In this document: one piece after another, positions 1 through 64,000 of the stretch | Layout of the letters: every line of letters begins with the position of its first letter | How positions within the stretch are numbered: the first letter of the stretch is position 1 | IMG/VR virus record: IMGVR_UViG_3300028558_000791 | Location: 1 to 64,000 of that record | Length of the DNA stretch: 64,000 nt | Direction: 5' to 3' (one strand) | Notes under the pieces: generated by a model | The model's database searches: none | Told to the model about the DNA's origin: nothing | The model's input: the letters and a program-made list of their open reading frames with translations, nothing else | Program-made: the position numbers and the translations under genes

Positions 1-882
1 ATGTCAACAGAAAAGAAATCGAAGGTTGGACTCTGGGCTTTGTTTGCTAAACTTGGCACCAAACTCTCCGGCGTTCTCGCTAAGCTTTTGAAGGGTCTCA
101 AACTAACTAAGGTTGGTTTGGCTGCCCTTTCTTTGGCTGGATACGCAGCAGTTTTCAATTGGAAATTCGGATTGCTTCTAATGGCAGCAATCGGTTTCCA
201 TGAGAGCGGGCACGTCTGGGCTATGAAGAAAATGGGAATCAAAACCAAAGGATTCTACTTCTTGCCCTTTATCGGAGGCGCTGCAATTGCCGAAGAGCAA
301 TACAAAACCTATGGGGAGAACGCTTACATTGCAATCATGGGTCCTGTCTGGGGCGCATTGATGGCGTGGTGTTCTGGTATTCTCTATTGGGTAACTGGTA
401 ATCCAATGTGGGCTGCGGCCGGTGCTTGGATGGCCACACTCAATCTGTTTAACCTCTTGCCCATTACTCCATTGGATGGTGGGCAGTTGATGCGAGCCAT
501 TGCATTCTCTGTTCACAAAAATCTTGGCGTGGTATTCTTAGCAATTTCTTTGCTAGGTGCCGGGATTATTATGTGGAAATTGCACATCGGATTGTTCGTA
601 CTAATTCTGGCAATTGGCGCCGCAGAACTATTCCTAGAAGTTCGTTACCGTCTTAGGATGGCTAGAGTGCGAGCAGGTACTCTTGACAAATGGAAACTAC
701 CTCAGAGTCATCTAGACTATGATCAACCGGATGGCCTGAAACGTTATCCTGATTCGATGAATAAAAAACAATTGGCGCTGACAGCCGTTGCATATGCTGG
801 AACAATCGCTGTGCTCATTGCACTGCTATTCCTGATGCAGGGAGTACCTGGATCTGATCTAGCGAAACAGTTCCTCGAATGA
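1..882 (+). CDS. Site-2 protease (peptidase M50) family membrane metalloprotease
   Basis: HESGH (HExxH) and NLLPITPLDGG (NxxPxxxLDG) motifs; multiple TM segments. Confidence 0.9.
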   Translation: MSTEKKSKVGLWALFAKLGTKLSGVLAKLLKGLKLTKVGLAALSLAGYAAVFNWKFGLLLMAAIGFHESGHVWAMKKMGIKTKGFYFLPFIGGAAIAEEQYKTYGENAYIAIMGPVWGALMAWCSGILYWVTGNPMWAAAGAWMATLNLFNLLPITPLDGGQLMRAIAFSVHKNLGVVFLAISLLGAGIIMWKLHIGLFVLILAIGAAELFLEVRYRLRMARVRAGTLDKWKLPQSHLDYDQPDGLKRYPDSMNKKQLALTAVAYAGTIAVLIALLFLMQGVPGSDLAKQFLE

Positions 883-1121
883 TCGATCATTAATCCTGAT
901 CAATAACAGGGTACGTACGATCAACTATTACATAACTCCCCCTATAGATCCCCCACGCGTTTGTCGAGATCGAGTTCAAAAAGATCCGGAATACGCGGCA
1001 CAGATGTGTCGGGACTCCAAAAGAGAATTACTAGATAATCAATATCTTACGAATTTTCTTGGGAGTCCTTATGGTAGGATGCGGGTACCAACCCGTGTAG
1101 TTCGATATAAATTACTGAACA

Positions 1122-1150
1122 TTGACCGGAGCCTCCGCTCCGGTTATAGT
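1122..1150 (+). promoter_or_regulatory. sigma70-like promoter
   Basis: TTGACC-N17-TATAGT upstream of a gene run. Confidence 0.6.
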
Positions 1151-1186
1151 TGTTCATGAACAGTAGAAATTGAATACGAGTAAGCA

Positions 1187-1381
1187 ATGAGTAACAAACT
1201 CTCAATGAAGCCGTGCCCTATTTGTCAAACCCAGATGTGGGTAATTGGTACGGATGCCAAAGGCAAGAAGATTACTTCTTGCGGTCACAAGTTTAAGTTC
1301 AAGAAAACCCGTTCCCAAAAAGAGATGGATCGGAAGTATGTCAGCACTCCCGATGGTGGTCTTGAATTAGTAAAGGAATAA
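1187..1381 (+). CDS. Small zinc-ribbon protein
   Basis: CPIC...SCGH. Confidence 0.5.
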   Translation: MSNKLSMKPCPICQTQMWVIGTDAKGKKITSCGHKFKFKKTRSQKEMDRKYVSTPDGGLELVKE

Positions 1382-1384
1382 GTT

Positions 1385-1840
1385 ATGGCCAATATTCAAG
1401 ATGATATTTCCAAACTTCAAAAGGAAGCTGCTACGGCTGTAGTAGAGGTAGAGCGTCTTGCCAAGATGGCAGCAGCTATTCCGGATCTTAAGAAGTACAC
1501 GGGTCGTTGGAACAAAGTAGCATATTACTCTGCCTCTCATAACGAGAAGGTTTCAGATTATGATATGCGTCATAACTGTGGCTGTTGTAATGATAGTCCA
1601 TTAGAAATCTGGCCGTATGTTGAGACTGAGTATGGCAAGATTTATTCAGACCCTCCCTGTTTTACAGTTGGTGAACGTCATTGGATTAGCGGAGATAAAC
1701 CTTATGATGGTTGGGAAAAGAAGTTGAAAGATGCTCATATCCCAGAGGCTATTATTGAAAAGATAGCTTATCATTTTCAGTCTGATAAGGAAGATAGAAT
1801 TGCTTCTGTTTTAGAGGAAGAAACAGATAATGGCGATTAA
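1385..1840 (+). CDS. Hypothetical phage protein
   Basis: Tightly packed ORF; HNCGCC motif. Confidence 0.6.
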   Translation: MANIQDDISKLQKEAATAVVEVERLAKMAAAIPDLKKYTGRWNKVAYYSASHNEKVSDYDMRHNCGCCNDSPLEIWPYVETEYGKIYSDPPCFTVGERHWISGDKPYDGWEKKLKDAHIPEAIIEKIAYHFQSDKEDRIASVLEEETDNGD

Positions 1841-2108
1841 TCAAAAGGTACTAGAAAAGATAGCTCAAGAACAATCAGACACAGAGTTTATGTGTCCGAA
1901 ATGTGGCAGTCGTCATTTTGAACGTAACATTCAGACGGGTATCTATCTCTGTCATGATGAGTATGAGAGGGGCTGTCACTGGTCCGGTTTGGGTGATGAG
2001 CACCAGGAAATTACTAGAGCTGGCATCGCTAAAGAATTACTCGAAGCCCGTCAGATAATAGCTACTCTCAATAGTGAAATTGCTGCCATGAAATATGGCT
2101 GGAAATAA
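1830..2108 (+). CDS. Hypothetical zinc-finger protein
   Basis: CPKC...CH...C; overlaps upstream stop. Confidence 0.55.
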   Translation: MAINQKVLEKIAQEQSDTEFMCPKCGSRHFERNIQTGIYLCHDEYERGCHWSGLGDEHQEITRAGIAKELLEARQIIATLNSEIAAMKYGWK

Positions 2109-2119
2109 GAAGGAACATA

Positions 2120-3193
2120 ATGTCAATTACTTTCAATATTAACGAGAAGGCTCTGCGCTCTCTGGGCGAGAAACCAATGGATGCAATCTCCCTTCAGCAA
2201 GCGTTCAAGCAGCGTAGCAAAGGGGAAATCGAAGCCTGTGGAGCTAGTCACCAACAGTTGATTGGTGGGCTGGACTCTCATGCATTCGTGGGCTCCATCC
2301 ACCTGAGTTACTCTCGTCACTACCCATTGATCCTTTCTCCCGATACTGTATGGTTGACCATTGCTCAAGGCTTCGGTAACCATGTCAATGCTAATGCAGA
2401 GAAGCTGCGCAAGCGTTTCGTCCAGCACGAAGGCAAGAAAATGATCTTGATTGAGAAAGATTCCTTTGTCAAAGGTAGTCCTGATAATGATTGGCAAAGT
2501 ACCTTCGGTAAGTTCTCCGAGGAGATTGCGAAGGATATCGGAAAGAAGCGTGACCTCGTAGTCAATGACTTCTCTACCACGGGTATCGTTGAGCGGGCTG
2601 CTTCTGAACTGGTACTGATGGATAGTATGAAGTCTTACTATAAGTATGCGGTCCGAACGCTGTGTGGAATTCCCAACATTACTTTGACCGGAACGGTTGA
2701 GGATTGGAAAAATATTCGCACCCGAGCCGAGAATCTTGCAGAATTTGATTTGGATTGGTGGGTCAATTCATTGATCCCAACTCTAGATCATTTCGTTAGC
2801 GCGGCTGAAGGTAAGGCTAACCTCAAGTTCTGGGACGAGATGTATAAGAACAGTGGTGGCTCTGGTGGTCCGTACATCAGTGGTTGGGTCAACACTTTGA
2901 TGCCATACCTTGAGGATTACAAAGGTAATTTGATCAAGAACAAGTACGCTGAGAAGTGGGATGATAAGAAGGGTTGGGGTGGTGGTCCGACTATGGATAA
3001 GTATCCAAGCTCTTTATGCAAGGTTCCATTTAAGTGGGAGTATCTCGGTAATACTTTCGACATGGAGTTCTTGGGAGGTACCGTTGGAGTACATCAGAAC
3101 GAGAATCTATCCATTGAACCAACTATCGGTTGGGCAGTGCGCGATGCTGGCAAGATGACTCCTGGCCCCATTAACGAAAAAGAAGATTGGTAA
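2120..3193 (+). CDS. DUF4419 family protein
   Basis: YSRHYPLILSPDTVWLTIAQG, CGIPNITLTGTVEDW and GGPYISGW motifs; RBS AAGGA. Confidence 0.75.
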   Translation: MSITFNINEKALRSLGEKPMDAISLQQAFKQRSKGEIEACGASHQQLIGGLDSHAFVGSIHLSYSRHYPLILSPDTVWLTIAQGFGNHVNANAEKLRKRFVQHEGKKMILIEKDSFVKGSPDNDWQSTFGKFSEEIAKDIGKKRDLVVNDFSTTGIVERAASELVLMDSMKSYYKYAVRTLCGIPNITLTGTVEDWKNIRTRAENLAEFDLDWWVNSLIPTLDHFVSAAEGKANLKFWDEMYKNSGGSGGPYISGWVNTLMPYLEDYKGNLIKNKYAEKWDDKKGWGGGPTMDKYPSSLCKVPFKWEYLGNTFDMEFLGGTVGVHQNENLSIEPTIGWAVRDAGKMTPGPINEKEDW

Positions 3194-3281
3194 TGATATT
3201 GGGCGGGTGGGATGTAGGTGCGCATCCCACCTTGACACGCCAATTTTCGTGATTAAATTGTAGGGGAATAAGGAGAACATC

Positions 3282-3755
3282 GTGAGTACACATTGTGGCA
3301 TTTGTTTTGGCCAAGGGCATACTGAAATTTCATGTGACAGCAAGCCACGAGTACGTGAAGATGACAGTAACCCAATGCATAAGATTGGGTATGGTCGAGG
3401 TGATGATAACACAGTACCTCAGTCACGAAAGACTCAGGCTTATTCTTTCATTAACCCACAAAGGGTTGTCAACGTAGGAGAAAAGAAGATGGACCCGACA
3501 GTCCCCATGCAGGCAGTAGAGAATCTTACCATCAAGGAGATCGTTCATCGTTTGATTGAGCGTAACCTTCAAGCATGGAAGGCTCTCCCTGAAAAGATTC
3601 GAGATGCTATGATGGAACGTCCGCAGGAGTTCCAGCTCATTCCTACCAAGAATCCCAAGGCAGATGACTTCGACTACAGTATCCTTTACAACGGAACTGT
3701 CTGGCGTTACCATCCTACTCAGTTGAGCTGGATCATTGCCGACATCGTACGATGA
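3282..3755 (+). CDS. Hypothetical protein
   Basis: AGGAG RBS before GTG; promoter TTGACA-N16-TAAATT at 3232. Confidence 0.5.
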   Translation: MSTHCGICFGQGHTEISCDSKPRVREDDSNPMHKIGYGRGDDNTVPQSRKTQAYSFINPQRVVNVGEKKMDPTVPMQAVENLTIKEIVHRLIERNLQAWKALPEKIRDAMMERPQEFQLIPTKNPKADDFDYSILYNGTVWRYHPTQLSWIIADIVR

Positions 3756-4039
3756 ATCCGTATCGAGTATCCGCAGTACCTACTCCCGAACCTAAAGGGA
3801 AACCTAGAAGCCGCGCAAAGACTCTATGGTGGAAGCTTCAGATTCGTGTGAGAGGTACCTGGAAACAACGCTATCATAGATGCGATCAGTGTTTGAAAGT
3901 TTTCAAAAGAGTGAGTGGCGACTACATAGATGCAGAGCCTATGTTCCATAGGATACAGCACTATGCTTTAGAACAACATGCGGCAGCAGCACGCCGTAGT
4001 CCAATCATTCCTCCCGACCCAGTGATGATTGAAGAATGA
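3752..4039 (+). CDS. Hypothetical protein
   Basis: ATGA coupling on both sides; N-terminal NPYR. Confidence 0.5.
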   Translation: MNPYRVSAVPTPEPKGKPRSRAKTLWWKLQIRVRGTWKQRYHRCDQCLKVFKRVSGDYIDAEPMFHRIQHYALEQHAAAARRSPIIPPDPVMIEE

Positions 4040-4542
4040 AAATCATATTTCTTGACATAGATGGAGTGCTAAACTCAGAAGATTACGGGCGGTCAGAGTT
4101 CTATTTAATTTCTACTGCCGGCTTATCTGATGCTGAGATTATGTTGACATTCCATCATCATCACCTGGACCCTAAAGCTATTGTCATACTCAATGATTTG
4201 GTCAAACGTTCAGGCGCTGAAGTAGTTCTTTCTTCTACTTGGAGGGGAAGGTACTCTCCAGAAGAGATGACAGCGATGCTCAAGGATCGTGGTGGTGAGA
4301 TCACTATCACGGCAGCAACTCCCGTTCTGCATGGTAAGATTAACTCTTCTCGTATCCCTCGTGGTAAAGAGATTGCAGCTTATCTTAAGACATTACCCGA
4401 GCAACCAGAGTCATTTGTAATTCTGGATGACCATAACGATATGGCACACTTGCTGCCATTCTTAGTTCTAACTGATATGGAACACGGACTGACAGCGGAT
4501 GACGTAGATAAAGCTCTCAAAATTCTAAACCCGGAGAAGTAA
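4036..4542 (+). CDS. HAD-superfamily phosphatase (Swiss-Army-Knife RNA-repair HAD type)
   Basis: IFLDIDGVLN, LSSTWR, RGKEI and FVILDD motifs. Confidence 0.85.
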   Translation: MKIIFLDIDGVLNSEDYGRSEFYLISTAGLSDAEIMLTFHHHHLDPKAIVILNDLVKRSGAEVVLSSTWRGRYSPEEMTAMLKDRGGEITITAATPVLHGKINSSRIPRGKEIAAYLKTLPEQPESFVILDDHNDMAHLLPFLVLTDMEHGLTADDVDKALKILNPEK

Positions 4543-4543
4543 A

Positions 4544-5038
4544 ATGCATTGGTGTATGGATGAGACTCTGGCGGTTTTAGCGATGCTCCCATTCATCGGC
4601 TATTTCTTCCGCAAGTTACACGCATGGTATCATAAGAAGATGGGACATACCTGTCATGAGAAGCATTGTGATGACATTCATGTAGAGCATGAGGAGCATG
4701 AATTTTCCCCTTATCATATGGATGCTTCTTGTCGAGGTAAGATGCAACGAGTATCTGAAGCGGATATGGAATACCTTCGTGGCACTCCGGCCCCTCTACA
4801 TATTACGGTTCCAATTACTATTTGGGATCCTCTTTCCCAAGATGATGTGAGTGAGCGTTATGGGAATGACCTTGTTGTCTTCCTGTATAAAGAGCTGGCT
4901 GATATTGGTATCCTAGATATCTCTGAAGAGGAAGTTCATTGGTATGTGAATGATAAAGCTGAGCTTTGGGTTCAAGTTCGTAATAAGAACTTCTTCCATG
5001 ACAGCGAAACCTGTGAACATGGCTGGAGAATAGCGTGA
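4544..5038 (+). CDS. Hypothetical protein
   Basis: Packed ORF, N-terminal TM, His-rich. Confidence 0.5.
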   Translation: MHWCMDETLAVLAMLPFIGYFFRKLHAWYHKKMGHTCHEKHCDDIHVEHEEHEFSPYHMDASCRGKMQRVSEADMEYLRGTPAPLHITVPITIWDPLSQDDVSERYGNDLVVFLYKELADIGILDISEEEVHWYVNDKAELWVQVRNKNFFHDSETCEHGWRIA

Positions 5039-5140
5039 ATACTTATTCAAAGGCAGACCTAATGGTCGCGCTTGAAAGAATTGAAAAAGAATATCCTGCT
5101 GTATTCAGGCATTTCTTTCTAGCAGAATTGGAGAAGCGTA

Positions 5141-5434
5141 ATGATTCCCGAACAAGTGATCCAGGATTGGGTCAAGAACAAGAGACGTATCAAGGATAGA
5201 CTCAACCGTATCAAGAAGCGTCTCAAGAAGTTGCAGAAGCAAGAGAAACATTTTGAAATGCGTGTAAGGGCGATTCAGAAACATGAAAAAGAAAATCGTA
5301 AAGAAAATCGTAAAGAAGAAGCCTCAAAAGATTCGGCACGAAATCCAGACAGATTATCTGGGCAAAGTGTACGGGATGGAGTTTCTGAAGTTGGTTCCCA
5401 GGACAGTCAAGAAGGTCCGGGCAATCAAACGTAA
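5141..5434 (+). CDS. Hypothetical basic coiled-coil protein
   Basis: GGAG RBS; overlaps the next gene. Confidence 0.4.
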   Translation: MIPEQVIQDWVKNKRRIKDRLNRIKKRLKKLQKQEKHFEMRVRAIQKHEKENRKENRKEEASKDSARNPDRLSGQSVRDGVSEVGSQDSQEGPGNQT

Positions 5435-5768
5435 GTATCCCTTTGATGCCATTGCATTTACTGGATCAAGCGGAGCGGCTTTAGCCTATCCGCTTTCTTA
5501 TTTGCTTAAGCTACCTCTCATTCATGTTCGGAAGGGCAGCAGCCATTATGGTCAGGGAAAGATAGAAGGAACCATTTCTTCTAGGCGGTATCTTATCATA
5601 GATGACTTCATCGATACTGGTGCTTCGATACGGCGTATTGTCAAGGCAGTTGATTCTGAGCTTGATGGAGCGAAGCCGGTGGCTATCTGTCTTTATAGCT
5701 CTGACCGACAATCCTATTTCGAACACAAAGATACAAACATCCCCGTCTTCAACGTACCCAAGAAGTGA
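5283..5768 (+). CDS. Type I phosphoribosyltransferase
   Basis: PRPP-binding loop YLIIDDFIDTGAS. Confidence 0.85.
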   Translation: MKKKIVKKIVKKKPQKIRHEIQTDYLGKVYGMEFLKLVPRTVKKVRAIKRKYPFDAIAFTGSSGAALAYPLSYLLKLPLIHVRKGSSHYGQGKIEGTISSRRYLIIDDFIDTGASIRRIVKAVDSELDGAKPVAICLYSSDRQSYFEHKDTNIPVFNVPKK

Positions 5769-6130
5769 ATTCAATGAAGCCCTATATGCACGCTAAGAAC
5801 AGCGCCAAGAAGCACGGTGGTAAACCTGAAGATTATCAGAAGGTCCACGACTTCATTGACTCTACCAAGGCAGCTATGCCTGATATGAGGCATCGAGCTA
5901 TTCTACATTCGGCATTTGGTATCTTCATGGTTGAGCAGGTCTTCGGTACAAATATTACCAACTCAGAAGGTAAGAAGGTTTCTACTCGTGACTTGGCAGA
6001 AGACCATGTCATTGAGGACTTGGGATTCATTCCGACCATGGAGCACTGGCTGAAGAACATGACTATGCAAAATTGGATGTTTGGTGGTCGACGTAAAGAA
6101 GTGAAAGAACGTTTCATCAAGATTGATTGA
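5765..6130 (+). CDS. Conserved phage protein (DUF6915-like)
   Basis: HAKNSAKKHGG...HDFID...RHRAILH...AEDHVIEDLG pattern. Confidence 0.65.
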   Translation: MNSMKPYMHAKNSAKKHGGKPEDYQKVHDFIDSTKAAMPDMRHRAILHSAFGIFMVEQVFGTNITNSEGKKVSTRDLAEDHVIEDLGFIPTMEHWLKNMTMQNWMFGGRRKEVKERFIKID

Positions 6131-6133
6131 GCT

Positions 6134-6460
6134 ATGTCTACCAAAGGAATGTGGGAAATCCTAGTACCGACTGTACGTAGAGATGTACCAGGGAAGTATT
6201 ATACCACAAGGTATCACCGTGTTTGGGATGCAAAAGTTAGAGAGATTACTGGCGGACTAACGGTTATGGTTCCAGCTATTGGGCAATGGGTTAATCCTAC
6301 TACGAGAGAACTCTTTAAAGAAAGAATGATTCCAGTTAGGATTATGGCTACCAGAGTCGAGATAGAAGAAATTGTAGACTTTACTCTTAAGTATTATGAT
6401 CAGCTTGCCATCCTATGTTACAAGATTAGTGATGAAGTGATCTTAAAGTATCGGGAGTAA
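6134..6460 (+). CDS. Hypothetical phage protein
   Basis: Packed ORF. Confidence 0.6.
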   Translation: MSTKGMWEILVPTVRRDVPGKYYTTRYHRVWDAKVREITGGLTVMVPAIGQWVNPTTRELFKERMIPVRIMATRVEIEEIVDFTLKYYDQLAILCYKISDEVILKYRE

Positions 6461-6463
6461 GTT

Positions 6464-6949
6464 ATGTTTTTGCCGCTCGGCCCTGTTCTCTGGGTAAAAG
6501 AAATCATTCGCCTTTGGTTTTTAACTAAAGAGATTATCTCTAAAGAAGGTGTAGTTCATTTCAGACGCTATCGTTTGTTAAGCACGCCTTGGTTTAACAT
6601 CTATATTCACAATATTCTCAAGTCTGATGAGGATGCTCATCCGCATGATCATCCTTGGCACTTCTTATCTTTCATCCTATGGGGTGGATACACGGAAGAA
6701 TGGCGTCCAGCCTATGAGGATCGGATGTACCGAAATGGATTTAGCTTGTATATTTCTAAGAGATATCCAGCTACCATGGTCTACCACCACGCCAAAGACT
6801 TCCATAAGATTACTCTACTCAAGAAGAGTGCATGGACCTTGGTGTTTACTTTTGGTAAGCGCCGCCCATCTTGGGGATATCAAACGCCGCAAGGGTGGAT
6901 TGATTTCAAAGACTATCGAGATTTGAAGAACGAAGGAAAGTTACAATGA
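6464..6949 (+). CDS. Cupin-like phage protein
   Basis: HDHPW...GGYTEE...FHKI motif. Confidence 0.6.
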   Translation: MFLPLGPVLWVKEIIRLWFLTKEIISKEGVVHFRRYRLLSTPWFNIYIHNILKSDEDAHPHDHPWHFLSFILWGGYTEEWRPAYEDRMYRNGFSLYISKRYPATMVYHHAKDFHKITLLKKSAWTLVFTFGKRRPSWGYQTPQGWIDFKDYRDLKNEGKLQ

Positions 6950-7410
6950 AGAAGAGTGAAGCGAAACCTGGTGTTAAAGTTCTAGCCTCGTACGCTGGCG
7001 CGTACGATGAGTATACCGATGAGATGATCATTCCCTATCGTTATGATGGAGATGGTGAGGACTATGGTTCTCTTGTGGGTGTAGTCCGTACCAAGGAAGC
7101 ATCTGCTGGAAAAGTTTGGGTCAAGTGGATTGAAGGGCAGTACCTAGATTCTCTTGATGAGGATGAATCGGAAATTGATCTCAAACTGCTTACCCTGGAA
7201 TCTGAACGTAGTTCTATCGAACAAGATTTCAAAAAGGTTAGCAAGGAAATCAAAGAGAAGATGAAAGAGGCTGGCAAGCTAGTCAAGGAAGCTAATGACT
7301 TAGCTGTAAAGGCAAGACTCGGGAACCTGGCCGCTCTATATGAAGCCTCGGGTCCATTGGTTGATGCTATGGATAATGCCGGTTGGCGCAGTTCTTCATG
7401 GGGATGTTAA
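6946..7410 (+). CDS. Hypothetical protein (paralog of 17687-17995)
   Basis: Shared EAN-LA-KA segment and C-terminal AM--xGW--SS--C. Confidence 0.6.
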   Translation: MKKSEAKPGVKVLASYAGAYDEYTDEMIIPYRYDGDGEDYGSLVGVVRTKEASAGKVWVKWIEGQYLDSLDEDESEIDLKLLTLESERSSIEQDFKKVSKEIKEKMKEAGKLVKEANDLAVKARLGNLAALYEASGPLVDAMDNAGWRSSSWGC

Positions 7411-7411
7411 G

Positions 7412-7867
7412 ATGGCAAAGCTATTTGATGAGTTGAAGGCGCTCAAAGAAGCCTACGATACGAAGCTGGCCGAAGAAGGCGAAGATGCTATCAAGGAACT
7501 TTTCAAAGAGTTTTTTGATAAGTACCCAAGGGCTGAATCTATTGCCTGGCGCCAGTATACTCCTTACTTCAATGATGGAGACCCATGCTACTTCAGTGTT
7601 CATGAGATGACTCTTGAAATGAATGAAGATGAAGAGGAGTCTGACGAAGACGAAGACGAAGACGAAGATGAGGATGACTATGATGATGAGGGCTATGATA
7701 GCTATAGCCTCCGCCATTCCGATGACCCCGCACTAAAACAAATGGGCGAAGACTTCATGTATCTTGAAGATATCCCTGATGATGTTATGGAACATGTGTT
7801 CGGAGATCATGTCAAAGTTACTGCAACTCGTGAAGGTTTCGATGTCGCTGAATACAACCACGACTGA
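7412..7867 (+). CDS. Acidic hypothetical phage protein
   Basis: WRQYTPYFNDGDPCYF motif, poly-D/E tract; start reassigned to ATG 7412. Confidence 0.65.
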   Translation: MAKLFDELKALKEAYDTKLAEEGEDAIKELFKEFFDKYPRAESIAWRQYTPYFNDGDPCYFSVHEMTLEMNEDEEESDEDEDEDEDEDDYDDEGYDSYSLRHSDDPALKQMGEDFMYLEDIPDDVMEHVFGDHVKVTATREGFDVAEYNHD

Positions 7868-7881
7868 GATAAGGAAGAACA

Positions 7882-9033
7882 ATGTTACAACTTCAAATTG
7901 CTGATGCAAACATCAGTAGCGGCAGCGTTGCAGTCTCATGGTGTCTTGACCACGAGCTTCTCAAGGTGCTTGCCGAAAAAGGACTGCACGATCCTCAAGT
8001 AGTAGTCGTAGTAGCTCCTGATAACAACTATCACACCTCGAAGGAATCCCGAAAGGTAGTTCCACTTAAAGACCTGATGACCTACATTGAGTGTAGGGCC
8101 GCGGGCAAGAGTAAGATTTATGGATTGATTTCTTTCCGTAAACCCAAGGAAGCTCGTGAACACTATCTCTCTAGAGAAGATGGCGCTTATCGAAATAACG
8201 TTTTAGACTATGATGGTGAGACCTATTCTTCCAACCTTCTTGGTCAGGAGGAGTACGAGGACCGGCAAAACAAAACCTATAAGTTTCTCAGTCAGCCTCT
8301 AGAAATTGATGTGCCCAAGGTGGTCTTTGCGCCTGATCCGCCCAAGTGGGAAAAGCCCTGGGTCAATCACTATTTCCGACAGAAGGTTGTAGACCAGTGC
8401 CATTACCGTAGGCGCCGTCTGTTTGCCTATTTAGTTCAGCCATTCATCGTACTCTTTTTCAGTATCGTCAAGACACTGATTCTAATCGCCGGATTGTTGA
8501 CCGGAGCTAGGGCTTGGTCTATGAAGTATCTACATCCGTTGACTTACGGATTGAAAGACACTTTTGAAATCTGGGAGAAGGGAAGTTTGTTCATTAAACA
8601 TCTTCCAGAAGATGAAGAAGAAAGTACGGACCTGAAATTTTTGACTCCGAGCTATGCTTGGCGTAGTTTCTGGGCGTTACTTTTCATGCCACTGTTCTCT
8701 TTTCCAATTATCTTCTTGATGATTTACCATCATCCAGTGATTGCAGGATTGATTGCTTTTGCCCCAGTCTTTATCATTGGAGTATTCTGCCTTATGGCCC
8801 ACCTCGTCTCACGAGGAAATGCCAGCAAGCTTCTTAAAGGAGCTTGGGAAGGTCTTCATAATTTGCTTACTAGTGATAAGCTGTGGTATATGGAGCAAGA
8901 AGATATTCAACTTATCACTTGCACTGGGGATAAAGGTCCCTTAACTTACAAAAATCTTCCTGCTAAACATAAGACGATTCGCTTAAGATTCCAGAACCTC
9001 AAGACCAAAGTTTGTAAGCCGTTTTCTGTTTGA
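7882..9033 (+). CDS. Hypothetical membrane protein
   Basis: About 3 hydrophobic segments; RBS AAGGA. Confidence 0.6.
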   Translation: MLQLQIADANISSGSVAVSWCLDHELLKVLAEKGLHDPQVVVVVAPDNNYHTSKESRKVVPLKDLMTYIECRAAGKSKIYGLISFRKPKEAREHYLSREDGAYRNNVLDYDGETYSSNLLGQEEYEDRQNKTYKFLSQPLEIDVPKVVFAPDPPKWEKPWVNHYFRQKVVDQCHYRRRRLFAYLVQPFIVLFFSIVKTLILIAGLLTGARAWSMKYLHPLTYGLKDTFEIWEKGSLFIKHLPEDEEESTDLKFLTPSYAWRSFWALLFMPLFSFPIIFLMIYHHPVIAGLIAFAPVFIIGVFCLMAHLVSRGNASKLLKGAWEGLHNLLTSDKLWYMEQEDIQLITCTGDKGPLTYKNLPAKHKTIRLRFQNLKTKVCKPFSV

Positions 9034-9037
9034 GGGC

Positions 9038-9050
9038 GGCTCCCATTCAC
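9038..9050 (+). promoter_or_regulatory. Repeated GGCTCCCATTCA motif (copy 1 of 4)
   Basis: Same 12-mer at 17348, 22734 and 38111. Confidence 0.5.
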
Positions 9051-9193
9051 ACGCCGTTAGCATGTGCATAATAGGTGATATAGTAATGAGGTACCTGCGT
9101 ACCAAAAATTTGGGATAGGCTGTTTACAAAACTAAGGTATTTCCCCTCCTTTCTGCCTTGGTTATATTTCGCTAAACAGCCTTACTCCCATTT

Positions 9194-9275
9194 GCTGAGA
9201 TGGTGGAATGGCAGACACAGAAGTCTCAAAAACTTCCGGGAAACCGTGAGGGTTCAAGTCCCTCTCTCAGCACCA
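9194..9275 (+). tRNA. tRNA-Leu(CAA)
   Basis: Cloverleaf; GAAGT-CTCAAAA-ACTTC; variable arm; ACCA end. Confidence 0.95.
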
Positions 9276-9298
9276 ACATTTTTATTTGAAAGTCAAAA

Positions 9299-9628
9299 AT
9301 GAAATTCTTATTTTTAGCCAGCTTGTTGGCTCTGTGTTCTTGTGCGGTAGGCTCTACTGCTGACACTGCTGATGAGCCCACTGGAACATATTCGGCTACT
9401 CCCAAAGCTCCACAGAAAAATCCTCCTCCTTCTACTACTCCAGAGGAACCGCAAGCTGATCCACAGTGTACGGTTAATTCCTACTGGGTTGGTAATTGCT
9501 ATGTCGTTGACATTGAGTGCAAGGGTAAGGACCCGCGCGTTGAAGTGTCATGCGGTCCAGGTCGCCCATTATGGCCATGGGAAATCATTCCCGATCCTCC
9601 GTATTACGATAACAATATTAGAAAGTAA
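9299..9628 (+). CDS. Lipoprotein, Pro/Cys-rich
   Basis: Signal peptide with lipobox-like LCSC. Confidence 0.6.
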   Translation: MKFLFLASLLALCSCAVGSTADTADEPTGTYSATPKAPQKNPPPSTTPEEPQADPQCTVNSYWVGNCYVVDIECKGKDPRVEVSCGPGRPLWPWEIIPDPPYYDNNIRK

Positions 9629-9631
9629 GTT

Positions 9632-11242
9632 ATGTCTTCTGAAGAAACACTAATTCAAGTTCGCAAGGATAAGCACTTCGAACTTAATGGTGGAACTTAT
9701 CCATTGGCCAGTGAACCCAATGTTCTGCCATTCATTACGCATACTAATCTTCTAAGCATTCATCAAGCACTTTCTCTGGATGTTGCTTCTGGTAAGCTTC
9801 CAGTCAGCCTTGATCCCATAGAGTTGGGCGAGATGCGCAAGTACATTACTCGTGGCCGCATCACTGCCTTCCGTAAGTCAGGCGCTATTACTTTCATTCG
9901 ACTGACCGACTTTACTGGAACTCTTCAGGTCATTGTTAGTAAGGCTGCGTTTGATAATTACGCTAGCCTTAAGCTGTTTGATTTGGGAGACATCGTTGAG
10001 ATTGCGGGTCGCGGCTGTCTTTCTAAGACTGGAGAGATGTCATTGCTGGCTTTCCGTGTCACTCTTTTGACGAAGGCCCACCGACCTCCGCCTGAAAAGT
10101 TCCTTGGTATTGCTGATCAAGAGCTTCAGTATCGCAAGAGGTATCTTGACCTGATGTCTTCAGAAGAAACTCGCGCTCGTTTTACGGTGCGTACCTATGC
10201 TATCCGAGCTATCCGTGATTTCATGGAGAAGAATAGTTTCTTGGAAGTTGAGACTCCTACGCTCGGAGCTATTGCTAGCGGGGCAAATGCCAAGCCATTT
10301 ATTACGCATCACAATGCACTTGATATGGATATGCGTTTGAGAATTGCGCCGGAGCTTTATCTCAAGAGGCTTTTGGTTGGTGGTATGGATAGGGTGTTCG
10401 AGATTGGTCGAAACTATCGTAATGAAGGTATCGACACTCGACATAACCCCGAGTTTACTATGATGGAGAGCTACCAAGCCTATGGTAACTTTGAAGAACT
10501 CATCTCATTCACTACCAATCTTTTACAGAGCGTATCCTTATATTTAAGGGTGAATCTTCCAGCGCGAGCAATCGAATACTACAAGACGTGGGAGCAAGAA
10601 GCTACCTACGAGTTTTTCAATTTCGTACAAGTTCCCATGCTGAGTGCTGTGTTGAAGGCGGCTCTAAAGGCCGGCATCAACATTGAAATGGACGATCAGA
10701 ATCATAGTGTAGTAGTTACACATGATTTGCAGAATGCTAATGAACGACTTCAACAGATTGATGTGAAGTCTTTATGGCACGCTTTAGATCAAGCCACTAG
10801 CAATGGTGAGAGGATTGCCTCTTTGTTCGAGTATGTGGCAGAACCTTTTCTCACGGAAGATTATCGTAATGCTGATGGAACAAAGTCTGTTCCAGTTTTC
10901 ATTACGGAGTATCCAAAGGAAATTTCTCCACTAGCTAGGGCCAATGATAGTGACCCAGTTATCTGCGATCGATTCGAACTCTTTGTGGATGGAAGAGAGT
11001 TGGCCAACGCTTTCCAGGAACTCAATGATCCTGATGAGCAAGCACTTCGATTCCAAGAGCAACTGGATGCCAACAATAAGGATCCAATGGACTATGATGC
11101 TGACTATGTAGAGGCGTTGGAGCATGGCATGCCGCCCGCCATTGGGTTTGGTATTGGCATTGATCGTTTGATAATGCTTCTAACCAACACTACATCTATC
11201 AAAGATGTGATTCTATTTCCGACTCTAAAGACAGAGAAGTAA
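9632..11242 (+). CDS. lysS: Lysyl-tRNA synthetase, class II
   Basis: OB fold, YRKRYLDL, RIAPELYLKRL, YRNEGIDTRHNPEFT, GIGIDRL. Confidence 0.95.
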   Translation: MSSEETLIQVRKDKHFELNGGTYPLASEPNVLPFITHTNLLSIHQALSLDVASGKLPVSLDPIELGEMRKYITRGRITAFRKSGAITFIRLTDFTGTLQVIVSKAAFDNYASLKLFDLGDIVEIAGRGCLSKTGEMSLLAFRVTLLTKAHRPPPEKFLGIADQELQYRKRYLDLMSSEETRARFTVRTYAIRAIRDFMEKNSFLEVETPTLGAIASGANAKPFITHHNALDMDMRLRIAPELYLKRLLVGGMDRVFEIGRNYRNEGIDTRHNPEFTMMESYQAYGNFEELISFTTNLLQSVSLYLRVNLPARAIEYYKTWEQEATYEFFNFVQVPMLSAVLKAALKAGINIEMDDQNHSVVVTHDLQNANERLQQIDVKSLWHALDQATSNGERIASLFEYVAEPFLTEDYRNADGTKSVPVFITEYPKEISPLARANDSDPVICDRFELFVDGRELANAFQELNDPDEQALRFQEQLDANNKDPMDYDADYVEALEHGMPPAIGFGIGIDRLIMLLTNTTSIKDVILFPTLKTEK

Positions 11243-11243
11243 A

Positions 11244-11486
11244 ATGGATAAGAAAGAGCTACATCCCCTTGATGTTCGCAATTGGACTAAAGAGGAATCT
11301 ATGCAAAAACTTTTTAAAGCAGAGATGACTTATTTAGCATCAAGGGGCTGGCAGATGTTATGTGGTACTCGTGATAGTAGGTACTATGTATCGCCAGAGG
11401 ATGATTATAAAGCGGAGGAAACGAAGCTATATACTCACGACGAGGCCCTCCAAATCCAAAAAGAAAAAGATAGTAAAGATGTCTGA
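11244..11486 (+). CDS. Hypothetical protein
   Basis: Packed ORF. Confidence 0.5.
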   Translation: MDKKELHPLDVRNWTKEESMQKLFKAEMTYLASRGWQMLCGTRDSRYYVSPEDDYKAEETKLYTHDEALQIQKEKDSKDV

Positions 11487-12516
11487 TATCCTCCTTGCCA
11501 AACCAAAGCTGCCGCCCGACTGGATTGATGTCTCCGTAGGGGAACCATATCTTGTCAGGGATAATCTAATCAAAATCTTTCAAGTAGAAGAGGAGCTTAA
11601 GATTGCTCACCTCAAAGTGGAAGACTTGGTTTATCCGTCTCCGACCGGATATCAGCCTTTGGTTAGGCATTTGGAGGAGAAGCATGGCTCTCCGGTTATT
11701 ATTACCAATGGAGCTAAGCAAGCATTAGGTGCAGTTTTCTATGCCTTAAAAAGATTAGGGTGGGATTATTGTCAGGAGAAGAGTCCGCATTGGGCATTGA
11801 TTCCTCCGCTTGCTAAGATGCATGGTGTCGATATGATCCATGCCAATGGGCCATGTTCAGAAGATAGGTCACCCTTCCTTCTTCTCTCTCCTAATAATCC
11901 AGATGGTCATTGTGAATCTCCTGAGGAATTGCTAAAGCTTTCCAAGGAATACAAGGAAGCTAACCTTCCTCTTATTCATGATGCGGCGTATTACACCCAC
12001 ATCTATCTGCCACCAATTCACACTCTCCCTAAAATTGGAGACGTACAGATTTACTCCATCAGTAAGATGTTCGGTTTCTCTGGTCTCAGGCTGGGATATG
12101 TGGTGTGCCACAATCTAGAATTCTATAAATTGATCCAGGAGTATATGGAGGCTATGACGGTAGGGGTTTCCATTGCCTCTCAGACCTGGCTTTATGACCT
12201 ACTGGACCGTCGTATGCGCAGCTTCCCTACTCTAATGGAGAAGTTTGAGAGCGTTAGCTCGATGGGTCTGGAGGCTAACAAGAAGCTCTGTCTTCAAATT
12301 GACCCAGAGATCCTAGAGGTACCTGCTAGCTTACCATCTAACCCTGGTATGTTTGGTTGGTTTAAGACTGGGCCGAAGTTCAGTCCGGAAAAATCAAAAA
12401 TTAATTTCATTGACGGGGCCTTGTTTGGAGCGCCGGGCATGATTAGAATGAACTTGGCTTTCAATCCGGAACAAATGCAAGAGATTGTAAAAAGGCTAAA
12501 CTCCCTCAAAGAATAA
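11479..12516 (+). CDS. PLP-dependent aminotransferase class I/II
   Basis: SPNNPDG, HDAAY, SISKMFGFSGLRLGY (PLP Lys). Confidence 0.9.
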   Translation: MSDILLAKPKLPPDWIDVSVGEPYLVRDNLIKIFQVEEELKIAHLKVEDLVYPSPTGYQPLVRHLEEKHGSPVIITNGAKQALGAVFYALKRLGWDYCQEKSPHWALIPPLAKMHGVDMIHANGPCSEDRSPFLLLSPNNPDGHCESPEELLKLSKEYKEANLPLIHDAAYYTHIYLPPIHTLPKIGDVQIYSISKMFGFSGLRLGYVVCHNLEFYKLIQEYMEAMTVGVSIASQTWLYDLLDRRMRSFPTLMEKFESVSSMGLEANKKLCLQIDPEILEVPASLPSNPGMFGWFKTGPKFSPEKSKINFIDGALFGAPGMIRMNLAFNPEQMQEIVKRLNSLKE

Positions 12517-12524
12517 GAAGTACC

Positions 12525-12899
12525 ATGTATATCTACTACTGTTGGGTTACAGCACTATTACCGGACTACCAAAACGGTATCATAGCCGGCTTAGTCAAGC
12601 ACGGTTATATGGTTGGGCCAGCAGCTAAAGATGGAAAGGTAGCTTCTATTACGGCAGGCTGCCCTTCTGTATTGATTGCTCTATCTGTCTACAAAGCGGA
12701 TGAGTCTGTTACTGCAACTACTATCTATGACGATATGGTTGTTATTCTAACAGAGATGAATGCAAGATACTATTCTGTGATTGTATCTCTTTCTCATGAA
12801 GCTACATGGGTTGGATCTAATTTCTCTATACCGGCCAAGAAGAAGGCCGAGCCACCACCAGTACCATCTGCGCCTGGTAAAAAGAACGAAGTTAACTAA
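12525..12899 (+). CDS. Hypothetical protein
   Basis: Packed ORF. Confidence 0.55.
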   Translation: MYIYYCWVTALLPDYQNGIIAGLVKHGYMVGPAAKDGKVASITAGCPSVLIALSVYKADESVTATTIYDDMVVILTEMNARYYSVIVSLSHEATWVGSNFSIPAKKKAEPPPVPSAPGKKNEVN

Positions 12900-13501
12900 T
12901 GTTTAGTAAGAAAGTTGCTTGTGGGGAGTTTGTCAAACGACAGACTCCAGAGTCAGGCTATTCACATTTCGAAGGAACTTGGGAACAATTAGAAGAACTT
13001 GTTACTAAACAAATGGAAGTTGACCCAACTAGAATTCATCCAGGTTATAAAGACGGGGTTGTTCTAGTTGATTTGGTTTCTTATGGTTTTCGTTCTGCTA
13101 TCGTAAAGCTGAATGAAGAATCAAAAATGATTGCTAGCTACGCTCCACGAAGATTGGGCGAAGCGCCTTTCATTAGAGTTTCGGCTAAGTCTGAAAAACA
13201 AAAAGCCAAGTATGCATCAGTTGTGTTATATCGACATGACGTGTTAGCGGAGAACAACGAACGCGAAACAGATGCAGAGTGGGAAATCGTGGCTATCAAA
13301 GCACGAACGACAGAGGAAGAGGAGCCAATGGATCCATATACAATGGCTCGCAACTTCCTGCACCTGAAGGGTGGAACCAAGGGTGATTTCACGGCCGAGC
13401 AATTCGCCAAATCAATTGTGTATTGGAACAGCCACTGTATGACTACTGGTAAGCCAAAGTGGTATAAGAAGATGATGAATTTCTTTCGAGGTGATAAGTG
13501 A
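12899..13501 (+). CDS. DUF3228 family protein
   Basis: VVLYRHDVL, PMDPYTMARN, GGT...SIVYW pattern. Confidence 0.65.
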   Translation: MFSKKVACGEFVKRQTPESGYSHFEGTWEQLEELVTKQMEVDPTRIHPGYKDGVVLVDLVSYGFRSAIVKLNEESKMIASYAPRRLGEAPFIRVSAKSEKQKAKYASVVLYRHDVLAENNERETDAEWEIVAIKARTTEEEEPMDPYTMARNFLHLKGGTKGDFTAEQFAKSIVYWNSHCMTTGKPKWYKKMMNFFRGDK

Positions 13502-13803
13502 GTCCGTATCGTCAGGCCGATGAGGCTTCTCAAGAAGAGCTATATGAGCTAGAAAAACAAGAGCAGTTAGCTATGTTTGGTATGCGGCAGACTCCTGATG
13601 GAGAGTGGAAGCCAATCCTTGAGAGGGTAAAGGTTAATCAATGTAGGGACTGTCGGGGATATGGAACCCATGGCAACCCGCTTTGTGGAGCGGTGTATAA
13701 CTGCGAACGTTGTGAAGGATGGGGATACGATCCTGATCCGATAGTCCCGCCAGAACCTGAAAAAAGTTTTTGGCAGAAGATTGTAAAGTTTTTTAAGGAA
13801 TAA
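13498..13803 (+). CDS. Small protein with DnaJ-type CxxCxGxG zinc finger
   Basis: CRDCRGYG...CERCEGWG. Confidence 0.55.
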   Translation: MSPYRQADEASQEELYELEKQEQLAMFGMRQTPDGEWKPILERVKVNQCRDCRGYGTHGNPLCGAVYNCERCEGWGYDPDPIVPPEPEKSFWQKIVKFFKE

Positions 13804-13807
13804 AATA

Positions 13808-15352
13808 ATGAGTAACATTGCGATTAAGACTGATGTACTGAAGGCCGTTATCAAGGATTTCGGTAAGACTGTACCATTTACTATTGGTACGGATAAGAAG
13901 ACGACAATCCCATTCTCTGATGAGAACAAGGATCTCTTGGAGTTTTTGCAGGAGAATATCTCTCTTACTCAAGCGCAGCAAAATGCGTTGAGCAAGTGGT
14001 TGTTTCCGCAGATGAGTGCCGACCAGAAGCTTGGGGATGTAACCTCTAGCTCCGTCAATGATTTCTTCCGTAAGATTGCTTTCATGAACTCTGAAGAGGA
14101 TCCGGTTGTCGAAATCAAGATTGCTAGCAAATGGTATCCGGTGCGGGCCACTGTCTCTAAGTTCAAGAGCATGAGTGGTCATATTATTCAGTTGACCTAC
14201 TACGCCCGGTTGGGCGCATTGCAGTACAGCAAGACTCTGTATATTGGTAACTGGGACTTCACCGACAACTACGACAAGCCTTGGAAGCGAACCTTCGATG
14301 AGGTTTTTGAGAAGCGTGGTCTTCGTGCAGCCTCTAAGGAGTCTGTTGAGAAAGCTAAGAAGCTGAACGCAGAGATCATGTCGTTTGCCGATAAGACTAA
14401 CCGGGCATATGATGCTTGGGGTACCGGCATTACTTACAGTGATTGGTGGGGTTTCGATGACATCAATGTTGGTTGGAAGGACTCTCCTTCTACTGTCATC
14501 ATTGAACCGCTGCTTGAGAATCGGCATGCAGGGCGGGAAATCGATCAGGGTACTGATTGGCACTTGCCATTCGTTCGTGCTTTCTCTATGAAGCACAAGA
14601 CATACATCTATGTGGATATCGAGTCTACCAAGGAGCACGAATACTTCCGAGAGGGTAAGGACAAGATTGTTCTCCCAAAGAAGATGTTCACTGCGTTGGA
14701 TTCTATCTTCAATGCTAAGCGTGAGAATATCTTCGGTGACTTGTTCCATGGTCGCCACGGTGGTATCGTTGTTCTCGCCAATGGACCTTCGGGTGTTGGT
14801 AAGACTCTGACTGCTGAAGTTTTTGCTGAGTACCAGGAGCGTCCTTTGTACTCCATGGAGATGAGCGAGATTGGAACCTCTGTCAAGGAAGTTGAAGCCA
14901 ATCTGCAACGCATCTTTGCTCGTGCAAAGAAGTGGAATGCTGTTCTTCTCTTTGACGAGGCGGACATTTTCTTGTCAGAGCGCGAAGCTTCTGACCTGGA
15001 ACGTTCGGCTATCGTTGGTATCTTCCTGCGCTTGCTGGATTACTATGAGGGAACCTTCTTCCTCACCACTAACCGTGGAGAGGGAATTGATAAGGCATTC
15101 AAGTCCCGCGTTACTCTGTACTTGAACTATCCTGAGCTTTCGGCGGAAACTCGTCGCAAGATTTGGAGAAGCATGTTGGAGTCTGCTGGTTTGAATGTCA
15201 TCGAGGATAACGTTACTTGGTCTGATGTTTCTGACCGCCCACTCAATGGTCGTCAGATTCGTAACCAGGTTCGTCTTCTTAAGCTGATGTATCCTGACAA
15301 CAACATCAAGACTTCTGATGTGCTCGCAAGCCTTGAATTTGCTGCCACCTGA
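13808..15352 (+). CDS. AAA+ ATPase
   Basis: Walker A GPSGVGKT, Walker B LLFDEAD, FLTTNR, arginine finger. Confidence 0.9.
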   Translation: MSNIAIKTDVLKAVIKDFGKTVPFTIGTDKKTTIPFSDENKDLLEFLQENISLTQAQQNALSKWLFPQMSADQKLGDVTSSSVNDFFRKIAFMNSEEDPVVEIKIASKWYPVRATVSKFKSMSGHIIQLTYYARLGALQYSKTLYIGNWDFTDNYDKPWKRTFDEVFEKRGLRAASKESVEKAKKLNAEIMSFADKTNRAYDAWGTGITYSDWWGFDDINVGWKDSPSTVIIEPLLENRHAGREIDQGTDWHLPFVRAFSMKHKTYIYVDIESTKEHEYFREGKDKIVLPKKMFTALDSIFNAKRENIFGDLFHGRHGGIVVLANGPSGVGKTLTAEVFAEYQERPLYSMEMSEIGTSVKEVEANLQRIFARAKKWNAVLLFDEADIFLSEREASDLERSAIVGIFLRLLDYYEGTFFLTTNRGEGIDKAFKSRVTLYLNYPELSAETRRKIWRSMLESAGLNVIEDNVTWSDVSDRPLNGRQIRNQVRLLKLMYPDNNIKTSDVLASLEFAAT

Positions 15353-15412
15353 GTGGAGATAGTCTTTTTGCTTATCTTTTAGAAAGCGGTCCTATTGTGG
15401 CATACAGGGACC

Positions 15413-15874
15413 ATGACTAAAAATAAAAATAAAAAGATAAGCAAAAAGATTAAACCACGTTTTTCGAAAAAACTACCTGTAATAGCAGCTCCTGTTGTGG
15501 TTTTACCGCCAACTGATTCTGCTGTTGCTACCATTCCTGAATCAGAATTTAAAAAGATATCAGGCTTCCCTACTGTAAATGTTCCTACACAGAATATAAA
15601 TAGTACAACTACAGCCGAGCAGGATTTGCATTCTGCTGGTCAAAGAAAGATTAACTATATCTGGGAGTATACTCAGGCAGCTATTGCTTTAATAACTGTA
15701 TTGGCTAACATTATCTACATTTTCGCTATGTTATTCATACCGAATATTTCTACTGGAGCAGCAACTGCCGCAACACTTTTAGCTAATGCTTTCTTCCTTG
15801 TAATTGGTTTCTATTTCGGTAGAACTAACCACGCTCGTATGGGGGAGAATCCTAAAGACACTCTAACATCCTAA
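15413..15874 (+). CDS. Two-TM membrane protein (holin-like)
   Basis: Two TM helices ending VIGFYFG. Confidence 0.45.
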   Translation: MTKNKNKKISKKIKPRFSKKLPVIAAPVVVLPPTDSAVATIPESEFKKISGFPTVNVPTQNINSTTTAEQDLHSAGQRKINYIWEYTQAAIALITVLANIIYIFAMLFIPNISTGAATAATLLANAFFLVIGFYFGRTNHARMGENPKDTLTS

Positions 15875-15885
15875 TAAGGTTTGAA

Positions 15886-16704
15886 ATGATCATCGACTGT
15901 CACACTCATATAGGACGCAACGAACACATCAAAGCCACAGTCAAAGAGCTTCTCCAGTCCATGGACGCGGCTAAGATTGATAAAGCGATGGTGTTTGCCG
16001 GTGACCTAAATGATTGTCCCAATAACTATCTATTGTCTGAGGTGAAACCTCATCGTGACAGACTGTTAGCTGTGGCAGCCGCTCATCCTAATAAGTGGAA
16101 GAAGATGTCTGAAATCCAGCAAGATGCTGGTCGTCTTGCTGATCTCTATCAAGCCGCTGACATTGTGGCCGTCAAATTCTATACAGGATATGACCACTAT
16201 TATCCGGGTGATGCTGCTGTTGCAGAGTATCTAATGGATCTAGAAGATGTTGGTTGTCCAGCCATCTTCCATATGGGAGATTGTCTTTGTTCAATCAATC
16301 ACGCCAAACTTAAGTATGCTCAACCATTGGGCATTGATGAGGTGGCCGTAGATTATCCTGACATGAATTTCATCATTGCTCATATGGCATATCCTTGGCA
16401 GCGTGATGCGGCCGAGGTCTGCTATAAGAACAAGAATGTCTTCGCCGATATTTCTGGGTTCGTTTATAAGAACTTTGAGACGGAAGATAAGATCAAATTC
16501 AAAAAAGTATTGGATGAGTTTTTGGATATCTCCAGTAGCGATAAACTTTTGTTTGGAACTGACTGGCCCATCTCAAATCAAAACTCCTACATTGAAGCTC
16601 TGGATTGGGTTGCCACTAACACGACTAACAAGAAGGTTAGTGAGACGTTCACTCCACAGTACATGACCCAGAACACTATCAAAGCATTCAAACTCAATGT
16701 CTAA
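15886..16704 (+). CDS. Amidohydrolase_2 family metal-dependent hydrolase
   Basis: IIDCHTH, IIAHM, LLFGTDWP. Confidence 0.9.
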   Translation: MIIDCHTHIGRNEHIKATVKELLQSMDAAKIDKAMVFAGDLNDCPNNYLLSEVKPHRDRLLAVAAAHPNKWKKMSEIQQDAGRLADLYQAADIVAVKFYTGYDHYYPGDAAVAEYLMDLEDVGCPAIFHMGDCLCSINHAKLKYAQPLGIDEVAVDYPDMNFIIAHMAYPWQRDAAEVCYKNKNVFADISGFVYKNFETEDKIKFKKVLDEFLDISSSDKLLFGTDWPISNQNSYIEALDWVATNTTNKKVSETFTPQYMTQNTIKAFKLNV

Positions 16705-17311
16705 GCCGAAGGTAAGAACGCGCGGTGATATGGCAGCAATGTCTACTGGCCATCGAGAGGCCATGCAAGACCCTGAAGCTAACTACCGTGCCTGGCAACG
16801 TAATGTAACTGATCCTCTAAAGGAGAAGTCCGAAGAGGAGATCCGTCAGATCCTACAGGAAACTGCTAACCCTTTCGCTGTTTGTTTTGAGCATTGGCTC
16901 GGAGATTTCAATATGTCCACTGGTGTTAGAAATGCTAATGGATTCAATGCCAAGGAAATCTATTACATCGGTGACAAGAAGTGGGACCGGCGTGGTGCAG
17001 TTGGAGTCCATAACTATACGGAAGTACAGTGGATTCCGACTGTTGCGGACTTCGCCTTGCTGAGAGAGAAGTATACATTCGTGGGAATTGACAATGTTCC
17101 CGGCTCAGTTCCAATGGCGAATTACGAATGGCCTGAGAATACTATGATGATTTTCGGGGAAGAAGGTCCTGGTTTAACCACAGCGATGCAGGCTTGGTGC
17201 AAAGATATTGTTCATATTGAAATGTTTGGAAGTGTTAGATCATTTAATTGTGGGTCAGCTTCTGCCATTGCAATGTACGATTTCACCTCGAAATATAAGG
17301 CTCGGCAATAA
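16697..17311 (+). CDS. SpoU/TrmH-family RNA 2'-O-methyltransferase
   Basis: N...R motif 1, FGEEGPGL, IEMFGSVRSFNCGSA. Confidence 0.88.
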   Translation: MSKPKVRTRGDMAAMSTGHREAMQDPEANYRAWQRNVTDPLKEKSEEEIRQILQETANPFAVCFEHWLGDFNMSTGVRNANGFNAKEIYYIGDKKWDRRGAVGVHNYTEVQWIPTVADFALLREKYTFVGIDNVPGSVPMANYEWPENTMMIFGEEGPGLTTAMQAWCKDIVHIEMFGSVRSFNCGSASAIAMYDFTSKYKARQ

Positions 17312-17342
17312 TCATGCCAAGAATTTTTAAGAATACTGCCGC

Positions 17343-17371
17343 TTGACGGCTCCCATTCACATGCTCATACT
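17343..17371 (+). promoter_or_regulatory. sigma70-like promoter containing the GGCTCCCATTCA motif
   Basis: TTGACG-N17-CATACT. Confidence 0.6.
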
Positions 17372-17380
17372 GTGGTATGT

Positions 17381-17659
17381 AAGGGAGACGTGCAGGATAG
17401 CGTCCTGCTATTGAGATGGAAACTCAAGAATACTGGAGTCGCTACCAGAAAGCCATCCCTGCTTGGGGGTTTCGTAAGAAACAAAAGCCCGCTGTTTAGG
17501 ACAGCGATGTTTAAGTAAAACCATTACGAAAGTTGAAGAGTAAGAATCTACAATATAAGTAGTGTCCACATAGCAAAAACAAAAACGGACTACCCAGATA
17601 ACAACACAGATGTACAGACTTCGGTCTCATCGCAGAAACGGGTTAAGCCGTATCCTTTT
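17381..17659 (+). ncRNA. Candidate large structured ncRNA (family unassigned)
   Basis: No ORF in the track; ends pair (AAGGGAGACG/CGTATCCTTT); at least 7 hairpins including UUCG and GNRA loops; own promoter. Confidence 0.6.
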
Positions 17660-17686
17660 ATTCGGAATTCAAAATTGAGAAAGAAC

Positions 17687-17995
17687 ATGTCAGAATTAGA
17701 TCAAGACTTCAATAGTCTCGTGGAGCAGATCAATGCCAAGATCAAAGAGTCTGCCGCGGCATTGCAAGAAGCAAATGCTCTTGCTACTAAGGCCGGCCTC
17801 CCCACTTTGTTTTATTCTCAGTTCACTAGAGAGAACATGCAGTATGACAATCGTTATGCTGAGCCACCTCTCTCTAAAGAAGAACTCAATGAGAAGTGCC
17901 GGGAGATTGAAGACAAGCTTAATCTGATTGATGTTGGTCCACTTGAAGCCGCGATGGGTGATGGTGGTTGGTCAACCTCTTCCTCTTACTGCTGA
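17687..17995 (+). CDS. Hypothetical protein (paralog of 6946-7410)
   Basis: Shared C-terminal motif. Confidence 0.6.
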   Translation: MSELDQDFNSLVEQINAKIKESAAALQEANALATKAGLPTLFYSQFTRENMQYDNRYAEPPLSKEELNEKCREIEDKLNLIDVGPLEAAMGDGGWSTSSSYC

Positions 17996-18002
17996 GGCTC
18001 AT

Positions 18003-18431
18003 ATGAAACAAGCTGGAGTAATGCTCATCATCAAGGATGGTCTCATCCTATCTGTATCTCGCCGATATGATAAGACTATCTTCGGTCTGCCTGGTGGTAA
18101 GTTCAATTCTGAACCGCCCGACAATGATAAGGACACAAAAGATACCGCCATCCGTGAGACCCAAGAAGAGACATCGGTAACCGTTCATGAGGCTACTTTC
18201 ATCTACGAACGAGTGGAACTTGGTGGGGGTCCTAATCCTGTCGATTATTATTCTCGATGTTACTATGCAGATTCTTGGGAAGGTATTCCCCAGAACTCGG
18301 AAGAAGGGGAAGTAAAGTGGCTAACGGCCGAAGAACTTACTTCTACTAAAGCAGCGTTCGGAGTTTACAATCGTAAGACTCTTGAAGTATTCAAAACAAT
18401 GTATCCTGATGTTTACATCAAAGGTGAATGA
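18003..18431 (+). CDS. NUDIX hydrolase
   Basis: LPGG...AIRETQEET Nudix box. Confidence 0.88.
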   Translation: MKQAGVMLIIKDGLILSVSRRYDKTIFGLPGGKFNSEPPDNDKDTKDTAIRETQEETSVTVHEATFIYERVELGGGPNPVDYYSRCYYADSWEGIPQNSEEGEVKWLTAEELTSTKAAFGVYNRKTLEVFKTMYPDVYIKGE

Positions 18432-18745
18432 AAATGAAGACCGATAACCGTCGTGTGTATCCTGATGCATCTCGTCAACCCCGTCACTTGGATGCACTTC
18501 GTAAGGAAGGCGTCAGGGAACGCCAGGAAGCTTATGATAAGCTGACCTTGGATGAGAAGCTTGCAAAGCTTCCGCCTGAGCCTCATGCTGCAAAGCAGCG
18601 TGCTCGTTTGCTGGCCCTGAAGAACAAGAAGGCTCAACCGAAGCAGGAAGAACCCGCTTTGGTTCCAGGTGAACTGCAAGTCGTTATTGCAGACACTTCT
18701 CCGAAAACCAAGACACAAAAGAAGTACATGAAAGGTGCTAAGTGA
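18428..18745 (+). CDS. Hypothetical basic protein
   Basis: Coupled ORF. Confidence 0.55.
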   Translation: MKMKTDNRRVYPDASRQPRHLDALRKEGVRERQEAYDKLTLDEKLAKLPPEPHAAKQRARLLALKNKKAQPKQEEPALVPGELQVVIADTSPKTKTQKKYMKGAK

Positions 18746-18746
18746 A

Positions 18747-19472
18747 ATGAAACTGTTTAATCTTGCTATGGTCGTGATGTTGTCTGTTTCCAGTGTTGCC
18801 GTCGTTGGCTGTGATGTCAACAAGCACATGGAAGACGTTGGCTTCAAGCAGGGAGAGAATCCTGTGGAGAAGGGCACTATCAAGTATGATGGCCTGGTTG
18901 ACAGGGACGAAGCTTGCAATCGAGCATGGGCCGACTATGAAGCCAATCTGACTCGTCGTGGCCAGATGATTCCCCAGGTTGTGGCAGTTGTTCGTGCACA
19001 GTCTGCCAATGAGTCTTCGACTCTCGTTGCAATTCAACAGGCCCAGGCCAATGCAACTCGACCTGAGATCAAGCTCGATACGTCCAAGGGCGACATGGAA
19101 GACCCCGATAAGGTCAAGGCTTTCCAACAGGCTCAGGGTACTCTTGGTACTCAGTTGAGTCGCCTGATGGTTCAGGCTCCTGCTCAGTTCCCGACCCTTG
19201 GTGCAAACCAGGCGTTCCATGATTTGCAGGTACAAATCGAGGGTACTGAGAATCGATTGCTTCGTGCTCGTGAGCAGTACAACAAGACTGTCGAAGCGTT
19301 CAATACTGACCTTCGCCATGTCAGTGGTAAGATTATCAACCCTGTAACGGGTCATGAGTTCAAGCCTCGTGTCTATTTCCAGGCGGATGAGGCTGATAAG
19401 GCTGCTCCGAAGCTGGACTTCGGAACCCCTGCTGCTGCTCCGGCAGTGACGGTTGCCCCTACCCACAAGTGA
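18747..19472 (+). CDS. lemA: LemA family lipoprotein
   Basis: AW...RR...IP, FPTLGANQAF, QIEGTENR...YN; lipobox VVGC. Confidence 0.85.
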   Translation: MKLFNLAMVVMLSVSSVAVVGCDVNKHMEDVGFKQGENPVEKGTIKYDGLVDRDEACNRAWADYEANLTRRGQMIPQVVAVVRAQSANESSTLVAIQQAQANATRPEIKLDTSKGDMEDPDKVKAFQQAQGTLGTQLSRLMVQAPAQFPTLGANQAFHDLQVQIEGTENRLLRAREQYNKTVEAFNTDLRHVSGKIINPVTGHEFKPRVYFQADEADKAAPKLDFGTPAAAPAVTVAPTHK

Positions 19473-19482
19473 TTGAGGTAGA

Positions 19483-19737
19483 ATGAGTATACCAAAAAAG
19501 AAGTTACTTAAGAAACAGGTTCGTAAAATCGAAGATGAATTCGGTGTCGATTCCACTGTTGAAGATATCGTTGATGGTATCCTCAGCATTTTTGGAGATG
19601 ATGACGAAGACGATTCTGAAGATGATGGTAACCTCATTTCTGAGAGTGACGATTCAGATGATGACACCGATGACTCAGACGATGATGATTTCGGTGGCGG
19701 TGATTTCGGAGGAGGCGGCGCCTCCAGTGATTGGTAA
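19483..19737 (+). CDS. Acidic mini-protein ending FGGGDFGGGGASSDW
   Basis: GAGG RBS; TPM-type Gly tail. Confidence 0.7.
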   Translation: MSIPKKKLLKKQVRKIEDEFGVDSTVEDIVDGILSIFGDDDEDDSEDDGNLISESDDSDDDTDDSDDDDFGGGDFGGGGASSDW

Positions 19738-19741
19738 ATAA

Positions 19742-19849
19742 ATGCTAACCATAATTGTCATTATCATAGTGCTTCTAATTCTATTGGCACTAGGCTCCAA
19801 ATTTGGTGGTGGTGATTTCGGGGGCGGCGGTTCGTCTTCCGATTGGTAA
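19742..19849 (+). CDS. 35-aa single-TM peptide ending FGGGDFGGGGSSSDW (not in ORF track)
   Basis: Hand translation MLTIIVIIIVLLILLALGSKFGGGDFGGGGSSSDW*. Confidence 0.75.
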   Translation: MLTIIVIIIVLLILLALGSKFGGGDFGGGGSSSDW

Positions 19850-19872
19850 GCTCAATCTAACAAAAGGACATT

Positions 19873-20109
19873 ATGTTTACTGTTTTGTTTATTATTGTAG
19901 CGGTACTTTTTGTACTCGCCTTAGTGTGGCTAGCTGTCAAGTTTTTTGGCAGCGGTAGTAGTTCTAGTTGGAGCAGTGGTAGCAGTAGCTACTCTAGCTG
20001 GGGCAGTTCCGATTCTAGTTCTTCCAGCAGCTCGTCTAGTTCCTCTTCGGACAGCGGCTCCTTCGGTGGTGGAGATTCCGGTGGTGGTGGCGCTTCAGGT
20101 GATTGGTGA
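19873..20109 (+). CDS. Single-TM Ser-rich mini-protein ending FGGGDSGGGGASGDW
   Basis: AAGGA RBS; TM plus Ser linker plus tail. Confidence 0.75.
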   Translation: MFTVLFIIVAVLFVLALVWLAVKFFGSGSSSSWSSGSSSYSSWGSSDSSSSSSSSSSSSDSGSFGGGDSGGGGASGDW

Positions 20110-20116
20110 TCATATC

Positions 20117-21382
20117 ATGAAAAAGTATCTCTCTATGTTGGTTGCCCTTGCGGTAACCCTGTTCGCTGTCAATAGTTTCGCTTGGGATCCTCCGGCATCT
20201 CCTGCTCCTAAGAGCTGGATTTCGGATAACTCTGGCGTTCTCTCGCCTGCTGCGCATGCCCGCTTGGATGCTAAGCTGAAGATGATTAACCAAAGCTCTG
20301 CTAATGAAGTTGCAGCGCTTGTTCTTCCGACCCTTGATGGGGCTGATATTGCCGATGTTGGCGATTTGACGGCCAAGTCATGGGGTGTTGGTAAGAAGGG
20401 ATTGGACAATGGTGTTCTCGTGGTTCTCGCCATGAAGGAACATAAGAGTCGAATCTCTACGGGTAAGGGTGTTGAGGGAGACCTCCCCGACCTGAAGACC
20501 AAGGATATTTTAGATGCTGCTCGCCCTTATCTTCGTAAGGGTGATGTAGAAGGTGCGCTTGGATTCATTTTCGATAGCGCTTCCAGTTCGATTGCAAACC
20601 ACAAAGCTGAAGCTCAAGCAGCCAAAGAAGCTGCTGCTAAGGCCGGGACTCAGAACCCTGTAACTACGACCACTACAACCACGACTACTGGTAGTACCAA
20701 GTCTGGTTGCTCTGCTTCTGGTGCAGGAGTTAGTGATGGTGGTGGCTTGATGTTACTGTTTGTTGGTGGTGCAGTTCTCTTAGTGTGGTATCTGGCTCGT
20801 CAACAGATGAAGCGCCGTGCGGCTGAAGAAGCTGAACGACTTGCCGCCGCTCAAAGAGCAGATGCTCGTAGGCGTCAAGTTGAGGAACGAGAAGCAGCCC
20901 GTAGGCGTGATGCAGAAAAGGCCCGACAGTTACACTTGAGCAAGCCGACTCCGGTTGTTCCAGTTCCTGAAGTTCCTCGTCCTGCTCCGCGCTCTGTTGC
21001 ACCCCCTCCTGTGGTTCACTACCCAGTGAATGCACCTGTTACTCATCACAAGCCTGTGACTCATCCAGTTGCTACTGTTGCAGTTGCTGCAACTGCTGTA
21101 ACGGCTGCCGCTGTTCTTGCTGAGCAAGAAGCTCGCCAGCATCGTGCTGAGGCCGATCGTCTTCGTCGTGAACGTGAAGAAGAGCGTAATCGTAGGCAGC
21201 GTGAACAGGATGAAGAAGACCGTAGGCGCCGACAGCGTGAACGAGATGAGGAAGATAGCCGTTCTTCCAGTAGTTCTTCTAGCTCCTTTGATTGGGGTGG
21301 AAGCTCTAGTGGTGGAGGTTCTGACTCTGGTGGCTTCGGTGGTGGTGATTCAGGCGGTGGTGGTTCTTCCGGCGACTGGTGA
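20117..21382 (+). CDS. TPM (TLP18.3/Psb32/MOLO-1; YgcG-like) domain membrane protein
   Basis: Signal peptide, WGVGKKGLDNGVL, GKGVEGDLPD, TM, Gly tail ...SSGDW. Confidence 0.88.
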   Translation: MKKYLSMLVALAVTLFAVNSFAWDPPASPAPKSWISDNSGVLSPAAHARLDAKLKMINQSSANEVAALVLPTLDGADIADVGDLTAKSWGVGKKGLDNGVLVVLAMKEHKSRISTGKGVEGDLPDLKTKDILDAARPYLRKGDVEGALGFIFDSASSSIANHKAEAQAAKEAAAKAGTQNPVTTTTTTTTTGSTKSGCSASGAGVSDGGGLMLLFVGGAVLLVWYLARQQMKRRAAEEAERLAAAQRADARRRQVEEREAARRRDAEKARQLHLSKPTPVVPVPEVPRPAPRSVAPPPVVHYPVNAPVTHHKPVTHPVATVAVAATAVTAAAVLAEQEARQHRAEADRLRREREEERNRRQREQDEEDRRRRQRERDEEDSRSSSSSSSSFDWGGSSSGGGSDSGGFGGGDSGGGGSSGDW

Positions 21383-21422
21383 AGCCGGGTAAGTGCAAAG
21401 CCATTAAATCGCGCGTGCCCCA

Positions 21423-21454
21423 GCAACCCCTAATCTTGACTGGTTAGGGGTTGC
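21423..21454 (+). terminator. Hairpin after LemA/TPM locus
   Basis: GCAACCCCTAA/TTAGGGGTTGC inverted repeat. Confidence 0.55.
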
Positions 21455-21457
21455 CTA

Positions 21458-21826
21458 ATGTTTTTAGGTTTATACCCACTAGATAATTTTGGCCCCAAGT
21501 CCCACAATAAGGTAGGAGACTTCTTTCAATACAGATACATTGTAGAAGACTCCGAGTTTACTGAGGAATGGATAGGGCTTTGTAAGCAACGTCTCAACTA
21601 TTCTGATGTTAGATGCGGTGCCGTTATCTCATGCTATGAAGCAAAGAAGGATAACGTCCCCTACCAGCTAGCTCTGTATCATAGATACATGATGGATACC
21701 CATAAATGGTATAAGCTGGAGGATGAGATTAGGTATAACATCGAGCATACTCCTATGTATGGTGAGTATGCGCCGCAAGTTCTTCATTATATGAAGCGTA
21801 TCAATAACCTCAAAGCATTTTGGTAA
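21458..21826 (+). CDS. Hypothetical phage protein
   Basis: C-terminal RINNLKAFW resembles RIIKLKAFL of 62016-62222. Confidence 0.55.
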   Translation: MFLGLYPLDNFGPKSHNKVGDFFQYRYIVEDSEFTEEWIGLCKQRLNYSDVRCGAVISCYEAKKDNVPYQLALYHRYMMDTHKWYKLEDEIRYNIEHTPMYGEYAPQVLHYMKRINNLKAFW

Positions 21827-21831
21827 TACAA

Positions 21832-22344
21832 ATGTCTCACGAACCCGCTAGAGATTCTCATTGTTCATACTGTGGAACCAGATTCACGGAGCAAAAGGAA
21901 TGGCCCCGCAAATGTTTCCGTTGCTACAATGATTCCTATAAGAATCCACTGCCTGTAGTGGTTACTCTCTTGAATGTTTGGGAGAATGGTAAGCTCGGTA
22001 CCCTCATTCAGCAGCGTAATCATGACCCCAAGAAGGGTGAGTGGGCATTTACTGGTGGTTACATTGACCAGGATGAGACCTGGCAAGAGGCTATCGTCCG
22101 TGAAGTACGAGAAGAACTTGGACTTGAAACATCTGTAGGTGATTATCTACTGTCTGATGTTGTATCTAATACAGATAAGTCTAACCTATTAGTATTCTCT
22201 ATTTGTCTTAAAGCATTTGATATGAAGGAAATACATTTCATTCCTAATGCCGAGGTAACTGCAATCCAAATTATTCATGAACCAATCGAGTTGGCGTTCC
22301 CAACCCATACAGAAATGTTGGCTTTGAGATTCGAGAAGAAGTAA
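21832..22344 (+). CDS. NUDIX hydrolase with N-terminal zinc ribbon
   Basis: CSYC/CFRC; GGYID...REVREELG. Confidence 0.9.
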   Translation: MSHEPARDSHCSYCGTRFTEQKEWPRKCFRCYNDSYKNPLPVVVTLLNVWENGKLGTLIQQRNHDPKKGEWAFTGGYIDQDETWQEAIVREVREELGLETSVGDYLLSDVVSNTDKSNLLVFSICLKAFDMKEIHFIPNAEVTAIQIIHEPIELAFPTHTEMLALRFEKK

Positions 22345-22670
22345 TGGCTAGTACACCTGATTCAGAAAAGACCGAACGAATAGGATGGCTTTGTGTCACT
22401 ATGATGATACTCGGCCTGTTCCTTATGATTACTAAGAGTAATGCCTGTGGCTCTGTTTTTGGCTCTTGTAATGCTCCTGCTAAGACTGAGGCTTGCAAGG
22501 ATGAGTTCTTTGAGATTGGTGATAATAGTCGATACGGCAATAACCATTCTTGTACTCCAGGCGCACGCGCTGAAGTAGTCTCCTCTCCTCCCGCACCTAA
22601 GCCTGGTATCATATGCCACTGTATAAATAAGGATCAGGACGGCCAGGCTACTCAGGACGCCGGCAAGTAA
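22344..22670 (+). CDS. Membrane-anchored Cys-rich protein
   Basis: TM plus several Cys; DAG motif. Confidence 0.5.
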   Translation: MASTPDSEKTERIGWLCVTMMILGLFLMITKSNACGSVFGSCNAPAKTEACKDEFFEIGDNSRYGNNHSCTPGARAEVVSSPPAPKPGIICHCINKDQDGQATQDAGK

Positions 22671-22780
22671 GTAATTTAATAGATTAGTTTACGGGCTTGA
22701 CAATTGATTTTATAGGGTTAAGTTTATAGGGAAGGCTCCCATTCAGTGCTCCGGCACTCGTAGAGTAAGGACGAAATAAA

Positions 22781-23896
22781 ATGTCGTGGTCTGATAAACT
22801 AAAAGAAGCTGGCGTTAGTATCCATGTTATTGCGACTGGTGGTGGTGCTGGTTTACAGCAACTACTTTGGCAAGTACCTGGTAGCTCTGCTTATTTATCA
22901 GGCGCTAGTTTTCCTTACTCCCCTGAAGAACAGAGAGAGTTGCTTGGTTTCATGCCTGAGCATTTTTCTTCTGAGGAGGCAGCTATCGACCTAGCATCTG
23001 AAGCTTATATGAAGGCTTACAAGTTTGGTGGTAAGAAGCCAGTTGGACTTGGGATTGCAGCTTCAGTTGCTTCTGAGAAAATTCATCGTGGAGATCATCG
23101 AGTTTTTGCATGTATCATTACTGAAGAGCAAGTCCGTACTTGCCAGTATACCCTAGAGAAAGGTGCGGGTTCTGAGGTTAGATTGTTGGATGGTGAGACC
23201 TGTGATGACATTGGCTTCCTGCTTCTTACTGAAGCCCTGGCTTTAGATGAGGTTGAATACACTCATCCAGACCATCCGTATCAAACAAAGCGTGCAGAGG
23301 ATAAGGCCAAGGCTCGTTTCTTTGAGCGACCTTTCTTTGCAGCCAACGGCCAGCGTTTGAGTACCATGCCAAACAACAAGCATGTGGCCTTGATGCCTGG
23401 TGCTTACAATCCTCCTCATGAGGGACATTTTGGTACCGCTCAACATGTGATGGATGAGTATGGTCGCACCGTAGTGTATGAGGTAACGGCCGAACCTCCT
23501 CATAAAGAAGCGCTTCCAGTGCAGCTTTTACTACAACGAGCCAAGCTATTGCACGGCCGTGATAGACTCTTTACTCGTAAGGAGCCTTTTTACATCGATA
23601 AGGCCCGAGCATTCCCAGGTATTCCTTTAGTTCTTGGGGCAGATGCAATGGTTCGCATGTTGGATCCAAAGTGGGGAATAGAATTAACTCCTCTATTCAA
23701 GGAGTTCAAGAAGCTTGACACCAAATTATTGGTGGCAGGGCGTACTATTGGTGACAAGTTTGTTACCTTAGATGATATCTCAAAGAATTTACGCCTACAA
23801 GATCCTCATGCGTGGGGACAAACTGTAGGGGTGATGCTTCCAATCAGTGGTAGGATTGATATTTCTTCTACCGAACTGAGGGGTAAGTTGGTATAA
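22781..23896 (+). CDS. CinA/PncC-like domain fused to HIGH-type nucleotidyltransferase (NMNAT-like)
   Basis: ATGGGAG...VPGSS N-domain; PGAYNPPHEGH, LGAD, ISSTELR. Confidence 0.75.
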   Translation: MSWSDKLKEAGVSIHVIATGGGAGLQQLLWQVPGSSAYLSGASFPYSPEEQRELLGFMPEHFSSEEAAIDLASEAYMKAYKFGGKKPVGLGIAASVASEKIHRGDHRVFACIITEEQVRTCQYTLEKGAGSEVRLLDGETCDDIGFLLLTEALALDEVEYTHPDHPYQTKRAEDKAKARFFERPFFAANGQRLSTMPNNKHVALMPGAYNPPHEGHFGTAQHVMDEYGRTVVYEVTAEPPHKEALPVQLLLQRAKLLHGRDRLFTRKEPFYIDKARAFPGIPLVLGADAMVRMLDPKWGIELTPLFKEFKKLDTKLLVAGRTIGDKFVTLDDISKNLRLQDPHAWGQTVGVMLPISGRIDISSTELRGKLV

Positions 23897-23902
23897 AGAT
23901 AT

Positions 23903-24016
23903 GGAGCGGTGGCGGAATGGCGTACGCGGGTGGGAAAGGATCGTGCATGGTCCTGATCACCTATTCCAAACTAATGCAACTAGTAGGAATTGCACGTTCA
24001 ACTCGTGCCCGCTCCA
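23903..24016 (+). ncRNA. tRNA-like RNA with extended anticodon arm and long variable arm
   Basis: GGAGCGG/CCGCTCC acceptor, D arm, GCACG-TTCAACT-CGTGC T arm; no 7-nt anticodon loop. Confidence 0.75.
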
Positions 24017-24022
24017 CAATAG

Positions 24023-24415
24023 GTGACTGATATGTATAGTGTAACTCGCCGTTCACACGAGCGCTACGGCTCCGTTATCCACATCGAGAGATCGGAGAAT
24101 GGGAGGCTAATGACACCCTTCCAAGCGGTTCAATCTGCAATGAAAGAACGAAGACTTTGGATAGAATCTGGAGTAAAGAAAGTTCGAATCTTAGTAGATG
24201 ACAAGGTAATGTCAACCAAACAGGCAGAACACTGGGCTCATGAAGAGTATATCTCATTACCTAAGTGTGAAGGATGCGCCAAGATTCTTGATGGAGATAT
24301 TCATACTCATCAATTATCGGGTACTAAGTTCTTCTGTTCAAAGGTTTGTGCTGACCGGGACTATATTGAAGAAGTAGAGAGGCTGAAAGATGAAGAAGAA
24401 ATCGACTACCTCTGA
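24023..24415 (+). CDS. Hypothetical protein with C-terminal zinc finger
   Basis: CEGC...FCSKVC. Confidence 0.55.
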   Translation: MTDMYSVTRRSHERYGSVIHIERSENGRLMTPFQAVQSAMKERRLWIESGVKKVRILVDDKVMSTKQAEHWAHEEYISLPKCEGCAKILDGDIHTHQLSGTKFFCSKVCADRDYIEEVERLKDEEEIDYL

Positions 24416-24704
24416 CCATCCGACTATTGGTATGGGGGCTACAATCCATATTGGATCAGACTCTCATCCAGCAACAGTTATTCAAGTTACCAATAATGGT
24501 AAGAGGGTTGTTGTTCAAGAAGATAATGCGACTAGGACAGATAGTAATGGTATGTCTGAGTCTCAAAGTTACACATACGAACCTGATCCAAATGGTGCTA
24601 CCTATATAGCCACTTTACGTAAGGATGGAAGGTACCGAATTACTGGCGGTAAGATGCCAATTTCTATTGGATTCCGCCGTAAATATTACGATTACTCGTT
24701 CTAA
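24390..24704 (+). CDS. Conserved phage protein
   Basis: GMGAT...SD.HP.TV...YYDYSF pattern. Confidence 0.6.
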   Translation: MKKKSTTSDHPTIGMGATIHIGSDSHPATVIQVTNNGKRVVVQEDNATRTDSNGMSESQSYTYEPDPNGATYIATLRKDGRYRITGGKMPISIGFRRKYYDYSF

Positions 24705-24725
24705 ACAAATAGCTGGGGATATATA

Positions 24726-24974
24726 ATGTTTGTGTATAAAGACTGCCTCGCTTTCAAGATACTTGATGAGGAAGTAAACATCATCTCGGATGAGACGGCG
24801 TATGGCAGAAACACAGTAGTGGAGATTGATAAAGTCTATCATTATATGGGTGATGAATTTCCTGGTGTTGCCGCAGCAATTTTTGCTTGGCAAGAAGTTA
24901 AAGGTCGCGACCTAACGAACGAGGAACTGCACCAGATAATGGAAGACAATAAGTTACTCTCCAAAGCTATCTAA
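24726..24974 (+). CDS. Hypothetical protein
   Basis: ORF after GATATATA motif. Confidence 0.55.
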   Translation: MFVYKDCLAFKILDEEVNIISDETAYGRNTVVEIDKVYHYMGDEFPGVAAAIFAWQEVKGRDLTNEELHQIMEDNKLLSKAI

Positions 24975-24991
24975 ACGTTTAGGAGAACAGA

Positions 24992-25222
24992 ATGCCAGTC
25001 AAGAAAGCCGCAGCCAAAAAGGTTGCTAAGAAGCCAGTAAAGAAAGTAGTTAAGAAGCCAGCTAAAAAGACAGTCAAGAAGGCCGTCAAAAAGCCAGTAA
25101 AGAAGACTGTCCGTAAGCCCAAGACATCTCGTGACCCTGATGTTGTGGTAACTCCTGTTGTAGATTCCTCAGGTGTTGTCACTATGAATCCAGTCCCAGA
25201 TGACCTTCTTAATAAAGGCTAA
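24992..25222 (+). CDS. Histone H1-like Lys-rich DNA-binding protein
   Basis: KKxx repeats; AGGAG RBS. Confidence 0.65.
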   Translation: MPVKKAAAKKVAKKPVKKVVKKPAKKTVKKAVKKPVKKTVRKPKTSRDPDVVVTPVVDSSGVVTMNPVPDDLLNKG

Positions 25223-25289
25223 TTCATTACACATCTATTAGAACGAATGCCCAAGCTAATCCCTTGGGCATTTCTATTTGTAGGATTCA

Positions 25290-25913
25290 ATGCTAGTATT
25301 ATCCTTGTGCAGGCAGTTGTGCCCCGATAAGATTCCATACTCCACTGACATTCGCCTTGGTGACGGAGCAGATGGTGAAGTATTCTCTATCACAGATGTG
25401 CCTGACAAGGTACTTAAGCTGGGTATCTTCTATGAGCGTCATGATAAAGGGTTCGAGAAGCACTATAAACAGATTCAAAAAGTCCTAGACTATTTGATTG
25501 TTTCTCGGCCAGCCGGGTACGCACGCGTGTATGAGCATGGATATCTAGGTACCTATACTAGGAAGGCCGAACACTGGCGTAGTGGTGAACAGAAGTTCAT
25601 CATCTATTATTACACGATGGAAAAGTTGAACAAAATTTCGGAGGATGAGAAGAAAGTATTTCATACAATTCTTTCACACGAAGATCGTGGAATTGAAAAG
25701 AATTTTTCTCCAGATAAAATTCGAGAAATGTTACGGGGTATGAGCCGGGGGCTTGACTTTGATGCGGAAAAGGTTATCTTATTCTGCAACAATATCAGGA
25801 CCGCGCCCGTCTCGCACCTGGACATACACGTTCGTAATATCATGAAGAATGATGCGGGCGATTTCAAACTGATCGATTTAGATCGCATAGAACTGGAGAG
25901 AACCGATGGGTAA
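25290..25913 (+). CDS. Protein-kinase-like fold protein
   Basis: LGDGADGEV Gly loop, VLK, HLDIHVRN catalytic loop, LID. Confidence 0.75.
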   Translation: MLVLSLCRQLCPDKIPYSTDIRLGDGADGEVFSITDVPDKVLKLGIFYERHDKGFEKHYKQIQKVLDYLIVSRPAGYARVYEHGYLGTYTRKAEHWRSGEQKFIIYYYTMEKLNKISEDEKKVFHTILSHEDRGIEKNFSPDKIREMLRGMSRGLDFDAEKVILFCNNIRTAPVSHLDIHVRNIMKNDAGDFKLIDLDRIELERTDG

Positions 25914-26190
25914 AAAAGTAGACCTAGATACCATCAAAAGGTTGATGGCTGAACTAGAATCAACGCTGGCAACAGCAGAAAACATTACTACCGATGTCAA
26001 GGCTGACAAGGTTGAGTTCGTTGTTGAAATGAACAAGGCCACTGGACTAGCGGCCGGTATCATGATGGAAGCAGGACTGTTGATGGGAGATATTCAGTAC
26101 CTGATTTCAGGAGGTGGAGCACCCGCTGGCAAGTCAGACTTCTTAGAGAAGCTTATGGCAGGTTTGAAGGGGCCGGGCAACACGAATTAA
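25906..26190 (+). CDS. Hypothetical protein
   Basis: GGAG RBS. Confidence 0.55.
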   Translation: MGKKVDLDTIKRLMAELESTLATAENITTDVKADKVEFVVEMNKATGLAAGIMMEAGLLMGDIQYLISGGGAPAGKSDFLEKLMAGLKGPGNTN

Positions 26191-26274
26191 AAACAATTCG
26201 AGGCCCTTGCCACGTCAAAGATTCGTGATTATTTTTGTAGAATTCCCTCTTAGAGGAAAATTAGGAGATTGAAA

Positions 26275-26571
26275 ATGTCTAATACTAACGTTCGTAATGC
26301 AGTGAGCCAAATCGCTCAACAGATCGAGAACCTTGCTCGTCAGGTTCAGGACAAGCTTGCTCAGGGTGGGGACCTCATTCCTGTCGCCAATGAGCTGGTT
26401 CGTAACAGCAGCACCTTCACTTTTGCTTTGGGTGAATTGTTTGCTTTGGAAGAGGGCGTCAAGACCAAGAGGGTCAAGACCACTGTGGTTAGCAACCCAA
26501 GCGGTACTGCCCAGGCCCGCCCCAACTATCATAACGTCCGAGACTCCTTGGGACGTTTCCGTAGGGTCTAA
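26275..26571 (+). CDS. Hypothetical protein with C-terminal RDxxGRF motif
   Basis: AGGAG RBS; VRDSLGRF. Confidence 0.55.
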   Translation: MSNTNVRNAVSQIAQQIENLARQVQDKLAQGGDLIPVANELVRNSSTFTFALGELFALEEGVKTKRVKTTVVSNPSGTAQARPNYHNVRDSLGRFRRV

Positions 26572-26820
26572 ATGAACCTCTACGATAAGATAGCTACTGC
26601 GTTGGCTGTGATTCCTGTCATCATCATGGTGACGTTAGCTAACGTTCTTATCGCTTCAGTCATGGCCGGCATGACTTTCATACAGCTTGTGGCTGTAGCC
26701 GGCTGGTCCAAGAACGTTTCTTTGGGGGTGGCTATCCTAGTAGCCATAGTTGTTCACGCATACATCGTGTTTCAACCAAAGATTAGGAAGTACATAGACA
26801 CGAGGAGTGGAAATATATGA
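26572..26820 (+). CDS. Small membrane protein
   Basis: 2-3 TM segments. Confidence 0.55.
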   Translation: MNLYDKIATALAVIPVIIMVTLANVLIASVMAGMTFIQLVAVAGWSKNVSLGVAILVAIVVHAYIVFQPKIRKYIDTRSGNI

Positions 26821-27269
26821 GTATTCCAGTACACATTCAAGCTTACTTAGATAGTAAAGTCACCATGTTTCAGATCGTTGATGAAGTTCTCAATGACTGG
26901 ACCGGAGATGGTTGCCTTCAGTTCCCCACTTTGATGGGAACGGTAACCGCCAAGATTGGTTGGTCAGGCGAAGAAGGCGAGAAACTTGCCCGAGCTAATG
27001 AACCAATCATTCGAGACTACGTGCGTAACCATCCGGATTGGTATGTTACTCGTGGCGCTCATGGTGGGATTATGAGGGCATCCGAAAAGCAGAAGAAGGA
27101 AGATGCTAAGGCCGCGAAGGATAAGGCTAAGGCGGAACTAGCCGCTGCCATTGAAGCAACCATTGCCCGTAAGAAGGCAGAGGCTGCTGCCGCATTGGCA
27201 CAGCAACCAGTTGTATCAACTCCTACTGTTGATGGCGACGAAGACAATACCAATATTGCATCCGAGTAA
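26817..27269 (+). CDS. Hypothetical protein (paralog of 58880-59203)
   Basis: Shared YVTRGxxGGI motif. Confidence 0.6.
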   Translation: MSIPVHIQAYLDSKVTMFQIVDEVLNDWTGDGCLQFPTLMGTVTAKIGWSGEEGEKLARANEPIIRDYVRNHPDWYVTRGAHGGIMRASEKQKKEDAKAAKDKAKAELAAAIEATIARKKAEAAAALAQQPVVSTPTVDGDEDNTNIASE

Positions 27270-27286
27270 ATCGGAACAGATGCATA

Positions 27287-27318
27287 AAAGGCAGATAGGA
27301 TGAAACTTATCTGCCTTT
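27287..27318 (+). terminator. Intrinsic terminator
   Basis: AAAGGCAGATA/TATCTGCCTTT hairpin. Confidence 0.6.
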
Positions 27319-27334
27319 CTAATTAGGGGTCCCA

Positions 27335-27949
27335 ATGAATTTTGACTTCACAGATTTCAAGAACTTTTTTACAGTAAAACATATTACTGTCGTATTGTTT
27401 GTGGCAGCGTGCCTGTTCCTCATCTGTTCTCCGCATTCAGATAATAGTTCCGTCGTAGCACAAACTTGTAGTGATGCCTCATGTCCCTACCCAAAGGTAG
27501 ATGGAGGTGCTACATTATCAGTTACCGTACTAACATCAGTCTCCGATGAGAACTGGTCAATAAATTTGGTTGGCGAAGGCTGGGAGAGAATGGAAGGTTC
27601 TCGGTCAGAATTCAAAATGGTTCAACGAAATGCCGACCAACAGTGCATGGTTCTTCTTATTAAAGAACCAACCGGCCATATGTCGTTTGGTCAGTATATA
27701 CTTGAATCTATTAAAGGCTTCAGTGAGGGTGGCGCCCAAGTCACTGCTATCAAACAGGTTTCATTAAATGAACAGAAGTTTGTTTTGATGGAAAGCCACG
27801 TTGAAGGTAGCGATGTATTGATGGCTTGGAATGGAATCAAAGATGGCTTTGGTTATAGTCTCAGTTGCTTCTACCATCCCGATGTTGATGCAGGTAGCAC
27901 CCAACACGATCTCTGTGTAGAGATTGCTGAATCGCTACAGATAAAGTAA
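27335..27949 (+). CDS. Exported/membrane-anchored protein
   Basis: N-terminal TM. Confidence 0.5.
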   Translation: MNFDFTDFKNFFTVKHITVVLFVAACLFLICSPHSDNSSVVAQTCSDASCPYPKVDGGATLSVTVLTSVSDENWSINLVGEGWERMEGSRSEFKMVQRNADQQCMVLLIKEPTGHMSFGQYILESIKGFSEGGAQVTAIKQVSLNEQKFVLMESHVEGSDVLMAWNGIKDGFGYSLSCFYHPDVDAGSTQHDLCVEIAESLQIK

Positions 27950-27951
27950 AG

Positions 27952-28239
27952 ATGATCATTGCAATAGATTATGATAACACCTACACTATGGATCCTAATC
28001 TCTGGAATAATTTCGTTACAACTGCCCTGGAAATAGGGCACACTGTTGTTTGTGTTACAGCCAGACCTGAGGTTATGGGGCAAGTTGTTCTAGATTCAAT
28101 TGGTAAATTAGTGCCAGTTGTATTTGCAGGCGGTGAATGGAAACGTGAGATAGCCTTGAAAAATGGCTATAAGGTTGACGTTTGGATTGATGATATGCCA
28201 GAATACATCGGACCACAGAATATCGTAGGTCATCGGTAA
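27952..28239 (+). CDS. Small HAD-family phosphatase
   Basis: IAIDYDNT, VTAR, K, WIDD. Confidence 0.75.
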   Translation: MIIAIDYDNTYTMDPNLWNNFVTTALEIGHTVVCVTARPEVMGQVVLDSIGKLVPVVFAGGEWKREIALKNGYKVDVWIDDMPEYIGPQNIVGHR

Positions 28240-29132
28240 TGGATAAAGTATTGCTTATTGACGCTCATAATGCTATGTGGCGTGCTAGCATTGCCTTCTC
28301 TCCAAAGAAGGCGGCTGCTCCAGTATCAGATGACGGTTGGGATATGCGTGGCGAACCTACCCCTCCTCAACCAGAAAAGAAAGAGATAGACGAAAGCTTC
28401 GTTCTCATCTTTAATTTCTTTCGCAACCTGCGCCCTATCATCGAGCAGTTTGCCCCCGACAAATGCTTTTTTGTATTAGAAGGTCATCCACAGTTTAGAT
28501 ATGATTTGTTTTCTGATTACAAAGCAAATCGTATTATTAAGCAGGCTGCTAGCAAAGACAAGCTAGATTCTTTTCTTAAAAACAAAGATGAGATTGTTAG
28601 GTTGATGCAGCACTTTCCTATCACAGTAGCCCGAGCTTCTAACTACGAAGCCGACGACCTTATTGGTACGCTCTGTGAGAACATGCGCGATGAAGACTTG
28701 ACTGTTCTGAGTAACGACTCAGATTACATTCAACTTCTACAGCGTGGGTATCCTCACTGTCAGGTCTACAATCCTATCAAAAAGGTTTTTATGGAAGCCC
28801 CGGCCTATCCATATGTAGCCTGGAAGTCTTTGAACGGGGATAAATCTGACAATATTCCATCTATCCTTAAGCCTAAGAAGGCGTTGGATACTGTAAATAG
28901 TCCAGAGCTTTTCAAAAAGTTTATGGAGATAGAAGAGAACCGCGCCAACTTTAGCGTCAACCGACAGCTAATTGAATTTCGTTCGGTTCCAGTGGAAGAA
29001 ATTCTTCTACACGAAGGTATCCGTAACTTCGATATAGTCAAACAAGAGTTTGCTAGAATGGATTTCCAATCCATAATTAACGATAAATCCTGGGCCAAAT
29101 ATACAAAAACGTTTGACTGTCTGAGGTATTGA
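28239..29132 (+). CDS. 5'-3' exonuclease / flap endonuclease (T4 RNase H, T5 D15-like)
   Basis: LLID, YKANR, YEADD, SNDSD, GDKSDNIP. Confidence 0.92.
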   Translation: MDKVLLIDAHNAMWRASIAFSPKKAAAPVSDDGWDMRGEPTPPQPEKKEIDESFVLIFNFFRNLRPIIEQFAPDKCFFVLEGHPQFRYDLFSDYKANRIIKQAASKDKLDSFLKNKDEIVRLMQHFPITVARASNYEADDLIGTLCENMRDEDLTVLSNDSDYIQLLQRGYPHCQVYNPIKKVFMEAPAYPYVAWKSLNGDKSDNIPSILKPKKALDTVNSPELFKKFMEIEENRANFSVNRQLIEFRSVPVEEILLHEGIRNFDIVKQEFARMDFQSIINDKSWAKYTKTFDCLRY

Positions 29133-29929
29133 ACATGGACCACAAAGCACTAAAGTCCGACCTGACTTACGCACTCAAGAAGCTTTCTAAGGAAGGCAAG
29201 ATCATTACCTGCGAAGCTCTCGCGGATAACATGAGTCTTGTGGACGGTCAGTTTGTATTGAGCGGAGACAATGTAGACGTGCTTGAGGCCCTAGTCTTTG
29301 TCAAGGGATATGCGTGCCCCAAGATTGAACAAGGTTATTCAATTCCTCTATCAGACCTCATCTCTGAAAATGGACAGATTGCCAAGACAGACCTCTATGA
29401 TTTTATGGATGGTCTAGAGAACGTAGCTGGCAATGACAAGACTGAGTTCTACAAGGTTGGAGTTTACATTCGTGAGAAGTTTACTCCAGCCGGTGTACGC
29501 ACTGAGCTGTTGCCAAAGACAAAATACCAGTATTCTACTGCCGTAGAAACTGTTCGTAGGTTCATTGTCCATAACAGACCAATGCCAGGCTGTCGTAAAA
29601 CCGGTGCACCCTCTATCGTAGAGGTAGATTGTGAACTGTTTACTCCAGTTCTTGCTAGAGAAGGTGAGTTCGCTGCCCGCATTCTCAAGCCAGAATTCTT
29701 GTGGGAGCCTACTCGTATCCTCCAGGATGGAGTCTTGAAGGATGTAACCCTGCCTCCCGTATACGTTAGTCATGCCGTATTCGAAACTATCGAACAAGCA
29801 AGGGAAACTGCGAAGCAACAGGTTCGTGGTGGCTTTGATTTCGAAGTTCGTAAGGGTAAGATTCCTTCCTATACTGAGGAGGAGTTGAAGGCCAAATGTG
29901 ATCTAATTCAAGAAGTTATGATGTCATGA
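29129..29929 (+). CDS. Hypothetical protein
   Basis: Packed ORF. Confidence 0.6.
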   Translation: MNMDHKALKSDLTYALKKLSKEGKIITCEALADNMSLVDGQFVLSGDNVDVLEALVFVKGYACPKIEQGYSIPLSDLISENGQIAKTDLYDFMDGLENVAGNDKTEFYKVGVYIREKFTPAGVRTELLPKTKYQYSTAVETVRRFIVHNRPMPGCRKTGAPSIVEVDCELFTPVLAREGEFAARILKPEFLWEPTRILQDGVLKDVTLPPVYVSHAVFETIEQARETAKQQVRGGFDFEVRKGKIPSYTEEELKAKCDLIQEVMMS

Positions 29930-30537
29930 AAATCTTCATTATAGGTTTACCAAAGAGTGGTCGAACGACCGTATCCAAAGCCTTAGTGGAAGCTCACGGC
30001 TTTGAATACATTGACGCAACGTCATGGGTTCGATCTACCTATCGTGACCGTAAAGAGGGCGAACACCCTCACCAATATGAAGATGAATACCAGGCATACT
30101 TAACTAAAAGAATGATGGTTAATCCATGGTTTATTAGCGATCATGTTAGAGAGATGATGAAGGTTGTTGGTAAAGAGTATACAAACTTTGTCATCGATGG
30201 CATCATTAGTCCTAAAGACTTTTCTGTCTTATTCGATTATCGAGAAGACGTCGCTGTCTTTTTGAATAGAACGGATAATGAACACGAGTACAGAGACCAC
30301 GAAAACATTGGCGTCTCGGTTATCCGAGACTATTGTTTCTGGATGTCTGCTGCCGGCGTTCTATCTAAAGATAGATGGCTGGAATACAACTTCAAAATTC
30401 CTGGAGAGGATTCTGATTTTGTCAAGGCCATGGGTGCACAGAACAGTGTATTCATTACGAAGTCAATCAATAAAGTGATTGCTCATTTGATTGAACGTCT
30501 TAAAGGAAGCCCTCAAGATGGGAATCAAATTTATTGA
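29926..30537 (+). CDS. P-loop nucleotide kinase-like protein
   Basis: GLPKSGRTT Walker A variant; VIDG. Confidence 0.65.
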   Translation: MKIFIIGLPKSGRTTVSKALVEAHGFEYIDATSWVRSTYRDRKEGEHPHQYEDEYQAYLTKRMMVNPWFISDHVREMMKVVGKEYTNFVIDGIISPKDFSVLFDYREDVAVFLNRTDNEHEYRDHENIGVSVIRDYCFWMSAAGVLSKDRWLEYNFKIPGEDSDFVKAMGAQNSVFITKSINKVIAHLIERLKGSPQDGNQIY

Positions 30538-31474
30538 TTTGTTTGCTGGTATTGGGGGATTCAGAGTAGCTCTGGAAAATGCCGGGGCTACCTGCGTCTT
30601 CTCGTCTGAAATAGATAAATATGCCCTACAGGTTTATAAGGCAAATTTCAATGAAGATGCTAGTGGCGATATCACAAAAATCAAAGCGGAAGATATCCCG
30701 GCGCATGATGTTTTATGTGCTGGGTTTCCCTGTCAAGCCTTCTCTGAGTTTGGACAGAGAAAAGGGTTTAGTGATCCAAGAGGTACCCTTTTCTTTGAGA
30801 TACTTAGAGTAGCCAAACACCATAAACCTAAAGTAGTTTTACTAGAAAATGTATTGGGACTCACTTATCATAATGGTGGGGATACGTTTGAAACTATTAA
30901 GAATAGTCTAGGTGCTATGGGGTACCAAGTCCATTGGCAGCTCTTAGATGCATCTATGTTTGATCTTCCTCAAAGAAGAAAGAGAGTTTTCATAGTTGGC
31001 ATCAGAAAAGATATTAAGAAGCCCTTCAAGTTCCCAGAGGGACAATTAACAAGTAAAGGTATGAAGGACATCATAGAGTCTAATGTAGACGCTAATCACT
31101 TCATAGCTGAAGAGCGCTGGGAACATGTACTAAAGCAAAAGGCTGCTGGCAAATGTAAGCTGAGTCACTTTGTAATTGCACCAGACGAACTAGCTCACAC
31201 TCTACTTACCTCTAAATATGAGCACAACCTAGTAGTGGATCATAGTGTGCCGACTGGTACGTTTCATAATGTGAAAGCAAAAACGGCGAAAGCGGCTCGT
31301 ATCAACAAGCAACATGTCCGCCGTTTGACTCCCAAGGAATATTGTAGATTACAAGGGTTCCCAGATACATTCCAGATGCCGGTCTCTAACAAGCAATGCT
31401 ATAGATTGTTTGGTAACGCCGTAGCTGTTCCAGTAGTCGCTGCAATTTTCGAAGAGATTAAGAAAGTGTTATGA
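30518..31474 (+). CDS. DNA (cytosine-5)-methyltransferase
   Basis: FAGIGG, GFPCQ, ENV, QRRKR, RLQGFP, GNAV. Confidence 0.95.
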   Translation: MGIKFIDLFAGIGGFRVALENAGATCVFSSEIDKYALQVYKANFNEDASGDITKIKAEDIPAHDVLCAGFPCQAFSEFGQRKGFSDPRGTLFFEILRVAKHHKPKVVLLENVLGLTYHNGGDTFETIKNSLGAMGYQVHWQLLDASMFDLPQRRKRVFIVGIRKDIKKPFKFPEGQLTSKGMKDIIESNVDANHFIAEERWEHVLKQKAAGKCKLSHFVIAPDELAHTLLTSKYEHNLVVDHSVPTGTFHNVKAKTAKAARINKQHVRRLTPKEYCRLQGFPDTFQMPVSNKQCYRLFGNAVAVPVVAAIFEEIKKVL

Positions 31475-31641
31475 TTGAAGTAGCTTCTGAAGCTCTTCTT
31501 GAAACAATTGATCAAAGATATCTTGAGCCATTTTGTCAGCTTGAGCTTGGTCAATTTCTCCTGGCTGGTTGCCCACTTCTTGAGCCATCTTACGAATCTT
31601 TGCTTCTTCCATAATTTGGGAGAGAGTATCCATTCTTTTAG

Positions 31642-34134
31642 TCATTGTAATGGTCCTTGTGTTTTAACATATTCTAGATACTGAATAATAGTAGCAAGAA
31701 TTGATTTGGTTGGTTCCAGGTTTATATTTTTGAAATGCTGTGAAATTAAATCAGATAATCTAGTTGCTAGATCAATTGTACTGCTAATAAAAAATTGGTC
31801 ATTTGGCGTCAACCGATAATCATTATTAGTTGGTCCTTGCCATTTAGCAATGGTTTTTAGTGCGCCTCTTAGTTTTCTAAAATGTGGCATTAATCTAGCA
31901 AACTTAATTAAAGGCGATCTTTCATCTCTTCGTAAATGATCTGCGCTAATTTCTCTAATTTTTTGTATGGCTTCATATTTCGCTTGATTGTTTTTCTTCA
32001 CTATAGCGCTAGCTAAAGCATCAACAAATGGTTTAAATTGCGGATCGCCGCCATCTACTGGTCTAGAAACTCTTTGTTTGAGACGAGTAAAGTCTGAATT
32101 AAATCTTGTTTGAAGCTCATTAATAAGACCTAAAAATGTAGCTAGTTCAAAATCTGGCTGCATCGGATATTCTAAGTTTTTTATAGAAACACGACCGCCG
32201 CCTTTTGTTGGAGCATATTCTGGAACATCTTCTCGCATTTGCTCTCTGCCTTTTTGTTTTGTGAGCATTCTATCAGTTTCACGTTTTGACTGCTGAGGAG
32301 ACTTTTTATTTAACATATCTTCTAAAGATTGGGCAGTTGTTTCAAGGGATGGTTGTTCCTCTTGTAAAATGTTATCATAGATATATTTGACAAGAGAAGG
32401 ATAAAACTTCACTGATGTCATATAGTGTGAGCGTCCATACCTACCACCTTTTTCAGGGAAGTATTTAGTGTAGATATCATACATTCTATTAATTTGAGCA
32501 GCAGCAGTTCGTAACATATCTCTTTCACTTTCGCTCAAGTTCCAAACACCACTAGCATTTTGTTTGGATTTGATATTGTAGAGAAATTCTTCAATAGTCT
32601 TGAAGTGTGGAGCCAATCTAATAGACCAGAGGTAACCTCTTAGTGAAGCATCGCTTACTAAGGTTTCTTTGATGGCAGCTTTCAAAGCATTGATTGCTGT
32701 AAACTTAGCGGCCTGGTCTTTTCTTTTGATAGCCATAGATACGGCCTCAACATATGGCTGCATTTTATCATCACCTTTTTCTTTACCAGAACGGGCGACA
32801 TACTTCTTAGCGTCAGAGGTAATAGTATTGTTTAGTTCTCTAAAACGTTTTAGTAGGGTTGGATAAGATGCGGTATCAAAGTCTACTTGAGGTTTCTTGA
32901 TTCTACCGCCACCTCTCATTGGTGCTGCCGTAGGAGCCTCTCTACCCTCTTCCTCTCTTGTCTTTTGTACAGTACGAATTCTATCATACTGCGCCTTAGT
33001 GATTCTGTCAGTAAACTGCGCTGCCCCATTGATGGCTTCTTCCATCTTTTTAAACTGCTCGTCAGATAGATTAGGGTCAGCGGTTAGCGCATTGATTAGT
33101 CTAGTTCTTTCCTGGGCTTCTTTGCCGTAACCATACTTGCCAGACGTACGTAGCTCTTGAAGCTTGATCTTCTCTTGTAGAATGCGTCTCTCCTGCCCAC
33201 TCATTGGTGCCGTGAGTTTTCCTTGGAGTACGCCTAACTCATTCTCTTTATAGAATTTACTGAGACTACGTTTCAATAGGCGTCTCTCACGTTCACCAGC
33301 ACTAAGTTTTAAACGAATATCAGCTAACTGAGCCTCTTCTTTGGGGTGGGCGATTTCAGTTTCAATATCGATTTGGTTTTGAATTTTTAGTGCATCAATA
33401 GTTAGTTTACTAAGAACACCTAAAACTTTAATCAATGCTTCTAGATTAGCTCTGACCTTTGGATTTTGACGAGCTTGCTGGCTAGCTGGTGTTAATAAGC
33501 TAGAAGAACCATTCAAGTCTTCATTATACTTATCAGCTTCATTAGCATATAATGCGGCCCAATCTTTGAGAGAACGAGCTTTACCTACACTATAACCTCT
33601 TCCAGTTCCACTCTGAGCGGCTTCTTGGTTTACACCGCCAGTCATATCGAACTGTCCACCGCCATAACCTAGCAAGCTAGCCTCATAGGCAGAGACATCT
33701 TCTTCTTCTTCTTCAGGTTCTTCATAGGAGAATGGGCTATCTTCAGTACGTGCAGCAGAGCCGGCCATCTGGAGTTCACGCATGTCTCCAGGAGAATCAG
33801 GACGAGCAGCCCTAGCCTTAATAGAGCTGGCAATTTGATTCAAAAGGTCTTCGACTGATTCAGTCTCCTCTTCATCAGGATCCATATCTTCAACCATTCC
33901 CTGAATGGCTTTGTAGATGGTATTGAATCCACCATTCATCTCAAGCGCTTTGTTGTACATAGCAGCTAGGACACGCAAGTTATAAGACACCTCAGGGTTG
34001 AGGGTCTGTTGAGCGGCTTTCGATAATTCGGCAACTAGTTTAGTATCGTCAGCTCCCAAAGAAACTAAACTGTAATGTTCGGCAACTTTGAAAAATTCAT
34101 CTATTCTTCTGATTAGACTGGGTAAAAGCGGCAT
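31642..34134 (-). CDS. Large hypothetical protein with internally duplicated C-terminal domain
   Basis: Only credible minus-strand gene; two related helical repeats. Confidence 0.75.
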   Translation of the reverse strand: MPLLPSLIRRIDEFFKVAEHYSLVSLGADDTKLVAELSKAAQQTLNPEVSYNLRVLAAMYNKALEMNGGFNTIYKAIQGMVEDMDPDEEETESVEDLLNQIASSIKARAARPDSPGDMRELQMAGSAARTEDSPFSYEEPEEEEEDVSAYEASLLGYGGGQFDMTGGVNQEAAQSGTGRGYSVGKARSLKDWAALYANEADKYNEDLNGSSSLLTPASQQARQNPKVRANLEALIKVLGVLSKLTIDALKIQNQIDIETEIAHPKEEAQLADIRLKLSAGERERRLLKRSLSKFYKENELGVLQGKLTAPMSGQERRILQEKIKLQELRTSGKYGYGKEAQERTRLINALTADPNLSDEQFKKMEEAINGAAQFTDRITKAQYDRIRTVQKTREEEGREAPTAAPMRGGGRIKKPQVDFDTASYPTLLKRFRELNNTITSDAKKYVARSGKEKGDDKMQPYVEAVSMAIKRKDQAAKFTAINALKAAIKETLVSDASLRGYLWSIRLAPHFKTIEEFLYNIKSKQNASGVWNLSESERDMLRTAAAQINRMYDIYTKYFPEKGGRYGRSHYMTSVKFYPSLVKYIYDNILQEEQPSLETTAQSLEDMLNKKSPQQSKRETDRMLTKQKGREQMREDVPEYAPTKGGGRVSIKNLEYPMQPDFELATFLGLINELQTRFNSDFTRLKQRVSRPVDGGDPQFKPFVDALASAIVKKNNQAKYEAIQKIREISADHLRRDERSPLIKFARLMPHFRKLRGALKTIAKWQGPTNNDYRLTPNDQFFISSTIDLATRLSDLISQHFKNINLEPTKSILATIIQYLEYVKTQGPLQ

Positions 34135-34205
34135 GTGACCTTCTAAAACTTTTGGATTTGCTAGACTGTTATATATACAGCATTATGACCAAAAGGGGAT
34201 AACTA

Positions 34206-35393
34206 ATGAAAGTAGTGTATACTGGCGAGGATATGCCTGAAACGTTTACAAAATCCATCTTTTTAGCTGGACCTACGCCACGCAATAAAGATGAGCAGGA
34301 ATCCTGGCGTCCCGATGCCTTGCAGATTCTAGAAGATAAAGGATTTGATGGAGTTGTTTTCGTCCCTGAAGGACGTGATGGCCAGTTTAAACTAGATTAT
34401 GATGACCAGGTTGGCTGGGAAGAGAAGTATCTCAACGTGGCTGATTGTATCGTCTTCTGGGTTCCTCGTGACCTAGAACCAGATAGCAAAGGTTATCCTA
34501 AGATGGCAGCCTTTACTACTAATGTAGAGTTTGGAACCTGGCAGTCGAGCGGTAAGATTGTATTTGGTGCTCCGCCTGACGCGACTAAGAATGGGTATTT
34601 AAAACATTACGCCGAGAAGTATAGCGTCCCGGTAGCTGAGTCGCTGGTGGAAACGCTAGACGATGCCATGGGAATGGTAGAAGATGGTGCCGAGCGTAGT
34701 GGCGGGGAGCGATATGTTCCACTGTTCATCTGGAAACAGGATTCATTTCAGTCTTGGTATAAATCTCAGACTGATGCCGGTAATCGTTTAGAAGAAGCGC
34801 GTTTGCTTTATAGCTTTCGTCCCCGCTATAAGAGTTTTGTTTTCCTTTGGATTCTACATACTAAAATCTATGTTGAATCAGAAGATAGGGTAAAAGATAA
34901 TGAATTTGTTCTGGCCCGTCCTGATATTTCTTCTGTCTGCCTATACCACAAAGTGTCTGCTGGCTTCCCTGCGTCGTGGAAAGACATCGAAGTAGTTTTG
35001 GTTAGGGAATTTAGGGCTCCAGCCTCTACTAAAAATGGATTCATTCTGGAACTTCCAGGAGGAAGCTCAACTAAGGAAGCTAATCCAGAAGAGGTTGCTG
35101 CCGAAGAGGTGCATGAGGAGATGGGATTTTATATAGAACCATCTCGTTTGAAACTGCATGGCACTCGTCAGCTAGCTGCTACACTTTCCTCACACAAGTC
35201 TCATCTTTTTTCAGCGGAAATTACCGAAGAAGAAGCTGATTGGTTTAAGTCTCAGGAAGATATTGCTCACGGTAAAGAAGAAGATAGCGAAAGAACATTT
35301 ATTGAAGTTCACCCCATCTCTCAGTTAGTAAATGAAGAGTCAATTGACTGGACTACATTAGGACAAATTCTATCTGTAATTTCTAAAGTTTAA
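34206..35393 (+). CDS. Nucleoside 2-deoxyribosyltransferase-like domain fused to NUDIX hydrolase
   Basis: IFLAGPTPR...WE...TNVEFG; ELPGGS...AAEEVHEEMG. Confidence 0.8.
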   Translation: MKVVYTGEDMPETFTKSIFLAGPTPRNKDEQESWRPDALQILEDKGFDGVVFVPEGRDGQFKLDYDDQVGWEEKYLNVADCIVFWVPRDLEPDSKGYPKMAAFTTNVEFGTWQSSGKIVFGAPPDATKNGYLKHYAEKYSVPVAESLVETLDDAMGMVEDGAERSGGERYVPLFIWKQDSFQSWYKSQTDAGNRLEEARLLYSFRPRYKSFVFLWILHTKIYVESEDRVKDNEFVLARPDISSVCLYHKVSAGFPASWKDIEVVLVREFRAPASTKNGFILELPGGSSTKEANPEEVAAEEVHEEMGFYIEPSRLKLHGTRQLAATLSSHKSHLFSAEITEEEADWFKSQEDIAHGKEEDSERTFIEVHPISQLVNEESIDWTTLGQILSVISKV

Positions 35394-35421
35394 GAACCGG
35401 GTAATTTTGTCATATGATATT

Positions 35422-35583
35422 ATGTTCGATGACAAACTATACAAGTTTCTTTTTAAATGCGATGACTGTGCAATGATTGTCTCTATCGAGTTAGAGGAAG
35501 AAGACGAGCTAGAGAAGGTCAATGAGAATAAGTTCGTTCTCGAATGTCCTTGCGGTGGCCAGAGTCACGTACTGCGAGACTAA
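35422..35583 (+). CDS. 53-aa zinc-ribbon protein (not in ORF track)
   Basis: Hand translation: CDDC...CPCG. Confidence 0.55.
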   Translation: MFDDKLYKFLFKCDDCAMIVSIELEEEDELEKVNENKFVLECPCGGQSHVLRD

Positions 35584-35683
35584 TTTCATATACATACCTA
35601 TCAATACTGATATATAAAACGTATCGAAAGAGGGTTTCGATTTTCGGGCTACGTCCGTTTATTTTAGAAAATTATCTACGTCC

Positions 35684-35712
35684 TTGACGGCGAATGTGCA
35701 GAGTTTTACTAT
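35684..35712 (+). promoter_or_regulatory. sigma70-like promoter of Ro60 gene
   Basis: TTGACG-N17-TACTAT. Confidence 0.6.
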
Positions 35713-35787
35713 GCGCAACTCGACGACATCGGCATGTTTCGTTTCAATTTGTTGGGACTATTTCCCAAATATGGAAGGTGTATTATT

Positions 35788-37419
35788 ATGTCAAACAAGA
35801 ACTTATTCTCAAACAAGAACAAGCTAACGGTATCTGTTTCTAAGAAGGTAACTCTGCCAACCAACACGGTTAATGAGGCAGGTGGAACTGCATATAAGCT
35901 GTCCGACAAGGCTGCTTTGGCGCAGTACGCCATGACTGGTACGTTCAACGGTACATACTATGCATCCGATGCAGATCAACTTAAGAAGGTCCTTGAGTTG
36001 GCAAACAAGGTAGATCCAAAGTTCGTCGCTAAGCTGGCAGTGTACGCACGCCAGAGAGGCTTGATGAAGGATATGCCTGCCGTTCTTGCAGCCGTCATTG
36101 CTGGAAGAGACGCTGACCTATTGGCTACGATTTTCGATAGAGTAATCGACAATCCAAAGATGCTTCGTAACTTCGTTCAGATCATCCGATCTGGCGCAAC
36201 TGGCCGTAAGTCCTTGGGAACTCGCCCAAAGAAGTTGGTACAGAAGTATCTTGAGAACTTGACCGACGAGCAGTTGTTCAAGGCTGATGTTGGTAACGAT
36301 CCGTCGTTGCAGGACATCATCAAGTTGGTTCACCCAAAGCCAACTAACAAGCAGCGTTCTGCGTTGTACGGTTACTTGCTCGACAAGGAGTACAACAAGA
36401 GAGACCTCGTGTCTTTGGCACAACAGTTCGAAGCATTCAAGAAGGATATGAAGGGAGAGATCCCAGATGTTCCGTTCCAGATGTTGACGGCTCTGCCATT
36501 GACTGATACGCACTGGAAGCAGATTGCTGAGAATGCAACCTGGAACCAGATCCGTATGAACCTCAATACGTTTGCTCGTCACAACGTATTGGCTGACAAG
36601 AAGCTGGTCGATGTTTTGGCAGCAAAGCTATCGGACCCAGAGCAGGTCAAGCGTTCCAAGACGTTCCCATATCAGTTGTTCACCACTTACTTGAACGTGG
36701 ACGCCACGATTCCAAGCAAGCTGACGAACGCATTGCAAGATGCGGCTGATTCTTCTTTGGATAACATTCCTGAGTTCCCAGGAAAGGTCTTCGTAATGGT
36801 TGACACTTCTGGTTCTATGGGCTCTGCCGTCACCGGTAAGAGAGTAAATCCAAAGACTGGTAAGGAGGAATCCTTTACGACTAAGGCTCGATGCGTAGAC
36901 GTGGCAGCACTTTTCGCAGCAGCAATCTTGCGCAAGAATCCAGACACTGAGATTGTGCCATTCGACACCTCAGTACATGTTGGTCACCGATTCAATCCAC
37001 GTGATTCGATCATGACCAATGCAAAGACTCTAGCTTCATTCGGTGGTGGTGGTACCAACTGCTCCGCTGCTTTGGAGTATGTCAACAAAAAGGCTGGCAA
37101 GGGCGACCTTGTCATCTACGTGTCTGACAATGAGTCATGGGTTGATACGAAGGCATCTAACTCAGGTGTGTTCGGATACTACCGCCGTAATGGCACTGCC
37201 ACTATGGAAGAGTGGAATAAGTTCGCAGCCCGTAACAAGGGTGCAAAGCTTGTCTGTATCGACATTCAACCAAACTCCTCCACCCAAGCACACGACAGGG
37301 ATGACATCCTGAACGTGGGAGGATTCAGTGACCAGGTGTTCGATGTAATCGCAAGATTCGCCGAGCTTGGAAACAACAAGGATCTCTGGATCAAGACGAT
37401 CGAAGACGTCAAACTCTAA
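35788..37419 (+). CDS. rsr: Ro60 / TROVE domain RNA-binding protein (Rsr) with vWA domain
   Basis: NEAGGTAY, TGTFNGTYY, LVHPKP, RMNLNTFARH, MIDAS VDTSGSM, GGGTNCS, VSDNESW. Confidence 0.93.
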   Translation: MSNKNLFSNKNKLTVSVSKKVTLPTNTVNEAGGTAYKLSDKAALAQYAMTGTFNGTYYASDADQLKKVLELANKVDPKFVAKLAVYARQRGLMKDMPAVLAAVIAGRDADLLATIFDRVIDNPKMLRNFVQIIRSGATGRKSLGTRPKKLVQKYLENLTDEQLFKADVGNDPSLQDIIKLVHPKPTNKQRSALYGYLLDKEYNKRDLVSLAQQFEAFKKDMKGEIPDVPFQMLTALPLTDTHWKQIAENATWNQIRMNLNTFARHNVLADKKLVDVLAAKLSDPEQVKRSKTFPYQLFTTYLNVDATIPSKLTNALQDAADSSLDNIPEFPGKVFVMVDTSGSMGSAVTGKRVNPKTGKEESFTTKARCVDVAALFAAAILRKNPDTEIVPFDTSVHVGHRFNPRDSIMTNAKTLASFGGGGTNCSAALEYVNKKAGKGDLVIYVSDNESWVDTKASNSGVFGYYRRNGTATMEEWNKFAARNKGAKLVCIDIQPNSSTQAHDRDDILNVGGFSDQVFDVIARFAELGNNKDLWIKTIEDVKL

Positions 37420-37427
37420 TCGTCAGA

Positions 37428-37492
37428 GCCTCTAACCGAAGGGTGCCCGAGTGAAGACCGGGTTGCTGATGCAAGTTCAGCATGGAGGCCCA
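37428..37492 (+). ncRNA. Compact tRNA-like RNA directly after Ro60
   Basis: GCCTCTA/TGGAGGC plus CCA; GCTGA-TGCAAGT-TCAGC T-like arm; CCCG/CGGG arm. Confidence 0.55.
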
Positions 37493-37494
37493 TC

Positions 37495-37911
37495 ATGAAT
37501 AAGTTAGAAGATTTAGTGGCGGCAGCAAGACTAGCCGCCCAACATTCGTACAGTCCATACAGCAACTTCAAAGTTGCATCCGCCGTAGAAATGGAAGATG
37601 GAAGCATCTTTAGCGGCTCTAATGTAGAGAATGCGTCTTACGGTCTCACTATCTGTGCAGAGCGCAACGCAATCTTTCAAGCTGTGTCTAAGGGACATCG
37701 CCTAATAAAACGTATCATTGTCTACGCTCCTTCACCAACTGTTCGTACTGGCCCTTGTGGAGCCTGTAGGCAGGTAATTAAAGAATTTGCCGATGAATAT
37801 ACACTAATCATTGGCGCCTGTAACTCAGACGATATATTAACTTTTACAATGGAAGATTTGTTACCAAAGAGTTTTGGTCCCGATAATCTTCTAAAGAAAA
37901 GAAACCAATGA
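37495..37911 (+). CDS. cdd: Cytidine deaminase
   Basis: YSPYS, NVENASYGLTICAER, PCGACRQ. Confidence 0.93.
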   Translation: MNKLEDLVAAARLAAQHSYSPYSNFKVASAVEMEDGSIFSGSNVENASYGLTICAERNAIFQAVSKGHRLIKRIIVYAPSPTVRTGPCGACRQVIKEFADEYTLIIGACNSDDILTFTMEDLLPKSFGPDNLLKKRNQ

Positions 37912-38753
37912 TTAAGCGAAATGGCGTAGAGGTAATGAACGCCCGCACTAAAAACGTCTCTATTGCCAAAGAAACAATCGCTATAATCAACAACCAAAAA
38001 TACACCAATCTCAATGGAGATACAGTAGATATCTCAGTAGAAATGGATGCGGCCATAGACGGCACTCATTACTATGAGGCTGACGTTTTAGTCGGCATGC
38101 CCGCCGATCAGGCTCCCATTCACGCTACGATTGAGGTAGTAAATGAGACTACTGCTCAAGCTGCTGTTCGATTGCAAGCTAAAGGAAAAACTAATCTAGT
38201 TGCCCTTAACTTCGCTTCAGCGCGTAATCAAGGTGGAGGCTTTCTTTCTGGAGCTTTGGCTCAAGAAGAAGACTTGTGTAGGGCTTCTGGCCTATATGGT
38301 TGCCTGAAACGCAAACCATTGTTCTACAATGCAAACATCCTGTGTGACGATGCATTCTATACAAATGGAGTTCTCTACTCACCTAACGTTCCGTTCTTTA
38401 GGGATGATCATAATCTGTTTTTAGAGAAGCCTTTTCCGCTTTCTATCGTCTCAGCACCAGCTCCTAACCTTTCTAGCACCAAGTCGAACATCGACCCTAA
38501 AGTATTAACCTCTCTTATTAGAGAGCGTACTGTTAGGATTCTACAGGTGGCTCATGCCAATGGGCATAAGAACATCATTTTAGGTGCCTGGGGCTGTGGA
38601 GCCTTCGGAAATGATCCTGAAATGGTATCAAAAGCATTTATGTTGGCCCTAACTAAAGTTCCATATTTCGAGCATGTAACCTTTGCGGTATATGATACCA
38701 GAGAGCCGTACGTTTTATATGAAACGTTCAAAGAAGTCTGTAACGCTGTATAG
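37908..38753 (+). CDS. TIGR02452/DUF2263 bacterial-type poly(ADP-ribose) glycohydrolase
   Basis: LNFASA..GGGF..GALAQEEDLCRAS, LGAWGCGAFGN. Confidence 0.9.
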   Translation: MIKRNGVEVMNARTKNVSIAKETIAIINNQKYTNLNGDTVDISVEMDAAIDGTHYYEADVLVGMPADQAPIHATIEVVNETTAQAAVRLQAKGKTNLVALNFASARNQGGGFLSGALAQEEDLCRASGLYGCLKRKPLFYNANILCDDAFYTNGVLYSPNVPFFRDDHNLFLEKPFPLSIVSAPAPNLSSTKSNIDPKVLTSLIRERTVRILQVAHANGHKNIILGAWGCGAFGNDPEMVSKAFMLALTKVPYFEHVTFAVYDTREPYVLYETFKEVCNAV

Positions 38754-39315
38754 ACCAACCGGCCCAAAAGAGTTAGATTTGATTAAAAAGTCTAACTATA
38801 AGAAGTTCCCGCCCCGCTTGCCTGAACAACCAATTTTCTATCCAGTTCTTACAAAAGAGTATGCGGTAAAGATTGCACGAGATTGGAATGTAAAAGCTTC
38901 CGGAATAGGTTTTGTACTAGAATTCAAGGTCCGAAAGGATTTTCTAGACAAATATCCAGTGCAAGTAGCTGGCGGCAATTCTCATCAGGAGTATTGGATT
39001 CCAGCGGAAGAATTAGAAGACTTCAATCAAGCTCTAGTGGGCGAGATAAAGGTCACTGAGACGTACCAAGAGTGGTACATTTACATCCTAAAGTGTTCTG
39101 ATGGTACTTTGTACACAGGTATCACGAACAATCTGGGTAAACGAATCAAACAACATAACGAGGGTAAAGGCGCAAAGTACACGAAGGGTCGTGGTCCCGT
39201 TGCCCTTGTTAAGTTTTTCACCCGATTAACTAAGGGTGAAGCCCTGAAACTTGAATATCAGATCAAACAACTCTCTAAAGAAGAGAAACTGAATTACAAT
39301 GAGCAGAAGAGGTAA
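38719..39315 (+). CDS. Conserved LYRP..RLPEQPIFYPV domain fused to GIY-YIG nuclease
   Basis: C-terminal YIYILKCSDGTLYTGITNN..R..HN..GAKYT. Confidence 0.75.
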   Translation: MKRSKKSVTLYRPTGPKELDLIKKSNYKKFPPRLPEQPIFYPVLTKEYAVKIARDWNVKASGIGFVLEFKVRKDFLDKYPVQVAGGNSHQEYWIPAEELEDFNQALVGEIKVTETYQEWYIYILKCSDGTLYTGITNNLGKRIKQHNEGKGAKYTKGRGPVALVKFFTRLTKGEALKLEYQIKQLSKEEKLNYNEQKR

Positions 39316-39871
39316 AAAAAGTTTTAGTCCTCAATTTGAAAGAGACTACACTTTTTATCTGTCTAATAAAGATAACTTCACATTTGCTGGTTCAGATCTA
39401 AAATTACAATATCGTATTCAGTTTCCAGGAGAACCGGAACCAATTGGTAAGGATGAAGGGGGAAAGGACATTAATGTTCCATTCTCTATTCCTTACTCAG
39501 CAACTGGTAAAACTGCCAAGGTATGTTTCTATTCGCTAGATAGCGAAGGTAAATGTAAACCTTGTGCAGAACCGCAACTTCTAGTAGAAATTCTCACTTG
39601 TAAGGCCGCAATCAATCTACAGATTAAGATTTGGTCACAGAGTCGAGCCGAGTATACTTTATCCAAGATTGAGTTACAAGAATATCTTGATCACTATCAA
39701 GCTCCTGAATGGGTTTTCAAAGCGATTGAGAATCAAAAACTTAAGATTTTGAAGGAATGGAGCGCCGAAAAGCTTTATAAATCCGACTATTACAAGCGGG
39801 CTTATGAGCTTCATATGGGCGAATTTTTAGAAGAGATGCGTGGTTCCGGTGTTATATTAGATCCGAAATGA
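39299..39871 (+). CDS. Hypothetical protein
   Basis: Packed ORF. Confidence 0.55.
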   Translation: MSRRGKKSFSPQFERDYTFYLSNKDNFTFAGSDLKLQYRIQFPGEPEPIGKDEGGKDINVPFSIPYSATGKTAKVCFYSLDSEGKCKPCAEPQLLVEILTCKAAINLQIKIWSQSRAEYTLSKIELQEYLDHYQAPEWVFKAIENQKLKILKEWSAEKLYKSDYYKRAYELHMGEFLEEMRGSGVILDPK

Positions 39872-39893
39872 TCAAACACTGATTAGGAACATA

Positions 39894-40595
39894 ATGACCA
39901 AGGAAAACTTTACATCTATCAACGTAATCATCGACGCATCTGGCTCGATGTCTCACCTCACCCATGACACCATCGGGAACTTTAATACCTTCTTGCAAGA
40001 GCAAAAGGCATTCCCCGGTGAAGCTGTCTTCACTCTTTGTACTTTCAATACTGATTATCACTTGGTCCATGACTTCGTGAAGATTGCTGGTGTCCCTAGC
40101 TTGGATGCTAAGACCTATGTTCCACAAGGTGGAACCGCTTTGTTAGATGCTATGGGATCAACTATTGATTCTGTTGGTAAGAAGTTGGCCGCATTACCAG
40201 AAGAGGAACGTCCTTCTAAGGTTATTTTCCTCATCATCACTGATGGTCATGAAAACTCCAGTCGTCGTTTTGATGCGGCTCAAGTTAAGTCTATGGTCGA
40301 ACATCAGAAGGATACTTATAGTTGGGAGTTCGTATTCATGGGCGCTAACATTGATGCTATCTCTGCCGGCACCAACCTTGGTATCTCTATGCAGAACACT
40401 CTCAACTACGTTCCAAGTGCCGCTGGTACCGAGAATTTGTACAAGAGTATCAGTTCTAACGTAAGCAGCTATCGTGGCTCCAACTCTTCTAGAGTTGACT
40501 TTTTCAATCAGACTCAACAGGGCGTTGGCTCAGTTACTCCTCCAGTCGTAGTTACAACTACCACTACGGTAACTCCTCCAAAGACCTCAAAGTAA
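39894..40595 (+). CDS. von Willebrand factor A domain protein
   Basis: IIDASGSM, GGTALLDA, ITDGHENSS. Confidence 0.88.
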   Translation: MTKENFTSINVIIDASGSMSHLTHDTIGNFNTFLQEQKAFPGEAVFTLCTFNTDYHLVHDFVKIAGVPSLDAKTYVPQGGTALLDAMGSTIDSVGKKLAALPEEERPSKVIFLIITDGHENSSRRFDAAQVKSMVEHQKDTYSWEFVFMGANIDAISAGTNLGISMQNTLNYVPSAAGTENLYKSISSNVSSYRGSNSSRVDFFNQTQQGVGSVTPPVVVTTTTTVTPPKTSK

Positions 40596-40599
40596 TATC

Positions 40600-40806
40600 A
40601 TGTGTGCCGTTTCAGTTATCTATGACATGTTTGGTGGACAACCAGACGATTGGTATACGCTGGAACGTATTGATCTTTTCAAACGTATGGTGGCTGATGC
40701 TCGACTCTTCGATGAGGAGTCGGGCCAGCCCGATTGCGAAGACCCTGAAAAAACTAAAGTTACTGAACGCATTGAAAAAATCGAAGAAGAACTAGAGCAG
40801 AAGTAA
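40600..40806 (+). CDS. Hypothetical phage protein
   Basis: MCAVSVIYD...QPDCEDPEK. Confidence 0.55.
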   Translation: MCAVSVIYDMFGGQPDDWYTLERIDLFKRMVADARLFDEESGQPDCEDPEKTKVTERIEKIEEELEQK

Positions 40807-40807
40807 A

Positions 40808-41416
40808 ATGACTAAAGCATTATATGTTGGTAGTTTCGACCCTATCACCAACGGTCATATTGATATTATGAAGCGTAGCTTACAGTTCTGTAAGCAACTG
40901 GTGATTGGGATAGGTATCAATCCTAACAAGACTACTATGTTTGATGAGCGGGAGAGGAACTCCATGATTTTTCAAACGATAGTGAAGGAGTTTGACTTCC
41001 TTCATTCAACCAATACTTCGGTTGCTTCTTTTCAGGGACTTACAGTAGAGTATGCTAAAGAAATTGGTGCAACGATTCTAATTCGCGGAATTAGATCCGT
41101 TTCTGATTTCGAATATGAAATTAATTTGGCCAACATCAACAAGGTTCTGGCCCCATCAATTGAAACAATTTTCCTGCCCACCAGTCCTGATCTGGCGGTT
41201 GTCTCCTCTTCAATGGTAAAAGAAATTGCAAAGTTGAACGGAGATATTTCAAGATTCGTACCCAGCTATATTGCCGAGAGGATTCATTCAAAATTCGGTT
41301 TCTTCAAGCATGGCAAGACAGAGATTGGCACTGATACTATCAATAGATTACGAGAAGCTACAGTAGCTATTGAGAAAGAATTGGGAATCAAACCAAAAGA
41401 TGAGGGCGAAAAATAA
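40808..41416 (+). CDS. coaD: Phosphopantetheine adenylyltransferase
   Basis: GSFDPITNGH, IRGIRSVSDFEYE, VSSSMVKEIA. Confidence 0.92.
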   Translation: MTKALYVGSFDPITNGHIDIMKRSLQFCKQLVIGIGINPNKTTMFDERERNSMIFQTIVKEFDFLHSTNTSVASFQGLTVEYAKEIGATILIRGIRSVSDFEYEINLANINKVLAPSIETIFLPTSPDLAVVSSSMVKEIAKLNGDISRFVPSYIAERIHSKFGFFKHGKTEIGTDTINRLREATVAIEKELGIKPKDEGEK

Positions 41417-41430
41417 AAATTAGCGACGGG

Positions 41431-41458
41431 TTGACGAGCTAATTTTTAAGACTACAAT
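41431..41458 (+). promoter_or_regulatory. sigma70-like promoter of the RNA cluster
   Basis: TTGACG-N16-TACAAT. Confidence 0.55.
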
Positions 41459-41561
41459 GTTCGTTACTTCGGAGGCGCAAACCAAAGAATAATCAAAAAA
41501 GAATAGTGTGATAAAAATCTAGGCATAGCGTGATATAATACATACGATTCACCATTTTCAT

Positions 41562-41644
41562 GGGGGAGTAGCTCAGCGAAAGAGCGCAAGGATACCGTAA
41601 GGAAAACCTTGAGGTCCCTGGTTCAATTCCAGGCTCCCCCACCA
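41562..41644 (+). ncRNA. tRNA-like RNA with 15-nt anticodon loop
   Basis: Intact acceptor, D and T arms plus ACCA; CAAGG-ATACCGTAAGGAAAA-CCTTG. Confidence 0.85.
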
Positions 41645-41708
41645 TTTCAGTAGTTGTCTGAAAGTTTACCAAAGCATTAGCCTGGTATTACAATCAAAAC
41701 AACATTAT

Positions 41709-41784
41709 GGGACTGTAGCTCAGTGTTAGAGCGTCGGATTAAAAACCCGAAGGTCGCAGGTTCAACTCCTCGCCAGTCCCACCA
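41709..41784 (+). tRNA. Atypical tRNA, anticodon AAA (Phe)
   Basis: GGGACTG/CAGTCCC plus ACCA; loop TTAAAAA; bulged T stem. Confidence 0.7.
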
Positions 41785-41790
41785 TCTAAT

Positions 41791-41877
41791 CCCTCGTAAT
41801 TGGATCCGTGGGAGGATCTCCGGTCTGTAAAACCGGCGCCAATGTGCTAGGTAGTTCGATTCTACTGCGGGGGACCA
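41791..41877 (+). tRNA. 8/4-fold tRNA (allo-tRNA/Sec-like), anticodon GTA
   Basis: 8-bp acceptor CCCTCGTA/TGCGGGGG, 4-bp T stem, 6-bp D stem, CCGGT-CTGTAAA-ACCGG. Confidence 0.75.
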
Positions 41878-41967
41878 AACTGTAAGAGGAGCTTCGGCTC
41901 CAGTATTTATGCGGTACAAACCAACTAAGTATTTACAGTCTGTTCAATGACAACTTAATATTTGTTT

Positions 41968-42044
41968 CGGGGACTGGCTCAACCTGGTAGAGCGTCTGTT
42001 TTGGGTACAGAAGGTTGCGAGTTCAAATCTCGCGTCCCCGACCA
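41968..42044 (+). tRNA. tRNA-Pro(TGG)
   Basis: Canonical cloverleaf, C1-G72, A73. Confidence 0.95.
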
Positions 42045-42047
42045 TAT

Positions 42048-42081
42048 CCTTCTTTTTGGGTTAAACCGAAGAGAGGGGCCA
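42048..42081 (+). ncRNA. Minihelix: 12-bp hairpin plus G-CCA
   Basis: CCTTCTTTTTGG-GTTAAA-CCGAAGAGAGGG-G-CCA. Confidence 0.6.
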
Positions 42082-42084
42082 TAA

Positions 42085-42159
42085 GCCTCTGTAGCTCAAG
42101 AAACAGAGCGTCGTCCGTTGAGGACGATGATGTAGGTGTAAAGCCTACTGGAGGCTCCA
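42085..42159 (+). tRNA. Atypical tRNA (loop CG-TTG-AG, T-loop TGTAAAG)
   Basis: All four stems pair; G33; T-CCA end. Confidence 0.7.
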
Positions 42160-42168
42160 TGTTACTAT

Positions 42169-42245
42169 GCCACTACTAGCTCAATTGGTTAGAGCACTGG
42201 ATTGTGGATCCGGGGGTTTCGGTTCGATTCCGAAGTTTGGTACCA
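42169..42245 (+). tRNA. tRNA-His(GTG)-like, imperfect acceptor
   Basis: CTGGA-TTGTGGA-TCCGG; lacks C73. Confidence 0.75.
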
Positions 42246-42353
42246 TGACGAATGTCCGAGTAGGATTACATTTTTATGCAAAAAAACCGATGGGGTTCGA
42301 TTCCCCTTTAGGGCTGGCGCCAGGCAAAACATCTTATTCATTTCTTGTCGTCA
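42246..42353 (+). ncRNA. Y RNA-like 1 (T-arm cargo)
   Basis: TGACGA-ATG..GAGTAGGAT-TACA / ATCTTATTC..TTG-TCGTCA; internal GGGG-TTCGATT-CCCC. Confidence 0.8.
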
Positions 42354-42355
42354 AT

Positions 42356-42432
42356 CAGAGAATGTTGTTTAATGGTTAGCATCCGTGCCCTGGAAGCATG
42401 TGGTCCCGGTTCGAATCCGGGTTCTCTGACCA
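42356..42432 (+). tRNA. tRNA-Pro(TGG), atypical loop
   Basis: CAGAGAA/TTCTCTG plus ACCA; CGTGC-CCTGGAA-GCATG. Confidence 0.75.
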
Positions 42433-42503
42433 ATGCCAGTATATCTGGAAACTAATGAAGAACATTATTGGTAGTTCTGTTCTCGATGAAGTTTCTTGCT
42501 GGT

Positions 42504-42619
42504 CATACCGAATGAGCTTTAAGAGCTACTCAGTCTTAATAAATAAGTGCATGGGATAGCTACCTTAAAAATAACCGTTATAGTTAAGGCTCATAAGGAA
42601 ACACAATTTTGTCGGTATG
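42504..42619 (+). ncRNA. Y RNA-like 2 (divergent)
   Basis: CATACCGA-ATG / TTTTG-TCGGTATG; second helix GAGCTTTAA/TTAAGGCTC; lacks GGATTACA. Confidence 0.6.
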
Positions 42620-42623
42620 TTTT

Positions 42624-42724
42624 TGGGATACATTAAGTTGGTAATCATTACGATTCTGGTTCGAGTGGTAGGAACACAAATCGGAAACGTAAGTGAGAAG
42701 GTTCGAATCCTTCTGTCCTGACCA
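42624..42724 (+). ncRNA. tRNA-like RNA with long replaced anticodon arm
   Basis: TGGGATA/TGTCCTG plus ACCA; GAAGG-TTCGAAT-CCTTC; arm TTAC-GATT..AATC..GTAA. Confidence 0.7.
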
Positions 42725-42727
42725 AAT

Positions 42728-42801
42728 GACTTTGTGGACAAATTATTAAGTCACTCCCGTTAGAGGGAGAGATGTAAGTGCAAGGCTTGCCAAGGTCACC
42801 A
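42728..42801 (+). ncRNA. tRNA-like RNA with 6-nt anticodon loop (GTTAGA)
   Basis: GACTTTG/CAAGGTC plus ACCA; CTCCC/GGGAG; T-loop TGCAAGG. Confidence 0.7.
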
Positions 42802-42802
42802 T

Positions 42803-43019
42803 GTAACAAATGCCCCGAGAGGATTACATTCATTAGGAGAACGAGGTCGTGGGTCCGAGTCCCACCACTGCTACCATCCCAAAGCACGTCATTAAATTGA
42901 AGGGACACTCGAAAGAGTGATGTTGCCTGACTTACTTAGCGAAAGCTATCTAAGTCCTCATAGCAGTGTAGCTCAGTTGGCAGAGCGCGAAAAACATCTT
43001 TTCAAATTTTTGTTGTTAC
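42803..43019 (+). ncRNA. Y RNA-like 3 containing a circularly permuted tRNA with internal CCA
   Basis: GTAACAA-ATG..GAGAGGAT-TACA / ATCTTTTC..TTG-TTGTTAC; T arm plus CACTGCT-A-CCA precedes AGCAGTG plus D arm. Confidence 0.85.
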
Positions 43020-43022
43020 TAT

Positions 43023-43056
43023 CTCCGCTGTAGGGTCAAACCTAAAGCGGGGACCA
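43023..43056 (+). ncRNA. Minihelix: 12-position hairpin plus A-CCA
   Basis: CTCCGCTGTAGG-GTCAAA-CCTAAAGCGGGG-A-CCA. Confidence 0.6.
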
Positions 43057-43348
43057 AAAGACCAATCGTATCGGTCTTTATGAGAGAGATACATTCCTCT
43101 CAAAAGCATCTAGTGGTCGTCCGTTATCACTGGAGCTAAATAGTTAGCGGGCAGTATTCAGGGTTTGCTCCAGCCGAATTATGAATACTATTATTGAGAT
43201 TAAATTTGTTGGGGGCGTATTCGGTTGCGCTTGATATTCCGAAACTCTAATGGGAGTGAATATAGTTCCATTGTAACACTCAGCTATAACGATTAAGTAA
43301 CTCAGAGTGTTGCGCTTTACTAGCAATAACAATGCATAGTATATGTAT

Positions 43349-43422
43349 TCCGAGGTCGTTCAACGGTAGGACGGGTCGCTGTTAACGACTCTATATTGGT
43401 TCGATTCCAGTCCTCGGAGCCA
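43349..43422 (+). tRNA. tRNA-Asn(GTT)
   Basis: Canonical; G73-CCA. Confidence 0.95.
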
Positions 43423-43428
43423 GAATAT

Positions 43429-43515
43429 TCTGTGGTAGCCTAATGGTAAGGCAGGTGGCTGTTAACCACCCGGTGGTAAAACACTTTCTAGGTTCGAGTC
43501 CTAGCTGCAGAGCCA
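43429..43515 (+). tRNA. tRNA-Asn(GTT) with long variable arm
   Basis: GGTGG-CTGTTAA-CCACC; V-arm GGTG-GTAAAA-CACT. Confidence 0.85.
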
Positions 43516-43624
43516 AATAATACGGGGATTGATTAGACCGAAATGATCCGTATTAGCTGTTATGTTTGGTCAATTCTGCATAACGACAGAAGCTATGTCC
43601 AGTAAAATGGAGTCGTCTTCTGAA

Positions 43625-43880
43625 GATGAATGCCGATAAGGATTACACTAATACAACCGAGCCTCACGCCGTAGAATGCCCGCAAGGATTTCATTCCACA
43701 AATACCGGGTGGCTCACATCTCCCACTACATTACAAGAGATGATGAAAATTAAACTGAGATGTCTGACAAGCCTGCCTACCAGTTAGAGTAACAGGCTCA
43801 GTGGTGTAACTGATAATACACTGTGATTACTTGTTTACTTGTAAACAAAATAATTGCTATCTTTATCAACTTTAGTCATC
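43625..43880 (+). ncRNA. Y RNA-like 4 (large unknown cargo)
   Basis: GATGA-ATG..GATAAGGAT-TACA / ATCTTTATC..TAG-TCATC. Confidence 0.7.
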
Positions 43881-43887
43881 AAAATAT

Positions 43888-43962
43888 TCTGCTCTAGTGT
43901 AATTAGCACGGCGATCTCTTTGTAGGTCGAGGGTCATGGTTTAAGTCCATGGGGCGGAGCCA
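43888..43962 (+). ncRNA. tRNA-like RNA (Gln-like T1-A72, G73) with irregular anticodon arm
   Basis: TCTGCTC/GGGCGGA plus GCCA; CGATCT-CTTTGT-AGGTCG. Confidence 0.65.
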
Positions 43963-43982
43963 AAGCAAATCATGAGAAAGCA

Positions 43983-44411
43983 ATGTTTACTTCAACCGGA
44001 ATCCTTCAATATGATCCTGGTCAGGGTCTAAAACATTTCGATCCATGGTGGGCTCTTCTAGCCTGTGACGATGAAGTATCTAGGTATTATGCCTGGTTAC
44101 TAAAGAGACACGGAGTAGAAGTCTACCCTAACGATAAAGGGTTGTGGGGAACACACGTTTCAGTTTTGAAAGGTGCCGTCCCTCCCAATCAAGATAAGTG
44201 GGGCAAGTATCAAGACTTCGAAGTAGAAATCCATCTCAATCATCTTGTCCGTTATGATAACGGGAAACATGCTTGGGTAGATGTATACTCAGAAGATTTA
44301 TCAGCAATCCGACAGGAGTTAGGCTTCGATGCCAAGCCCTGGTACCATCTGACAATTGGTAGGTTGGTGAGACCATTTGATGTGGACTTTACCAAATATG
44401 GCATAACCTGA
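43983..44411 (+). CDS. 2H phosphoesterase family protein
   Basis: Two HxS/T motifs (THVSV, YHLTI) about 65 aa apart. Confidence 0.7.
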   Translation: MFTSTGILQYDPGQGLKHFDPWWALLACDDEVSRYYAWLLKRHGVEVYPNDKGLWGTHVSVLKGAVPPNQDKWGKYQDFEVEIHLNHLVRYDNGKHAWVDVYSEDLSAIRQELGFDAKPWYHLTIGRLVRPFDVDFTKYGIT

Positions 44412-44427
44412 TATATAATCAGCACAT

Positions 44428-44502
44428 ACCCTCGTACGCATCGGGTGAGGCGGGAAGCTTGTCAAGCTTTTGAGGGCGGTTCGAGTCCGCTCGGGGGTGC
44501 CA
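44428..44502 (+). tRNA. tRNA-Asp(GTC)
   Basis: GAAGC-TTGTCAA-GCTTT; G73-CCA. Confidence 0.85.
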
Positions 44503-44569
44503 AAGTCAAATGCCTTGATAGGATTACATTTTACCAAAAGAAAACATCTTATCTACTTTTTGTTGACTT
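44503..44569 (+). ncRNA. Y RNA-like 5 (minimal, stem only)
   Basis: AAGTCAA-ATG..GATAGGAT-TACA / AAAC-ATCTTATC..TTG-TTGACTT. Confidence 0.8.
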
Positions 44570-44572
44570 TTT

Positions 44573-44666
44573 CGATCACGCGTAGCTGGTTGCTCGGGCG
44601 AGACTTATAATCTTGCAAGGACTGATATTCCGTAACGGCAGGGTTCGATTCCCTGGTGATCGACCA
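44573..44666 (+). tRNA. Atypical tRNA-Ile(TAT), 6-bp anticodon stem, long variable region
   Basis: CGATCAC/GTGATCG plus ACCA; GCGAGA-CTTATAA-TCTTGC. Confidence 0.75.
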
Positions 44667-44669
44667 TAT

Positions 44670-44746
44670 GGCACTGTAGCCCAAAGGCAGGAGGCACCTG
44701 ACTTAAAATCAGTTCAGTGTGGGTTCAAATCCCACCAGTGCTACCA
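44670..44746 (+). tRNA. tRNA-Leu(TAA) with short variable loop
   Basis: CTGA-CTTAAAA-TCAG; no type II arm. Confidence 0.85.
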
Positions 44747-44765
44747 ATAAAGATATAGTTAATAT

Positions 44766-44841
44766 GGAACTTGAGCAAGTATGGTTATTGCATCGGTCTG
44801 AAAAGCCGACAAACGGGGTTCGATCCCCCGAGGTTCCACCA
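44766..44841 (+). tRNA. tRNA-Phe(GAA)
   Basis: TCGGT-CTGAAAA-GCCGA; ACCA. Confidence 0.9.
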
Positions 44842-44842
44842 A

Positions 44843-45193
44843 ATGAGAATTGTTCAAAAGCCTTGGGGCCATGAAGAAATCTGGGCAGAAACTCCCAACT
44901 ATGTTGGAAAAGTTCTCTCAATCAATCCTGGTCACAGACTCTCAAGACAATATCATAATCTCAAAGAAGAAACATTCAGAGTTCTTTTTGGGACGTTGAC
45001 GCTAGAAATAGGTGAGGGTGACGATATAGTTACTCACGTATTAACGGCAGGTCAAACTTTTCACTGTCCTCCAAAGACAGTTCATAGAATGATTTGCCAA
45101 CGAGTTATCAACTATGCACCAGTAAATGTATTGGAAGTATCAACCAATCATTTAGATGATGTAGTAAGATTAGAAGACGATTATAAAAGATAA
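44843..45193 (+). CDS. Cupin domain protein (mannose-6-phosphate isomerase C-terminal-like)
   Basis: KPWG, LSRQYH..KEE, HR, DDVVRLEDDY. Confidence 0.85.
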   Translation: MRIVQKPWGHEEIWAETPNYVGKVLSINPGHRLSRQYHNLKEETFRVLFGTLTLEIGEGDDIVTHVLTAGQTFHCPPKTVHRMICQRVINYAPVNVLEVSTNHLDDVVRLEDDYKR

Positions 45194-45270
45194 CGTGCTA
45201 TAGCTCAGTTGGTTAGAGTGCCTCTCTGATAAGGAGGAAGTCCCAGGTTCGAATCCCGGTAGCACGACCA
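45194..45270 (+). tRNA. tRNA-Ile(GAT)
   Basis: Canonical cloverleaf. Confidence 0.92.
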
Positions 45271-45481
45271 GTAACGAATGCAGTTAGGATTACATCCATA
45301 ACGACCTTAAAGTAGTTGACAGAGCCGCGAGGCGCTGAATCGATGGCAACAAAACGATCACCAGGTAATGCTGAGGTCCATCAGACTCTTGAGTCGAAGT
45401 TGCGGGGCGAACGGGAAGTATCTCGAAAGAGACTTTCAATGTGCCGGTCACACCCAGTATCTTAGCAATTTTTGTCGTTAT
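45271..45481 (+). ncRNA. Y RNA-like 6 (large unknown cargo)
   Basis: GTAACGA-ATG..GTTAGGAT-TACA / ATCTTAGC..TTG-TCGTTAT. Confidence 0.78.
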
Positions 45482-45485
45482 ACAT

Positions 45486-45561
45486 GGGACGGTAGCTCAG
45501 TGGTTAGAGCGCAACGCTGATAACGTTGAAGTCGATGGTTCGATTCCATCTCGTCCTACCA
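45486..45561 (+). tRNA. tRNA-Ile(GAT)
   Basis: Canonical cloverleaf. Confidence 0.95.
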
Positions 45562-45697
45562 ATGGCAAGCCATTAAAGCCCTTCCTTCTATAATTAATTG
45601 ATAAAACAGGACTTTTGCTTTCTTGCCAGATGATATTACATTTATGGCCCCACGCTTTAGTGGGTCACCATAAATAATAAATGAAGGTCGCACCTTC

Positions 45698-45786
45698 AGC
45701 CTGCCCACATGGATGGAAACTGTGGCGTCACCTTGGTAAACCAAGTAGTAAAGTGACAAGCCTGCCCACATGGTTGGAAACTGTGG
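45698..45786 (+). repeat. 28-nt direct repeat x2 with 33-nt hairpin spacer
   Basis: AGCCTGCCCACATGGWTGGAAACTGTGG at 45698 and 45759. Confidence 0.85.
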
Positions 45787-45789
45787 AAA

Positions 45790-45866
45790 GAATCGTTTAG
45801 CTCAATGGTAGAGCGTGGTCACTAGTGACGACTAAGATGCGGGTTCGATTCCCGTAATGATTCCCA
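45790..45866 (+). ncRNA. His-like tRNA (G-1:C73) with 9-nt anticodon loop
   Basis: GAATCGTT/AATGATTC-CCA; TGGTC-ACTAGTGAC-GACTA. Confidence 0.75.
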
Positions 45867-45894
45867 AGGGGACAACATTGTTGCTCCCTCAATC

Positions 45895-46048
45895 GAGGCA
45901 AATGCACCGAAGGTTTACATTTGGAATAATCATATCGTCGTAAGACGGTCGCAGGTTCGAATCCTGCAACTTCCGAAAGGAAGTTTGGCTGAGTGGTCTA
46001 AAGCAATGATGCTGAAAAGCATGCTAACTTTCAAATTTTTGTTGCTTC
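45895..46048 (+). ncRNA. yrlA: Y RNA-like 7, classical YrlA architecture
   Basis: GAGGCAA-ATG / TTG-TTGCTTC; T arm GCAGG-TTCGAAT-CCTGC, acceptor AACTTCC-GAAA-GGAAGTT, then D arm. Confidence 0.85.
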
Positions 46049-46050
46049 AT

Positions 46051-46179
46051 CTCCCGCTAGTTTAAAACGAAACACTTGTTATAGAGGACGTATACTTAAT
46101 CTATGATGAGCAAGTAGTAGAGCAAAACACCTCCACGCTAAGGAGGAGATTGCGAGTGCAAGTCTCGCAAGGGAGACCA
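46051..46179 (+). ncRNA. tRNA-like RNA with ~50-nt hairpin inserted in the D loop
   Basis: CTCCC/GGGAG plus ACCA; CCTCC-ACGCTAA-GGAGG; GCGAG-TGCAAGT-CTCGC. Confidence 0.7.
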
Positions 46180-46184
46180 AGGGT

Positions 46185-46511
46185 ATGAACCAAGACAAGC
46201 CGACAATGAAGGACCTGAAAGAAGGTCCGCCATTACTTTGTCCTATCTGTGATAGACCAAACTACTTCCCTTCAGACCATCACATGGTTCCGAAGTCAAG
46301 AGGCGGCAAGTCTACTGAAACGATCTGTGAAGATTGCCACAAAGCAATCCATGCACACTTCACCAATAAAGAATTGGAAGAAACGTATCATACGCCAGAA
46401 GCTTTGTTAGCTCATGAAGGTTTTGCCAAACAGATTAAATTTCTATCGAAACAAGATCCCGGCGGCAGATCGAAAACTAAAAAGAATAAAGATCGTCTAA
46501 GACGAGAATAA
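46185..46511 (+). CDS. HNH endonuclease
   Basis: CPIC, DHHMVPKSRGG, CEDCHKAIH. Confidence 0.85.
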   Translation: MNQDKPTMKDLKEGPPLLCPICDRPNYFPSDHHMVPKSRGGKSTETICEDCHKAIHAHFTNKELEETYHTPEALLAHEGFAKQIKFLSKQDPGGRSKTKKNKDRLRRE

Positions 46512-46516
46512 ATTGT

Positions 46517-46595
46517 GGTGCTATCGTATTTGTGGCCTTCAAGACTGCCCGCTGAAAACGGGACAAAATGAGTTCGATTCTCATTGGCACCACCA
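46517..46595 (+). tRNA. tRNA-Phe(GAA), weak D arm
   Basis: CCCG-CTGAAAA-CGGG; GGTGCTA/TGGCACC plus ACCA. Confidence 0.8.
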
Positions 46596-46664
46596 GCTAA
46601 TCGCGTGATATATCCTGTGTAACCAAGCGTGAGCCCCCGAGGCCACGATCGAAAAGGCGGTAAT

Positions 46665-47276
46665 ATGGGACAAGTAATTCTAGCGAAATGCGTTGTAACA
46701 ACAGAAGAAGATTGGGTTCCAGTTGTATTAGAGGATGACCTCGAAACCTTAGCTGTACAGCAAGGTATTCTACAAGAGAATCAATCTAAAGCGCGAAGAC
46801 TAAACGATAGAGCAATCAATAAAGATCCCGAAGCTAGTCTTAGGAACACGATCTTTTCTAAGCGCTCTGAGTATGCAGTACATCAGTACTTCGATAAAGT
46901 TCCCCGAGTTACTTTACCCGGAGAGTTTCATGACTGGCCAGATGTTGGTCAGGCGAATGTTAGATTCATCGGTGATGCAGCCGATGGCTTAATGATACAA
47001 GATAGAGACCAGGGCGAACTGCCCATGATACTAACTACAACCAAGGACTTGACATTTCAAGACCGAACGATATGGTTAATCGGTTGGGGTCTCACAGATC
47101 AATTACGACGTAATTTTTATCTAATCAACCAGTTCCGAGAGAATAAGAATTGGGGTAGAATGGGCGGAGACTTTGAGGACCATGAGCAATTCATTTATCC
47201 TCGCTCGATGCTGACTCCGATGAAATGGTTTAGCAAAGAAACCATGAACGTACCATATATCAATAAAAAGAAATAA
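46665..47276 (+). CDS. Hypothetical protein, related to 50396-50908 (possible PD-(D/E)xK-like fold)
   Basis: E-x-A..., DVG..VR..L....D pattern shared. Confidence 0.5.
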   Translation: MGQVILAKCVVTTEEDWVPVVLEDDLETLAVQQGILQENQSKARRLNDRAINKDPEASLRNTIFSKRSEYAVHQYFDKVPRVTLPGEFHDWPDVGQANVRFIGDAADGLMIQDRDQGELPMILTTTKDLTFQDRTIWLIGWGLTDQLRRNFYLINQFRENKNWGRMGGDFEDHEQFIYPRSMLTPMKWFSKETMNVPYINKKK

Positions 47277-47323
47277 TACTTAGTGGTGCAACCTCAGCCA
47301 CTCTAATTAGCGATGAGGTTCAT

Positions 47324-47398
47324 GGGGCTATGATGTTAATGGTAGCATAGTTGACTCTTAATCAATCCGTCTGAGTTCGATCCTCAGTGGCCCTACCA
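47324..47398 (+). tRNA. tRNA-Lys(CTT)
   Basis: GTTGA-CTCTTAA-TCAAT; ACCA. Confidence 0.92.
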
Positions 47399-47399
47399 A

Positions 47400-47654
47400 A
47401 TGAAAAGATGCAGTGTTTGCAAAAGAAGCGACGTAGAATTCGGCAAGAATAAGAATAAAAAAGATGGCCTACAAGTTCAATGTAAGATTTGTCAGGCACA
47501 AACTTCTGCAAAACATTATCTTTGTAATAAAGAAAAACAGTTAGAAAGAATTTACGAACGCCGTAATCAGTTAAGGCAATCAATCTTTGATTATTTCAAA
47601 GAGCATCCTTGTGTTGATTGTGGCGAGACTGATCCAATAGTTTTAGAGTATAAT
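47400..47654 (+). pseudogene. Truncated HNH endonuclease
   Basis: CSVC..CKIC..CVDCGETDPIVLE, then runs into a tRNA where the catalytic DH is expected. Confidence 0.6.
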
Positions 47655-47731
47655 GGGTCCATAGTGTTAGCGGAGAGCACCACGGTCTTTTAAACCGTCT
47701 AGGCTGGGTTCGAATCCCAGTGGACCTACCA
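47655..47731 (+). tRNA. tRNA-Lys(TTT)
   Basis: ACGGT-CTTTTAA-ACCGT; ACCA. Confidence 0.92.
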
Positions 47732-47734
47732 CAT

Positions 47735-47899
47735 ATGAGCAAGCTTATTGAGGGTGAGGACTTCTACTACGATGAAAGTGGTAAGATGGTTCTCACCCAA
47801 GCTTTTTTATTGAGGCGTGGTTACTGCTGTAACTACAGGTGCAAACATTGTCCGTATAAGAAGGTCCCCGATGGAAAAGATAAAGACCACGATAATTAA
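47735..47899 (+). CDS. DUF5522-like Cys-rich small protein (not in ORF track)
   Basis: Hand translation: EGEDFYY...LLRRGYCCNYRCKHCPY. Confidence 0.75.
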   Translation: MSKLIEGEDFYYDESGKMVLTQAFLLRRGYCCNYRCKHCPYKKVPDGKDKDHDN

Positions 47900-48428
47900 C
47901 CTGTACGGCGGGCCTGGTGCTGGTAAATCTACCTCAGCCGCTTATTTGTATTATCTATTGAAGTGTCAACAAGAAAATGTTGAACTTGTTCGTGAGTATG
48001 TCAAGAACTGGGCCTGGGAAGGTCGAGCGTTCAATGTCTACGATGAACTTTACTTCTTAGGTAAACAGGTTCGACATGAGAGTATGTTGTTCGGCAAAGT
48101 GAAATATATCGTGACTGATGCTCCCGTCTATATGACAGCTTATTATGCCGGCATCTATTGCAGTCAAGGTCTTGCGCAAGGCGTTGAGAAAGCTGCTACG
48201 GCGTTCTATCAGCAAGCCAAGGACGATGGCCACAATCACCTCCACGTCTATTTAAAGCGTCACAGGCCCTATCAGGCTGAGGGGCGTTACCAGTCCGAGA
48301 CTGAAGCGTTGTCCGTTGACTCTGGTGTCTTGGAAATGTTATCTAGACTAGATGTTCCAGTTCTTCATGCCTCACCTGAAGAGGAAGACATGAAGCGAGT
48401 GCTGGAGTTGATTCAGAAAGACGCATAA
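47871..48428 (+). CDS. P-loop ATPase/kinase (NadR/AAA_28-like)
   Basis: INLYGGPGAGKST, ELVREYVK..AWE, IVTD, GRYQ. Confidence 0.8.
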   Translation: MEKIKTTIINLYGGPGAGKSTSAAYLYYLLKCQQENVELVREYVKNWAWEGRAFNVYDELYFLGKQVRHESMLFGKVKYIVTDAPVYMTAYYAGIYCSQGLAQGVEKAATAFYQQAKDDGHNHLHVYLKRHRPYQAEGRYQSETEALSVDSGVLEMLSRLDVPVLHASPEEEDMKRVLELIQKDA

Positions 48429-48429
48429 C

Positions 48430-48843
48430 ATGATTGAAACATTCAAAGACCTTGTGGGTGATGACGCAAAGACGCCCGAAGATATCGATGCAAAACTCAA
48501 AGAGAAGCTTGGTATCGGACTAGATGCAATGGCTGGTGCCCTATGTGACTCTCTCAAGAATAAAGCGGAAGAGGTTGCCGAAGATTGTTTTAGTATTGCT
48601 CCCTACGGAGACTATTCTAAAATGATTGAAGACAAAGCAGAGATGGTTAAGTTCCTCCGAGAGGAGGCGTCTAAGCCAGAACATTGGAAGCTAGACTTCT
48701 TGGAAGTCAAGAAGAAGGAAGATAAACTAATCGAGTTCATCTTCGTAAATTCATCCGTTGATGATGGAGACATTCTCAAAGGATTCGTCTTCGTTGGATT
48801 CAGCGGCATTATCCGTCATGCCTTCGCCCAAATTCACACATGA
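48430..48843 (+). CDS. Hypothetical protein
   Basis: Packed ORF. Confidence 0.55.
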   Translation: MIETFKDLVGDDAKTPEDIDAKLKEKLGIGLDAMAGALCDSLKNKAEEVAEDCFSIAPYGDYSKMIEDKAEMVKFLREEASKPEHWKLDFLEVKKKEDKLIEFIFVNSSVDDGDILKGFVFVGFSGIIRHAFAQIHT

Positions 48844-49070
48844 AAATAATTCTATTATGTTTATGCCTCGTTGGTTGTAACGAGGAATCTAGAGAGGGTT
48901 TTAGGAAAGAAGTTTTCCCAACTGTTCATGAAGAGGCCCAGCGCATTACCTATGTGAAGGATACGAGAACAAATCTATGCTTCGTAAGGAATTCAGTACT
49001 TACGGATGTCAATAGTGTTGTTTTCACCAATGTTCCTTGTACGCCAGAGGTAGAGAAATTGATTAGATGA
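48840..49070 (+). CDS. Small lipoprotein
   Basis: LVGC lipobox. Confidence 0.6.
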   Translation: MKIILLCLCLVGCNEESREGFRKEVFPTVHEEAQRITYVKDTRTNLCFVRNSVLTDVNSVVFTNVPCTPEVEKLIR

Positions 49071-49082
49071 ATTGGAGAATGT

Positions 49083-49172
49083 ATGATTTTATTGGGTGTT
49101 TCCGCACTAGTCCTTACAGGATTTGCATTCTCTTTGACCTTTGAGTTTGTTTACAAGCTAGTCATTAAATGA
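49083..49172 (+). CDS. 29-aa hydrophobic peptide
   Basis: GGAGA RBS; single TM. Confidence 0.45.
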   Translation: MILLGVSALVLTGFAFSLTFEFVYKLVIK

Positions 49173-49212
49173 CATCTAAGGGTAAGTTTCAATTTTAACC
49201 TGGAGACATATT

Positions 49213-49314
49213 ATGCTTTCTACTTTGACTTTCGTTATGGTAGCATGCTTGTTTGCAGACTTCTGCTACGAAAAAGGTGGCATGTTGGTTGCACTCGTAA
49301 AGAGCAAGCTCTAA
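49213..49314 (+). CDS. 33-aa hydrophobic peptide
   Basis: GGAGA RBS; hydrophobic N-terminus. Confidence 0.45.
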   Translation: MLSTLTFVMVACLFADFCYEKGGMLVALVKSKL

Positions 49315-49419
49315 TTAACTCAATAGAAAGCGCTCTTGATTGGGCACTTTCTATCTAAACTAAAAAAAATATCAGGGTTGACACCTGGCAATAAAGCGTT
49401 ATATTATGTGACAGGTTAT

Positions 49420-49495
49420 GGGGCATTAGCTCATCTGGGAGAGCGTCTGCTTTGCACGCAGAAGGCGATCGGTTCAAGTCCGATATGCTCCACCA
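49420..49495 (+). tRNA. tRNA-Ala(TGC)
   Basis: Canonical, G3-U70; TTGACA promoter at 49378. Confidence 0.95.
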
Positions 49496-49639
49496 TAACT
49501 GACTGGTCAAGTACGAAACAGAATTCAATTCGCGAATGTTTCAATAGTTACTTGAACCAGCCTCAGTAAAATTTTGAGTCTCACCCAAGAGATTCTACAA
49601 GTCCTGGACATGACTTGGATTCGGAAACTGTCCGGTAAT

Positions 49640-49713
49640 GGGAACATGGTGTAATATAAACACGAGGCCGTAACTGGCTTAGTTCCAGGTGAAACTCCTG
49701 GTGTCATCCACCA
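49640..49713 (+). ncRNA. tRNA-like RNA with 6-nt anticodon loop
   Basis: AGGCC-GTAACT-GGCTT; CCAGG-TGAAACT-CCTGG; ACCA end. Confidence 0.65.
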
Positions 49714-49844
49714 TCGAGCTGGCATATCCAGCAGAACTGAAGTCTGCGGAAGCTTCAGCGAAGATTAACAAAAAGCGCAACCAAACACTATACATCAGCG
49801 TAGTGTAATCCTAAAAGAGTAATATGCAATTAGGAAGCTGATAT

Positions 49845-49920
49845 GGGGCCTTAGCTCAATTGGGAGAGCGTCACGCTGGCAGTGTGAAGGTCGCGGGTTC
49901 GACCCCCGCAGGCTCCACCA
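49845..49920 (+). tRNA. tRNA-Ala(GGC)
   Basis: Canonical, G3-U70. Confidence 0.95.
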
Positions 49921-50072
49921 TCAAGTTTGTTTGAACATCTCCGTCTAACGGAGTGAACGTTGTCAGCGGCTGGTATGATAGCTCCAGCAACAAATTTGAT
50001 TGGTAGTTGCATTGTAACAGATGCTCTGGGTCCTTGGGAAAATGACCCGGTGAAAATAAACTGTCCCTAGTT

Positions 50073-50149
50073 GGGTCTTTTGATGTAAAGGCTGGCCTCT
50101 AGACTTTAGTGCTAGAGGACATCGGGTTCGACTCCCGAATGATCCGCCA
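50073..50149 (+). ncRNA. tRNA-like RNA, no D stem, loop CT-TTA-GT
   Basis: GGGTC/GATCC plus GCCA; CCTCTAG/CTAGAGG; TCGGG-TTCGACT-CCCGA. Confidence 0.65.
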
Positions 50150-50271
50150 ATGCTTTAGTGGCACTACGTTTGTGGATTTTGTAATGGAATCCCGCAGAAA
50201 CTTGGTGTATTACGTTACCAAGTAGCAAACCATCGCAAGGTGTAAGGCTAGGTCATTACGGCGTGTTTTAT

Positions 50272-50374
50272 GCTTCGCAATTCGAAATAATCTCTGCTGG
50301 CTGTCTTCCGCGGCTGCAAACAAAGAATACTGGCACGGACAGAGAACATGGTGAAATTCCATGGCGAAGCACCA
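50272..50374 (+). ncRNA. tRNA-like RNA with tmRNA-TLD-like layout
   Basis: GCTTCGC/GCGAAGC plus ACCA; CTCTG/CAGAG enclosing about 43 nt; CATGG-TGAAATT-CCATG. Confidence 0.7.
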
Positions 50375-50395
50375 TTAGTTGTTATAGGTAGCTCA

Positions 50396-50908
50396 ATGAA
50401 TCACGATCCGATTACAGTTAAGCTAACCGCCATTGAAAAAAGAGTTGCCATTCTAGTTGGAGATACTAGAACATCAGTATCTAAAGATGATGATGATCGT
50501 CCTGATGCTCATGGTTTAGAGGCTACCAGAGAAGAGGGTCAGAAGATCGATAGACAGGGAGCTACTGCGGAATCAGCTTTCGCCAAGCATCTCAATGTAT
50601 ATTGGTGTGGCTCTGTCAATACTTTCAAGAGCGAGAAGGATGTAGGATCTGTTTTTGAAGTAAGATCCATCGATTCTTTCAAAAAGTCCTTGATTGTTAG
50701 GGCTGATGATGCAGATGATGCGTATTTCGTTTGTGTTGCAGTTCTTGATGATGCCTGTTATATTATGGGCTACCTTCTTGGTAAAGACGCTAAGAAGGGC
50801 AAGTGGTTACGAGATGTCAATGGCCGAGAGCCATCCTTCTTTGTCCCCGTAGATTTTTTGAGAGATCCGCGAGAACTGAAAGATTTGTACTTAAAGATAA
50901 AGAAATAA
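50396..50908 (+). CDS. Hypothetical phage protein (possible PD-(D/E)xK-like fold)
   Basis: GATAESAFAK, DVG..FEVRS; start moved past the RNA gene. Confidence 0.55.
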   Translation: MNHDPITVKLTAIEKRVAILVGDTRTSVSKDDDDRPDAHGLEATREEGQKIDRQGATAESAFAKHLNVYWCGSVNTFKSEKDVGSVFEVRSIDSFKKSLIVRADDADDAYFVCVAVLDDACYIMGYLLGKDAKKGKWLRDVNGREPSFFVPVDFLRDPRELKDLYLKIKK

Positions 50909-51051
50909 TCAAATAAACTACGCAAATGCTTGTATAGGGTTACAAACCCTATCCTCTATGGAGAACGGAGGGCTCATCATGAGCGGTAAAAGTAGAAAAG
51001 GTAACAGAGAATCCTAAGAAAGATACGCTGTCACAGCGTCTATCAGACCAT

Positions 51052-51405
51052 ATGGCCAAGGTATTTAGAACCTGGGCCTTCGTAGCCACTCAAATAGCTT
51101 TTGTAGCCTCTTGGTTTGGCGCACACCACTTCTTCCCACTGCAAGTATCTTTTGATGTCTTGCAGATTTTGCTTCTTACAGAAGGGTGTTGTATCGGTTC
51201 GGTTTTTCTAATGCATCAACACAATGAGCATTCTCTAGATCGTCGCATTGCTCTCAACGATTACATCGTTGATTGTCAGATTCGAAAAGATGTAAAAGAG
51301 TTACTCAAGGACGCAGAAAAGAAAAACAATTTCTGGTGTAATGGATGCGGGGAACCACGATATAAATGTTGCTGCAATGAGCGCTCCCAAGCTCATCAAA
51401 GCTAA
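51052..51405 (+). CDS. DUF1003-like membrane protein
   Basis: Two TMs; (RLSD)HMA..TWAFV..LMHQ..DR pattern. Confidence 0.5.
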   Translation: MAKVFRTWAFVATQIAFVASWFGAHHFFPLQVSFDVLQILLLTEGCCIGSVFLMHQHNEHSLDRRIALNDYIVDCQIRKDVKELLKDAEKKNNFWCNGCGEPRYKCCCNERSQAHQS

Positions 51406-51442
51406 GGGTTTCTATGTATATTGATATATACTTGTTACCTAT

Positions 51443-51516
51443 TCAGGAATCGTCTAATGGTAGGACGCGGGCCTTTGACTCCCGATATGCTGGTTCGAAT
51501 CCAGACTCCTGAGCCA
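51443..51516 (+). tRNA. tRNA-Gln(TTG)
   Basis: Loop CTTTGAC; T1-A72, G73. Confidence 0.9.
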
Positions 51517-51523
51517 GAACCAT

Positions 51524-51597
51524 TCAGGGTTCGTCTAATGGTAGGACAGCAGACTCTGACTCTGCTTATCGAGGTTCGAATCCTTGCCCCTGAGCCA
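51524..51597 (+). tRNA. tRNA-Gln(CTG)
   Basis: GCAGA-CTCTGAC-TCTGC. Confidence 0.93.
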
Positions 51598-51603
51598 GTT
51601 TAT

Positions 51604-51677
51604 TCGGGATTCGTCCAATGGCAGGACAACGGTCTCTGAAGCCGCTAATAGGAGTTCGAATCTCTTATCCCGAACCA
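51604..51677 (+). tRNA. tRNA-Gln(CTG)
   Basis: CGGT-CTCTGAA-GCCG; ACCA. Confidence 0.88.
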
Positions 51678-51698
51678 GTAACAATAGTTACATAATAT

Positions 51699-51776
51699 AG
51701 CAGTATAGAGCAGTCCGGTAGCTCGTCAGGTTCATACCCTGAAGGTCACGTGGTTCAAATCCCGTTACTGCAACCA
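51699..51776 (+). tRNA. tRNA-Met(CAT), initiator-like
   Basis: 1:72 mismatch, GAGC/GCTC D stem, loop TTCATAC. Confidence 0.85.
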
Positions 51777-51778
51777 TA

Positions 51779-51855
51779 TGCGGAAGAGTGAAACGGCTTC
51801 CACGCAGGTCTCATAAGCCAGCAACACCAGGTTCGACTCCTGTGTTCCGCACCCA
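51779..51855 (+). tRNA. tRNA with CAT anticodon (Met)
   Basis: TGCGGAA/TTCCGCA; loop CTCATAA. Confidence 0.78.
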
Positions 51856-51877
51856 CTCAAACAGATATTAAGTTGTC

Positions 51878-52288
51878 TTGGATCCTTTAGCAAAACTTAT
51901 ACTCAACGCCCTTAAGTGTCCCATCTGTCAGTCTAGATTAGACTTACTCGATTGGAAAGACCACATACCAGGACCCAAGTATAATTTCACTTGCTCTTCT
52001 AATTGGGAGCACTATCGTATCTTCTTTGTACATTGGGAACCAGTGTGCAGAGTTGAATACGAAACAGTAATTGTTTACGAAGGTAAACACCAATATCGAA
52101 TAACTCAGTATGGTATGCCTGACCGTACTGAGATTTTTATTCATGATGTCGATGCCGAAAATCGAATCATTGATAACCGTAGTAAAACCAATAATAAGTT
52201 TTCCTATGAGAAAAAGCTTTTTGATTTCGCAAATACTACTCGCGAAAAAGTTGTGAATAGAGTTAGAACCATTCTGGTTTTCTCGTAA
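51878..52288 (+). CDS. Hypothetical protein
   Basis: CPIC motif. Confidence 0.5.
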   Translation: MDPLAKLILNALKCPICQSRLDLLDWKDHIPGPKYNFTCSSNWEHYRIFFVHWEPVCRVEYETVIVYEGKHQYRITQYGMPDRTEIFIHDVDAENRIIDNRSKTNNKFSYEKKLFDFANTTREKVVNRVRTILVFS

Positions 52289-52309
52289 TTTGTCTCCTCG
52301 GAGAATGCT

Positions 52310-53233
52310 ATGTCCACTAAGAATCTCGCCCGTACCGTCATTGAAGGCGGTCGTCATAAGGGCAACAAATGGGATCGTCACTACTCAAACGCAGAAGAAC
52401 GCGCCCATCTCAGAAACTATATGCAGGAAGTTCGTCAAGACCCTGACAACTATGATGCTTACGATATTGAACCTCGTCAGCACGTTTACAAAGGTTTCGA
52501 TGATAAACTTGGCCCTATCTATCGTTGGTTAGACCGTCAGGTTGGTCGTCCTTGGGATGAAGTTCGTTCCGACGTTACCAAAACTTTTGACACTCGTACC
52601 ACGGCTGGCCGTCACATTGTCTACGATCATATGCTACAATCTGTTGAGGTAACTCCAGATGTCAGGCGCCGATATTATTCCAATCCAGATGATCCAACAA
52701 CCTCTTATTCTAAGCATGATTTCTATGTAGATGATGATGGGTTCTTACAGAAAAAGCGTTACCTTGGCCGCCGCTATGCTCGCGAAAAGGTACCACCATT
52801 TGATATTAACCAGATTTCCAATTGGCTCAACGGCAAAATCGTTGGCAAGGTTGGCAACAAATTCTTCTGGTTTGTCCCCGCCACCAAGAGCAAGAAGGGT
52901 GGTTACAGCCACATCTGGGCTACTGAATGGCACCGTGGCAGCTACTATGCTCCAACTGGTCCTCAGTTCTTATACCTCTCTTATGAGCCTGTGCACAAGA
53001 CAGACTCGGCTGGTCGGGCCATTATTGGTGAAGATGGTAAGATGATTGTCATTGGCCGCACTGCTAAGTGGGTTCGTGCCAGTACCCCAACTCTTCGTCA
53101 GGATCGCAAGCTTAATCCAAAAGAATTGGATTACTGGAACTCTTTGCCAGAGTATTATCAGACTAAAATCCTTCAGCTTTCGCCGGGTTATCCAAAGCCT
53201 CCGAAGAGAGATTCTTGGGGATATTACTACTAA
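52310..53233 (+). CDS. Hypothetical phage protein
   Basis: GGAG RBS; QVGRPWDEVRS motif. Confidence 0.65.
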   Translation: MSTKNLARTVIEGGRHKGNKWDRHYSNAEERAHLRNYMQEVRQDPDNYDAYDIEPRQHVYKGFDDKLGPIYRWLDRQVGRPWDEVRSDVTKTFDTRTTAGRHIVYDHMLQSVEVTPDVRRRYYSNPDDPTTSYSKHDFYVDDDGFLQKKRYLGRRYAREKVPPFDINQISNWLNGKIVGKVGNKFFWFVPATKSKKGGYSHIWATEWHRGSYYAPTGPQFLYLSYEPVHKTDSAGRAIIGEDGKMIVIGRTAKWVRASTPTLRQDRKLNPKELDYWNSLPEYYQTKILQLSPGYPKPPKRDSWGYYY

Positions 53234-53248
53234 TTTCACATCTTCTTT

Positions 53249-53770
53249 ATGAAGGTGCATGGTCCTTACAAGAGAAAAGATGGTCGTCAAATTGTTATCG
53301 TCATAGAAGATGACGGAACAAAACGTACTATTTCATATCCAAAATGGCTTCTAGAATTGCAATTAGGCCGCAGGCTTGACCCAAATCTAGAAACCGTTGA
53401 CCATATTGATTCTAATTTCGATAATAATAATTTCGAGAATCTAAGAATCATGCCGCGTAATGAACACTCTCGTGAAGATACTAGGCGTGTCAAGCATGTG
53501 AAGTTTGATTGTGCCTGGTGTAAAAAGGAATTCGAACGTAGCCCACGTCTCATTAGAGATAAAGCACGTAAGAATAAGGCAGGCCCATTCTGTTCTAGAC
53601 AGTGTGCCGGCAAGTACAGTCGAAAGTTACAACTTAAATTGATTGACAAATTCGACACCCAGCCGGTCATTGATTCGGAATATTATAAGAAGAAATACGT
53701 GAAAGCGTTTTCTTCGATCATTGACAGCGACTCTCTAATTGATTATCTTTGTGACGTTTGGGAAGAATAA
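53249..53770 (+). CDS. HNH homing endonuclease
   Basis: ETVDHIDSNFDNNNFENL; CAWC..FCSRQC. Confidence 0.85.
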   Translation: MKVHGPYKRKDGRQIVIVIEDDGTKRTISYPKWLLELQLGRRLDPNLETVDHIDSNFDNNNFENLRIMPRNEHSREDTRRVKHVKFDCAWCKKEFERSPRLIRDKARKNKAGPFCSRQCAGKYSRKLQLKLIDKFDTQPVIDSEYYKKKYVKAFSSIIDSDSLIDYLCDVWEE

Positions 53771-53852
53771 AGATCTTCATTTGACATTTGATAAGTGCCG
53801 ACATATGTTGTGCGATGGTTGTTATGACCTACAACAAAAGGAAGCAAAATCA

Positions 53853-54890
53853 ATGAAGAAATTTTTGAAAGTATTTAGTGCTGCTCTATTGGGGGCAGGA
53901 TTATTTGCATTACCTTCTTTGGCGCATGCCCAAGAAGTTACTCTTAGAGTAGAGCCTGGTGTAGCTATTCCGCTCACTAACCCGCAAGCTCAGCGATTCG
54001 ATGTTGGTGGCGCAGTTGCCGTCAAGCCAGAGATTGGTATTGGACCCTATTTTAGTGTGGGTCCCCAGTTAACCTATATGGTTTTACCCTCTTCCGTTTC
54101 CGGCGTTGATGCCGGAACTGCATTAAGCCTTGGTGCTTTTGCACGTGTAAAGAGACCACATGATTACGCACATAACCCTGGCACTGGTTTCGATGCAGTC
54201 TCTCCTTGGATTGACGGCGATGCAGGATATGTTCGCACAGATTCTCTAGATCGTTTTAACTGGTCTGTTGCTGTTGGAGCTTCTGTTCCAACCAGTGATA
54301 GTCGATGGTTATGGGTTGGTCCATTCGCACGCTTCAATGATATTCATGAGGCATACGATAAGGCTGGCACTAATACCAATAATGCCAAGACTTTGATTCT
54401 TGGACTGAGCTTTGAACTTGGCGCGGCTGCAAAGCGTGTTGAAGAGCCAAAGCCAGTTGCTCCGCCGCCTCCTGCACCTCCACCAATTGTAGAACAACCA
54501 AAGAAGGTTGAACCACTTCCTCCACCACCTCCGGTTGAGATTGTCAAGTTCAAGCCTCGTATTCAGTTCGCTTGGGACTCTGCAATTCTAGATTCAACAC
54601 AGACCACTGCATTAGCCGGTGTTGTCAAGTCTCTCTTAGCCGACAAGACTTATAATGTCAAAATTGAAGGCCATGCGTCTTCTGAAGGGCAAGTAGAGCA
54701 TAACAACAAGTTAGCTCAAAAGAGAGCTGATGCAGTTCGTAACTTCCTTATTGCCAATGGTGTCGATGGGAAGCGTTTGACCGCAACGGGATTCGGGTCT
54801 AAGGTTCCAGTTGCCGATAACAAGACTGAAGCTGGACGTATTCAAAATCGTCGAGTTGAGTTTGATGTTTCATTCGTAGTGGTAAAGTAA
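53853..54890 (+). CDS. OmpA family outer-membrane protein
   Basis: Signal peptide, beta-barrel, Pro linker, IEGHAS..N..LAQKRA..NRRVEF. Confidence 0.9.
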   Translation: MKKFLKVFSAALLGAGLFALPSLAHAQEVTLRVEPGVAIPLTNPQAQRFDVGGAVAVKPEIGIGPYFSVGPQLTYMVLPSSVSGVDAGTALSLGAFARVKRPHDYAHNPGTGFDAVSPWIDGDAGYVRTDSLDRFNWSVAVGASVPTSDSRWLWVGPFARFNDIHEAYDKAGTNTNNAKTLILGLSFELGAAAKRVEEPKPVAPPPPAPPPIVEQPKKVEPLPPPPPVEIVKFKPRIQFAWDSAILDSTQTTALAGVVKSLLADKTYNVKIEGHASSEGQVEHNNKLAQKRADAVRNFLIANGVDGKRLTATGFGSKVPVADNKTEAGRIQNRRVEFDVSFVVVK

Positions 54891-54903
54891 AGAGGTTAAA
54901 GCA

Positions 54904-55710
54904 ATGAAGAAATTTTTTCTTGTATTATCGCTTCTTGCAGTAGGTATCTTCGCCGGCTGTGGTTCTCAATTAGTTGAGTTCCCAGAAGACGGGGCGGCCA
55001 CCGCAGATAGCGGCGTTCCAGTAGACGACGGCTCTACTGATAACGATGTAAATGTAACACCACCTGATAGTGGTGTATGCGTGGATCAAAATTGTCCTTT
55101 GGGACAAGCATGTCAAAATGGCGTTTGTACTCCTGTCGATCCTTGCTCCGGCGTTACCTGCCCTGATGGTGACGTTTGCAAAGATGGAACCTGTACTCCA
55201 GTTGACCCATGCGTTGGTGTAACTTGCCCTGATGGCAGCGTATGTAAAGACGGCATTTGCACTCCAGTTGATCCTTGTGCTGGCGTAACTTGCCCTAAAG
55301 GTGTTCAGTGTGTGAATGGCACTTGCCCAACTCCACCTGATGCTGGCTTGCCTGATTCCGGTCCACCAAAGGATCCATGTGATGGTGTCTGCTGTCCCAA
55401 GAATGATGTCTGCAAAGACGGAGCTTGTGTACCAGTTGATCCTTGTGCAGGCGTGAAGTGCTGTGTTGGTAAGGTCTGTAAGGAAGGTGCTTGTGTCCCA
55501 GTTGACCCATGTGCTGGAGTACAGTGCCCAGAAAGCAGGGTCTGTAAGAATGGCTCATGTGTATGTGATGGTGATAATGATGATGACAACCACGGTTGCA
55601 AGAGCGGTCAAGACCGTGTCTGTAGCTGGAGTCATGGACAGAAACATCACCACTGTGTTGATCATGACAAGACCTCTTGTCATCAGAAGCATGGTGATAA
55701 AAAAGAGTAA
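54904..55710 (+). CDS. Cys-rich repeat lipoprotein
   Basis: FAGC lipobox; about 6 PVDPCxGVxCPxxxVCKDGxC repeats. Confidence 0.8.
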   Translation: MKKFFLVLSLLAVGIFAGCGSQLVEFPEDGAATADSGVPVDDGSTDNDVNVTPPDSGVCVDQNCPLGQACQNGVCTPVDPCSGVTCPDGDVCKDGTCTPVDPCVGVTCPDGSVCKDGICTPVDPCAGVTCPKGVQCVNGTCPTPPDAGLPDSGPPKDPCDGVCCPKNDVCKDGACVPVDPCAGVKCCVGKVCKEGACVPVDPCAGVQCPESRVCKNGSCVCDGDNDDDNHGCKSGQDRVCSWSHGQKHHHCVDHDKTSCHQKHGDKKE

Positions 55711-55733
55711 TTAACCTCACTCTAACTTCAGAT

Positions 55734-55761
55734 AGCCTATACTGTAACAGGTATAGGCTTT
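55734..55761 (+). terminator. Intrinsic terminator
   Basis: AGCCTATAC/GTATAGGCT plus T tract. Confidence 0.6.
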
Positions 55762-55843
55762 CCTATTTTTACAAATGATCACGCCTTGACACGGGATAAT
55801 TCCGTGAATATCTTGGGGCGTGTAACCAAGGAAAACAATTACG

Positions 55844-56566
55844 ATGCAAGCTACTACCGTTGCCGCTCAAGGCACTGCTGAGACGAAGTTCAATCAAGTG
55901 ACGTTTAGCGTTCATTTGACTGAAGAAGCGCAGACCGTTCCTAATGCCAAGAACAAATTGGGATTGGCAATACTTGGGCTCAATGAAGCTCTTGATGAAG
56001 TGAAGAAGGAATTAGGATTGGAGTTTGTAAAGAACTCAGTCCGTACATCATCCAGTACCCAAGAGAACTGGGAGTACGTTGGTAAGAACAATACTCGCGA
56101 ACTCAAAGGATATACGATGAGTTATTCTCTGGCGTTCAGTATTAGTGATTTGGATAAGGTTTCTAAGGTCTATGATGCTTTAACTTCTATTCCAAAGGTC
56201 AGGGTGTTACCGCCAGCATTTAGTCTCAAGAATCATGACCGTCTCAACAAGCGTGCTCTCAAAGCTGCTCAGAAGAAAGTCGAAGAACGTTTCGCTATGG
56301 AGTGTGAGATTTTGGGTCTTGTCCCAGCAGATTTCGAAATTGCCAGTTGGGAAACTAGTTACAGCGATTCTCAACGCTCTGATCGAGTTGCTAAGATGTC
56401 AATGCGTTCTGTCGCTCCTATGGCAGGAGCACAGAATTATTCGTCTACTGACATCAATATTATTGAATCAGCAGCAGCACCACATGAACCTGCAATTGGA
56501 TTCACCGTTGGCTTAGCCAGCGTTACCGTCAATCTTGAAATAGGATATGTTCGTAAGGCGCGTTGA
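55844..56566 (+). CDS. SIMPL (DUF541) domain protein
   Basis: V.A.G.A, P.F.L, AL..A pattern; TTGACA-N17-TATCTT promoter at 55786. Confidence 0.7.
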   Translation: MQATTVAAQGTAETKFNQVTFSVHLTEEAQTVPNAKNKLGLAILGLNEALDEVKKELGLEFVKNSVRTSSSTQENWEYVGKNNTRELKGYTMSYSLAFSISDLDKVSKVYDALTSIPKVRVLPPAFSLKNHDRLNKRALKAAQKKVEERFAMECEILGLVPADFEIASWETSYSDSQRSDRVAKMSMRSVAPMAGAQNYSSTDINIIESAAAPHEPAIGFTVGLASVTVNLEIGYVRKAR

Positions 56567-56898
56567 ACATGAGCTTAGCTTGGTCAAAGGATATGGAATT
56601 GGATCCTGGTACGTTTGGAGGTTCTCCGGCATGCCATGTTTTAGTAGATATGATGAATCACAATGTTATTCCTATTATAGAGAAGCATCGTGTTTTATCA
56701 TTCATCAATGATGCTATCTATCAATTCAAGTGGTTATCCACTGTGAAGGAGTATGGCGTCAAGGAGAGGTCTATGGTTCTGATGAGGGACGATATTCTAT
56801 CTAGGGTGGATCATATGCCATATCCTGCCAAGTTTAATTCACATCTGAAGAACGTGATAACTCACCACTTCAGACGATACTTGAAAGAAGAGACCTAG
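56563..56898 (+). CDS. Hypothetical protein
   Basis: Packed ORF. Confidence 0.5.
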   Translation: MNMSLAWSKDMELDPGTFGGSPACHVLVDMMNHNVIPIIEKHRVLSFINDAIYQFKWLSTVKEYGVKERSMVLMRDDILSRVDHMPYPAKFNSHLKNVITHHFRRYLKEET

Positions 56899-57250
56899 AC
56901 AATCGCTCCCGTAAGGAGAGGAAAGTCGGAGCTACGTAGGGCAATTTGCTGGCTAACGGCCAGGCGCAGTGATGCGACAGATAGTGCAACAGAAAAGAAA
57001 CCGCCATGAATCCGCCAGGCCCGAAAGGGAGCAACGGTAGATGGTAAGGGTGAAATGGTGGGGTAAGAGCCCACCGCACCTATAGTGATATAGGTGGCAA
57101 GGTAAACCTCAGATGTAGCAAGCTAAATAGAGAGTGACTTGTCCGGTCAATACTCTCGGGTTAGTGCTGGAGCCATTAGGTAACTAACGGCCAAGATTAA
57201 TGATTGTCTCGATTTATAGACAGGACTCCGCTTATAGGGTGTCTTCTTTC
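56883..57250 (+). ncRNA. rnpB: RNase P RNA, bacterial type A
   Basis: GAGGAAAGTCGGAG, AGTGCAACAGAAA, GGGTGAAA..GGTAAGAG, GGTAAACC, ACAGGACTCCGCTTA; P1 GAAAGAAGA/TCTTCTTTC. Confidence 0.93.
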
Positions 57251-57276
57251 AGGTTCTATTTTTACAAGGATACACA

Positions 57277-57966
57277 ATGACAAACAAAGTTACTACCGTG
57301 TCGGCTCGTGGATGTGTCGTGACAGATTACGATACTGCCACTTTTACCCTTTCCTTCAACGAATTCGCCCCTAAAGCGAAGGAAGCAAAGTTGAAGTTAA
57401 AGAAGGGTGCGTCTAAAATTACTGCCGCCCTTGATGAACTCAAGAAGAGGGGCTTGGAGTTTTTGACCAACAACTACCGCTCTAACATTTCGGTTGCTCC
57501 GAATTATGTTTATGACCGTACCAATGGTGTAAACCGAATGGAAGGCCAAAAGGCTACCTATTCCGTTACTTTCCAGACTCCCACATTGGAGATGGTCAAT
57601 GAAGCATATGATGTGCTTTCTGAGTTGGAAGTAAATGAATACACGGTTAACTCCCCAACCTACTCTGTTAGGGCTGAGGCGCAATTCAAACAACAGGCAT
57701 TGGAAGATGCTTGGAAGGTAGCGCAAGTATTGTTTGCTCACCAGTGCAAAACGCTTGGGTTTGAAGCAGACAAGTTCTCTGTGGATAGCTGGCAGGTAAA
57801 CTACAGCGGTCGTGACCATGGTGGTTTCTCTAAGGGAGCTAACTATACTAACGGTCTCGCTGGTGGTAGCGCAGGCGGTAGTGAAGATGACGCCATCGAG
57901 TTGAATGCTGGTCGTGCAGCTATCGATGTCATCCTTACTGTAGATTACGTTCGTACCGGATCATGA
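57277..57966 (+). CDS. SIMPL (DUF541) domain protein
   Basis: Paralog of 55844-56566; ALEDA, PNYVY. Confidence 0.7.
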   Translation: MTNKVTTVSARGCVVTDYDTATFTLSFNEFAPKAKEAKLKLKKGASKITAALDELKKRGLEFLTNNYRSNISVAPNYVYDRTNGVNRMEGQKATYSVTFQTPTLEMVNEAYDVLSELEVNEYTVNSPTYSVRAEAQFKQQALEDAWKVAQVLFAHQCKTLGFEADKFSVDSWQVNYSGRDHGGFSKGANYTNGLAGGSAGGSEDDAIELNAGRAAIDVILTVDYVRTGS

Positions 57967-58607
57967 AAATCAAACTTGCCTACCCCAAGATTCCCGATAC
58001 ACTAGACTGTCCACTCAAGCAGTGTATTGCATTTGAGAAGTATGATGGAACCAATATCCATTGGACTTTCATGCCGGGTGAGGGGTGGCAAGACTACGGT
58101 GCTCGACGTGACAGATATGCCATCAATACAACTGGTGTTAGAGCCTTTGAGGAAGCGCATCCAGAGTTGAAGGGTGTCCATACTCTATGGGATCAAAAGG
58201 ATCTTCTAAATGATTTCCTTAATGAGAATCCTAAATACAATACTGCTAAAGAAATTATTGTATTCACTGAGTATCTTGGACCCCATTCTTTTGCAGGTCA
58301 ACATGACCCGAAAGATGTTATCAAGCAATTAATTATATTTGATGTCCAAGTTGATGGGAGCTTAATTCCTCCTGAACAATTTGTAGAAGACTTCAAACAA
58401 TTCAATATTGCGAGAGTTGTCTTCCAAGGAAAGTTTTCTGGCCAACTCTTCGTAGATGTTCGAAAAGGCAAGTACGATGTCAAAGAAGGGGTAGTAGTTA
58501 AGGGCATTTACAACAATCAAATCTATATGGCTAAGATTAAGACTGAAGCCTATATGGAACGATTGAAGAACGAATTCAAAGATAATTGGAAAGAATATTG
58601 GGAATGA
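57963..58607 (+). CDS. RNA ligase (Rnl2-like adenylation domain)
   Basis: Motif I EKYDGTN, FTEYLG, IFDV, EGVVVK, AKIK. Confidence 0.8.
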   Translation: MKIKLAYPKIPDTLDCPLKQCIAFEKYDGTNIHWTFMPGEGWQDYGARRDRYAINTTGVRAFEEAHPELKGVHTLWDQKDLLNDFLNENPKYNTAKEIIVFTEYLGPHSFAGQHDPKDVIKQLIIFDVQVDGSLIPPEQFVEDFKQFNIARVVFQGKFSGQLFVDVRKGKYDVKEGVVVKGIYNNQIYMAKIKTEAYMERLKNEFKDNWKEYWE

Positions 58608-58807
58608 TGCGGCATTTCTTCGTGGAGAACGAAGATCAACCGTGTCAGGCTTCTTGGTTTGCCGTAAGCTATGAAACCACCTTTTTTACGGTTTCTGGTG
58701 GTGGATGCAACGCTTCAGGGCTTGGCCCTGGGGTCGGTGACCAGGGAGTTTCCACACCAATCCTATAATTTGAATTAGACGATCTTATTATTTTTCTTTT
58801 GATCTCG

Positions 58808-58835
58808 TTGACAGTGTTGAAAGCGTGCATATAGT
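58808..58835 (+). promoter_or_regulatory. sigma70-like promoter
   Basis: TTGACA-N16-TATAGT. Confidence 0.6.
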
Positions 58836-58879
58836 TATGAATATACACGAGGCACGTCCTCGAATTTTGGAGAATTACA

Positions 58880-59203
58880 ATGAGTTCAAAAGATGTTGAG
58901 CGTATGACCGCTTTTTCACAACAGTGCTATGAAGCCGCTGAGCATGCTCTTGAAGCGATGCAAGATGGCGAACGCATTCAAATCAAACAGTTAGCCCAAG
59001 TAGTTGGTCTAGCAGTTGCCAAGGACCCAAAAGAAGTTCTAGGTTTTGTCAATCACTACGCACATGATAACAGTCTTGCTTACGTCACCCGAGGTAAGAA
59101 TGGCGGCATTATCAAGGGCCTAAAACCAGCAAAAGTTGTCAAGGCCAGCAAGCGCCAGAAAAAGGCTGATGCTGACGTTGCCACATCTACTGACGCAACC
59201 TAA
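58880..59203 (+). CDS. Hypothetical protein (paralog of 26817-27269; possible winged helix)
   Basis: YVTRGKNGGI; GGAG RBS. Confidence 0.6.
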   Translation: MSSKDVERMTAFSQQCYEAAEHALEAMQDGERIQIKQLAQVVGLAVAKDPKEVLGFVNHYAHDNSLAYVTRGKNGGIIKGLKPAKVVKASKRQKKADADVATSTDAT

Positions 59204-59212
59204 GAGGGTTAT

Positions 59213-59545
59213 GTGTCAAAAGATAGAGATACCCTTGCTCAGCTTCTAAAGAACTGGGCTCAAGACCATGACCACAATTTCATAATTGCATCACCTGAAC
59301 CTGGTGATGATGGCCTTACTCAGACCGGATCTTTCCTCTCATACGTTCTTCGGCAAGAAGGAGCTAGTGTTGATCTAGTTGGATTACTAGACCGCATAGA
59401 ACTCTACGTTGATAGAATCAGAGGTAAGGTCGGCCTGGATGGTATGTTCTGTCGTAAGTGTAAGTCCTTCTACAAGTATGCTGAAGGCAACCAGCCCGAC
59501 GGCTCTTTATTGTGTTATTCGTGTCGAAGTAGTCCATATACCTAA
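59213..59545 (+). CDS. Zinc-finger protein
   Basis: CRKC...CYSC. Confidence 0.6.
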   Translation: MSKDRDTLAQLLKNWAQDHDHNFIIASPEPGDDGLTQTGSFLSYVLRQEGASVDLVGLLDRIELYVDRIRGKVGLDGMFCRKCKSFYKYAEGNQPDGSLLCYSCRSSPYT

Positions 59546-59554
59546 GAGGATGTC

Positions 59555-60910
59555 ATGAAGAACTTTGTAGTCATTGGTGGCGGTACAGTCTCCCATGTTC
59601 GTAATCATTTGGCCCTATGTGCCCCAGCTTACGGAACTACTGCAAAGAAAATGTTTACCATGCTCTACCATAAGCTAGGAGTGAGTGGTGCTGAAGCTAG
59701 CCTCCGAGAGTATGGTTACTGGCCTTCTAGACAAGAATTTGACGTCCAACTCTATCTAACTAAGATGGCTGGACATGATGAGTATGCTCAGCCTTCCAAT
59801 CTAGAAACCAATGAAGACGTTTCCAAACTGGTTGACGAGCTAATTGCAGACCCTAATACTAAAGCCATCATCTTCAACCCAGCTTTGGTAGATTTTGAGG
59901 GTGGAATCGAAAAAGAGCCTCATCTAGAAGATAAAACTAAAGACTATTTTGAATTTAGCACAGTTACCTCTAGTGGTAAATATGAGCCTCGTCTAAAAAC
60001 TTCTGAAGGCGAACAAACGATGTTGTTGTGGCCTGCGGAGAAATTAGTAAAGAAAATTCGCAAAGAACGCAAGGATATTTTCTTGGTCGCTTTCAAGACA
60101 ACTTGTGGGGCAACCGAGGATGAGCAGTTTTTAACTGGCCTGCACTTACTCAAATCTAACTCCTGTAACCTAGTCCTAGCTAACGATACTAAGACTCGCG
60201 TCAACATGATCATCACACCCGAGCAAGCTCGTCACTGTGTCACTACTGACCGTGACATTGCTCTGGACATGTTGATGGAGATGACCATCTCTCGTTCCAA
60301 GGGTACCTTCACTAGGTCTAAAGTAGTCACTGGTAGGGGTGTTCCATGGGGTCATGAGCTGGTTCCAAGCTCTCTTAGAGCGGTAGTTGACCACTGTGTC
60401 AAGGCAGGGGCCTATAAGCCCTTCCAAGGTTCAACAGTTGGTCACTTTGCCGTCAAGGTAGATGACAACAAGTTCCTCACCTCTATGCGTAAGACCAACT
60501 ACAACCAGCTAGAGGAGCTGGCATTGGTCCATGCCAATGGTGATAATGAGGTTTGGAGTCAGGGAGGTAAGCCTTCGGTGGGTGGTCAGTCACAACGTAT
60601 CGTCTTCCGCGAGCATCCAGGCATGGACTGTATCGTTCACTTTCACTGCCCTCCCAAGCCTGGAGCAAAGCTTTCTGTTAGAGACCAGGCGCCCTATGAA
60701 TGTGGTAGCCATGAGTGCGGCAAGAACACCAGTGCAGGTCTTAGAGAGGAAGAAACGGGTATCAAGTGTGTCTATTTGGACAACCATGGCCCCAATATTG
60801 TCTTCAATCGTAATGTCGACCCTGAGAGGGTTATCAAGTTTATCGAAGAGAACTTCGACCTCACCAAGTCTACTGACGGGGTGGATAGGACAAAAGTAGC
60901 GGTGGTATAA
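59555..60910 (+). CDS. CoaB/DFP-like domain fused to class II aldolase/adducin-like domain
   Basis: GGGT..VR, ALVDF, LVAFK, LVLAND; C-terminal PS, IVHFH, NHG. Confidence 0.7.
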   Translation: MKNFVVIGGGTVSHVRNHLALCAPAYGTTAKKMFTMLYHKLGVSGAEASLREYGYWPSRQEFDVQLYLTKMAGHDEYAQPSNLETNEDVSKLVDELIADPNTKAIIFNPALVDFEGGIEKEPHLEDKTKDYFEFSTVTSSGKYEPRLKTSEGEQTMLLWPAEKLVKKIRKERKDIFLVAFKTTCGATEDEQFLTGLHLLKSNSCNLVLANDTKTRVNMIITPEQARHCVTTDRDIALDMLMEMTISRSKGTFTRSKVVTGRGVPWGHELVPSSLRAVVDHCVKAGAYKPFQGSTVGHFAVKVDDNKFLTSMRKTNYNQLEELALVHANGDNEVWSQGGKPSVGGQSQRIVFREHPGMDCIVHFHCPPKPGAKLSVRDQAPYECGSHECGKNTSAGLREEETGIKCVYLDNHGPNIVFNRNVDPERVIKFIEENFDLTKSTDGVDRTKVAVV

Positions 60911-61233
60911 TGTTCATTCACTATGATAAACAGATTCTCAACTCTGACACTATTAGATGGATTGAGTGCTATAATTTGGTCAATGGAGGCTATATCCGCC
61001 TCTATCTTCAGGATGGTTCATCTGAATTGGTAGAGGGGCCAGCCGCATTCGATATAGTGATGCGGCTGTGTCCTGATGCACTAGAGGGTGAGCGGGCCAA
61101 GTATAAGCGCCATGCATGGGCGATTCATAATTTAATTGGTCACCCCTTGATGCAGGTTTTTTCGTGGTTAGGTTTAACAAAGTTAGGGCTGAAAATTCAT
61201 GACATTACTGTCCCCAATCCTATCACTAAGTAG
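60910..61233 (+). CDS. Hypothetical phage protein
   Basis: WAIHNLIGHPL..IHD motif. Confidence 0.55.
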   Translation: MFIHYDKQILNSDTIRWIECYNLVNGGYIRLYLQDGSSELVEGPAAFDIVMRLCPDALEGERAKYKRHAWAIHNLIGHPLMQVFSWLGLTKLGLKIHDITVPNPITK

Positions 61234-61243
61234 GTAAGCAAGC

Positions 61244-61783
61244 ATGGGAACTAAACTGGAAATCGAGCGAAAGTACTTGGTCAAGCTTCCAACATCTTGG
61301 GCGGCTCTCGCAGAACTTTTTGATGGCATAGTAGATGTCAAGCGCATTTCACAGACGTATCTGGTGGCAGAAAAGGGTGAACAGTCATCCAGGGTTAGAA
61401 AAACCATAGAAGGGCTGAGCGGTGACACTGAAACTGTATACCATCATAACCAGAAGAAGCCAACGGGCGATACTGGAGTCCATGAAGAAACCGAGTCAGA
61501 GATTAATGAAAAAGAGTATAACAAGGCCCTCAAGGGAGCAAGACCTGATAAGTGCGCTGTTGAAAAGACCCGCTTCGTCTTCGAGTGGCACGATCAAATT
61601 TTTGAGCTTGACCTGTTCAAAGGGCACCTCAAGGGGCTGGCTATATTGGAGATTGAGTTAGAAGACAAAGACGATACTGTAGAGTTACCGCCCTTTCTCA
61701 AAATTGTCAAAGAGGTAACTAAGGACAAGAAGTTTACTAATTTCAGTCTAGCTGATAAAAAATTAAAAGAGAAATGTGAGTAA
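61244..61783 (+). CDS. CYTH domain protein
   Basis: EIERKYL (ExExK), RVRK, KTR, ELD, EIE. Confidence 0.88.
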   Translation: MGTKLEIERKYLVKLPTSWAALAELFDGIVDVKRISQTYLVAEKGEQSSRVRKTIEGLSGDTETVYHHNQKKPTGDTGVHEETESEINEKEYNKALKGARPDKCAVEKTRFVFEWHDQIFELDLFKGHLKGLAILEIELEDKDDTVELPPFLKIVKEVTKDKKFTNFSLADKKLKEKCE

Positions 61784-62015
61784 GACTATGGCAAGTTTGA
61801 AAGACCTATCATCCAAAATCACTGCTGCTTTGGATAAAATCCTCCCAGAAGAGGTTCGTTGCGCCTTCGTTATGATTGATATCAAGGAGAAGGAAGTCTC
61901 GACAGTTTCCAATATGAGCGACGAAAGTACCATCGCTTTGCTGGAAGAGGCTATCAAAGGGCTGCAAGATCCTGAAGTTGTTGTAAGTGATGTGGATGAA
62001 TTGAAAATCAACTGA
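61776..62015 (+). CDS. Hypothetical protein
   Basis: Packed ORF. Confidence 0.5.
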   Translation: MSKTMASLKDLSSKITAALDKILPEEVRCAFVMIDIKEKEVSTVSNMSDESTIALLEEAIKGLQDPEVVVSDVDELKIN

Positions 62016-62222
62016 ATGCATCCTGAGATTAGGAAATTCTGGGAAGATGCTGGCCATGTTGTACATGGCCCTTCCATTATAGATACATATGAGATATACA
62101 TTGGTCCTGGTCCAGCTAGACTAATTGAAACAATTGCTCACGGCAACAAGTACCGATTTAATAAACAATGGTATTCGGAAGAGGAAGCGCTAAGGATTAT
62201 CAAGCTAAAAGCTTTTCTTTAA
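62016..62222 (+). CDS. Hypothetical phage protein
   Basis: C-terminal LKAFL. Confidence 0.5.
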   Translation: MHPEIRKFWEDAGHVVHGPSIIDTYEIYIGPGPARLIETIAHGNKYRFNKQWYSEEEALRIIKLKAFL

Positions 62223-62259
62223 CCTATCAATAGGTGGATATATAAGATACGCTATTTAA

Positions 62260-62335
62260 GTCGTCGTACCCAAATGGTTAAGGGACGGAGCTGCAACCTC
62301 CGTATGTGTCCGTTCGAATCGGACCGACGACTCCA
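62260..62335 (+). tRNA. tRNA-Cys(GCA)
   Basis: CGGAG-CTGCAAC-CTCCG; U73. Confidence 0.93.
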
Positions 62336-62344
62336 TACCACTAA

Positions 62345-62434
62345 GGAGATTTGCGTGAGTGGTTGAAACGGTCACCCTGGAAAGGTGAAGGGGTCGCAAG
62401 GCTCCCATGGGTTCGAATCCCATAGTCTCCTCCA
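62345..62434 (+). tRNA. tRNA-Ser(GGA)
   Basis: Type II cloverleaf. Confidence 0.93.
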
Positions 62435-62440
62435 AAACAA

Positions 62441-62638
62441 ATGTGCTATCTATGTTTACAAGACAATCCATTTAATATCCAGGATTTATCTAAAGAAAAG
62501 ATAGATATTAAGAGGAATAGAGCTAAGTTAGTTAAAGAGCTATTAGAGTTTTATTATAAAGAAGTTGTTTGTGATGATGGTAAGTTGGAGATAATAAAAC
62601 TAAAAGAAGAGCAGTATAAATTATCCCGAGAGATGTAA
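62441..62638 (+). CDS. Small hypothetical protein
   Basis: ORF filling the gap between tRNAs. Confidence 0.45.
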   Translation: MCYLCLQDNPFNIQDLSKEKIDIKRNRAKLVKELLEFYYKEVVCDDGKLEIIKLKEEQYKLSREM

Positions 62639-62643
62639 TATAT

Positions 62644-62733
62644 GGAAACTTGGCCGAGTGGTTTAAGGCGCTAGTCTTGAAAACTAGAGATCTCGAAAGG
62701 GGTCCGGGGGTTCGAATCCCTCAGTTTCCGCCA
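62644..62733 (+). tRNA. tRNA-Ser(TGA)
   Basis: Type II cloverleaf. Confidence 0.95.
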
Positions 62734-62755
62734 GATTCATTATTGAAAGATTAGA

Positions 62756-63676
62756 ATGAATAAGATTGCAACATTAGTAGGATGTGCCATTGGAGATGCT
62801 CTTGGCAATCCATTTGAGATGTGGAGTGTCCATGAGCCCAAGCTTAAAGAGTGGGATGGTCAGTTCAAAGCTGGCGGTACTTTCTGGGTAGGAGAGGCCG
62901 GACAATATACCGATGATACCCTAATGAGCCTTGCTTTGTCATATTCTTTGCTTGAGAAGAGCGGATTCGATCAAGAGCACGTAGGTCTTCAGTACTTGGC
63001 TTGGATGGAGTCTGGTAACACTCGCGGTATTGGCGGGACTACTCACAGAGCTTTGACACGAATGAAGAACGGAGCATCCGCTCTTGAGAGTGGTGTTACC
63101 CATAACGATGGCAAGCCTGCCTCTGGTAATGGAACTGCTATGAGAGCCACACCAATTGGCCTCTGGTACCGTAAAGATATCGGCAAGTTGATTGAGGTTG
63201 CAATGGCGGACGCATCCATCACTCATAATTCATTTGAACCCAAGATGGGTTCTGTGGCGGTTGCACTAGGTACTGCATTGATTGCTAATGGTGCAACTGA
63301 CATGATTGAGGTCTTAGAAGAGGTAGCTGAGGTAATCTCTGAATCTATTGTCAAAGAGAAGTTAGTATTGGCCTTAACCCATCTAAAACTGGGTACCGAA
63401 CATTTTGAGGCCCTTGCGCAGATCGGCGTCAATGGCTATGTTCCAGAGACGGTTGGCGCGGCATTCTATTGTTTAGGGGCCAACGCAAACTATAGAGATA
63501 CTGTAGTGTTAGCTGTCAAGGCTGGCGGAGATACTGATACCACTGCGGCGATTGCTGGTGGCATGGCTGGTACTTTATACGGACTTGATGGTATTCCATT
63601 AGAATATAAGGATAAAGTAGAGAATTTCGAGTTATTGCAATCATTGACTGATGAACTTGTCAATAATGAGATATAA
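62756..63676 (+). CDS. ADP-ribosylglycohydrolase (DraG/ARH family)
   Basis: GDALG, YTDDT, GNGTAMR, GGDTDT. Confidence 0.93.
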   Translation: MNKIATLVGCAIGDALGNPFEMWSVHEPKLKEWDGQFKAGGTFWVGEAGQYTDDTLMSLALSYSLLEKSGFDQEHVGLQYLAWMESGNTRGIGGTTHRALTRMKNGASALESGVTHNDGKPASGNGTAMRATPIGLWYRKDIGKLIEVAMADASITHNSFEPKMGSVAVALGTALIANGATDMIEVLEEVAEVISESIVKEKLVLALTHLKLGTEHFEALAQIGVNGYVPETVGAAFYCLGANANYRDTVVLAVKAGGDTDTTAAIAGGMAGTLYGLDGIPLEYKDKVENFELLQSLTDELVNNEI

Positions 63677-63691
63677 TAGTTAGCATAACAC

Positions 63692-63781
63692 GGAGAGTTG
63701 TCCGAGTGGTCTATGGTGAGAGTTTGCTAAACTCTTGGGGTCGAAAGGCCCCCACAGGTTCGAATCCTGTACTCTCCGCCA
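63692..63781 (+). tRNA. tRNA-Ser(GCT)
   Basis: Type II cloverleaf. Confidence 0.93.
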
Positions 63782-63792
63782 CACTGTGTTAA

Positions 63793-63883
63793 GGAATAGT
63801 GCGTGAGTCCGGCTGAAACGGTCTGTCTCGAAAACAGAAGCTCCTTATGGGAGCCAGGGGTTCAAATCCCTTCTATTCCTCCA
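63793..63883 (+). tRNA. tRNA-Ser(CGA)
   Basis: Type II cloverleaf. Confidence 0.93.
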
Positions 63884-63890
63884 ACAATAC

Positions 63891-63961
63891 AGGGTCGAGT
63901 ATAGGATACAACGGAGCCTCCAAAACTCCGGAAGAGGGTTCAATTCCCTCCGGCCCTGCCA
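63891..63961 (+). tRNA. tRNA-Trp(CCA) with shrunken D arm
   Basis: AGGGTCG/CGGCCCT plus GCCA; loop CTCCAAA. Confidence 0.8.
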
Positions 63962-64000
63962 ACTATTATAGAATTGGTTATTACATGAAAAGGTGCGCTG

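What the first reader, a model, noticed from the sequence alone, without database searches (positions are those of the whole stretch)
23903..24016. Isolated type II tRNA-like RNA with a rod-like extended anticodon arm
Seen: complete acceptor, D and T arms. The anticodon stem GGGTG/CACCT continues through an internal loop into AGGATC/GGTCCT, there is a ~28-nt variable arm, and no CCA is encoded. It cannot decode as is, yet the pairing is intact.
Basis: seen in the sequence. Interest (0 to 1): 0.6.

Follow-up and report, generated by a model that had tools for sequence, protein, structure and literature searches.

The report
Non-decoding tRNA mimic of megaphages
A 480-kb soil phage and its relatives carry a conserved leucine-tRNA look-alike in which a long rod replaces the anticodon and the rod's tip base-pairs with the tip of the extra arm, so it cannot read codons and is probably a new kind of tRNA mimic working off the ribosome.

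Summary
Window 23903-24016 folds as a class II cloverleaf with a 35-nt rod in place of the anticodon arm and a 28-nt variable arm.

It fills the gap between two genes of a 480,838-bp phage record. That record also holds about 60 tRNAs, a tmRNA, its own RNase P RNA and a Ro60 gene.

Nine other distinct homologues were found in related megaphage contigs. Acceptor stem and D stem are invariant or nearly so. All other helices change by compensatory substitutions, and the tertiary 19-56 pair also covaries.

New point: the loop capping the rod (GUGNAU) is the reverse complement of the variable-arm loop (AUNCAC), and the two covary. This indicates a 6-7-bp kissing interaction.

Nine of ten copies encode A73-CCA; the window copy has CAA. 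The D arm, A15-U48 and A73 are leucine-type.

There is no 7-nt anticodon loop and no U33. ARAGORN's intron mode gives seven different anticodons for ten orthologues, so it is neither a decoding nor an intron-bearing tRNA.

Best reading: a tRNA-processed, off-ribosome tRNA(Leu) mimic, probably self-pairing between molecules. Its partner is unknown. Expression is untested because no RNA runs exist. I found no published description.

The parts
23903..23909 (+). Acceptor stem, 5' strand (GGAGCGG). Expected RNase P cleavage site lies just before 23903.
   Evidence: Pairs with 24009-24015. Six of 7 pairs are invariant in 10 homologues; pair 7-66 changes G-C to A-U in L013.
23910..23927 (+). U8, G9 and the D arm: 3-bp stem GCG/CGC with loop GAAUGGCGUA holding A14, A15 and G18G19. 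Leucine-type D arm.
   Evidence: Invariant in the 8 close homologues. G19 becomes A in L013 together with C56 to U in the T loop. Matches the D arms of the phage's own class II tRNA-Leu genes.
23928..23962 (+). Rod-like arm in the anticodon position: proximal stem 23928-23933/23957-23962, GA-rich internal loop 23934-23936/23955-23956, distal helix 23937-23942/23949-23954.
   Evidence: Fold. All 6 distal pairs show changes on both sides. Arm length is kept at 35-39 nt although the sequences differ. It is a continuous A/U-rich helix in L013.
23943..23948 (+). Apical loop GUGCAU of the rod, one partner of the loop-loop (kissing) pairing.
   Evidence: Consensus GUGNAU in 9 homologues and GUACAAU in L023. 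Complementary to the variable-arm loop in every copy.
23963..23990 (+). Long variable arm: 5 bp, small internal loop, 4 bp.
   Evidence: Seven of 9 pairs show compensatory changes. Length is 26-29 nt in all homologues.
23974..23980 (+). Variable-arm loop AUGCAAC, the second partner of the kissing pairing (one A bulged).
   Evidence: The middle pair takes C-G (4 sequences), U-A (4) and A-U (1). Only 1 of 500 shuffles reaches the observed covariation. L023 keeps the pairing with further changes on both sides.
23991..24008 (+). U48 (partner of A15) and the T arm GCACG-UUCAACU-CGUGC.
   Evidence: The T stem changes by compensation to AUAGG/CCUAU (L013) and GUAGG/CCUAC (L023). U54, U55, C56 and A58 are present.
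24009..24019 (+). Acceptor 3' strand (24009-24015), discriminator A73 (24016), then CAA where the 9 other homologues have CCA.
   Evidence: CAA is confirmed in two DNA runs.
22781..23896 (+). Upstream gene for a CinA-like plus nucleotidyltransferase (NMNAT-like) protein. Its stop codon lies 6 nt before the RNA.
   Evidence: Pfam CTP_transf_like and CinA. Syntenic in most homologous loci.
24032..24415 (+). Downstream gene for a conserved 127-aa protein: alpha/beta N-terminal domain, C4 zinc ribbon, acidic tail. It starts 13 nt after the RNA.
   Evidence: Lies 0-390 nt downstream of the RNA wherever the sequence upstream of the gene is held; the L007 contig ends 14 nt before the gene. In L023 the CCA abuts its ATG. 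AF2 pLDDT 89; no family or fold match.
35734..37419 (+). Phage Ro60 orthologue (TROVE plus Ro60 vWA domains), a candidate protein partner about 12 kb downstream on the same strand.
   Evidence: Present at the same relative place in all five long records that carry the RNA.
56887..57250 (+). Phage-encoded class A RNase P RNA, the likely 5'-processing ribozyme for this RNA and the phage's tRNAs.
   Evidence: Rfam RF00010, 272.5 bits. Also present in G001, G002, G003 and G006 at 247-280 bits.

Best explanation
It is a functional, non-decoding RNA derived from a class II tRNA(Leu) gene and specific to one lineage of soil megaphages.

Proposed mechanism, step by step:

1. Inferred: it is transcribed with its flanking genes. 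RNase P cuts it out at G1; the phage carries its own RNase P RNA. The 3' end is trimmed to A-CCA. In this genome, where the gene reads CAA, one of the phage's two CCA-adding-type enzymes would rebuild the end.
2. Shown by covariation: it folds into a normal L-shaped tRNA core. This covers the acceptor, D and T arms and includes the tertiary 19-56 pair.
3. Shown: the anticodon arm is replaced by a rod of about 14-15 stacked layers. It has no 7-nt loop and no U33, so it cannot read a codon.
4. Shown by complementarity and covariation: the rod's terminal loop GUGNAU pairs with the variable-arm loop AUNCAC over 6-7 bp.
I therefore think the pairing is more likely between two molecules, giving a closed head-to-tail dimer or a chain, than within one. 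I put this at about 60:40.
6. Inferred: the RNA then works off the ribosome as a stable tRNA mimic. It presents a leucine-type acceptor-elbow module (A73-CCA, A15-U48, G18G19/U55C56, U8-A14) to proteins that read that end of tRNA.

My single best guess for the role, at about 0.3, is a decoy or scaffold that host LeuRS can charge. It would occupy tRNA-end-binding factors during infection.

Confidence by layer: conserved structured non-decoding tRNA derivative about 0.95; loop-loop pairing about 0.85; off-ribosome mimic acting through the acceptor-elbow end about 0.6.
For: **Fold and chance control.**

**Conservation.** Ten distinct homologues occur in megaphage contigs whose neighbouring proteins are only 46-85% identical.

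**Covariation.** It is seen in every helix except the D stem, which never varies, and in the 19-56 tertiary pair.

**Loop-loop pairing.**
- It holds in all ten copies.
- The middle pair shows three Watson-Crick types, and L023 carries additional compensated changes.
- Slid controls pair in 21-57% of cells, against 98% for the proposed pairing.
- Arm lengths are conserved at 35-39 and 26-29 nt.

**Not decoding.** There is no Rfam tRNA hit even at E<=10. Default ARAGORN finds nothing. Its intron mode is inconsistent across orthologues.

**Leucine type.** The covariance model's next-best hits in the genome are the two tRNA-Leu(CAA) genes. The D arm equals those of the phage's tRNA-Leu genes and the discriminator is A. 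In E. coli, A73, A15-U48, G18G19 and the D/T-loop contacts define leucine identity; the anticodon arm and variable arm are dispensable (PMC9976931).

**Processing machinery in the phage.** RNase P RNA and two PolyA_pol/CCA-adding-type ORFs.

**Precedent.** Covarying loop-loop pairs first read as tertiary turned out to be intermolecular in phage-associated ROOL and GOLLD RNAs (PMC12286853).
Against: - Expression is untested, because no RNA runs were found.
- No partner protein is identified.
- The phage encodes no Ile/Leu/Val-type or class IIb synthetase, no L/F- or Bpt-type transferase and no FemAB. Any charging or use must therefore rely on host enzymes of an unknown host.
- The first four acceptor pairs (GGAG) resemble the phage's tRNA-Ser rather than tRNA-Leu, so amino-acid identity is not certain.
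- The kissing helix has only one covarying column among the nine closest sequences. Relatedness inflates shuffle tests.
- Whether the pairing is intra- or intermolecular rests on rough geometry only.
- Acceptor-stem invariance is not explained by known LeuRS recognition.
Confidence: 0.6

Rival explanations
1. It is this phage lineage's Y-RNA equivalent, an unpermuted counterpart of YrlA. The tRNA-like module and long arm would tether the phage Ro60 protein to an effector.
For: - All five long records with the RNA encode a Ro60 orthologue about 12 kb downstream on the same strand.
- None of them has a YrlA at or above Rfam's cut-off.
- Two Ro60 phages outside the lineage have a YrlA-like RNA directly after Ro60, at 43.7 and 35 bits, and lack this RNA.
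- Known YrlA RNAs are tRNA mimics whose anticodon-stem position continues as a long helix. M. smegmatis YrlA is cut by RNase P and receives CCA (PMC4201824; bioRxiv 10.1101/312249).
Against: - It lies 12 kb from Ro60, whereas Y RNAs are normally adjacent.
- The co-occurrence is not independent, because all records are syntenic relatives.
- The Ro-binding motif GNCGAAN0-1G is absent from 9 of 10 copies.
- The long arm's sequence is free to vary.
- The ends are in the acceptor stem, not in the long helix.
- A conserved two-hairpin element with UCGAAAG and a U-run sits directly upstream of Ro60 and is a rival Y-RNA candidate.
- The kissing pairing is not explained.
Confidence: 0.15
2. It is a dedicated aminoacyl carrier. 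Host LeuRS would charge it and its shape would keep it off the ribosome. It would donate leucine to a non-ribosomal aminoacyl-transferase, as special tRNAs do for cell-wall or protein N-terminal modification.
For: - The leucine identity set and A73-CCA are kept although the anticodon arm is remodelled.
- LeuRS does not need the anticodon or the variable arm (PMC9976931).
- Non-proteinogenic tRNAs that serve transferases are known (own knowledge).
Against: No L/F-transferase, Bpt/ATE, FemAB or phage synthetase was found in the 480-kb genome. Other transferase families were not searched. The kissing architecture is not needed for this role.
Confidence: 0.12
3. It is only a cis-acting processing signal (tRNA punctuation). 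A tRNA-shaped RNase P and 3'-end cleavage site would separate the upstream and downstream messages and define the 5' end of the zinc-ribbon gene's mRNA.
For: - It fills the whole intergenic gap, lying 6 nt after a stop codon and 13 nt before a start codon preceded by AGGTGA.
- In L023 the CCA abuts the ATG, so 3' processing would give a leaderless mRNA.
- The phage has its own RNase P RNA.
- No promoter or terminator of its own stands out.
Against: A bare cleavage signal needs only the acceptor-T module. It does not explain the conserved arm lengths, the conserved loop sequences with covarying complementarity, or the leucine-type D-loop and Levitt-pair features kept across deep divergence.
Confidence: 0.1
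4. It is a decoding tRNA interrupted by a short intron or insertion that is removed to give a normal anticodon loop.
For: ARAGORN in intron mode calls it tRNA-Asp(atc) with a 20-nt intron. A second tRNA in the window, at 41562-41644, also has an enlarged anticodon loop.
Against: - The ten orthologues get Asp, Phe, Ser (two anticodons), His, Trp and a stop-codon anticodon (tta), with different intron sites.
- There is no U33, no bulge-helix-bulge motif and no group I intron. Rfam finds nothing there.
- The inserted helix evolves by compensatory change and its loop pairs with the variable loop, so it belongs to the mature structure.
- No RtcB ligase is encoded.
Confidence: 0.03
5. It is a decaying tRNA pseudogene or a chance fold.
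For: This copy lacks CCA, and standard tRNA finders reject it.
Against: The core is 100% identical across phages whose proteins differ by 15-50%. There are 21 compensated pairs, and 0 of 500 shuffles reach the observed values.
Confidence: 0.01

Closest known systems
Bacterial or phage class II tRNA-Leu
   Same: 7-bp acceptor stem, 3-bp D stem, a D loop of the GGCGGAAUGGC type, A15-U48, G18G19/U55C56, long variable arm and A73-CCA. These genes are the best non-self hits of the covariance model.
   Different: The anticodon arm is a 35-39-nt rod with no 7-nt loop and no U33. The variable arm is about twice the usual length. The two loops pair with each other. The first four acceptor pairs look Ser-like. 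It does not reach Rfam's tRNA model at all.
YrlA / bacterial Y RNAs (Rfam RF02553), partners of Ro60
   Same: A tRNA mimic with conserved D, T and acceptor modules and a long helix in the anticodon-stem position. Found in phages that encode Ro60. One member is cut by RNase P and gets CCA (PMC4201824; bioRxiv 10.1101/312249).
   Different: YrlA is circularly permuted relative to tRNA, with its ends in the long helix and its acceptor closed by a loop. It has no free CCA as a rule, carries the GNCGAAN0-1G motif and lies next to Ro60. This RNA has tRNA topology, lacks the motif in 9 of 10 copies, lies 12 kb away and scores below threshold on RF02553.
tmRNA tRNA-like domain
   Same: A non-decoding acceptor/T-arm module with CCA whose body continues as a long helix in place of the anticodon arm. 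The phage also has a real tmRNA.
   Different: It has no reading frame, no pseudoknot ring and no G3-U70 alanine identity. It has a full D arm and is only about 117 nt long.
ROOL, GOLLD and other self-assembling RNAs of phages
   Same: Phage-encoded, associated with tRNA-rich genomes, with conserved and covarying kissing loops that can be intermolecular (PMC12286853; bioRxiv 10.64898/2026.07.01.735769).
   Different: There is no sequence or secondary-structure relationship. Those RNAs are mostly much larger and not tRNA-shaped. Oligomerisation of this RNA is only inferred.
Non-proteinogenic tRNAs used by aminoacyl-transferases (for example the staphylococcal tRNA-Gly for peptidoglycan; own knowledge)
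   Same: tRNA genes kept for an off-ribosome use of the acceptor end.
   Different: Those keep a normal anticodon arm and differ mainly in EF-Tu-binding pairs. No transferase was found here.

Membership tests
Canonical decoding tRNA (Rfam RF00005) | Cloverleaf core with acceptor, D and T arms and D/T-loop tertiary pairs | tested here: met
   The 19-56 pair covaries.
Canonical decoding tRNA (Rfam RF00005) | 5-bp anticodon stem closed by a 7-nt loop with U33 and an anticodon | tested here: not met
   The sequence shows a 35-nt arm with a 6-nt terminal loop and no U33. The same holds in all homologues.
Canonical decoding tRNA (Rfam RF00005) | Reaches the family model's gathering score, or is called by a tRNA finder | tested here: not met
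   No RF00005 hit even at E<=10. Default ARAGORN finds none in 10 of 10.
Intron-containing tRNA | Same intron site and same anticodon in orthologues, with a recognisable intron type (group I, or bulge-helix-bulge) | tested here: not met
   Seven different anticodons and varying intron sites. No intron family in Rfam. By inspection the internal loop is symmetric and GA-rich, not bulge-helix-bulge.
tRNA-Leu identity (bacterial LeuRS substrate) | A73, A15-U48, G18G19 with U55C56, and U8-A14. The anticodon is not required (PMC9976931). | tested here: met
   Present in all ten copies, with 19-56 compensated in L013. G2-C71 and A3-U70 are Ser-like.
tRNA-Leu identity (bacterial LeuRS substrate) | Is actually leucylated | not testable with these tools
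   Needs an aminoacylation assay.
YrlA / Y RNA (RF02553) | Scores at or above 69 bits on the family model | tested here: not met
   No hit at the locus. No hit at or above the cut-off in five genomes.
YrlA / Y RNA (RF02553) | 5' and 3' ends form the Ro60-binding helix carrying GNCGAAN0-1G; the acceptor-like stem is closed by a loop | tested here: not met
   The ends lie in the acceptor stem and the long helix is closed by a loop. The motif is seen only in L023.
YrlA / Y RNA (RF02553) | Encoded next to a Ro60 gene | tested here: inconclusive
   A Ro60 gene is present in all five long records, but about 12 kb away. The records are not independent.
YrlA / Y RNA (RF02553) | Binds Ro60 | not testable with these tools
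   Needs a gel shift or co-purification.
tmRNA | tRNA-like domain plus a tag reading frame and pseudoknots; alanine identity G3-U70 | tested here: not met
   ARAGORN's tmRNA search calls only 170047-170403 in the genome. This RNA has A3-U70.
tRNA-Sec | 8+5 or 9+4 acceptor/T helix and a 6-bp D stem | tested here: not met
   7+5 helix and a 3-bp D stem.
Kissing-loop self-assembling RNAs | Conserved complementary loops with covariation | tested here: met
   and L023.
Kissing-loop self-assembling RNAs | Forms dimers or oligomers in solution | not testable with these tools
   Needs a native gel, SEC-MALS or cryo-EM.

The most novel reading that the evidence does not exclude
A new class of phage tRNA mimic. 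It would be a leucine-type acceptor-elbow module mounted on two stiff arms whose terminal loops are mutually complementary. Molecules would then join head-to-tail into closed dimers or longer assemblies. These would display chargeable CCA ends off the ribosome and would sequester or organise tRNA-binding proteins during megaphage infection. Candidate proteins are host LeuRS, EF-Tu, acceptor-end toxins or the phage's Ro60.
Probability: 0.3. Interest if true: 0.85.

Novelty: new variant of a known kind. Interest (0 to 1): 0.72.

Why it matters
tRNA mimics such as tmRNA, YrlA and viral tRNA-like structures have each revealed a distinct piece of biology. This one keeps tRNA topology and a chargeable-looking leucine-type end, but locks its anticodon arm to its variable arm by a covarying kissing interaction. 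I could not find that architecture described anywhere.

It occurs in megaphages that bring their own RNase P RNA, Ro60, tmRNA and about 60 tRNAs. It is therefore a handle on how such phages rewire host tRNA biology.

It is short, at about 117 nt, and all its claims can be tested in vitro within weeks: RNase P cleavage, leucylation, dimerisation and Ro60 binding. If the loops pair between molecules, it would be a small natural self-assembling RNA built on a tRNA scaffold.

Tried and rejected
**Routes that found nothing**
- Search of the GenBank phage collection with the locus: no match.
- Rfam at permissive thresholds on the locus: only a chance THF-II hit at E=6.9.
- Exact-pattern scan of 185,579 species genomes for this acceptor plus D arm: three hits, none a tRNA. 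It is therefore not a copy of a tRNA in that collection; the host is unknown and may not be represented there.

**Hypotheses considered and rejected**
- Intron hypothesis: rejected.

**Candidate partners**
- Searches of the whole phage genome found no tRNA-synt_1, tRNA-synt_2b, Leu/Phe-transferase, ATE_C, FemAB or RtcB.
- The canonical YrlA model reaches its cut-off in none of five genomes. The sub-threshold hits look like adjacent tRNA pairs, an interpretation not checked hit by hit.
- Downstream 127-aa protein: no Pfam or PHROG family beyond a weak zinc-finger hit, and no convincing Atlas neighbour. The AF2 model is confident (pLDDT 89), but Foldseek against PDB gave nothing at E<=0.001; only zinc-ribbon pieces such as L24e or MYND matched. 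Its role stays open.

**Expression**
- No RNA run holds the locus. DNA contigs only confirm the sequence.

- Read laying was given 1,201 letters.
- No alternative genetic code was used.

Full report
**Observation**

The stretch 23903-24016 (+) is as described. It has:
- a 7-bp acceptor stem;
- a 3-bp D stem with a 10-nt loop;
- a proximal stem that runs through a small GA-rich internal loop into a second 6-bp helix capped by GUGCAU;
- a 28-nt variable arm;
- a T arm with loop UUCAACU;
- discriminator A, followed by CAA.

The minimum-free-energy fold is this cloverleaf at -46 kcal/mol, with z = -3.3 against shuffles. Default ARAGORN and Rfam's tRNA model both miss it, even at E<=10.

**Setting**

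The window is the first 64 kb of a 480,838-bp IMG/VR virus record with 43% G+C. The record holds about 60 tRNA genes, a tmRNA and a class A RNase P RNA at 56887-57250 (272.5 bits).

The RNA fills the gap between two genes on the same strand:
- Upstream is a CinA/NMNAT-like gene, whose stop codon lies 6 nt before the RNA.
- Downstream is a gene for a 127-aa zinc-ribbon protein, whose start lies 13 nt after the RNA and is preceded by AGGTGA.

The nearest tRNA genes are 14.6 and 17.5 kb away.

**Homologues**

Protein-anchored and pattern searches of IMG/VR and JGI metagenomes gave nine further distinct copies:
- Seven are close.
- One (L023) lies in a 63-kb fragment, G003.
- One (L013, the same as L026) lies in a 433-448-kb phage, G006, with 36% G+C at the RNA locus.

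The neighbouring zinc-ribbon protein is 46-85% identical among them.

Conservation and variation:
- The acceptor stem, D arm and T arm are identical in the eight close copies.
- Everything else varies by compensation.

On the model-fitted alignment of nine sequences, 97.7% of pair cells are standard pairs and 21 pairs have changes on both sides. No shuffle out of 500 reaches this, and slid controls give 38-46% pairing. RNAalifold on an independent MAFFT alignment of all ten predicts the same cloverleaf, with 16 of 35 pairs compensated.

In L013 the tertiary G19-C56 pair becomes A-U, pair 7-66 becomes A-U and the T stem is rebuilt. The L-shaped core is therefore under selection, not only the secondary structure.

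Arm lengths stay at 35-39 and 26-29 nt, although in L013 both arms are different, continuous A/U-rich helices.

**New feature: loop-loop pairing**

The rod's terminal loop is the reverse complement of the variable-arm loop in every copy.

| Rod loop | Variable-arm loop | Copies |
|---|---|---|
| GUGCAU | AUGC(A/U)AC | window, L002, L008 |
| GUGCAA | AUGCAC | L003 |
| GUGUAU | AUACAC | L009, L010, L012, L013 |
| GUGAAU | AUUCAC | L011 |
| GUACAAU | AUUGUAAC | L023 |

Counted alone on nine sequences, the six pairs are 98% paired against 21-57% when slid. The middle pair takes three Watson-Crick forms, and 1 of 500 shuffles reaches the observed covariation. L023 adds further compensated changes.

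I take this as a 6-7-bp kissing interaction. In most copies both loops are fully consumed by the pairing and the arms are stiff. By rough geometry, which is my inference, an intermolecular head-to-tail contact is somewhat more likely than an intramolecular one.

In ROOL and GOLLD, covarying loop pairs once read as tertiary proved to be quaternary (PMC12286853).

**Not a decoding or intron-bearing tRNA**

No copy has a 7-nt loop or U33. ARAGORN in intron mode gives Asp, Phe, Ser (two anticodons), His, Trp and a stop-codon anticodon (tta) for the ten orthologues, with different intron sites. The 'insert' evolves as a helix and takes part in the kissing pair, so it belongs to the mature RNA.

**Ancestry and identity**

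The covariance model's next-best hits in the genome are the two tRNA-Leu(CAA) genes, at 39-41 bits. The D arm matches the phage's class II tRNA-Leu genes and the discriminator is A. The first four acceptor pairs (GGAG) look like the phage's tRNA-Ser.

The features that define leucine identity in E. coli are A73, A15-U48, G18G19 and the D/T-loop contacts; U8-A14, reported for Aquifex aeolicus LeuRS, is also present. All are present here, and the anticodon and variable arms are dispensable for LeuRS (PMC9976931).

Nine of ten copies encode CCA. The window's CAA is real in two DNA runs. The phage has two PolyA_pol/CCA-adding-type ORFs.

No bacterial genome among 185,579 species carries a tRNA with this acceptor plus D arm.

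**Possible partners**

A Ro60 orthologue (TROVE plus Ro60 vWA) lies at 35734-37419. All five long records with the RNA have one about 12 kb downstream on the same strand. All five also have an RNase P RNA. None has a YrlA at Rfam's cut-off.

Two Ro60 phages outside the lineage have a YrlA-like RNA right after Ro60 and lack this RNA. That complementary pattern is suggestive of a Y-RNA-like role.

Against it:
- The records are syntenic relatives, so the co-occurrence is not independent.
- The RNA lacks the Ro-binding motif and has the opposite topology to YrlA (PMC4201824; bioRxiv 10.1101/312249).
- A conserved small two-hairpin element with a U-run sits directly upstream of Ro60.

The genome has no Ile/Leu/Val-type or class IIb synthetase, L/F-transferase, ATE/Bpt, FemAB or RtcB.

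The downstream zinc-ribbon protein always follows the RNA. In L023 the CCA abuts its ATG. The protein has no recognisable family or fold.

**Mechanism and odds**

- Shown: a conserved L-shaped tRNA core, a non-decoding rod and complementary covarying loops.
- Inferred: RNase P and CCA processing, charging by host LeuRS, intermolecular pairing and action off the ribosome through the acceptor-elbow end.

My odds:

| Reading | Probability |
|---|---|
| Off-ribosome tRNA(Leu) mimic, in general | about 0.6 |
| Ro60 partner | 0.15 |
| Aminoacyl donor | 0.12 |
| Processing signal only | 0.1 |
| Intron-bearing tRNA | 0.03 |
| Pseudogene | 0.01 |

Within the general mimic reading, a decoy or scaffold for tRNA-end-binding factors is about 0.3.

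**Novelty and limits**

Four full-text searches found no description of such an RNA. It is a new family within the known kind 'tRNA mimic', with a new architecture.

Limits:
- There is no expression data.
- There are only ten sequences from one phage lineage.
- The host is unknown.
- There is no 3D modelling.

Noticed in passing
window 56887-57250 (+): A complete class A RNase P RNA (272.5 bits) is encoded by the phage. Four related phage records have one too (247-280 bits). The huge-phage papers in the library do not mention phage RNase P RNA.
   Followed up: partly
window 35734-37419 (+): A phage Ro60 orthologue (TROVE plus Ro60 vWA domains) with no canonical YrlA next to it. More distant Ro60 phages (L041, L042) do have a YrlA-like RNA directly after the gene.
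   Followed up: yes
window about 35596-35666 (+): A conserved small element directly upstream of the Ro60 promoter. It has a -10-like box, a hairpin AUCGAAA-GAGGG-UUUCGAU, a second GC hairpin and a U-run. It is conserved in G001 and G002 and loosely in G003. It may be a small RNA, a possible Y-RNA candidate, or just a terminator.
   Followed up: partly
window 41562-41644 (+): A second non-canonical tRNA. It has a Phe-like body with ACCA, but a 15-nt anticodon loop holding a CC-GUAA-GG mini-hairpin. The enlarged loop is conserved in G001 and G002; in G002 no simple excision would restore U33-GAA.
   Followed up: partly
window 50073-50149; G000 172924-172997 and 173183-173255: ARAGORN calls suppressor-type tRNAs: anticodon UUA once and CUA twice. 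This hints at stop-codon suppression or recoding in part of the genome. The ORFs around the finding read normally in table 11.
   Followed up: no
window 42728-42801, 43429-43515, 44573-44666; G000 76761-76844: Several other odd tRNA genes: a 2-base 'anticodon' call, and Asn, Ile(UAU) and Gly genes with extra or long variable arms.
   Followed up: no
window 21820-23896, 34206-35393, 37908-38753, 40808-41416: A cluster of NAD/ADP-ribose genes around the RNA. It includes a Nudix gene, a CinA plus NMNAT-like gene, a nucleoside deoxyribosyltransferase-like plus Nudix gene, a microbial PARG and a second cytidylyltransferase-like gene. This looks like NAD salvage or counter-defence.
   Followed up: no
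L025 3020-3123, L027 1062-1166 (-), L024 91-233 and 291-403: Other viral contigs carry RNAs with the same acceptor stem and a Leu-type D arm (plus a similar T arm in L024 and L027; L025 lacks the G18G19 and UUC loop motifs), but with different non-decoding middles. In L025, for example, the anticodon stem is capped by a GACG tetraloop. They may form a wider superfamily of remodelled tRNA-Leu derivatives.
   Followed up: partly
L023 4428-4433 (-): In the 63-kb relative the RNA's CCA is followed directly by the ATG of the zinc-ribbon gene. 3' processing would leave a leaderless mRNA.
   Followed up: partly
window 23983-24020, run X1 record 2: The source sample holds a low-depth 208-nt contig that matches only the 3' part of the RNA, with 5 differences and different flanks. 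It appears to be a further variant from another phage in the same soil.
   Followed up: no

What the first reader, a model, noticed from the sequence alone, without database searches (positions are those of the whole stretch)
35788..46048. Ro60 with an array of seven modular Y RNAs: constant Ro-binding stem, variable cargo
Seen: seven elements (42246, 42504, 42803, 43625, 44503, 45271, 45895) share a terminal helix whose sequence differs but whose pairing is kept: TGACGA/TCGTCA, CATACCGA/TCGGTATG, GTAACAA/TTGTTAC, GATGA/TCATC, AAGTCAA/TTGACTT, GTAACGA/TCGTTAT, GAGGCAA/TTGCTTC. In each, ATG follows on the 5' side and a U-rich tract ending T(T/A)G precedes on the 3' side. Six have a second helix ending GG(A/T)T followed by TACA. 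Sizes run from 67 to 256 nt with unrelated interiors. Known: bacterial Ro60 (Rsr) binds Y RNAs through a terminal stem with a GNCGAANG-like 5' strand, YrlA RNAs carry a permuted tRNA module, and described loci usually have one to a few Y RNAs. Inference: this phage uses Ro60 as a common chassis for an expanded set of RNA adaptors or decoys, each with a different effector module.
Basis: partly seen in the sequence, partly recalled or inferred. Interest (0 to 1): 0.95.

Follow-up and report, generated by a model that had tools for sequence, protein, structure and literature searches.

The report
Phage Ro60 and its Y RNAs
A giant soil phage carries the ring-shaped RNA-binding protein Ro60 and, threaded between its tRNA genes, seven small RNAs built on the docking frame of known bacterial Y RNAs; this is real, but related bacteria keep up to seven such RNAs beside their own Ro60 gene.

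Summary
Six of the seven listed elements (42246, 42803, 43625, 44502, 45271, 45895) share one frame: a terminal stem, AUG(C), a loop, a second helix ending GG(A/U)U, UACA(U), then a variable interior, the return strand, a loop ending UU(U/A)G, and the return of the stem. A seventh good copy lies outside the window at G000 76352-76473. The 42504 element keeps only the outer half of the frame.

This frame is the consensus of Rfam YrlB and YrlA. The published GNCGAAN0-1G motif is the stem end plus AUG.

A model built mostly from RNAs beside bacterial Ro60 genes finds exactly these six in the window. In 101 Planctomycetota genomes, matches to it go with Ro60 (p=1.6e-10). Both helices covary.

Ro60 binding itself was not tested.

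It is less unusual than claimed. Among 80 bacterial Ro60 loci, 75 carry 1-7 such RNAs, mostly in tandem.

Three things are particular here. The RNAs sit flush between tRNA genes. Two have large modules that are not tRNA-like. One YrlA-like RNA has a split acceptor stem with an encoded ACCA.

Verdict: a new member of a known kind, of moderate interest.

The parts
35788..37419 (+). Ro60 (Rsr) gene. The longest ORF starts at 35734; relatives align from the ATG at 35788.
   Evidence: Pfam vWA_Ro60 9.2e-14 and TROVE 3e-9. PDB matches: phage phiLo Ro60 9KOP 3.4e-12 and D. radiodurans Rsr 2NVO 9.2e-9, with the MIDAS-like stretch VDTSGSMG. It is 50-75% identical to phage and bacterial Ro60.
41431..41458 (+). 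Promoter-like site (TTGACG-16-TACAAT) ahead of the first tRNA of the array. It may be the start of a polycistronic transcript.
   Evidence: Consensus scan, 10 of 12 positions matched. No + strand terminator-like site follows an element. This is an inference only.
42246..42353 (+). Y RNA E1 (108 nt). Frame TGACGA|AUGUCC|GAGUAGGAU|UACAU ... AUCUUAUUC|AUUUCUUG|UCGUCA. GACGAAUG fits GNCGAANG exactly. The interior has a T-arm-like hairpin at 42292-42306.
   Evidence: (49.8 bits). It starts directly after the CCA of the tRNA at 42172-42245 and ends 2 nt before the tRNA at 42356.
42504..42619 (+). E2, a doubtful or divergent member. It has an 8-bp stem CAUACCGA/UCGGUAUG, CGAAUG and UUUUG-UCGG. The inner helix is followed by UACUC, not GGAU-UACAU.
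   Evidence: It scores 11.4 bits with R2 when only 301 nt are searched, and only the outer half aligns. No orthologue was seen in relatives. A loose descriptor of this outer half gives about 10 chance hits per strand in the genome.
42803..43019 (+). Y RNA E3 (217 nt), YrlA-like. T arm 42849-42865; acceptor 3' strand plus ACCA 42866-42876; an insert of about 85 nt; acceptor 5' strand 42962-42968; D arm 42971-42986.
   Evidence: R2 45.0 bits, E 5.6e-10, not in the seed. Orthologues L011:16156-16298 and L012:17196-17324. The interior is 84-96% identical over 26-45 nt to RNAs beside bacterial Ro60. Coordinates. An encoded NCCA is seen in only 7 of 97 bacterial counterparts.
43625..43880 (+). Y RNA E4 (256 nt). 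Frame GAUGA|AUGCC|GAUAAGGAU|UACAC ... AUCUUUAUC|AACUUUAG|UCAUC. The large interior has no tRNA-like part.
   Evidence: R2 30.1 bits, E 1.1e-5, not in the seed. Orthologues L011:18308-18528 and L012:18674-18871 keep the frame and several interior hairpins. No match in bacterial loci.
44502..44570 (+). Y RNA E5 (68 nt), the minimal YrlB-like form: the frame plus a short A-rich loop.
   Evidence: Aligns end to end with Rfam YrlB (22.3 bits; gathering score 97). R2 63 bits. It lies between tRNA-Asp (ends 44502) and the tRNA starting at 44573.
45271..45481 (+). Y RNA E6 (211 nt). Frame GUAACGA|AUGCA|GUUAGGAU|UACAU ... AUCUUAGC|AAUUUUUG|UCGUUAU. The large interior has no tRNA-like part.
   Evidence: R2 43.1 bits, E 2e-9, not in the seed. 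A shorter orthologue lies at L011:15963-16072. It starts right after tRNA-Ile (ends 45270) and ends 4 nt before tRNA-Ile at 45486.
45895..46048 (+). Y RNA E7 (154 nt), YrlA-like. T arm 45951-45967; closed 7-bp acceptor hairpin with a GAAA loop 45968-45985; D arm 45987-46004.
   Evidence: Rfam YrlA 24.2 bits over the whole model, from the tRNA-like part only. R2 35.4 bits, E 3.2e-7, not in the seed. Orthologue L012:20895-21040. In related contigs from other samples it is 98-99% identical, while the neighbouring sequence is about 88% identical.
56887..57250 (+). Phage-encoded RNase P RNA (class A). It may process the tRNA/Y RNA precursors. Its link to the Y RNAs is an inference.
   Evidence: Rfam RF00010, 272.5 bits, full length.

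Best explanation
The elements are Y RNAs of the bacterial YrlA/YrlB kind, and the phage's own Ro60 is their partner.

Each RNA closes its two ends into a 5-8 bp stem. The junction with a second helix carries the conserved letters (R-A|AUGC on the 5' side, UUKG|U-Y on the 3' side, then ..GGAU|UACAU). By homology, this is where the Ro60 ring docks. The interior is a free module:
- a full tRNA look-alike (T arm, acceptor stem, D arm) in E3 and E7;
- a T arm only in E1 and in the copy at 76.35 kb;
- almost nothing in E5;
- large phage-specific folds in E4 and E6.

The genes lie flush between tRNA genes on one strand. They are therefore most likely cut out of the same long precursors by the enzymes that mature tRNAs. 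RNase P cutting at the next tRNA's 5' end would leave a 2-4 nt tail on the Y RNA.

Once made, the RNAs would gate the Ro60 ring and tether it to different partners. The phage has no PNPase of its own, so host PNPase is one candidate, alongside tRNA-handling enzymes. This would point Ro60 at misfolded or damaged structured RNA during infection.

Shown here: the gene, the RNAs' shared frame, covariation, homology to curated Y RNAs, co-occurrence with Ro60, and the tRNA-flush layout. Inferred: transcription and processing, Ro60 binding, tethering, and the biological role.
For: - Ro60 gene: TROVE and vWA_Ro60 domains; homologous to solved Ro60/Rsr structures.
- The frame equals the Rfam YrlB consensus and the two ends of Rfam YrlA. 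It contains the GNCGAAN0-1G and YUAY features of Chen et al. 2014 (PMC4201824).
- The strict descriptor gives 7 hits in the genome against a mean of 0.67 in shuffles.
- The same frame lies next to Ro60 in 75 of 80 bacterial loci, with 241 hits on the Ro60 strand and 0 on the other. Rfam YrlA hits above the gathering score fall on the same coordinates.
- Model R2 finds E3, E4, E6 and E7, none of them in its seed, at E from 1e-5 to 6e-10, and nothing else in the window.
- In 101 Planctomycetota genomes: 10 have both Ro60 and an R2 match, 1 has R2 only, 3 have Ro60 only, and 87 have neither (Fisher p=1.6e-10).
- Covariation: 97.3% of cells paired, 13 of 15 pairs with compensatory changes, score 0.706 against 0.204 shuffled (0 of 500) and 0.05-0.16 when slid. 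In 24 phage copies the terminal stem has 158 cells and no mismatch.
- A Ro60-blind pattern scan found a complete 178-kb phage. Its three copies lie directly upstream of its Ro60.
- tRNA-flush ends appear in this genome and in relatives.
- Precedents: the D. radiodurans Yrn2-tRNA-Asp-Yrn1 precursor, and RNase P cleavage plus CCA addition of M. smegmatis YrlA. Phage phiLo Ro60 binds two phage Y-like RNAs and host PNPase in vitro.
Against: - No Rfam Y RNA family reaches its gathering score in the window (24.2 against 69; 22.3 against 97).
- The core CGA of GNCGAANG is replaced by CAA or UGA in four copies.
- The RNAs lie 4.8-8.6 kb from Ro60, and one lies 39 kb away. That is outside the 4-kb rule of Chen et al., and five unrelated genes lie in between.
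- There is no evidence of transcription or of discrete ends. The RNA-labelled runs held only short contigs from relatives, and those may be DNA.
- The genome has no RtcB and no PNPase or RNase PH, so any nuclease partner would have to come from the host.
- Ro60 binding was not tested.
Confidence: 0.8

Rival explanations
1. The RNAs are tRNA look-alike decoys that work without Ro60. They would soak up host tRNA-cutting or tRNA-modifying defence enzymes, or tRNA-processing enzymes. The shared frame would then be only a stable clamp.
For: E1, E3, E7 and the 76.35-kb copy carry T arms. E3 has a full acceptor stem with an encoded ACCA. They sit inside a tRNA array of a phage that carries about 58 tRNAs, a tmRNA and RNase P RNA.
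Against: E2, E4, E5 and E6 have no tRNA-like part yet keep the frame. The frame's unpaired letters are conserved from phages to four bacterial phyla, and across genomes it goes with Ro60. That points to a protein contact with Ro60 rather than a mere clamp.
Confidence: 0.1
2. They are structured spacers of the tRNA operon. In this view they are processing or stability signals that guide nucleases cutting the long precursor, and have no life of their own as RNAs.
For: They abut tRNA ends within 0-4 nt. No promoter or terminator of their own was found.
Against: In most bacterial loci the same RNAs stand in tandem beside Ro60 with no tRNA nearby: only 12 of 234 abut a tRNA. In the complete phage G001 they sit directly upstream of Ro60. 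Most tRNA junctions in this genome have no such element.
Confidence: 0.05
3. They are decaying leftovers of a bacterial rsr locus that the phage picked up, and are no longer used.
For: The Ro60 is 50-55% identical to bacterial ones. E2 looks half-decayed. L011:15963-16023 first looked truncated.
Against: Six to eight copies are kept in at least three related phages whose Ro60 differs by 25-33%. The orthologues hold syntenic positions and show compensatory changes. E7 is 98-99% conserved where its neighbours are about 88%.
Confidence: 0.03
4. They are short protein-coding genes that start at the conserved ATG, as one is annotated in Myxococcus phage Mx1.
For: GenBank CDS WNM70101.1 covers the Mx1 element. 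ORF lists show ATG-started ORFs at some elements.
Against: The frame after the ATG stops after 2-8 codons in E1, E3 and E5. Conservation follows base pairing, not codons.
Confidence: 0.01

Closest known systems
Salmonella Typhimurium YrlB (Rfam RF02565) and other short Rsr-bound Y RNAs
   Same: E5 aligns end to end with the family consensus. It has the same order of parts and the same unpaired letters..GA AUG C....GGAU UACAU....AUC....UUUG U... It is a short hairpin-like RNA with a small loop.
   Different: The stem sequences differ and the RNA is AT-rich (28% G+C). The score is 22.3 bits against a gathering score of 97. It lies in a phage tRNA array rather than in an rsr-rtcBA operon.
YrlA (Rfam RF02553; Chen et al. 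2014, PMC4201824), the tRNA-mimicking Y RNA
   Same: E3 and E7 have the T arm, acceptor stem and D arm in that order inside the Ro60-docking frame. E3's interior is 84-96% identical over 26-45 nt to RNAs beside bacterial Ro60.
   Different: There is extra sequence between the frame and the tRNA-like part, so Rfam aligns only the latter (24.2 bits against 69). E3's acceptor stem is interrupted by about 85 nt and is followed by an encoded ACCA, which is rare (7 of 97) among the bacterial copies examined.
Mycobacterium smegmatis YrlA, and the D. radiodurans Yrn2-tRNA-Asp-Yrn1 precursor (PMC4201824)
   Same: These are precedents for a Y RNA with a 7-bp acceptor stem that is cut by RNase P and receives CCA, and for Y RNAs made on one precursor with a tRNA.
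   Different: Here the CCA is already in the DNA. Up to eight Y RNAs are interleaved with dozens of tRNAs, and the genome brings its own RNase P RNA. None of this processing was tested.
Thermus phage phiLo Ro60 with Yrl1 and Yrl2 (PMC12135203); Y RNAs of mycobacteriophages, CcrColossus and phage G
   Same: A phage-encoded Ro60 with phage-encoded Y-like RNAs. phiLo Ro60 is the best solved-structure match. In vitro it binds its RNAs and host PNPase.
   Different: phiLo has two RNAs directly upstream of Ro60. Here there are seven or eight, several kb downstream and scattered through tRNA arrays. The two Ro60 proteins are only about 23% identical.
Tandem Y RNA sets beside Ro60 in Acidobacteriota, Planctomycetota, Verrucomicrobiota and Myxococcota
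   Same: The same frame, the same strand as Ro60, and 1-7 copies per locus (mode 2-3). Lengths run from 62 to 280 nt, and two thirds have a T arm. Some contigs also carry large tRNA arrays with Y RNAs interleaved.
   Different: They usually lie directly downstream of Ro60 in a tight tandem, are G+C-rich, and are rarely flush with tRNAs (12 of 234). The E4 and E6 modules have no counterpart there.

Membership tests
Bacterial Y RNA (YrlA/YrlB class) | Encoded near a Ro60/Rsr gene on the same strand (Chen et al. used <=4 kb) | tested here: inconclusive
   Same strand and same genome, but 4.8-8.6 kb downstream, with one copy 39 kb away. In the related complete phage G001 the copies lie 80-400 nt upstream of Ro60. 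Across 101 whole genomes the frame goes with Ro60.
Bacterial Y RNA (YrlA/YrlB class) | GNCGAAN0-1G motif near the 5' end | tested here: met
   Exact in E1 and in the 76.35-kb copy (GACGAAUG). One letter off in E6 and E2. CAAAUG or UGAAUG in E3, E4, E5 and E7. The motif turns out to be the stem end plus the invariant AUG.
Bacterial Y RNA (YrlA/YrlB class) | The 5' and 3' ends pair in a terminal stem, followed by an internal loop and a second helix; conserved YUAY after that helix | tested here: met
   Folds. Covariation (97.3% paired; 13 of 15 pairs compensatory). UUAC within GGAU-UACAU is present in six copies.
Bacterial Y RNA (YrlA/YrlB class) | Reaches the curated Rfam gathering score (RF02553 69 bits; RF02565 97 bits) | tested here: not met
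   Best scores are 24.2 bits (YrlA, E7) and 22.3 bits (YrlB, E5). A model built from Ro60-adjacent RNAs, some of which do pass the Rfam score, scores the six copies at 30-63 bits.
YrlA subfamily (tRNA-mimicking) | Module with T arm, acceptor-like stem and D arm, in that order | tested here: met
   Met for E3 and E7. T arm only in E1 and the 76.35-kb copy. Absent in E2, E4, E5 and E6.
Bacterial Y RNA (YrlA/YrlB class) | Bound by Ro60/Rsr, and dependent on it for stability | not testable with these tools
   Needs RIP, gel shift or a Ro60 deletion. Only co-occurrence and homology were available.
Ro60/Rsr protein | TROVE (HEAT-repeat ring) domain followed by a vWA domain with a MIDAS motif | tested here: met
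   Pfam TROVE and vWA_Ro60. Aligns to 9KOP and 2NVO, with VDTSGSMG at the MIDAS position. No fold was predicted.

The most novel reading that the evidence does not exclude
This phage clade may run a self-contained RNA-surveillance and tRNA-maturation unit. It would comprise one Ro60 ring, seven or eight Y RNAs released from tRNA precursors by the phage's own RNase P RNA, and CCA-adding enzymes. Each Y RNA would aim Ro60 at a different partner. The split-acceptor E3 type would be processed into a two-piece RNA with a free, tRNA-like ACCA end that acts as a decoy or is even charged. The large E4 and E6 modules would recruit partners not yet known for any Y RNA.
Probability: 0.2. Interest if true: 0.65.

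Novelty: new member of a known kind. Interest (0 to 1): 0.4.

Why it matters
Y RNAs are the least understood partners of Ro60, and few bacterial or phage examples have been studied.

This locus gives seven natural variants on one docking frame in one genome. They include a minimal one, two tRNA mimics (one with a closed acceptor stem, one with an open stem ending in ACCA) and two large modules of unknown kind. That makes a ready-made panel for asking what the frame does and what the modules recruit.

The side result may matter more. A simple descriptor of the frame finds one to seven Y RNAs beside Ro60 in 75 of 80 bacterial loci from several phyla. Most fall below the Rfam thresholds, so current annotation probably misses most bacterial and phage Y RNAs.

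Myxococcus phage Mx1 is cultured and has Ro60 plus two such RNAs. It offers a tractable system.

Tried and rejected
- Rfam at gathering scores found no Y RNA in the window. Only the E-value mode and the printed consensus lines revealed the kinship.
- My first loose descriptors were swamped by chance hits, about 100 per genome. They had to be tightened.
- Model R1, built from three short copies, was too narrow. It missed all copies with long interiors, even with filters off, and it found nothing in whole bacterial genomes. R2 replaced it.
Only four loci were real. Two of them are fragments without Ro60 and say nothing either way.
- Pfam TROVE is a poor detector for this Ro60 clade (20-27 bits). 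I replaced it with a profile of the phage proteins.
- The search for transcripts gave only DNA metagenomes, plus RNA-labelled runs with short contigs from relatives. There was no evidence for or against transcription.
- A near-identity search of the phage collection found nothing.
- TerL_ATPase, Terminase_6C and HK97-capsid Pfam models were silent. The phage nature was then shown by tail sheath, PhuZ-like tubulin and helicase PHROGs.
- I considered and rejected protein-coding genes, plain terminators or promoters, and tRNA dimers scoring as false YrlA. Chen et al. warn of that last artefact, and the weak YrlA hit at 43372-43475 is one such tRNA-Asn pair.
- Two reviews on bacterial Y RNAs were not held in the library.

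Full report
WHAT IS THERE

The window is the first 64 kb of a 480,838-bp virus record from a rhizosphere metagenome. The record is a tailed jumbo phage. It encodes a tail sheath, a PhuZ-like tubulin and replicative helicases. It also carries about 58 tRNA genes, a tmRNA and an RNase P RNA.

The ORF at 35734/35788-37419 (+) is an intact Ro60. It has TROVE and vWA_Ro60 domains. It is homologous to the solved Ro60 of Thermus phage phiLo and to D. radiodurans Rsr.

Five unrelated genes follow: a deaminase, a PARG, a GIY-YIG protein, two unknowns and an NMNAT-like enzyme. At about 41.5 kb a long + strand tRNA array begins behind a promoter-like site at 41431-41458.

THE OBSERVATION

All seven helix pairs, the ATG, the U-rich tract ending T(T/A)G and the GG(A/T)T-TACA feature are present as described. 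Six elements share one architecture. These are E1 42246-42353, E3 42803-43019, E4 43625-43880, E5 44502-44570, E6 45271-45481 and E7 45895-46048. The order of parts is:
- stem S1 (5-8 bp);
- AUG(C);
- a 2-4 nt loop;
- helix H2 (7-9 bp, ending GG(A/U)U);
- UACA(U/C);
- a variable interior;
- the return strand of H2;
- an 8-9 nt loop ending UU(U/A)G;
- the return strand of S1.

A strict descriptor of this frame finds seven copies in the whole genome. All are on the + strand and all lie in tRNA arrays. The seventh is at G000 76352-76473, between two tRNA-Gly genes. Thirty shuffled genomes gave a mean of 0.67 hits and a maximum of 3.

E2 (42504-42619) keeps the stem, CGAAUG and UUUUG-UCGG, but not the GGAU-UACAU half. 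It scores 11.4 bits and has no orthologue, so I treat it as doubtful.

WHAT IT IS

At gathering scores, Rfam sees only tRNAs and RNase P. In E-value mode, YrlB aligns end to end with E5 and YrlA aligns with the interior of E7.

The printed consensus lines settle the matter. YrlB reads ..GGcgcGa AUG CU gGcCgGGAU UACAU ... AUCCcGgC uAUuuAUUUG uCgcgC... YrlA begins cggCga AUGC and ends UuG ucGccg. That is the frame of the window's elements, unpaired letter for unpaired letter.

The GNCGAAN0-1G motif that Chen et al. (PMC4201824) proposed as the Rsr contact is the end of S1 plus the AUG. Their conserved YUAY is the UUAC of GGAU-UACAU.

EVIDENCE FROM ELSEWHERE

Phage relatives. Ro60 relatives at 67-75% identity on three viral contigs, and at 52-55% in Myxococcus phage Mx1, all have the same elements inside tRNA arrays on the Ro60 strand. 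Many are flush with tRNA ends.

A pattern scan that ignored Ro60 turned up a complete 178-kb phage. Its three copies lie directly upstream of its own Ro60.

Bacterial loci. A profile of the phage Ro60 proteins fetched 80 bacterial loci with 50-55% identical Ro60, from Acidobacteriota, Planctomycetota, Verrucomicrobiota, Myxococcota and others.
- The descriptor gave 241 hits on the Ro60 strand and none on the other, in 75 of the 80 loci. Most are tight tandems just downstream of the gene.
- After removing chimeric spans, the copies per locus were: 0 in 5 loci, 1 in 3, 2 in 27, 3 in 22, 4 in 13, 5 in 4, 6 in 3 and 7 in 3. Lengths run from 62 to 280 nt.
- Rfam YrlA matches above the gathering score fall on the same coordinates as descriptor hits.

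Covariation. On 54 matches, 97.3% of cells pair and 13 of 15 pairs show changes on both sides. The covariation score is 0.706, against 0.204 in shuffles (0 of 500) and 0.05-0.16 when the partner is slid. In 24 phage copies, S1 has 158 cells without a single mismatch and 12 different 5-nt strands.

An independent model. Model R2 was built from that mostly bacterial alignment. It finds exactly the six elements in the window and nothing else at E<=1. E3, E4, E6 and E7 were not in its seed.

Co-occurrence. In 101 Planctomycetota genomes, 13 have Ro60 and 11 have R2 matches. Ten have both, one weak match stands alone, three have Ro60 only and 87 have neither (p=1.6e-10). In eight of the ten the matches sit next to Ro60.

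THE MODULES

- E5 is minimal and YrlB-like.
- E7 has a T arm, a closed 7-bp acceptor hairpin with a GAAA loop, and a D arm.
- E3 has the same three parts. Its 7-bp acceptor stem is followed by a discriminator A and CCA, and then by about 85 nt before the 5' strand returns.
- The L011 orthologue of E3 also has ACCA, with a 16-nt gap between the acceptor strands. Among bacterial copies with such a stem, only 7 of 97 have NCCA and few have long loops.
- E3's V/T region is 84-96% identical to bacterial Ro60-adjacent RNAs.
- E1 and the 76.35-kb copy have a T arm only.
- E4 (256 nt) and E6 (211 nt) have no tRNA-like part and no bacterial counterpart. They do have orthologues in the related phages.

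So the cargo is variable, but the interiors are not all unrelated.

HOW IT MOST LIKELY WORKS

Shown: the frame, its homology to Rsr-bound Y RNAs, its tie to Ro60, and the flush tRNA layout. E1, E5, E6 and the 76.35-kb copy start 0 nt after an upstream CCA. E1, E5, E6 and that copy end 2-4 nt before the next tRNA.

Inferred:
- The array is transcribed as long precursors. The only evidence is the promoter-like site.
- tRNA-maturing enzymes release the Y RNAs. RNase P would set their 3' ends, and the phage brings its own RNase P RNA and two CCA-adding-type enzymes.
- Ro60 docks on the junction, and the modules tether it to partners.

The genome has no PNPase, RNase PH or RtcB. A nuclease partner would therefore come from the host, as proposed for phage phiLo. 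I put 0.8 on 'Y RNAs that are partners of the phage Ro60'. My confidence in any particular downstream role is much lower.

RIVALS

The alternatives are Ro60-independent tRNA decoys (0.1), mere operon spacers (0.05), decaying leftovers (0.03) and small ORFs (0.01). Each is weakened by three findings: the frame's conservation across phyla, its tie to Ro60, and pair-preserving change.

NOVELTY

Phage Ro60 and phage Y RNAs are known, and a common docking part with variable modules is the standard model. Seven or eight copies is more than in Mx1 (2) or in the 178-kb phage G001 (3). It is also more than the described loci hold. It only equals the top of the range found here beside bacterial Ro60.

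Three things are new in detail: the systematic threading of Y RNAs through a phage tRNA array, the E4 and E6 modules, and the split-acceptor E3 with an encoded ACCA. I found no paper that links Y RNAs with tRNA arrays.

I file this as a new member of a known kind, with an interest of 0.4.

LIMITS

- There are no transcript data.
- Binding was not tested.
- The descriptor and models were tuned on these sequences, although R2's seed was mostly bacterial.
- Several 'bacterial' contigs with large tRNA arrays may themselves be phage DNA binned into MAGs.

Noticed in passing
window 56887-57250 (+): A full-length class A RNase P RNA (272.5 bits) is encoded by the phage, inside its tRNA region. A search of the held paper library found no paper naming both jumbo phages and RNase P RNA.
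   Followed up: partly
window 50073-50149; G000 172924-172997 and 173183-173255; G000 170047-170403: Suppressor-type tRNAs are present: one with anticodon UUA and two with CUA. There is also a tmRNA. Together they hint at stop-codon read-through or recoding in part of the genome.
   Followed up: no
window 43022-43056, 46050-46179, 42621-42727, about 43885-43975: These tRNA-like pieces end in ACCA but are not called as tRNAs. One is a 35-nt acceptor-plus-T-arm minihelix right after E3. Another is a long piece with a T arm right after E7. Two others are degenerate.
   Followed up: no
L009 553-656 (Myxococcus phage Mx1, OR576727.2 about 45520-45625): The GenBank CDS WNM70101.1 ('hypothetical protein') lies on a Y RNA-like element and starts at its conserved AUG. 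It is probably a mis-called gene. Mx1 has Ro60, two such RNAs and a tmRNA, and it is a cultured phage.
   Followed up: partly
L138, L149, L208, L213, L180 (MAG and genome contigs): Ro60 with its Y RNAs lies beside arrays of 10-25 tRNA genes, with Y RNAs interleaved (for example L149 3445-3861). Either Ro60/Y RNA/tRNA-array islands are common in these bacteria, or these contigs are phage DNA.
   Followed up: partly
80 bacterial Ro60 loci, L134-L213: Only a few of the 234 frame matches reach the Rfam YrlA gathering score: six matches in the ten loci tested. Current models probably miss most Y RNAs of these phyla.
   Followed up: partly
window 45894-46048, in runs X25 and X27: Contigs from aquatic and wastewater samples carry E7 at 98-99% identity, while the flanking sequence is about 88% identical or unrelated. 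This tRNA-mimic Y RNA is unusually well conserved among relatives.
   Followed up: no
window 9632-11242, 22781-23896, 34206-35393, 37908-38753, 40808-41416, 62756-63676: The window encodes a class II aminoacyl-tRNA synthetase (Asp/Lys/Asn type). It also encodes a set of NAD/ADP-ribose enzymes: two NMNAT-like proteins, a deoxyribosyltransferase with NUDIX, a PARG and an ADP-ribosylglycohydrolase.
   Followed up: no
window 45701-45727 and 45761-45787: A direct repeat of about 27 nt (GCCTGCCCACATGG(A/T)TGGAAACTGTGG) lies just upstream of tRNA-Thr. Its meaning is unknown.
   Followed up: no
window 43372-43475: The weak Rfam YrlA match here spans the T arm of one tRNA-Asn and the D arm of the next. 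This is the tandem-tRNA artefact that Chen et al. warn about, not a Y RNA.
   Followed up: yes

What the first reader, a model, noticed from the sequence alone, without database searches (positions are those of the whole stretch)
37428..37492. Compact CCA-ending tRNA mimic immediately downstream of Ro60
Seen: the 75-nt gap between rsr and cdd is almost entirely filled by a 65-nt cloverleaf with a tiny D arm, a T-like arm and CCA. Its 3' strand contains the cdd RBS (GGAGG). Known: Y RNA and tRNA genes typically neighbour rsr. Inference: an RNase P site or translational switch in the Ro60 operon.
Basis: partly seen in the sequence, partly recalled or inferred. Interest (0 to 1): 0.6.

Follow-up and report, generated by a model that had tools for sequence, protein, structure and literature searches.

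The report
Conserved tRNA-shaped RNA after phage Ro60
A 65-base RNA cloverleaf directly after the Ro60 gene of a 480-kb phage is real and conserved by compensatory mutations in 13 related phage loci. It is neither a tRNA nor a standard Y RNA, and it locks the ribosome-binding site of the next gene inside its closing helix.

Summary
Window 37428-37492 folds into a four-way junction (z = -3.9) that fills the 75-nt gap between Ro60 and cdd.

**Conservation.** A covariance model finds it in 12 further phage or metagenome loci. In 10 of them it lies 6-13 nt after the Ro60 stop. 98% of pair cells are paired, and 17-18 of 21-22 pairs show double-sided changes.

**What it is not.**
- It is not a tRNA. 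ARAGORN and the Rfam tRNA model find nothing, the "anticodon" loop is 4-13 variable nt, and there is no discriminator base.
- The tail is C-N-A, and reads CCA in only 8 of 13 members.
- It is not a canonical Y RNA. At least five of those lie 5-8 kb downstream, interleaved with tRNAs.
- It matches no Rfam family.

**Link to the next gene.** The purine-rich 3' strand of the closing helix is the Shine-Dalgarno site of whatever gene follows (cdd, PARG, others). In 8 of 13 loci the ATG starts 0-2 nt after the tail.

**Related features.** A half-copy (T-like hairpin, SD, CCA) precedes an HNH endonuclease gene. The phage also encodes an RNase P RNA.

**Most likely function.** It is a cis-acting gate on the rsr polycistronic mRNA, controlling translation or processing. 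Function is untested, because no RNA data exist. It is an undescribed RNA family of moderate interest.

The parts
35684..35712 (+). Sigma-70-like promoter of the rsr transcript (TTGACG, 17 nt, TACTAT)
   Evidence: The -35 and -10 boxes are conserved upstream of Ro60 across the clade. No promoter or terminator is predicted between it and the element.
35752..35768 (+). Conserved 5'-UTR hairpin just before the Ro60 SD
   Evidence: Upstream regions printed keep the hairpin through compensatory changes in relatives.
35788..37419 (+). Ro60/TROVE gene (rsr). The start is taken at the conserved Met; the longest ORF starts at 35734.
   Evidence: Pfam vWA_Ro60 9e-14 and TROVE 3e-9. Alignment A1.
37427..37427 (+). 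Conserved unpaired A at position -1
   Evidence: A in 12 of 13 members.
37428..37434 (+). Closing ('acceptor') helix, pyrimidine-rich 5' strand
   Evidence: 7 bp. 6 of 7 pairs have double-sided changes.
37435..37444 (+). Mini arm hp1 ('D-like'): 3 bp plus the tetraloop G-W-A-G, conserved as CCG(A/U)AGG
   Evidence: The outer pair covaries (GC, AU, UA).
37445..37463 (+). Variable arm hp2 ('anticodon-like'): 5-6 bp stem, loop of 4-13 nt with no conserved sequence
   Evidence: All 5 core pairs covary.
37464..37482 (+). T-like arm hp3: 6 bp plus the 7-nt loop UGC(A/G)AG(U/C), which fits the T-loop pattern U-N-N-R-A
   Evidence: 5 of 6 pairs covary and the loop is nearly invariant.
37483..37489 (+). 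Closing helix, purine-rich 3' strand, containing the cdd Shine-Dalgarno GGAGG (37484-37488)
   Evidence: Freeing it costs about 9.6 kcal/mol.
37490..37492 (+). 3' tail CCA (family consensus C-N-A)
37495..37911 (+). cdd (cytidine deaminase). Its ATG is 2 nt after the tail.
   Evidence: Pfam dCMP_cyt_deam_1 4.5e-19.
46151..46179 (+). Paralogous half-module: T-like hairpin with the same UGCAAGU loop, then AGGGAGA and CCA, 5 nt before the ATG of an HNH endonuclease ORF (46185-46511)
   Evidence: Conserved with a compensatory stem change in two related phages.

Best explanation
The element is a previously undescribed, conserved structured RNA embedded in the rsr (Ro60) polycistronic transcript. It is a tRNA-shaped perfect four-way junction. 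Its closing helix pairs a pyrimidine-rich 5' strand, starting 6-13 nt after the upstream stop codon, with a purine-rich 3' strand. That 3' strand is the Shine-Dalgarno sequence of whichever gene follows, and the start codon usually lies 0-2 nt after the C-N-A tail. I think it most likely works in cis as a gate. While the cloverleaf is folded, the next cistron's ribosome-binding site is locked away. Expression then depends on something that opens, cuts or binds the cloverleaf. The two sequence-conserved loops (G-W-A-G and the T-loop-like UGCRAGY) either form a tRNA-like elbow or bind a trans factor. Candidate operators are Ro60 itself, made right next to the element, or tRNA-processing enzymes, including the phage's own RNase P. 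What is shown: the structure, its conservation, its linkage to the Ro60 3' end, and the SD and ATG geometry. What is inferred: the effect on translation, the operator, and any cleavage.
For: - Fold and statistics. 11 of 13 members fold to the same cloverleaf by MFE alone.
- The element is on the Ro60 transcript, with no promoter or terminator between the rsr promoter and it.
- The SD lies in the 3' strand and the start codon is 0-2 nt after the tail in 8 of 13 loci. The downstream genes differ: cdd, PARG, a 72-aa ORF, a Zn-ribbon protein and a 97-aa ORF.
- Where the ATG is 8-19 nt away, a second SD sits in the spacer.
- The computed cost of freeing the 7-nt strand is 2-10 kcal/mol, and 9.6 in the window.
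- The spacing to the upstream stop is kept (8 nt) even in L006, where a different 558-aa ORF precedes the element.
- The only other hairpin with this loop in the 480-kb genome also sits directly 5' of an SD and ATG, before an HNH gene. It is conserved in two relatives.
- The element is single-copy in the genome and lies next to Ro60 or a Ro60 3' remnant in 12 of 13 members and in the degenerate L020.
Against: - A simple hairpin would be enough to mask an SD. A four-way junction with two sequence-conserved loops implies an additional, unknown function.
- In 5 of 13 loci the next gene has its own SD outside the element.
- In the HNH-linked half-copy the SD is not sequestered.
- With 6-13 nt between the stop codon and the helix, a terminating ribosome would barely reach the helix. 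Simple termination-driven unmasking is therefore doubtful.
- Complete relatives with Ro60 lack the element entirely (G006, G007, G009), so it is accessory.
- There is no expression or processing data.
Confidence: 0.4

Rival explanations
1. tRNA-style punctuation. The cloverleaf is cut out of the rsr mRNA by RNase P (host or phage-encoded) at 37427/37428 and by a 3' tRNA-processing activity after the C-N-A tail. This sets the Ro60 mRNA 3' end, releases a roughly 65-nt tRNA-like RNA, and leaves the downstream cistron as a leaderless or near-leaderless mRNA.
For: - The topology is a cloverleaf with a 7-bp closing helix stacked on a 6-bp T-like arm (13 bp), and the loop fits U-N-N-R-A.
- The phage encodes an RNase P RNA (272 bits), as do 5 relatives.
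- In this genome every tRNA encodes CCA, and the next RNA (a Y RNA) starts immediately after it. The CCA-then-next-product junction is therefore a genomic habit, mirrored by CNA-then-AUG in 8 of 13 loci.
- M. smegmatis YrlA is cut by RNase P and receives CCA (PMC4201824).
- From my own knowledge, mascRNA/MALAT1 and mitochondrial tRNA punctuation are precedents.
Against: - There is no discriminator base.
- The tail is CCA in only 8 of 13 members.
- Position -1 is A, whereas it is mostly U in the phage's tRNAs.
- There is no G18/G19-type D loop, and position 55 of the loop is G.
- The Rfam tRNA model gives nothing even at E <= 10. ARAGORN finds 0 of 13 in standard mode. A true tRNA scores only 6.5 bits with the element's model.
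- Presence of the element does not track presence of RNase P RNA. G005, G007 and G009 have RNase P RNA but no cloverleaf.
Confidence: 0.22
2. A non-canonical, compact Ro60-partner RNA (YrlB-like small Y RNA), made from the rsr transcript, that binds Ro60 through the CCG(A/U)AGG arm.
For: - It lies immediately 3' of rsr on the same strand. Canonical Y RNAs occupy this position in more distant Ro60 loci.
- The Ro60 tree shows a clade with canonical Y RNAs downstream and a separate clade holding the cloverleaf.
- hp1 resembles the GNCGAAN0-1G Ro60-binding motif, and YrlB-type RNAs are described as carrying that motif plus a possible T arm (PMC4201824).
- A phage Ro60 binds phage Yrl RNAs that carry CGAA (PMC12135203).
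Against: - The motif fits exactly in only 2 of 13 members, and 7 have CGUA.
- It forms a closed tetraloop hairpin, not the 5' strand of a bulged terminal helix.
- The GGAUUACA and UUGUCG blocks shared by this phage's own Y RNAs are absent.
- The genome already has at least 5-6 canonical Y RNAs.
- Element-free complete relatives keep Ro60.
Confidence: 0.2
3. A 3'-end stabiliser of the Ro60 mRNA: a structured cap against 3'-5' exonucleases that does not terminate transcription.
For: Relatives lacking the element carry a terminator-type hairpin at exactly the same place after the Ro60 stop (L006, L007/8, L011, L013, L019, L036, L038, L045, L058, L066). The element has no U tract.
Against: This needs a 3' cut that has not been shown. 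It does not explain the conserved loops or the abutting start codons. The element persists intact in L127, where only a remnant of about 10 codons of Ro60 remains.
Confidence: 0.1
4. A decaying tRNA pseudogene or a chance fold with no function.
For: The phage is rich in tRNA genes. The element has been lost in several relatives and is degenerate in L020.
Against: 17-18 pairs have compensatory changes across loci whose Ro60 is only 64-86% identical. The loops are nearly invariant. 0 of 500 shuffles reach the observed covariation.
Confidence: 0.03

Closest known systems
YrlA/YrlB-type bacterial and phage Y RNAs (Chen et al. 2014, PMC4201824; Thermus phage phiLo Yrl1/2, PMC12135203)
   Same: Encoded next to rsr on the same strand, and co-transcribed with it, as in the Salmonella rsr-yrlBA operon. 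Contains a tRNA-like feature (a T-type arm) and a CGAA-like motif near the 5' end.
   Different: There is no bulged terminal helix with the C(G/A)AAUG ... GGAUUACA ... UUGUCG blocks that this phage's own Y RNAs share. The arms are in tRNA order, not the permuted T-AS-D order. The T loop is UGCRAGY rather than UUCGAAU. It is only 60-69 nt long. Its 3' strand doubles as an SD.
tRNA-like processing elements (mascRNA at the MALAT1 3' end, mitochondrial tRNA punctuation and t-elements, RNase P cleavage of polycistronic mRNAs); comparison from my own knowledge
   Same: A compact cloverleaf with a reduced D arm and a non-conserved anticodon arm, lying between two functional RNA segments of one transcript. 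The downstream product starts at or next to its 3' end.
   Different: There is no discriminator or conserved CCA, position -1 is A, and cleavage is unproven. The junction has no linker nucleotides at all (none at positions 8/9 or 26, and no variable loop).
Canonical tRNA
   Same: Four-arm topology, a 7-bp closing helix, and a 7-nt T-type loop with U1, R4 and A5.
   Different: It fails tRNA models. The D arm is 3 bp plus 4 nt. The 'anticodon' loop is 4-13 nt and not conserved. The T stem is 6 bp. There is no discriminator.
SD-sequestering mRNA structures and translational operators (for example RNA-phage operator hairpins and coupled cistrons); comparison from my own knowledge
   Same: The SD of the downstream cistron is base-paired in a stable helix a few nt from the AUG.
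   Different: It is far more elaborate than needed for masking, and it has two conserved loops. The operator is unknown.

Membership tests
tRNA | Recognised by tRNA models (Rfam RF00005, ARAGORN) | tested here: not met
   No ARAGORN call at 37428. No Rfam hit at E <= 10 in 33.8-38.2 kb. ARAGORN finds 0 of 13 in standard mode, 2 of 13 in mitochondrial mode and 1 of 13 at a relaxed threshold, with inconsistent anticodons.
tRNA | 7-nt anticodon loop with a conserved anticodon | tested here: not met
   The hp2 loop is 4-13 nt and its sequence is not conserved.
tRNA | Discriminator base followed by CCA | tested here: not met
   The helix is followed directly by C-N-A, and pair 1-64 covaries (GC 10, AU 3). 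All 31 tRNA genes in the window (29 by ARAGORN, 2 more by Rfam) have N-CCA.
tRNA | Cloverleaf with a 7-bp acceptor helix and a T arm | tested here: met
   The T stem is 6 bp rather than 5.
YrlA/Y RNA | Encoded within a few kb of rsr on the same strand | tested here: met
   6-13 nt after the Ro60 stop in 11 of 13 members.
YrlA/Y RNA | GNCGAAN0-1G motif near the 5' end (PMC4201824) | tested here: inconclusive
   Exact in 2 of 13 members (GCCGAAG), and one mismatch in the rest (ACCGAAG, GCCGUAG, or a gapped variant in L027). It sits in a closed tetraloop hairpin.
YrlA/Y RNA | Terminal 5'/3' helix with an internal bulge, plus the 3' UUGUCG-type strand and the GGAUUACA block seen in this clade's Y RNAs | tested here: not met
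   Absent from the element. Present in 5 window genes and 1 more in the genome.
YrlA/Y RNA | Bound by Ro60 | not testable with these tools
   Needs RIP or EMSA.
RNase P substrate / tRNA-like processing element | Acceptor/T-arm coaxial stack of about 12-13 bp capped by a T-loop motif | tested here: met
   7 + 6 bp with no intervening nucleotides. The loop is U-G-C-R-A-G-Y. This is secondary-structure evidence only.
RNase P substrate / tRNA-like processing element | 3' RCCA and, typically, U at -1 | tested here: not met
   The tail is C-N-A with no discriminator, and position -1 is A in 12 of 13 members.
RNase P substrate / tRNA-like processing element | Cleavage at the 5' end of the helix | not testable with these tools
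   No RNA runs hold the locus.
SD-sequestering translational element | The SD of the downstream ORF is paired in a stable helix close to the AUG | tested here: met
   Window GGAGG 37484-37488, ATG 37495. 8 of 13 loci have the ATG 0-2 nt after the tail. The cost of freeing the strand is 2-10 kcal/mol.
Intrinsic terminator | GC-rich hairpin followed by a U tract | tested here: not met
   No terminator call at the element and no U run after it.
Any Rfam 15 family | Covariance-model match | tested here: not met
   Nothing at the gathering threshold or at E <= 10 overlaps 37428-37492.

The most novel reading that the evidence does not exclude
The cloverleaf is a third class of Ro60-associated RNA. 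It would be a minimal tRNA-shaped RNA punctuating the rsr operon, excised by the phage's own RNase P. Excision would yield a stable 65-nt RNA that acts with Ro60, and a leaderless mRNA for the next gene. That would be mitochondria-style tRNA punctuation operating in a huge phage.
Probability: 0.15. Interest if true: 0.8.

Novelty: new variant of a known kind. Interest (0 to 1): 0.55.

Why it matters
Ro60 and its RNA partners are central to structured-RNA quality control and to autoimmunity research, and phage versions are only now being studied. This element would be a new, very compact structured RNA tied to a phage Ro60 gene. Its architecture (a linker-free four-way junction, a T-loop-like arm, and an SD built into the closing helix) does not fit tRNA, YrlA or any Rfam family. 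If it gates or punctuates the operon, it links Ro60 expression to neighbouring NAD/nucleotide-metabolism genes by an RNA mechanism not described for phages. Its context makes this phage clade a promising system for phage-run tRNA-type RNA processing. That context includes a phage-encoded RNase P RNA conserved in six related huge phages, and arrays of Y RNAs interleaved with CCA-encoding tRNAs.

Tried and rejected
- **Cultured phages.** DNA similarity to cultured phages found no match to the locus, and only chance 21-nt hits to the element.
- **RNA evidence.** No RNA run holds the locus. DNA contigs cannot show RNA ends.
- **Upstream GGCGAATG.** This motif upstream of Ro60 looked like a Y-RNA motif, but it lies in the promoter spacer and is not conserved.
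- **Pattern scans.** Degenerate-pattern scans gave mostly chance hits. After model filtering, viral contigs added L127 and one outlier, L122: GC 72%, a small Mom/ParB phage contig with no Ro60, 42.7 bits, tail UCCA. L122 may be a remote member, but it was preselected by the pattern. In bacterial genomes, only the first 80 of more than 120 pattern hits were model-filtered, and none was convincing.
- **Stop-codon read-through.** Read-through into cdd is conceivable, because the phage has a tRNA-Sup(UUA) and the 75-nt spacer is open and in frame. However, other loci have tandem stops or are out of frame. 8 of 13 are in frame, which is not significant given relatedness.
- **Loop covariation.** No covariation was seen between the hp1 loop (A/U) and T-like loop variants.
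- **Link to the HNH gene.** The HNH protein after the half-copy is not homologous to the Zn-ribbon ORF that follows the cloverleaf in L032 and L020.
- **Closest cultured Ro60 phage.** Myxococcus phage Mx1 (52% identity) has no cloverleaf.
- **Tree.** The careful tree search did not finish, so the Ro60 tree used is the quick one.

Full report
**Context.** The window is the first 64 kb of a 480,838-bp IMG/VR virus record, a huge phage from a rhizosphere metagenome contig of 498 kb. GC content is about 44%. Around the finding lie several genes:
- a nucleoside deoxyribosyltransferase/NUDIX gene;
- Ro60 (Pfam vWA_Ro60 and TROVE);
- cdd;
- a microbial PARG;
- a GIY-YIG gene;
- a cytidylyltransferase-like gene.

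From 41.5 kb onward there are about 30 tRNA genes and a class-A RNase P RNA.

- Ro60 stops at 37419 and cdd starts at 37495. The 75-nt gap holds a 65-nt sequence (37428-37492) that folds alone into a four-way junction. The energy is -29.3 kcal/mol, the z-score is -3.9, and none of 200 shuffles folds as well.
- The arms are a 7-bp closing helix, a 3-bp arm with a GAAG loop, a 5-bp arm with a 9-nt loop, and a 6-bp arm with the loop UGCAAGU.
- No unpaired nucleotides separate the helices. The structure is followed by CCA.
- GGAGG, the only plausible cdd Shine-Dalgarno, is in the 3' strand of the closing helix.

**Conservation.**
- Ro60 relatives were collected from viral and metagenome contigs. 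A covariance model built from the window and one relative was then rebuilt from 12 sequences.
- The models find the element in 12 further independent loci at 48-94 bits. It is single-copy in the window's own genome.
- On the model-fitted alignment, 98% of pair cells are standard pairs, against 22-47% when partners are slid. 17 of 21 pairs have changes on both sides, and 0 of 500 shuffles reach the observed covariation.
- A model-independent MAFFT + RNAalifold run on the 13 sequences with flanks predicts the same cloverleaf, with 18 of 22 pairs compensated.
- 11 of 13 sequences fold to it by MFE alone.
- Sequence conservation is concentrated in two loops: CCG(A/U)AGG in the mini arm and UGC(A/G)AG(U/C) in the T-like arm. 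It also covers an unpaired A at -1 and the tail C-N-A. The middle arm varies freely in loop length (4-13 nt) and sequence.

**What it is not.**
- It is not a tRNA.
  - ARAGORN and Rfam's tRNA model miss it, even at E <= 10 on a 4.4-kb search.
  - Relaxed and mitochondrial ARAGORN modes call at most 2 of 13, with inconsistent anticodons.
  - A real tRNA scores only 6.5 bits with the element's model.
- It has no discriminator. The first pair covaries, so the tail abuts the helix. The tail is CCA in only 8 of 13 members. All 31 tRNA genes in the window (29 by ARAGORN, 2 more by Rfam) encode N-CCA and mostly have U at -1.
- It matches no Rfam family.
- It is not a terminator. There is no U tract and no terminator call.

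**Relation to Y RNAs.**
- In more distant Ro60 loci (45-55% identity), the stretch just 3' of Ro60 holds canonical YrlA/YrlB-type Y RNAs. These have a terminal helix, a C(G/A)AAUG motif, a GG(G/A)A(C/U)UACA block, a canonical GGUUCGAAUCC T arm, and a UUGUCG 3' strand. They match the description in Chen et al. 2014 (PMC4201824).
- The window's own genome has at least five such genes interleaved with tRNAs, at about 42.25, 42.81, 44.51, 45.28 and 45.90 kb. One more lies at 76.35 kb. Each starts right after the CCA of the preceding tRNA.
- The cloverleaf lacks all of these blocks. Its CCG(A/U)AGG arm fits the published GNCGAAN0-1G motif exactly in only 2 of 13 members.
- It is therefore not the phage's canonical Y RNA. 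A role as an extra, unconventional Ro60 ligand cannot be excluded.
- A quick Ro60 tree separates a clade with canonical Y RNAs downstream from the clade that contains the window. 11 of the 12 element-bearing Ro60 sequences in the tree fall in one 15-member subclade, with scattered losses.
- Relatives without the element have a terminator-type hairpin at the same spot. Three essentially complete relatives lack the element anywhere.

**Linkage and junction geometry.**
- In 11 of 13 members the element begins 6-13 nt after the Ro60 stop.
- In L006 a 558-aa ORF has been inserted between Ro60 and the element, yet the element again starts 8 nt after that ORF's stop.
- In L127 only a remnant of about 10 codons of Ro60 precedes an intact element.
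- In L020 an insertion with a duplicated Ro60 3' end precedes a degenerate copy.
- The downstream gene varies: cdd, PARG, an R2K ATP-grasp, a GDSL-like protein, a Zn-ribbon protein, and small unknown ORFs.
- Even so, in 8 of 13 loci its ATG starts 0-2 nt after the tail. In those loci the only SD is the purine-rich 3' strand of the closing helix.
- Where the ATG is 8-19 nt away, a separate SD is present.
- Freeing that strand costs 2-10 kcal/mol, and 9.6 in the window.

**A related half-module.**
- Only one other hairpin in the 480-kb genome has a UGCRAGY loop on a stem of at least 5 bp. It lies at 46151-46179.
- It has the same 6-bp/7-nt architecture and is followed by AGGGAGA and CCA. It sits 5 nt before the ATG of an HNH endonuclease gene (PF01844).
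- It is conserved, with a compensatory stem change and the same downstream gene, in two related huge phages.
- So the unit 'T-like hairpin, SD, CCA, AUG' recurs at two translation-initiation regions.

**Mechanism.**
- The shown facts point first to a cis-acting role at the cistron junction. The cloverleaf sequesters the next gene's ribosome-binding site, and its two conserved loops imply either a defined tertiary fold or a bound factor.
- I commit to a translational/processing gate with confidence of about 0.4. Candidate operators are Ro60 itself, or tRNA-processing enzymes.
- The RNase P/punctuation model is attractive for several reasons:
  - The phage and five relatives carry RNase P RNA.
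  - The genome habitually places the next RNA immediately after CCA.
  - M. smegmatis YrlA is an RNase P and CCA-adding substrate.
- Against it, the element lacks the usual RNase P determinants, and presence of the element does not track presence of RNase P RNA.
- These readings are not mutually exclusive. None can be decided without RNA end-mapping or reporter assays, and no RNA run holds this locus.

**Novelty and verdict.**
- No paper in the searchable library describes such an element. The phage Ro60 literature reports only canonical-type Yrl RNAs.
- I rate it a new variant of a known kind: tRNA-like or Ro60-associated structured RNA. It is real and conserved, and of moderate interest (0.55). 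The main open question is function.

Noticed in passing
window 56887-57250 (+); relatives G003 51723-52066, G004 58158-58489, G005 36384-36715, G007 411691-412037 (-), G009 415917-416284: A full-length bacterial class-A RNase P RNA (272 bits; the gathering score is 100) is encoded in this huge phage. It is also present in 5 of 9 related phage records, always about 20-25 kb from Ro60. My literature searches found no report of a phage-encoded RNase P RNA.
   Followed up: partly
window ~42246-42353, ~42802-42950, 44503-44572, 45271-45483, ~45890-46055 (+); genome ~76340-76475: At least six canonical Y-RNA-like genes are interleaved with tRNA genes. They share a 5' (A/G)C(G/A)AAUG(C/U) ... AGGAUUACAU block and a 3' UUUUGU(C/U)G block, and some have a T arm or the full T-AS-D order. 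Each starts directly after the encoded CCA of the preceding tRNA.
   Followed up: partly
window 46122-46183 and ORF 46185-46511 (+): A conserved two-hairpin 5' UTR lies before an HNH endonuclease gene inside the tRNA/Y-RNA array. It consists of a pyrimidine/purine hairpin plus a T-like UGCAAGU hairpin, then AGGGAG-N-CCA. Its 3' part is a paralogue of the cloverleaf's 3' half.
   Followed up: partly
window 35684-35712 and 35752-35768 (+): Ro60 has its own sigma-70-like promoter and a 5'-UTR hairpin (UUGGGACUAUUUCCCAA) just before its SD. The hairpin is kept by compensatory changes across the whole clade, including phages without the cloverleaf.
   Followed up: partly
window 50073-50149 (+): ARAGORN calls a suppressor tRNA with anticodon UUA, which reads UAA. 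Ro60 ends in TAA, and the spacer to cdd is open and in frame. Other loci do not support read-through.
   Followed up: partly
window 42728-42801 and 42356-42432 (+): There are two odd tRNA calls next to Y RNAs in the array. One has a 2-nt 'anticodon'. The other is a weak tRNA-Pro (29.2 bits).
   Followed up: no
L020 4108-5058; L006 4172-5848; L127 10028-10067: The Ro60/cloverleaf junction is a hotspot for insertions. L020 has an insertion of about 860 nt with a duplicated Ro60 3' end. L006 has a 558-aa ORF with no Pfam match. L127 has only a Ro60 remnant left.
   Followed up: partly
L122 6596-6664 (-): A possible remote member of the family (42.7 bits, tail UCCA) lies in a GC-rich small phage contig, downstream of a Mom-like gene and with no Ro60. 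It was preselected by a sequence pattern, so its significance is uncertain.
   Followed up: partly
window 35590-35660 (+) and the equivalent positions in relatives: A conserved upstream motif (CTATCAATA..GATATATAA, then a hairpin containing GAGGG) recurs before the Ro60 promoter in many relatives. It may be a phage-specific promoter or terminator signal.
   Followed up: no
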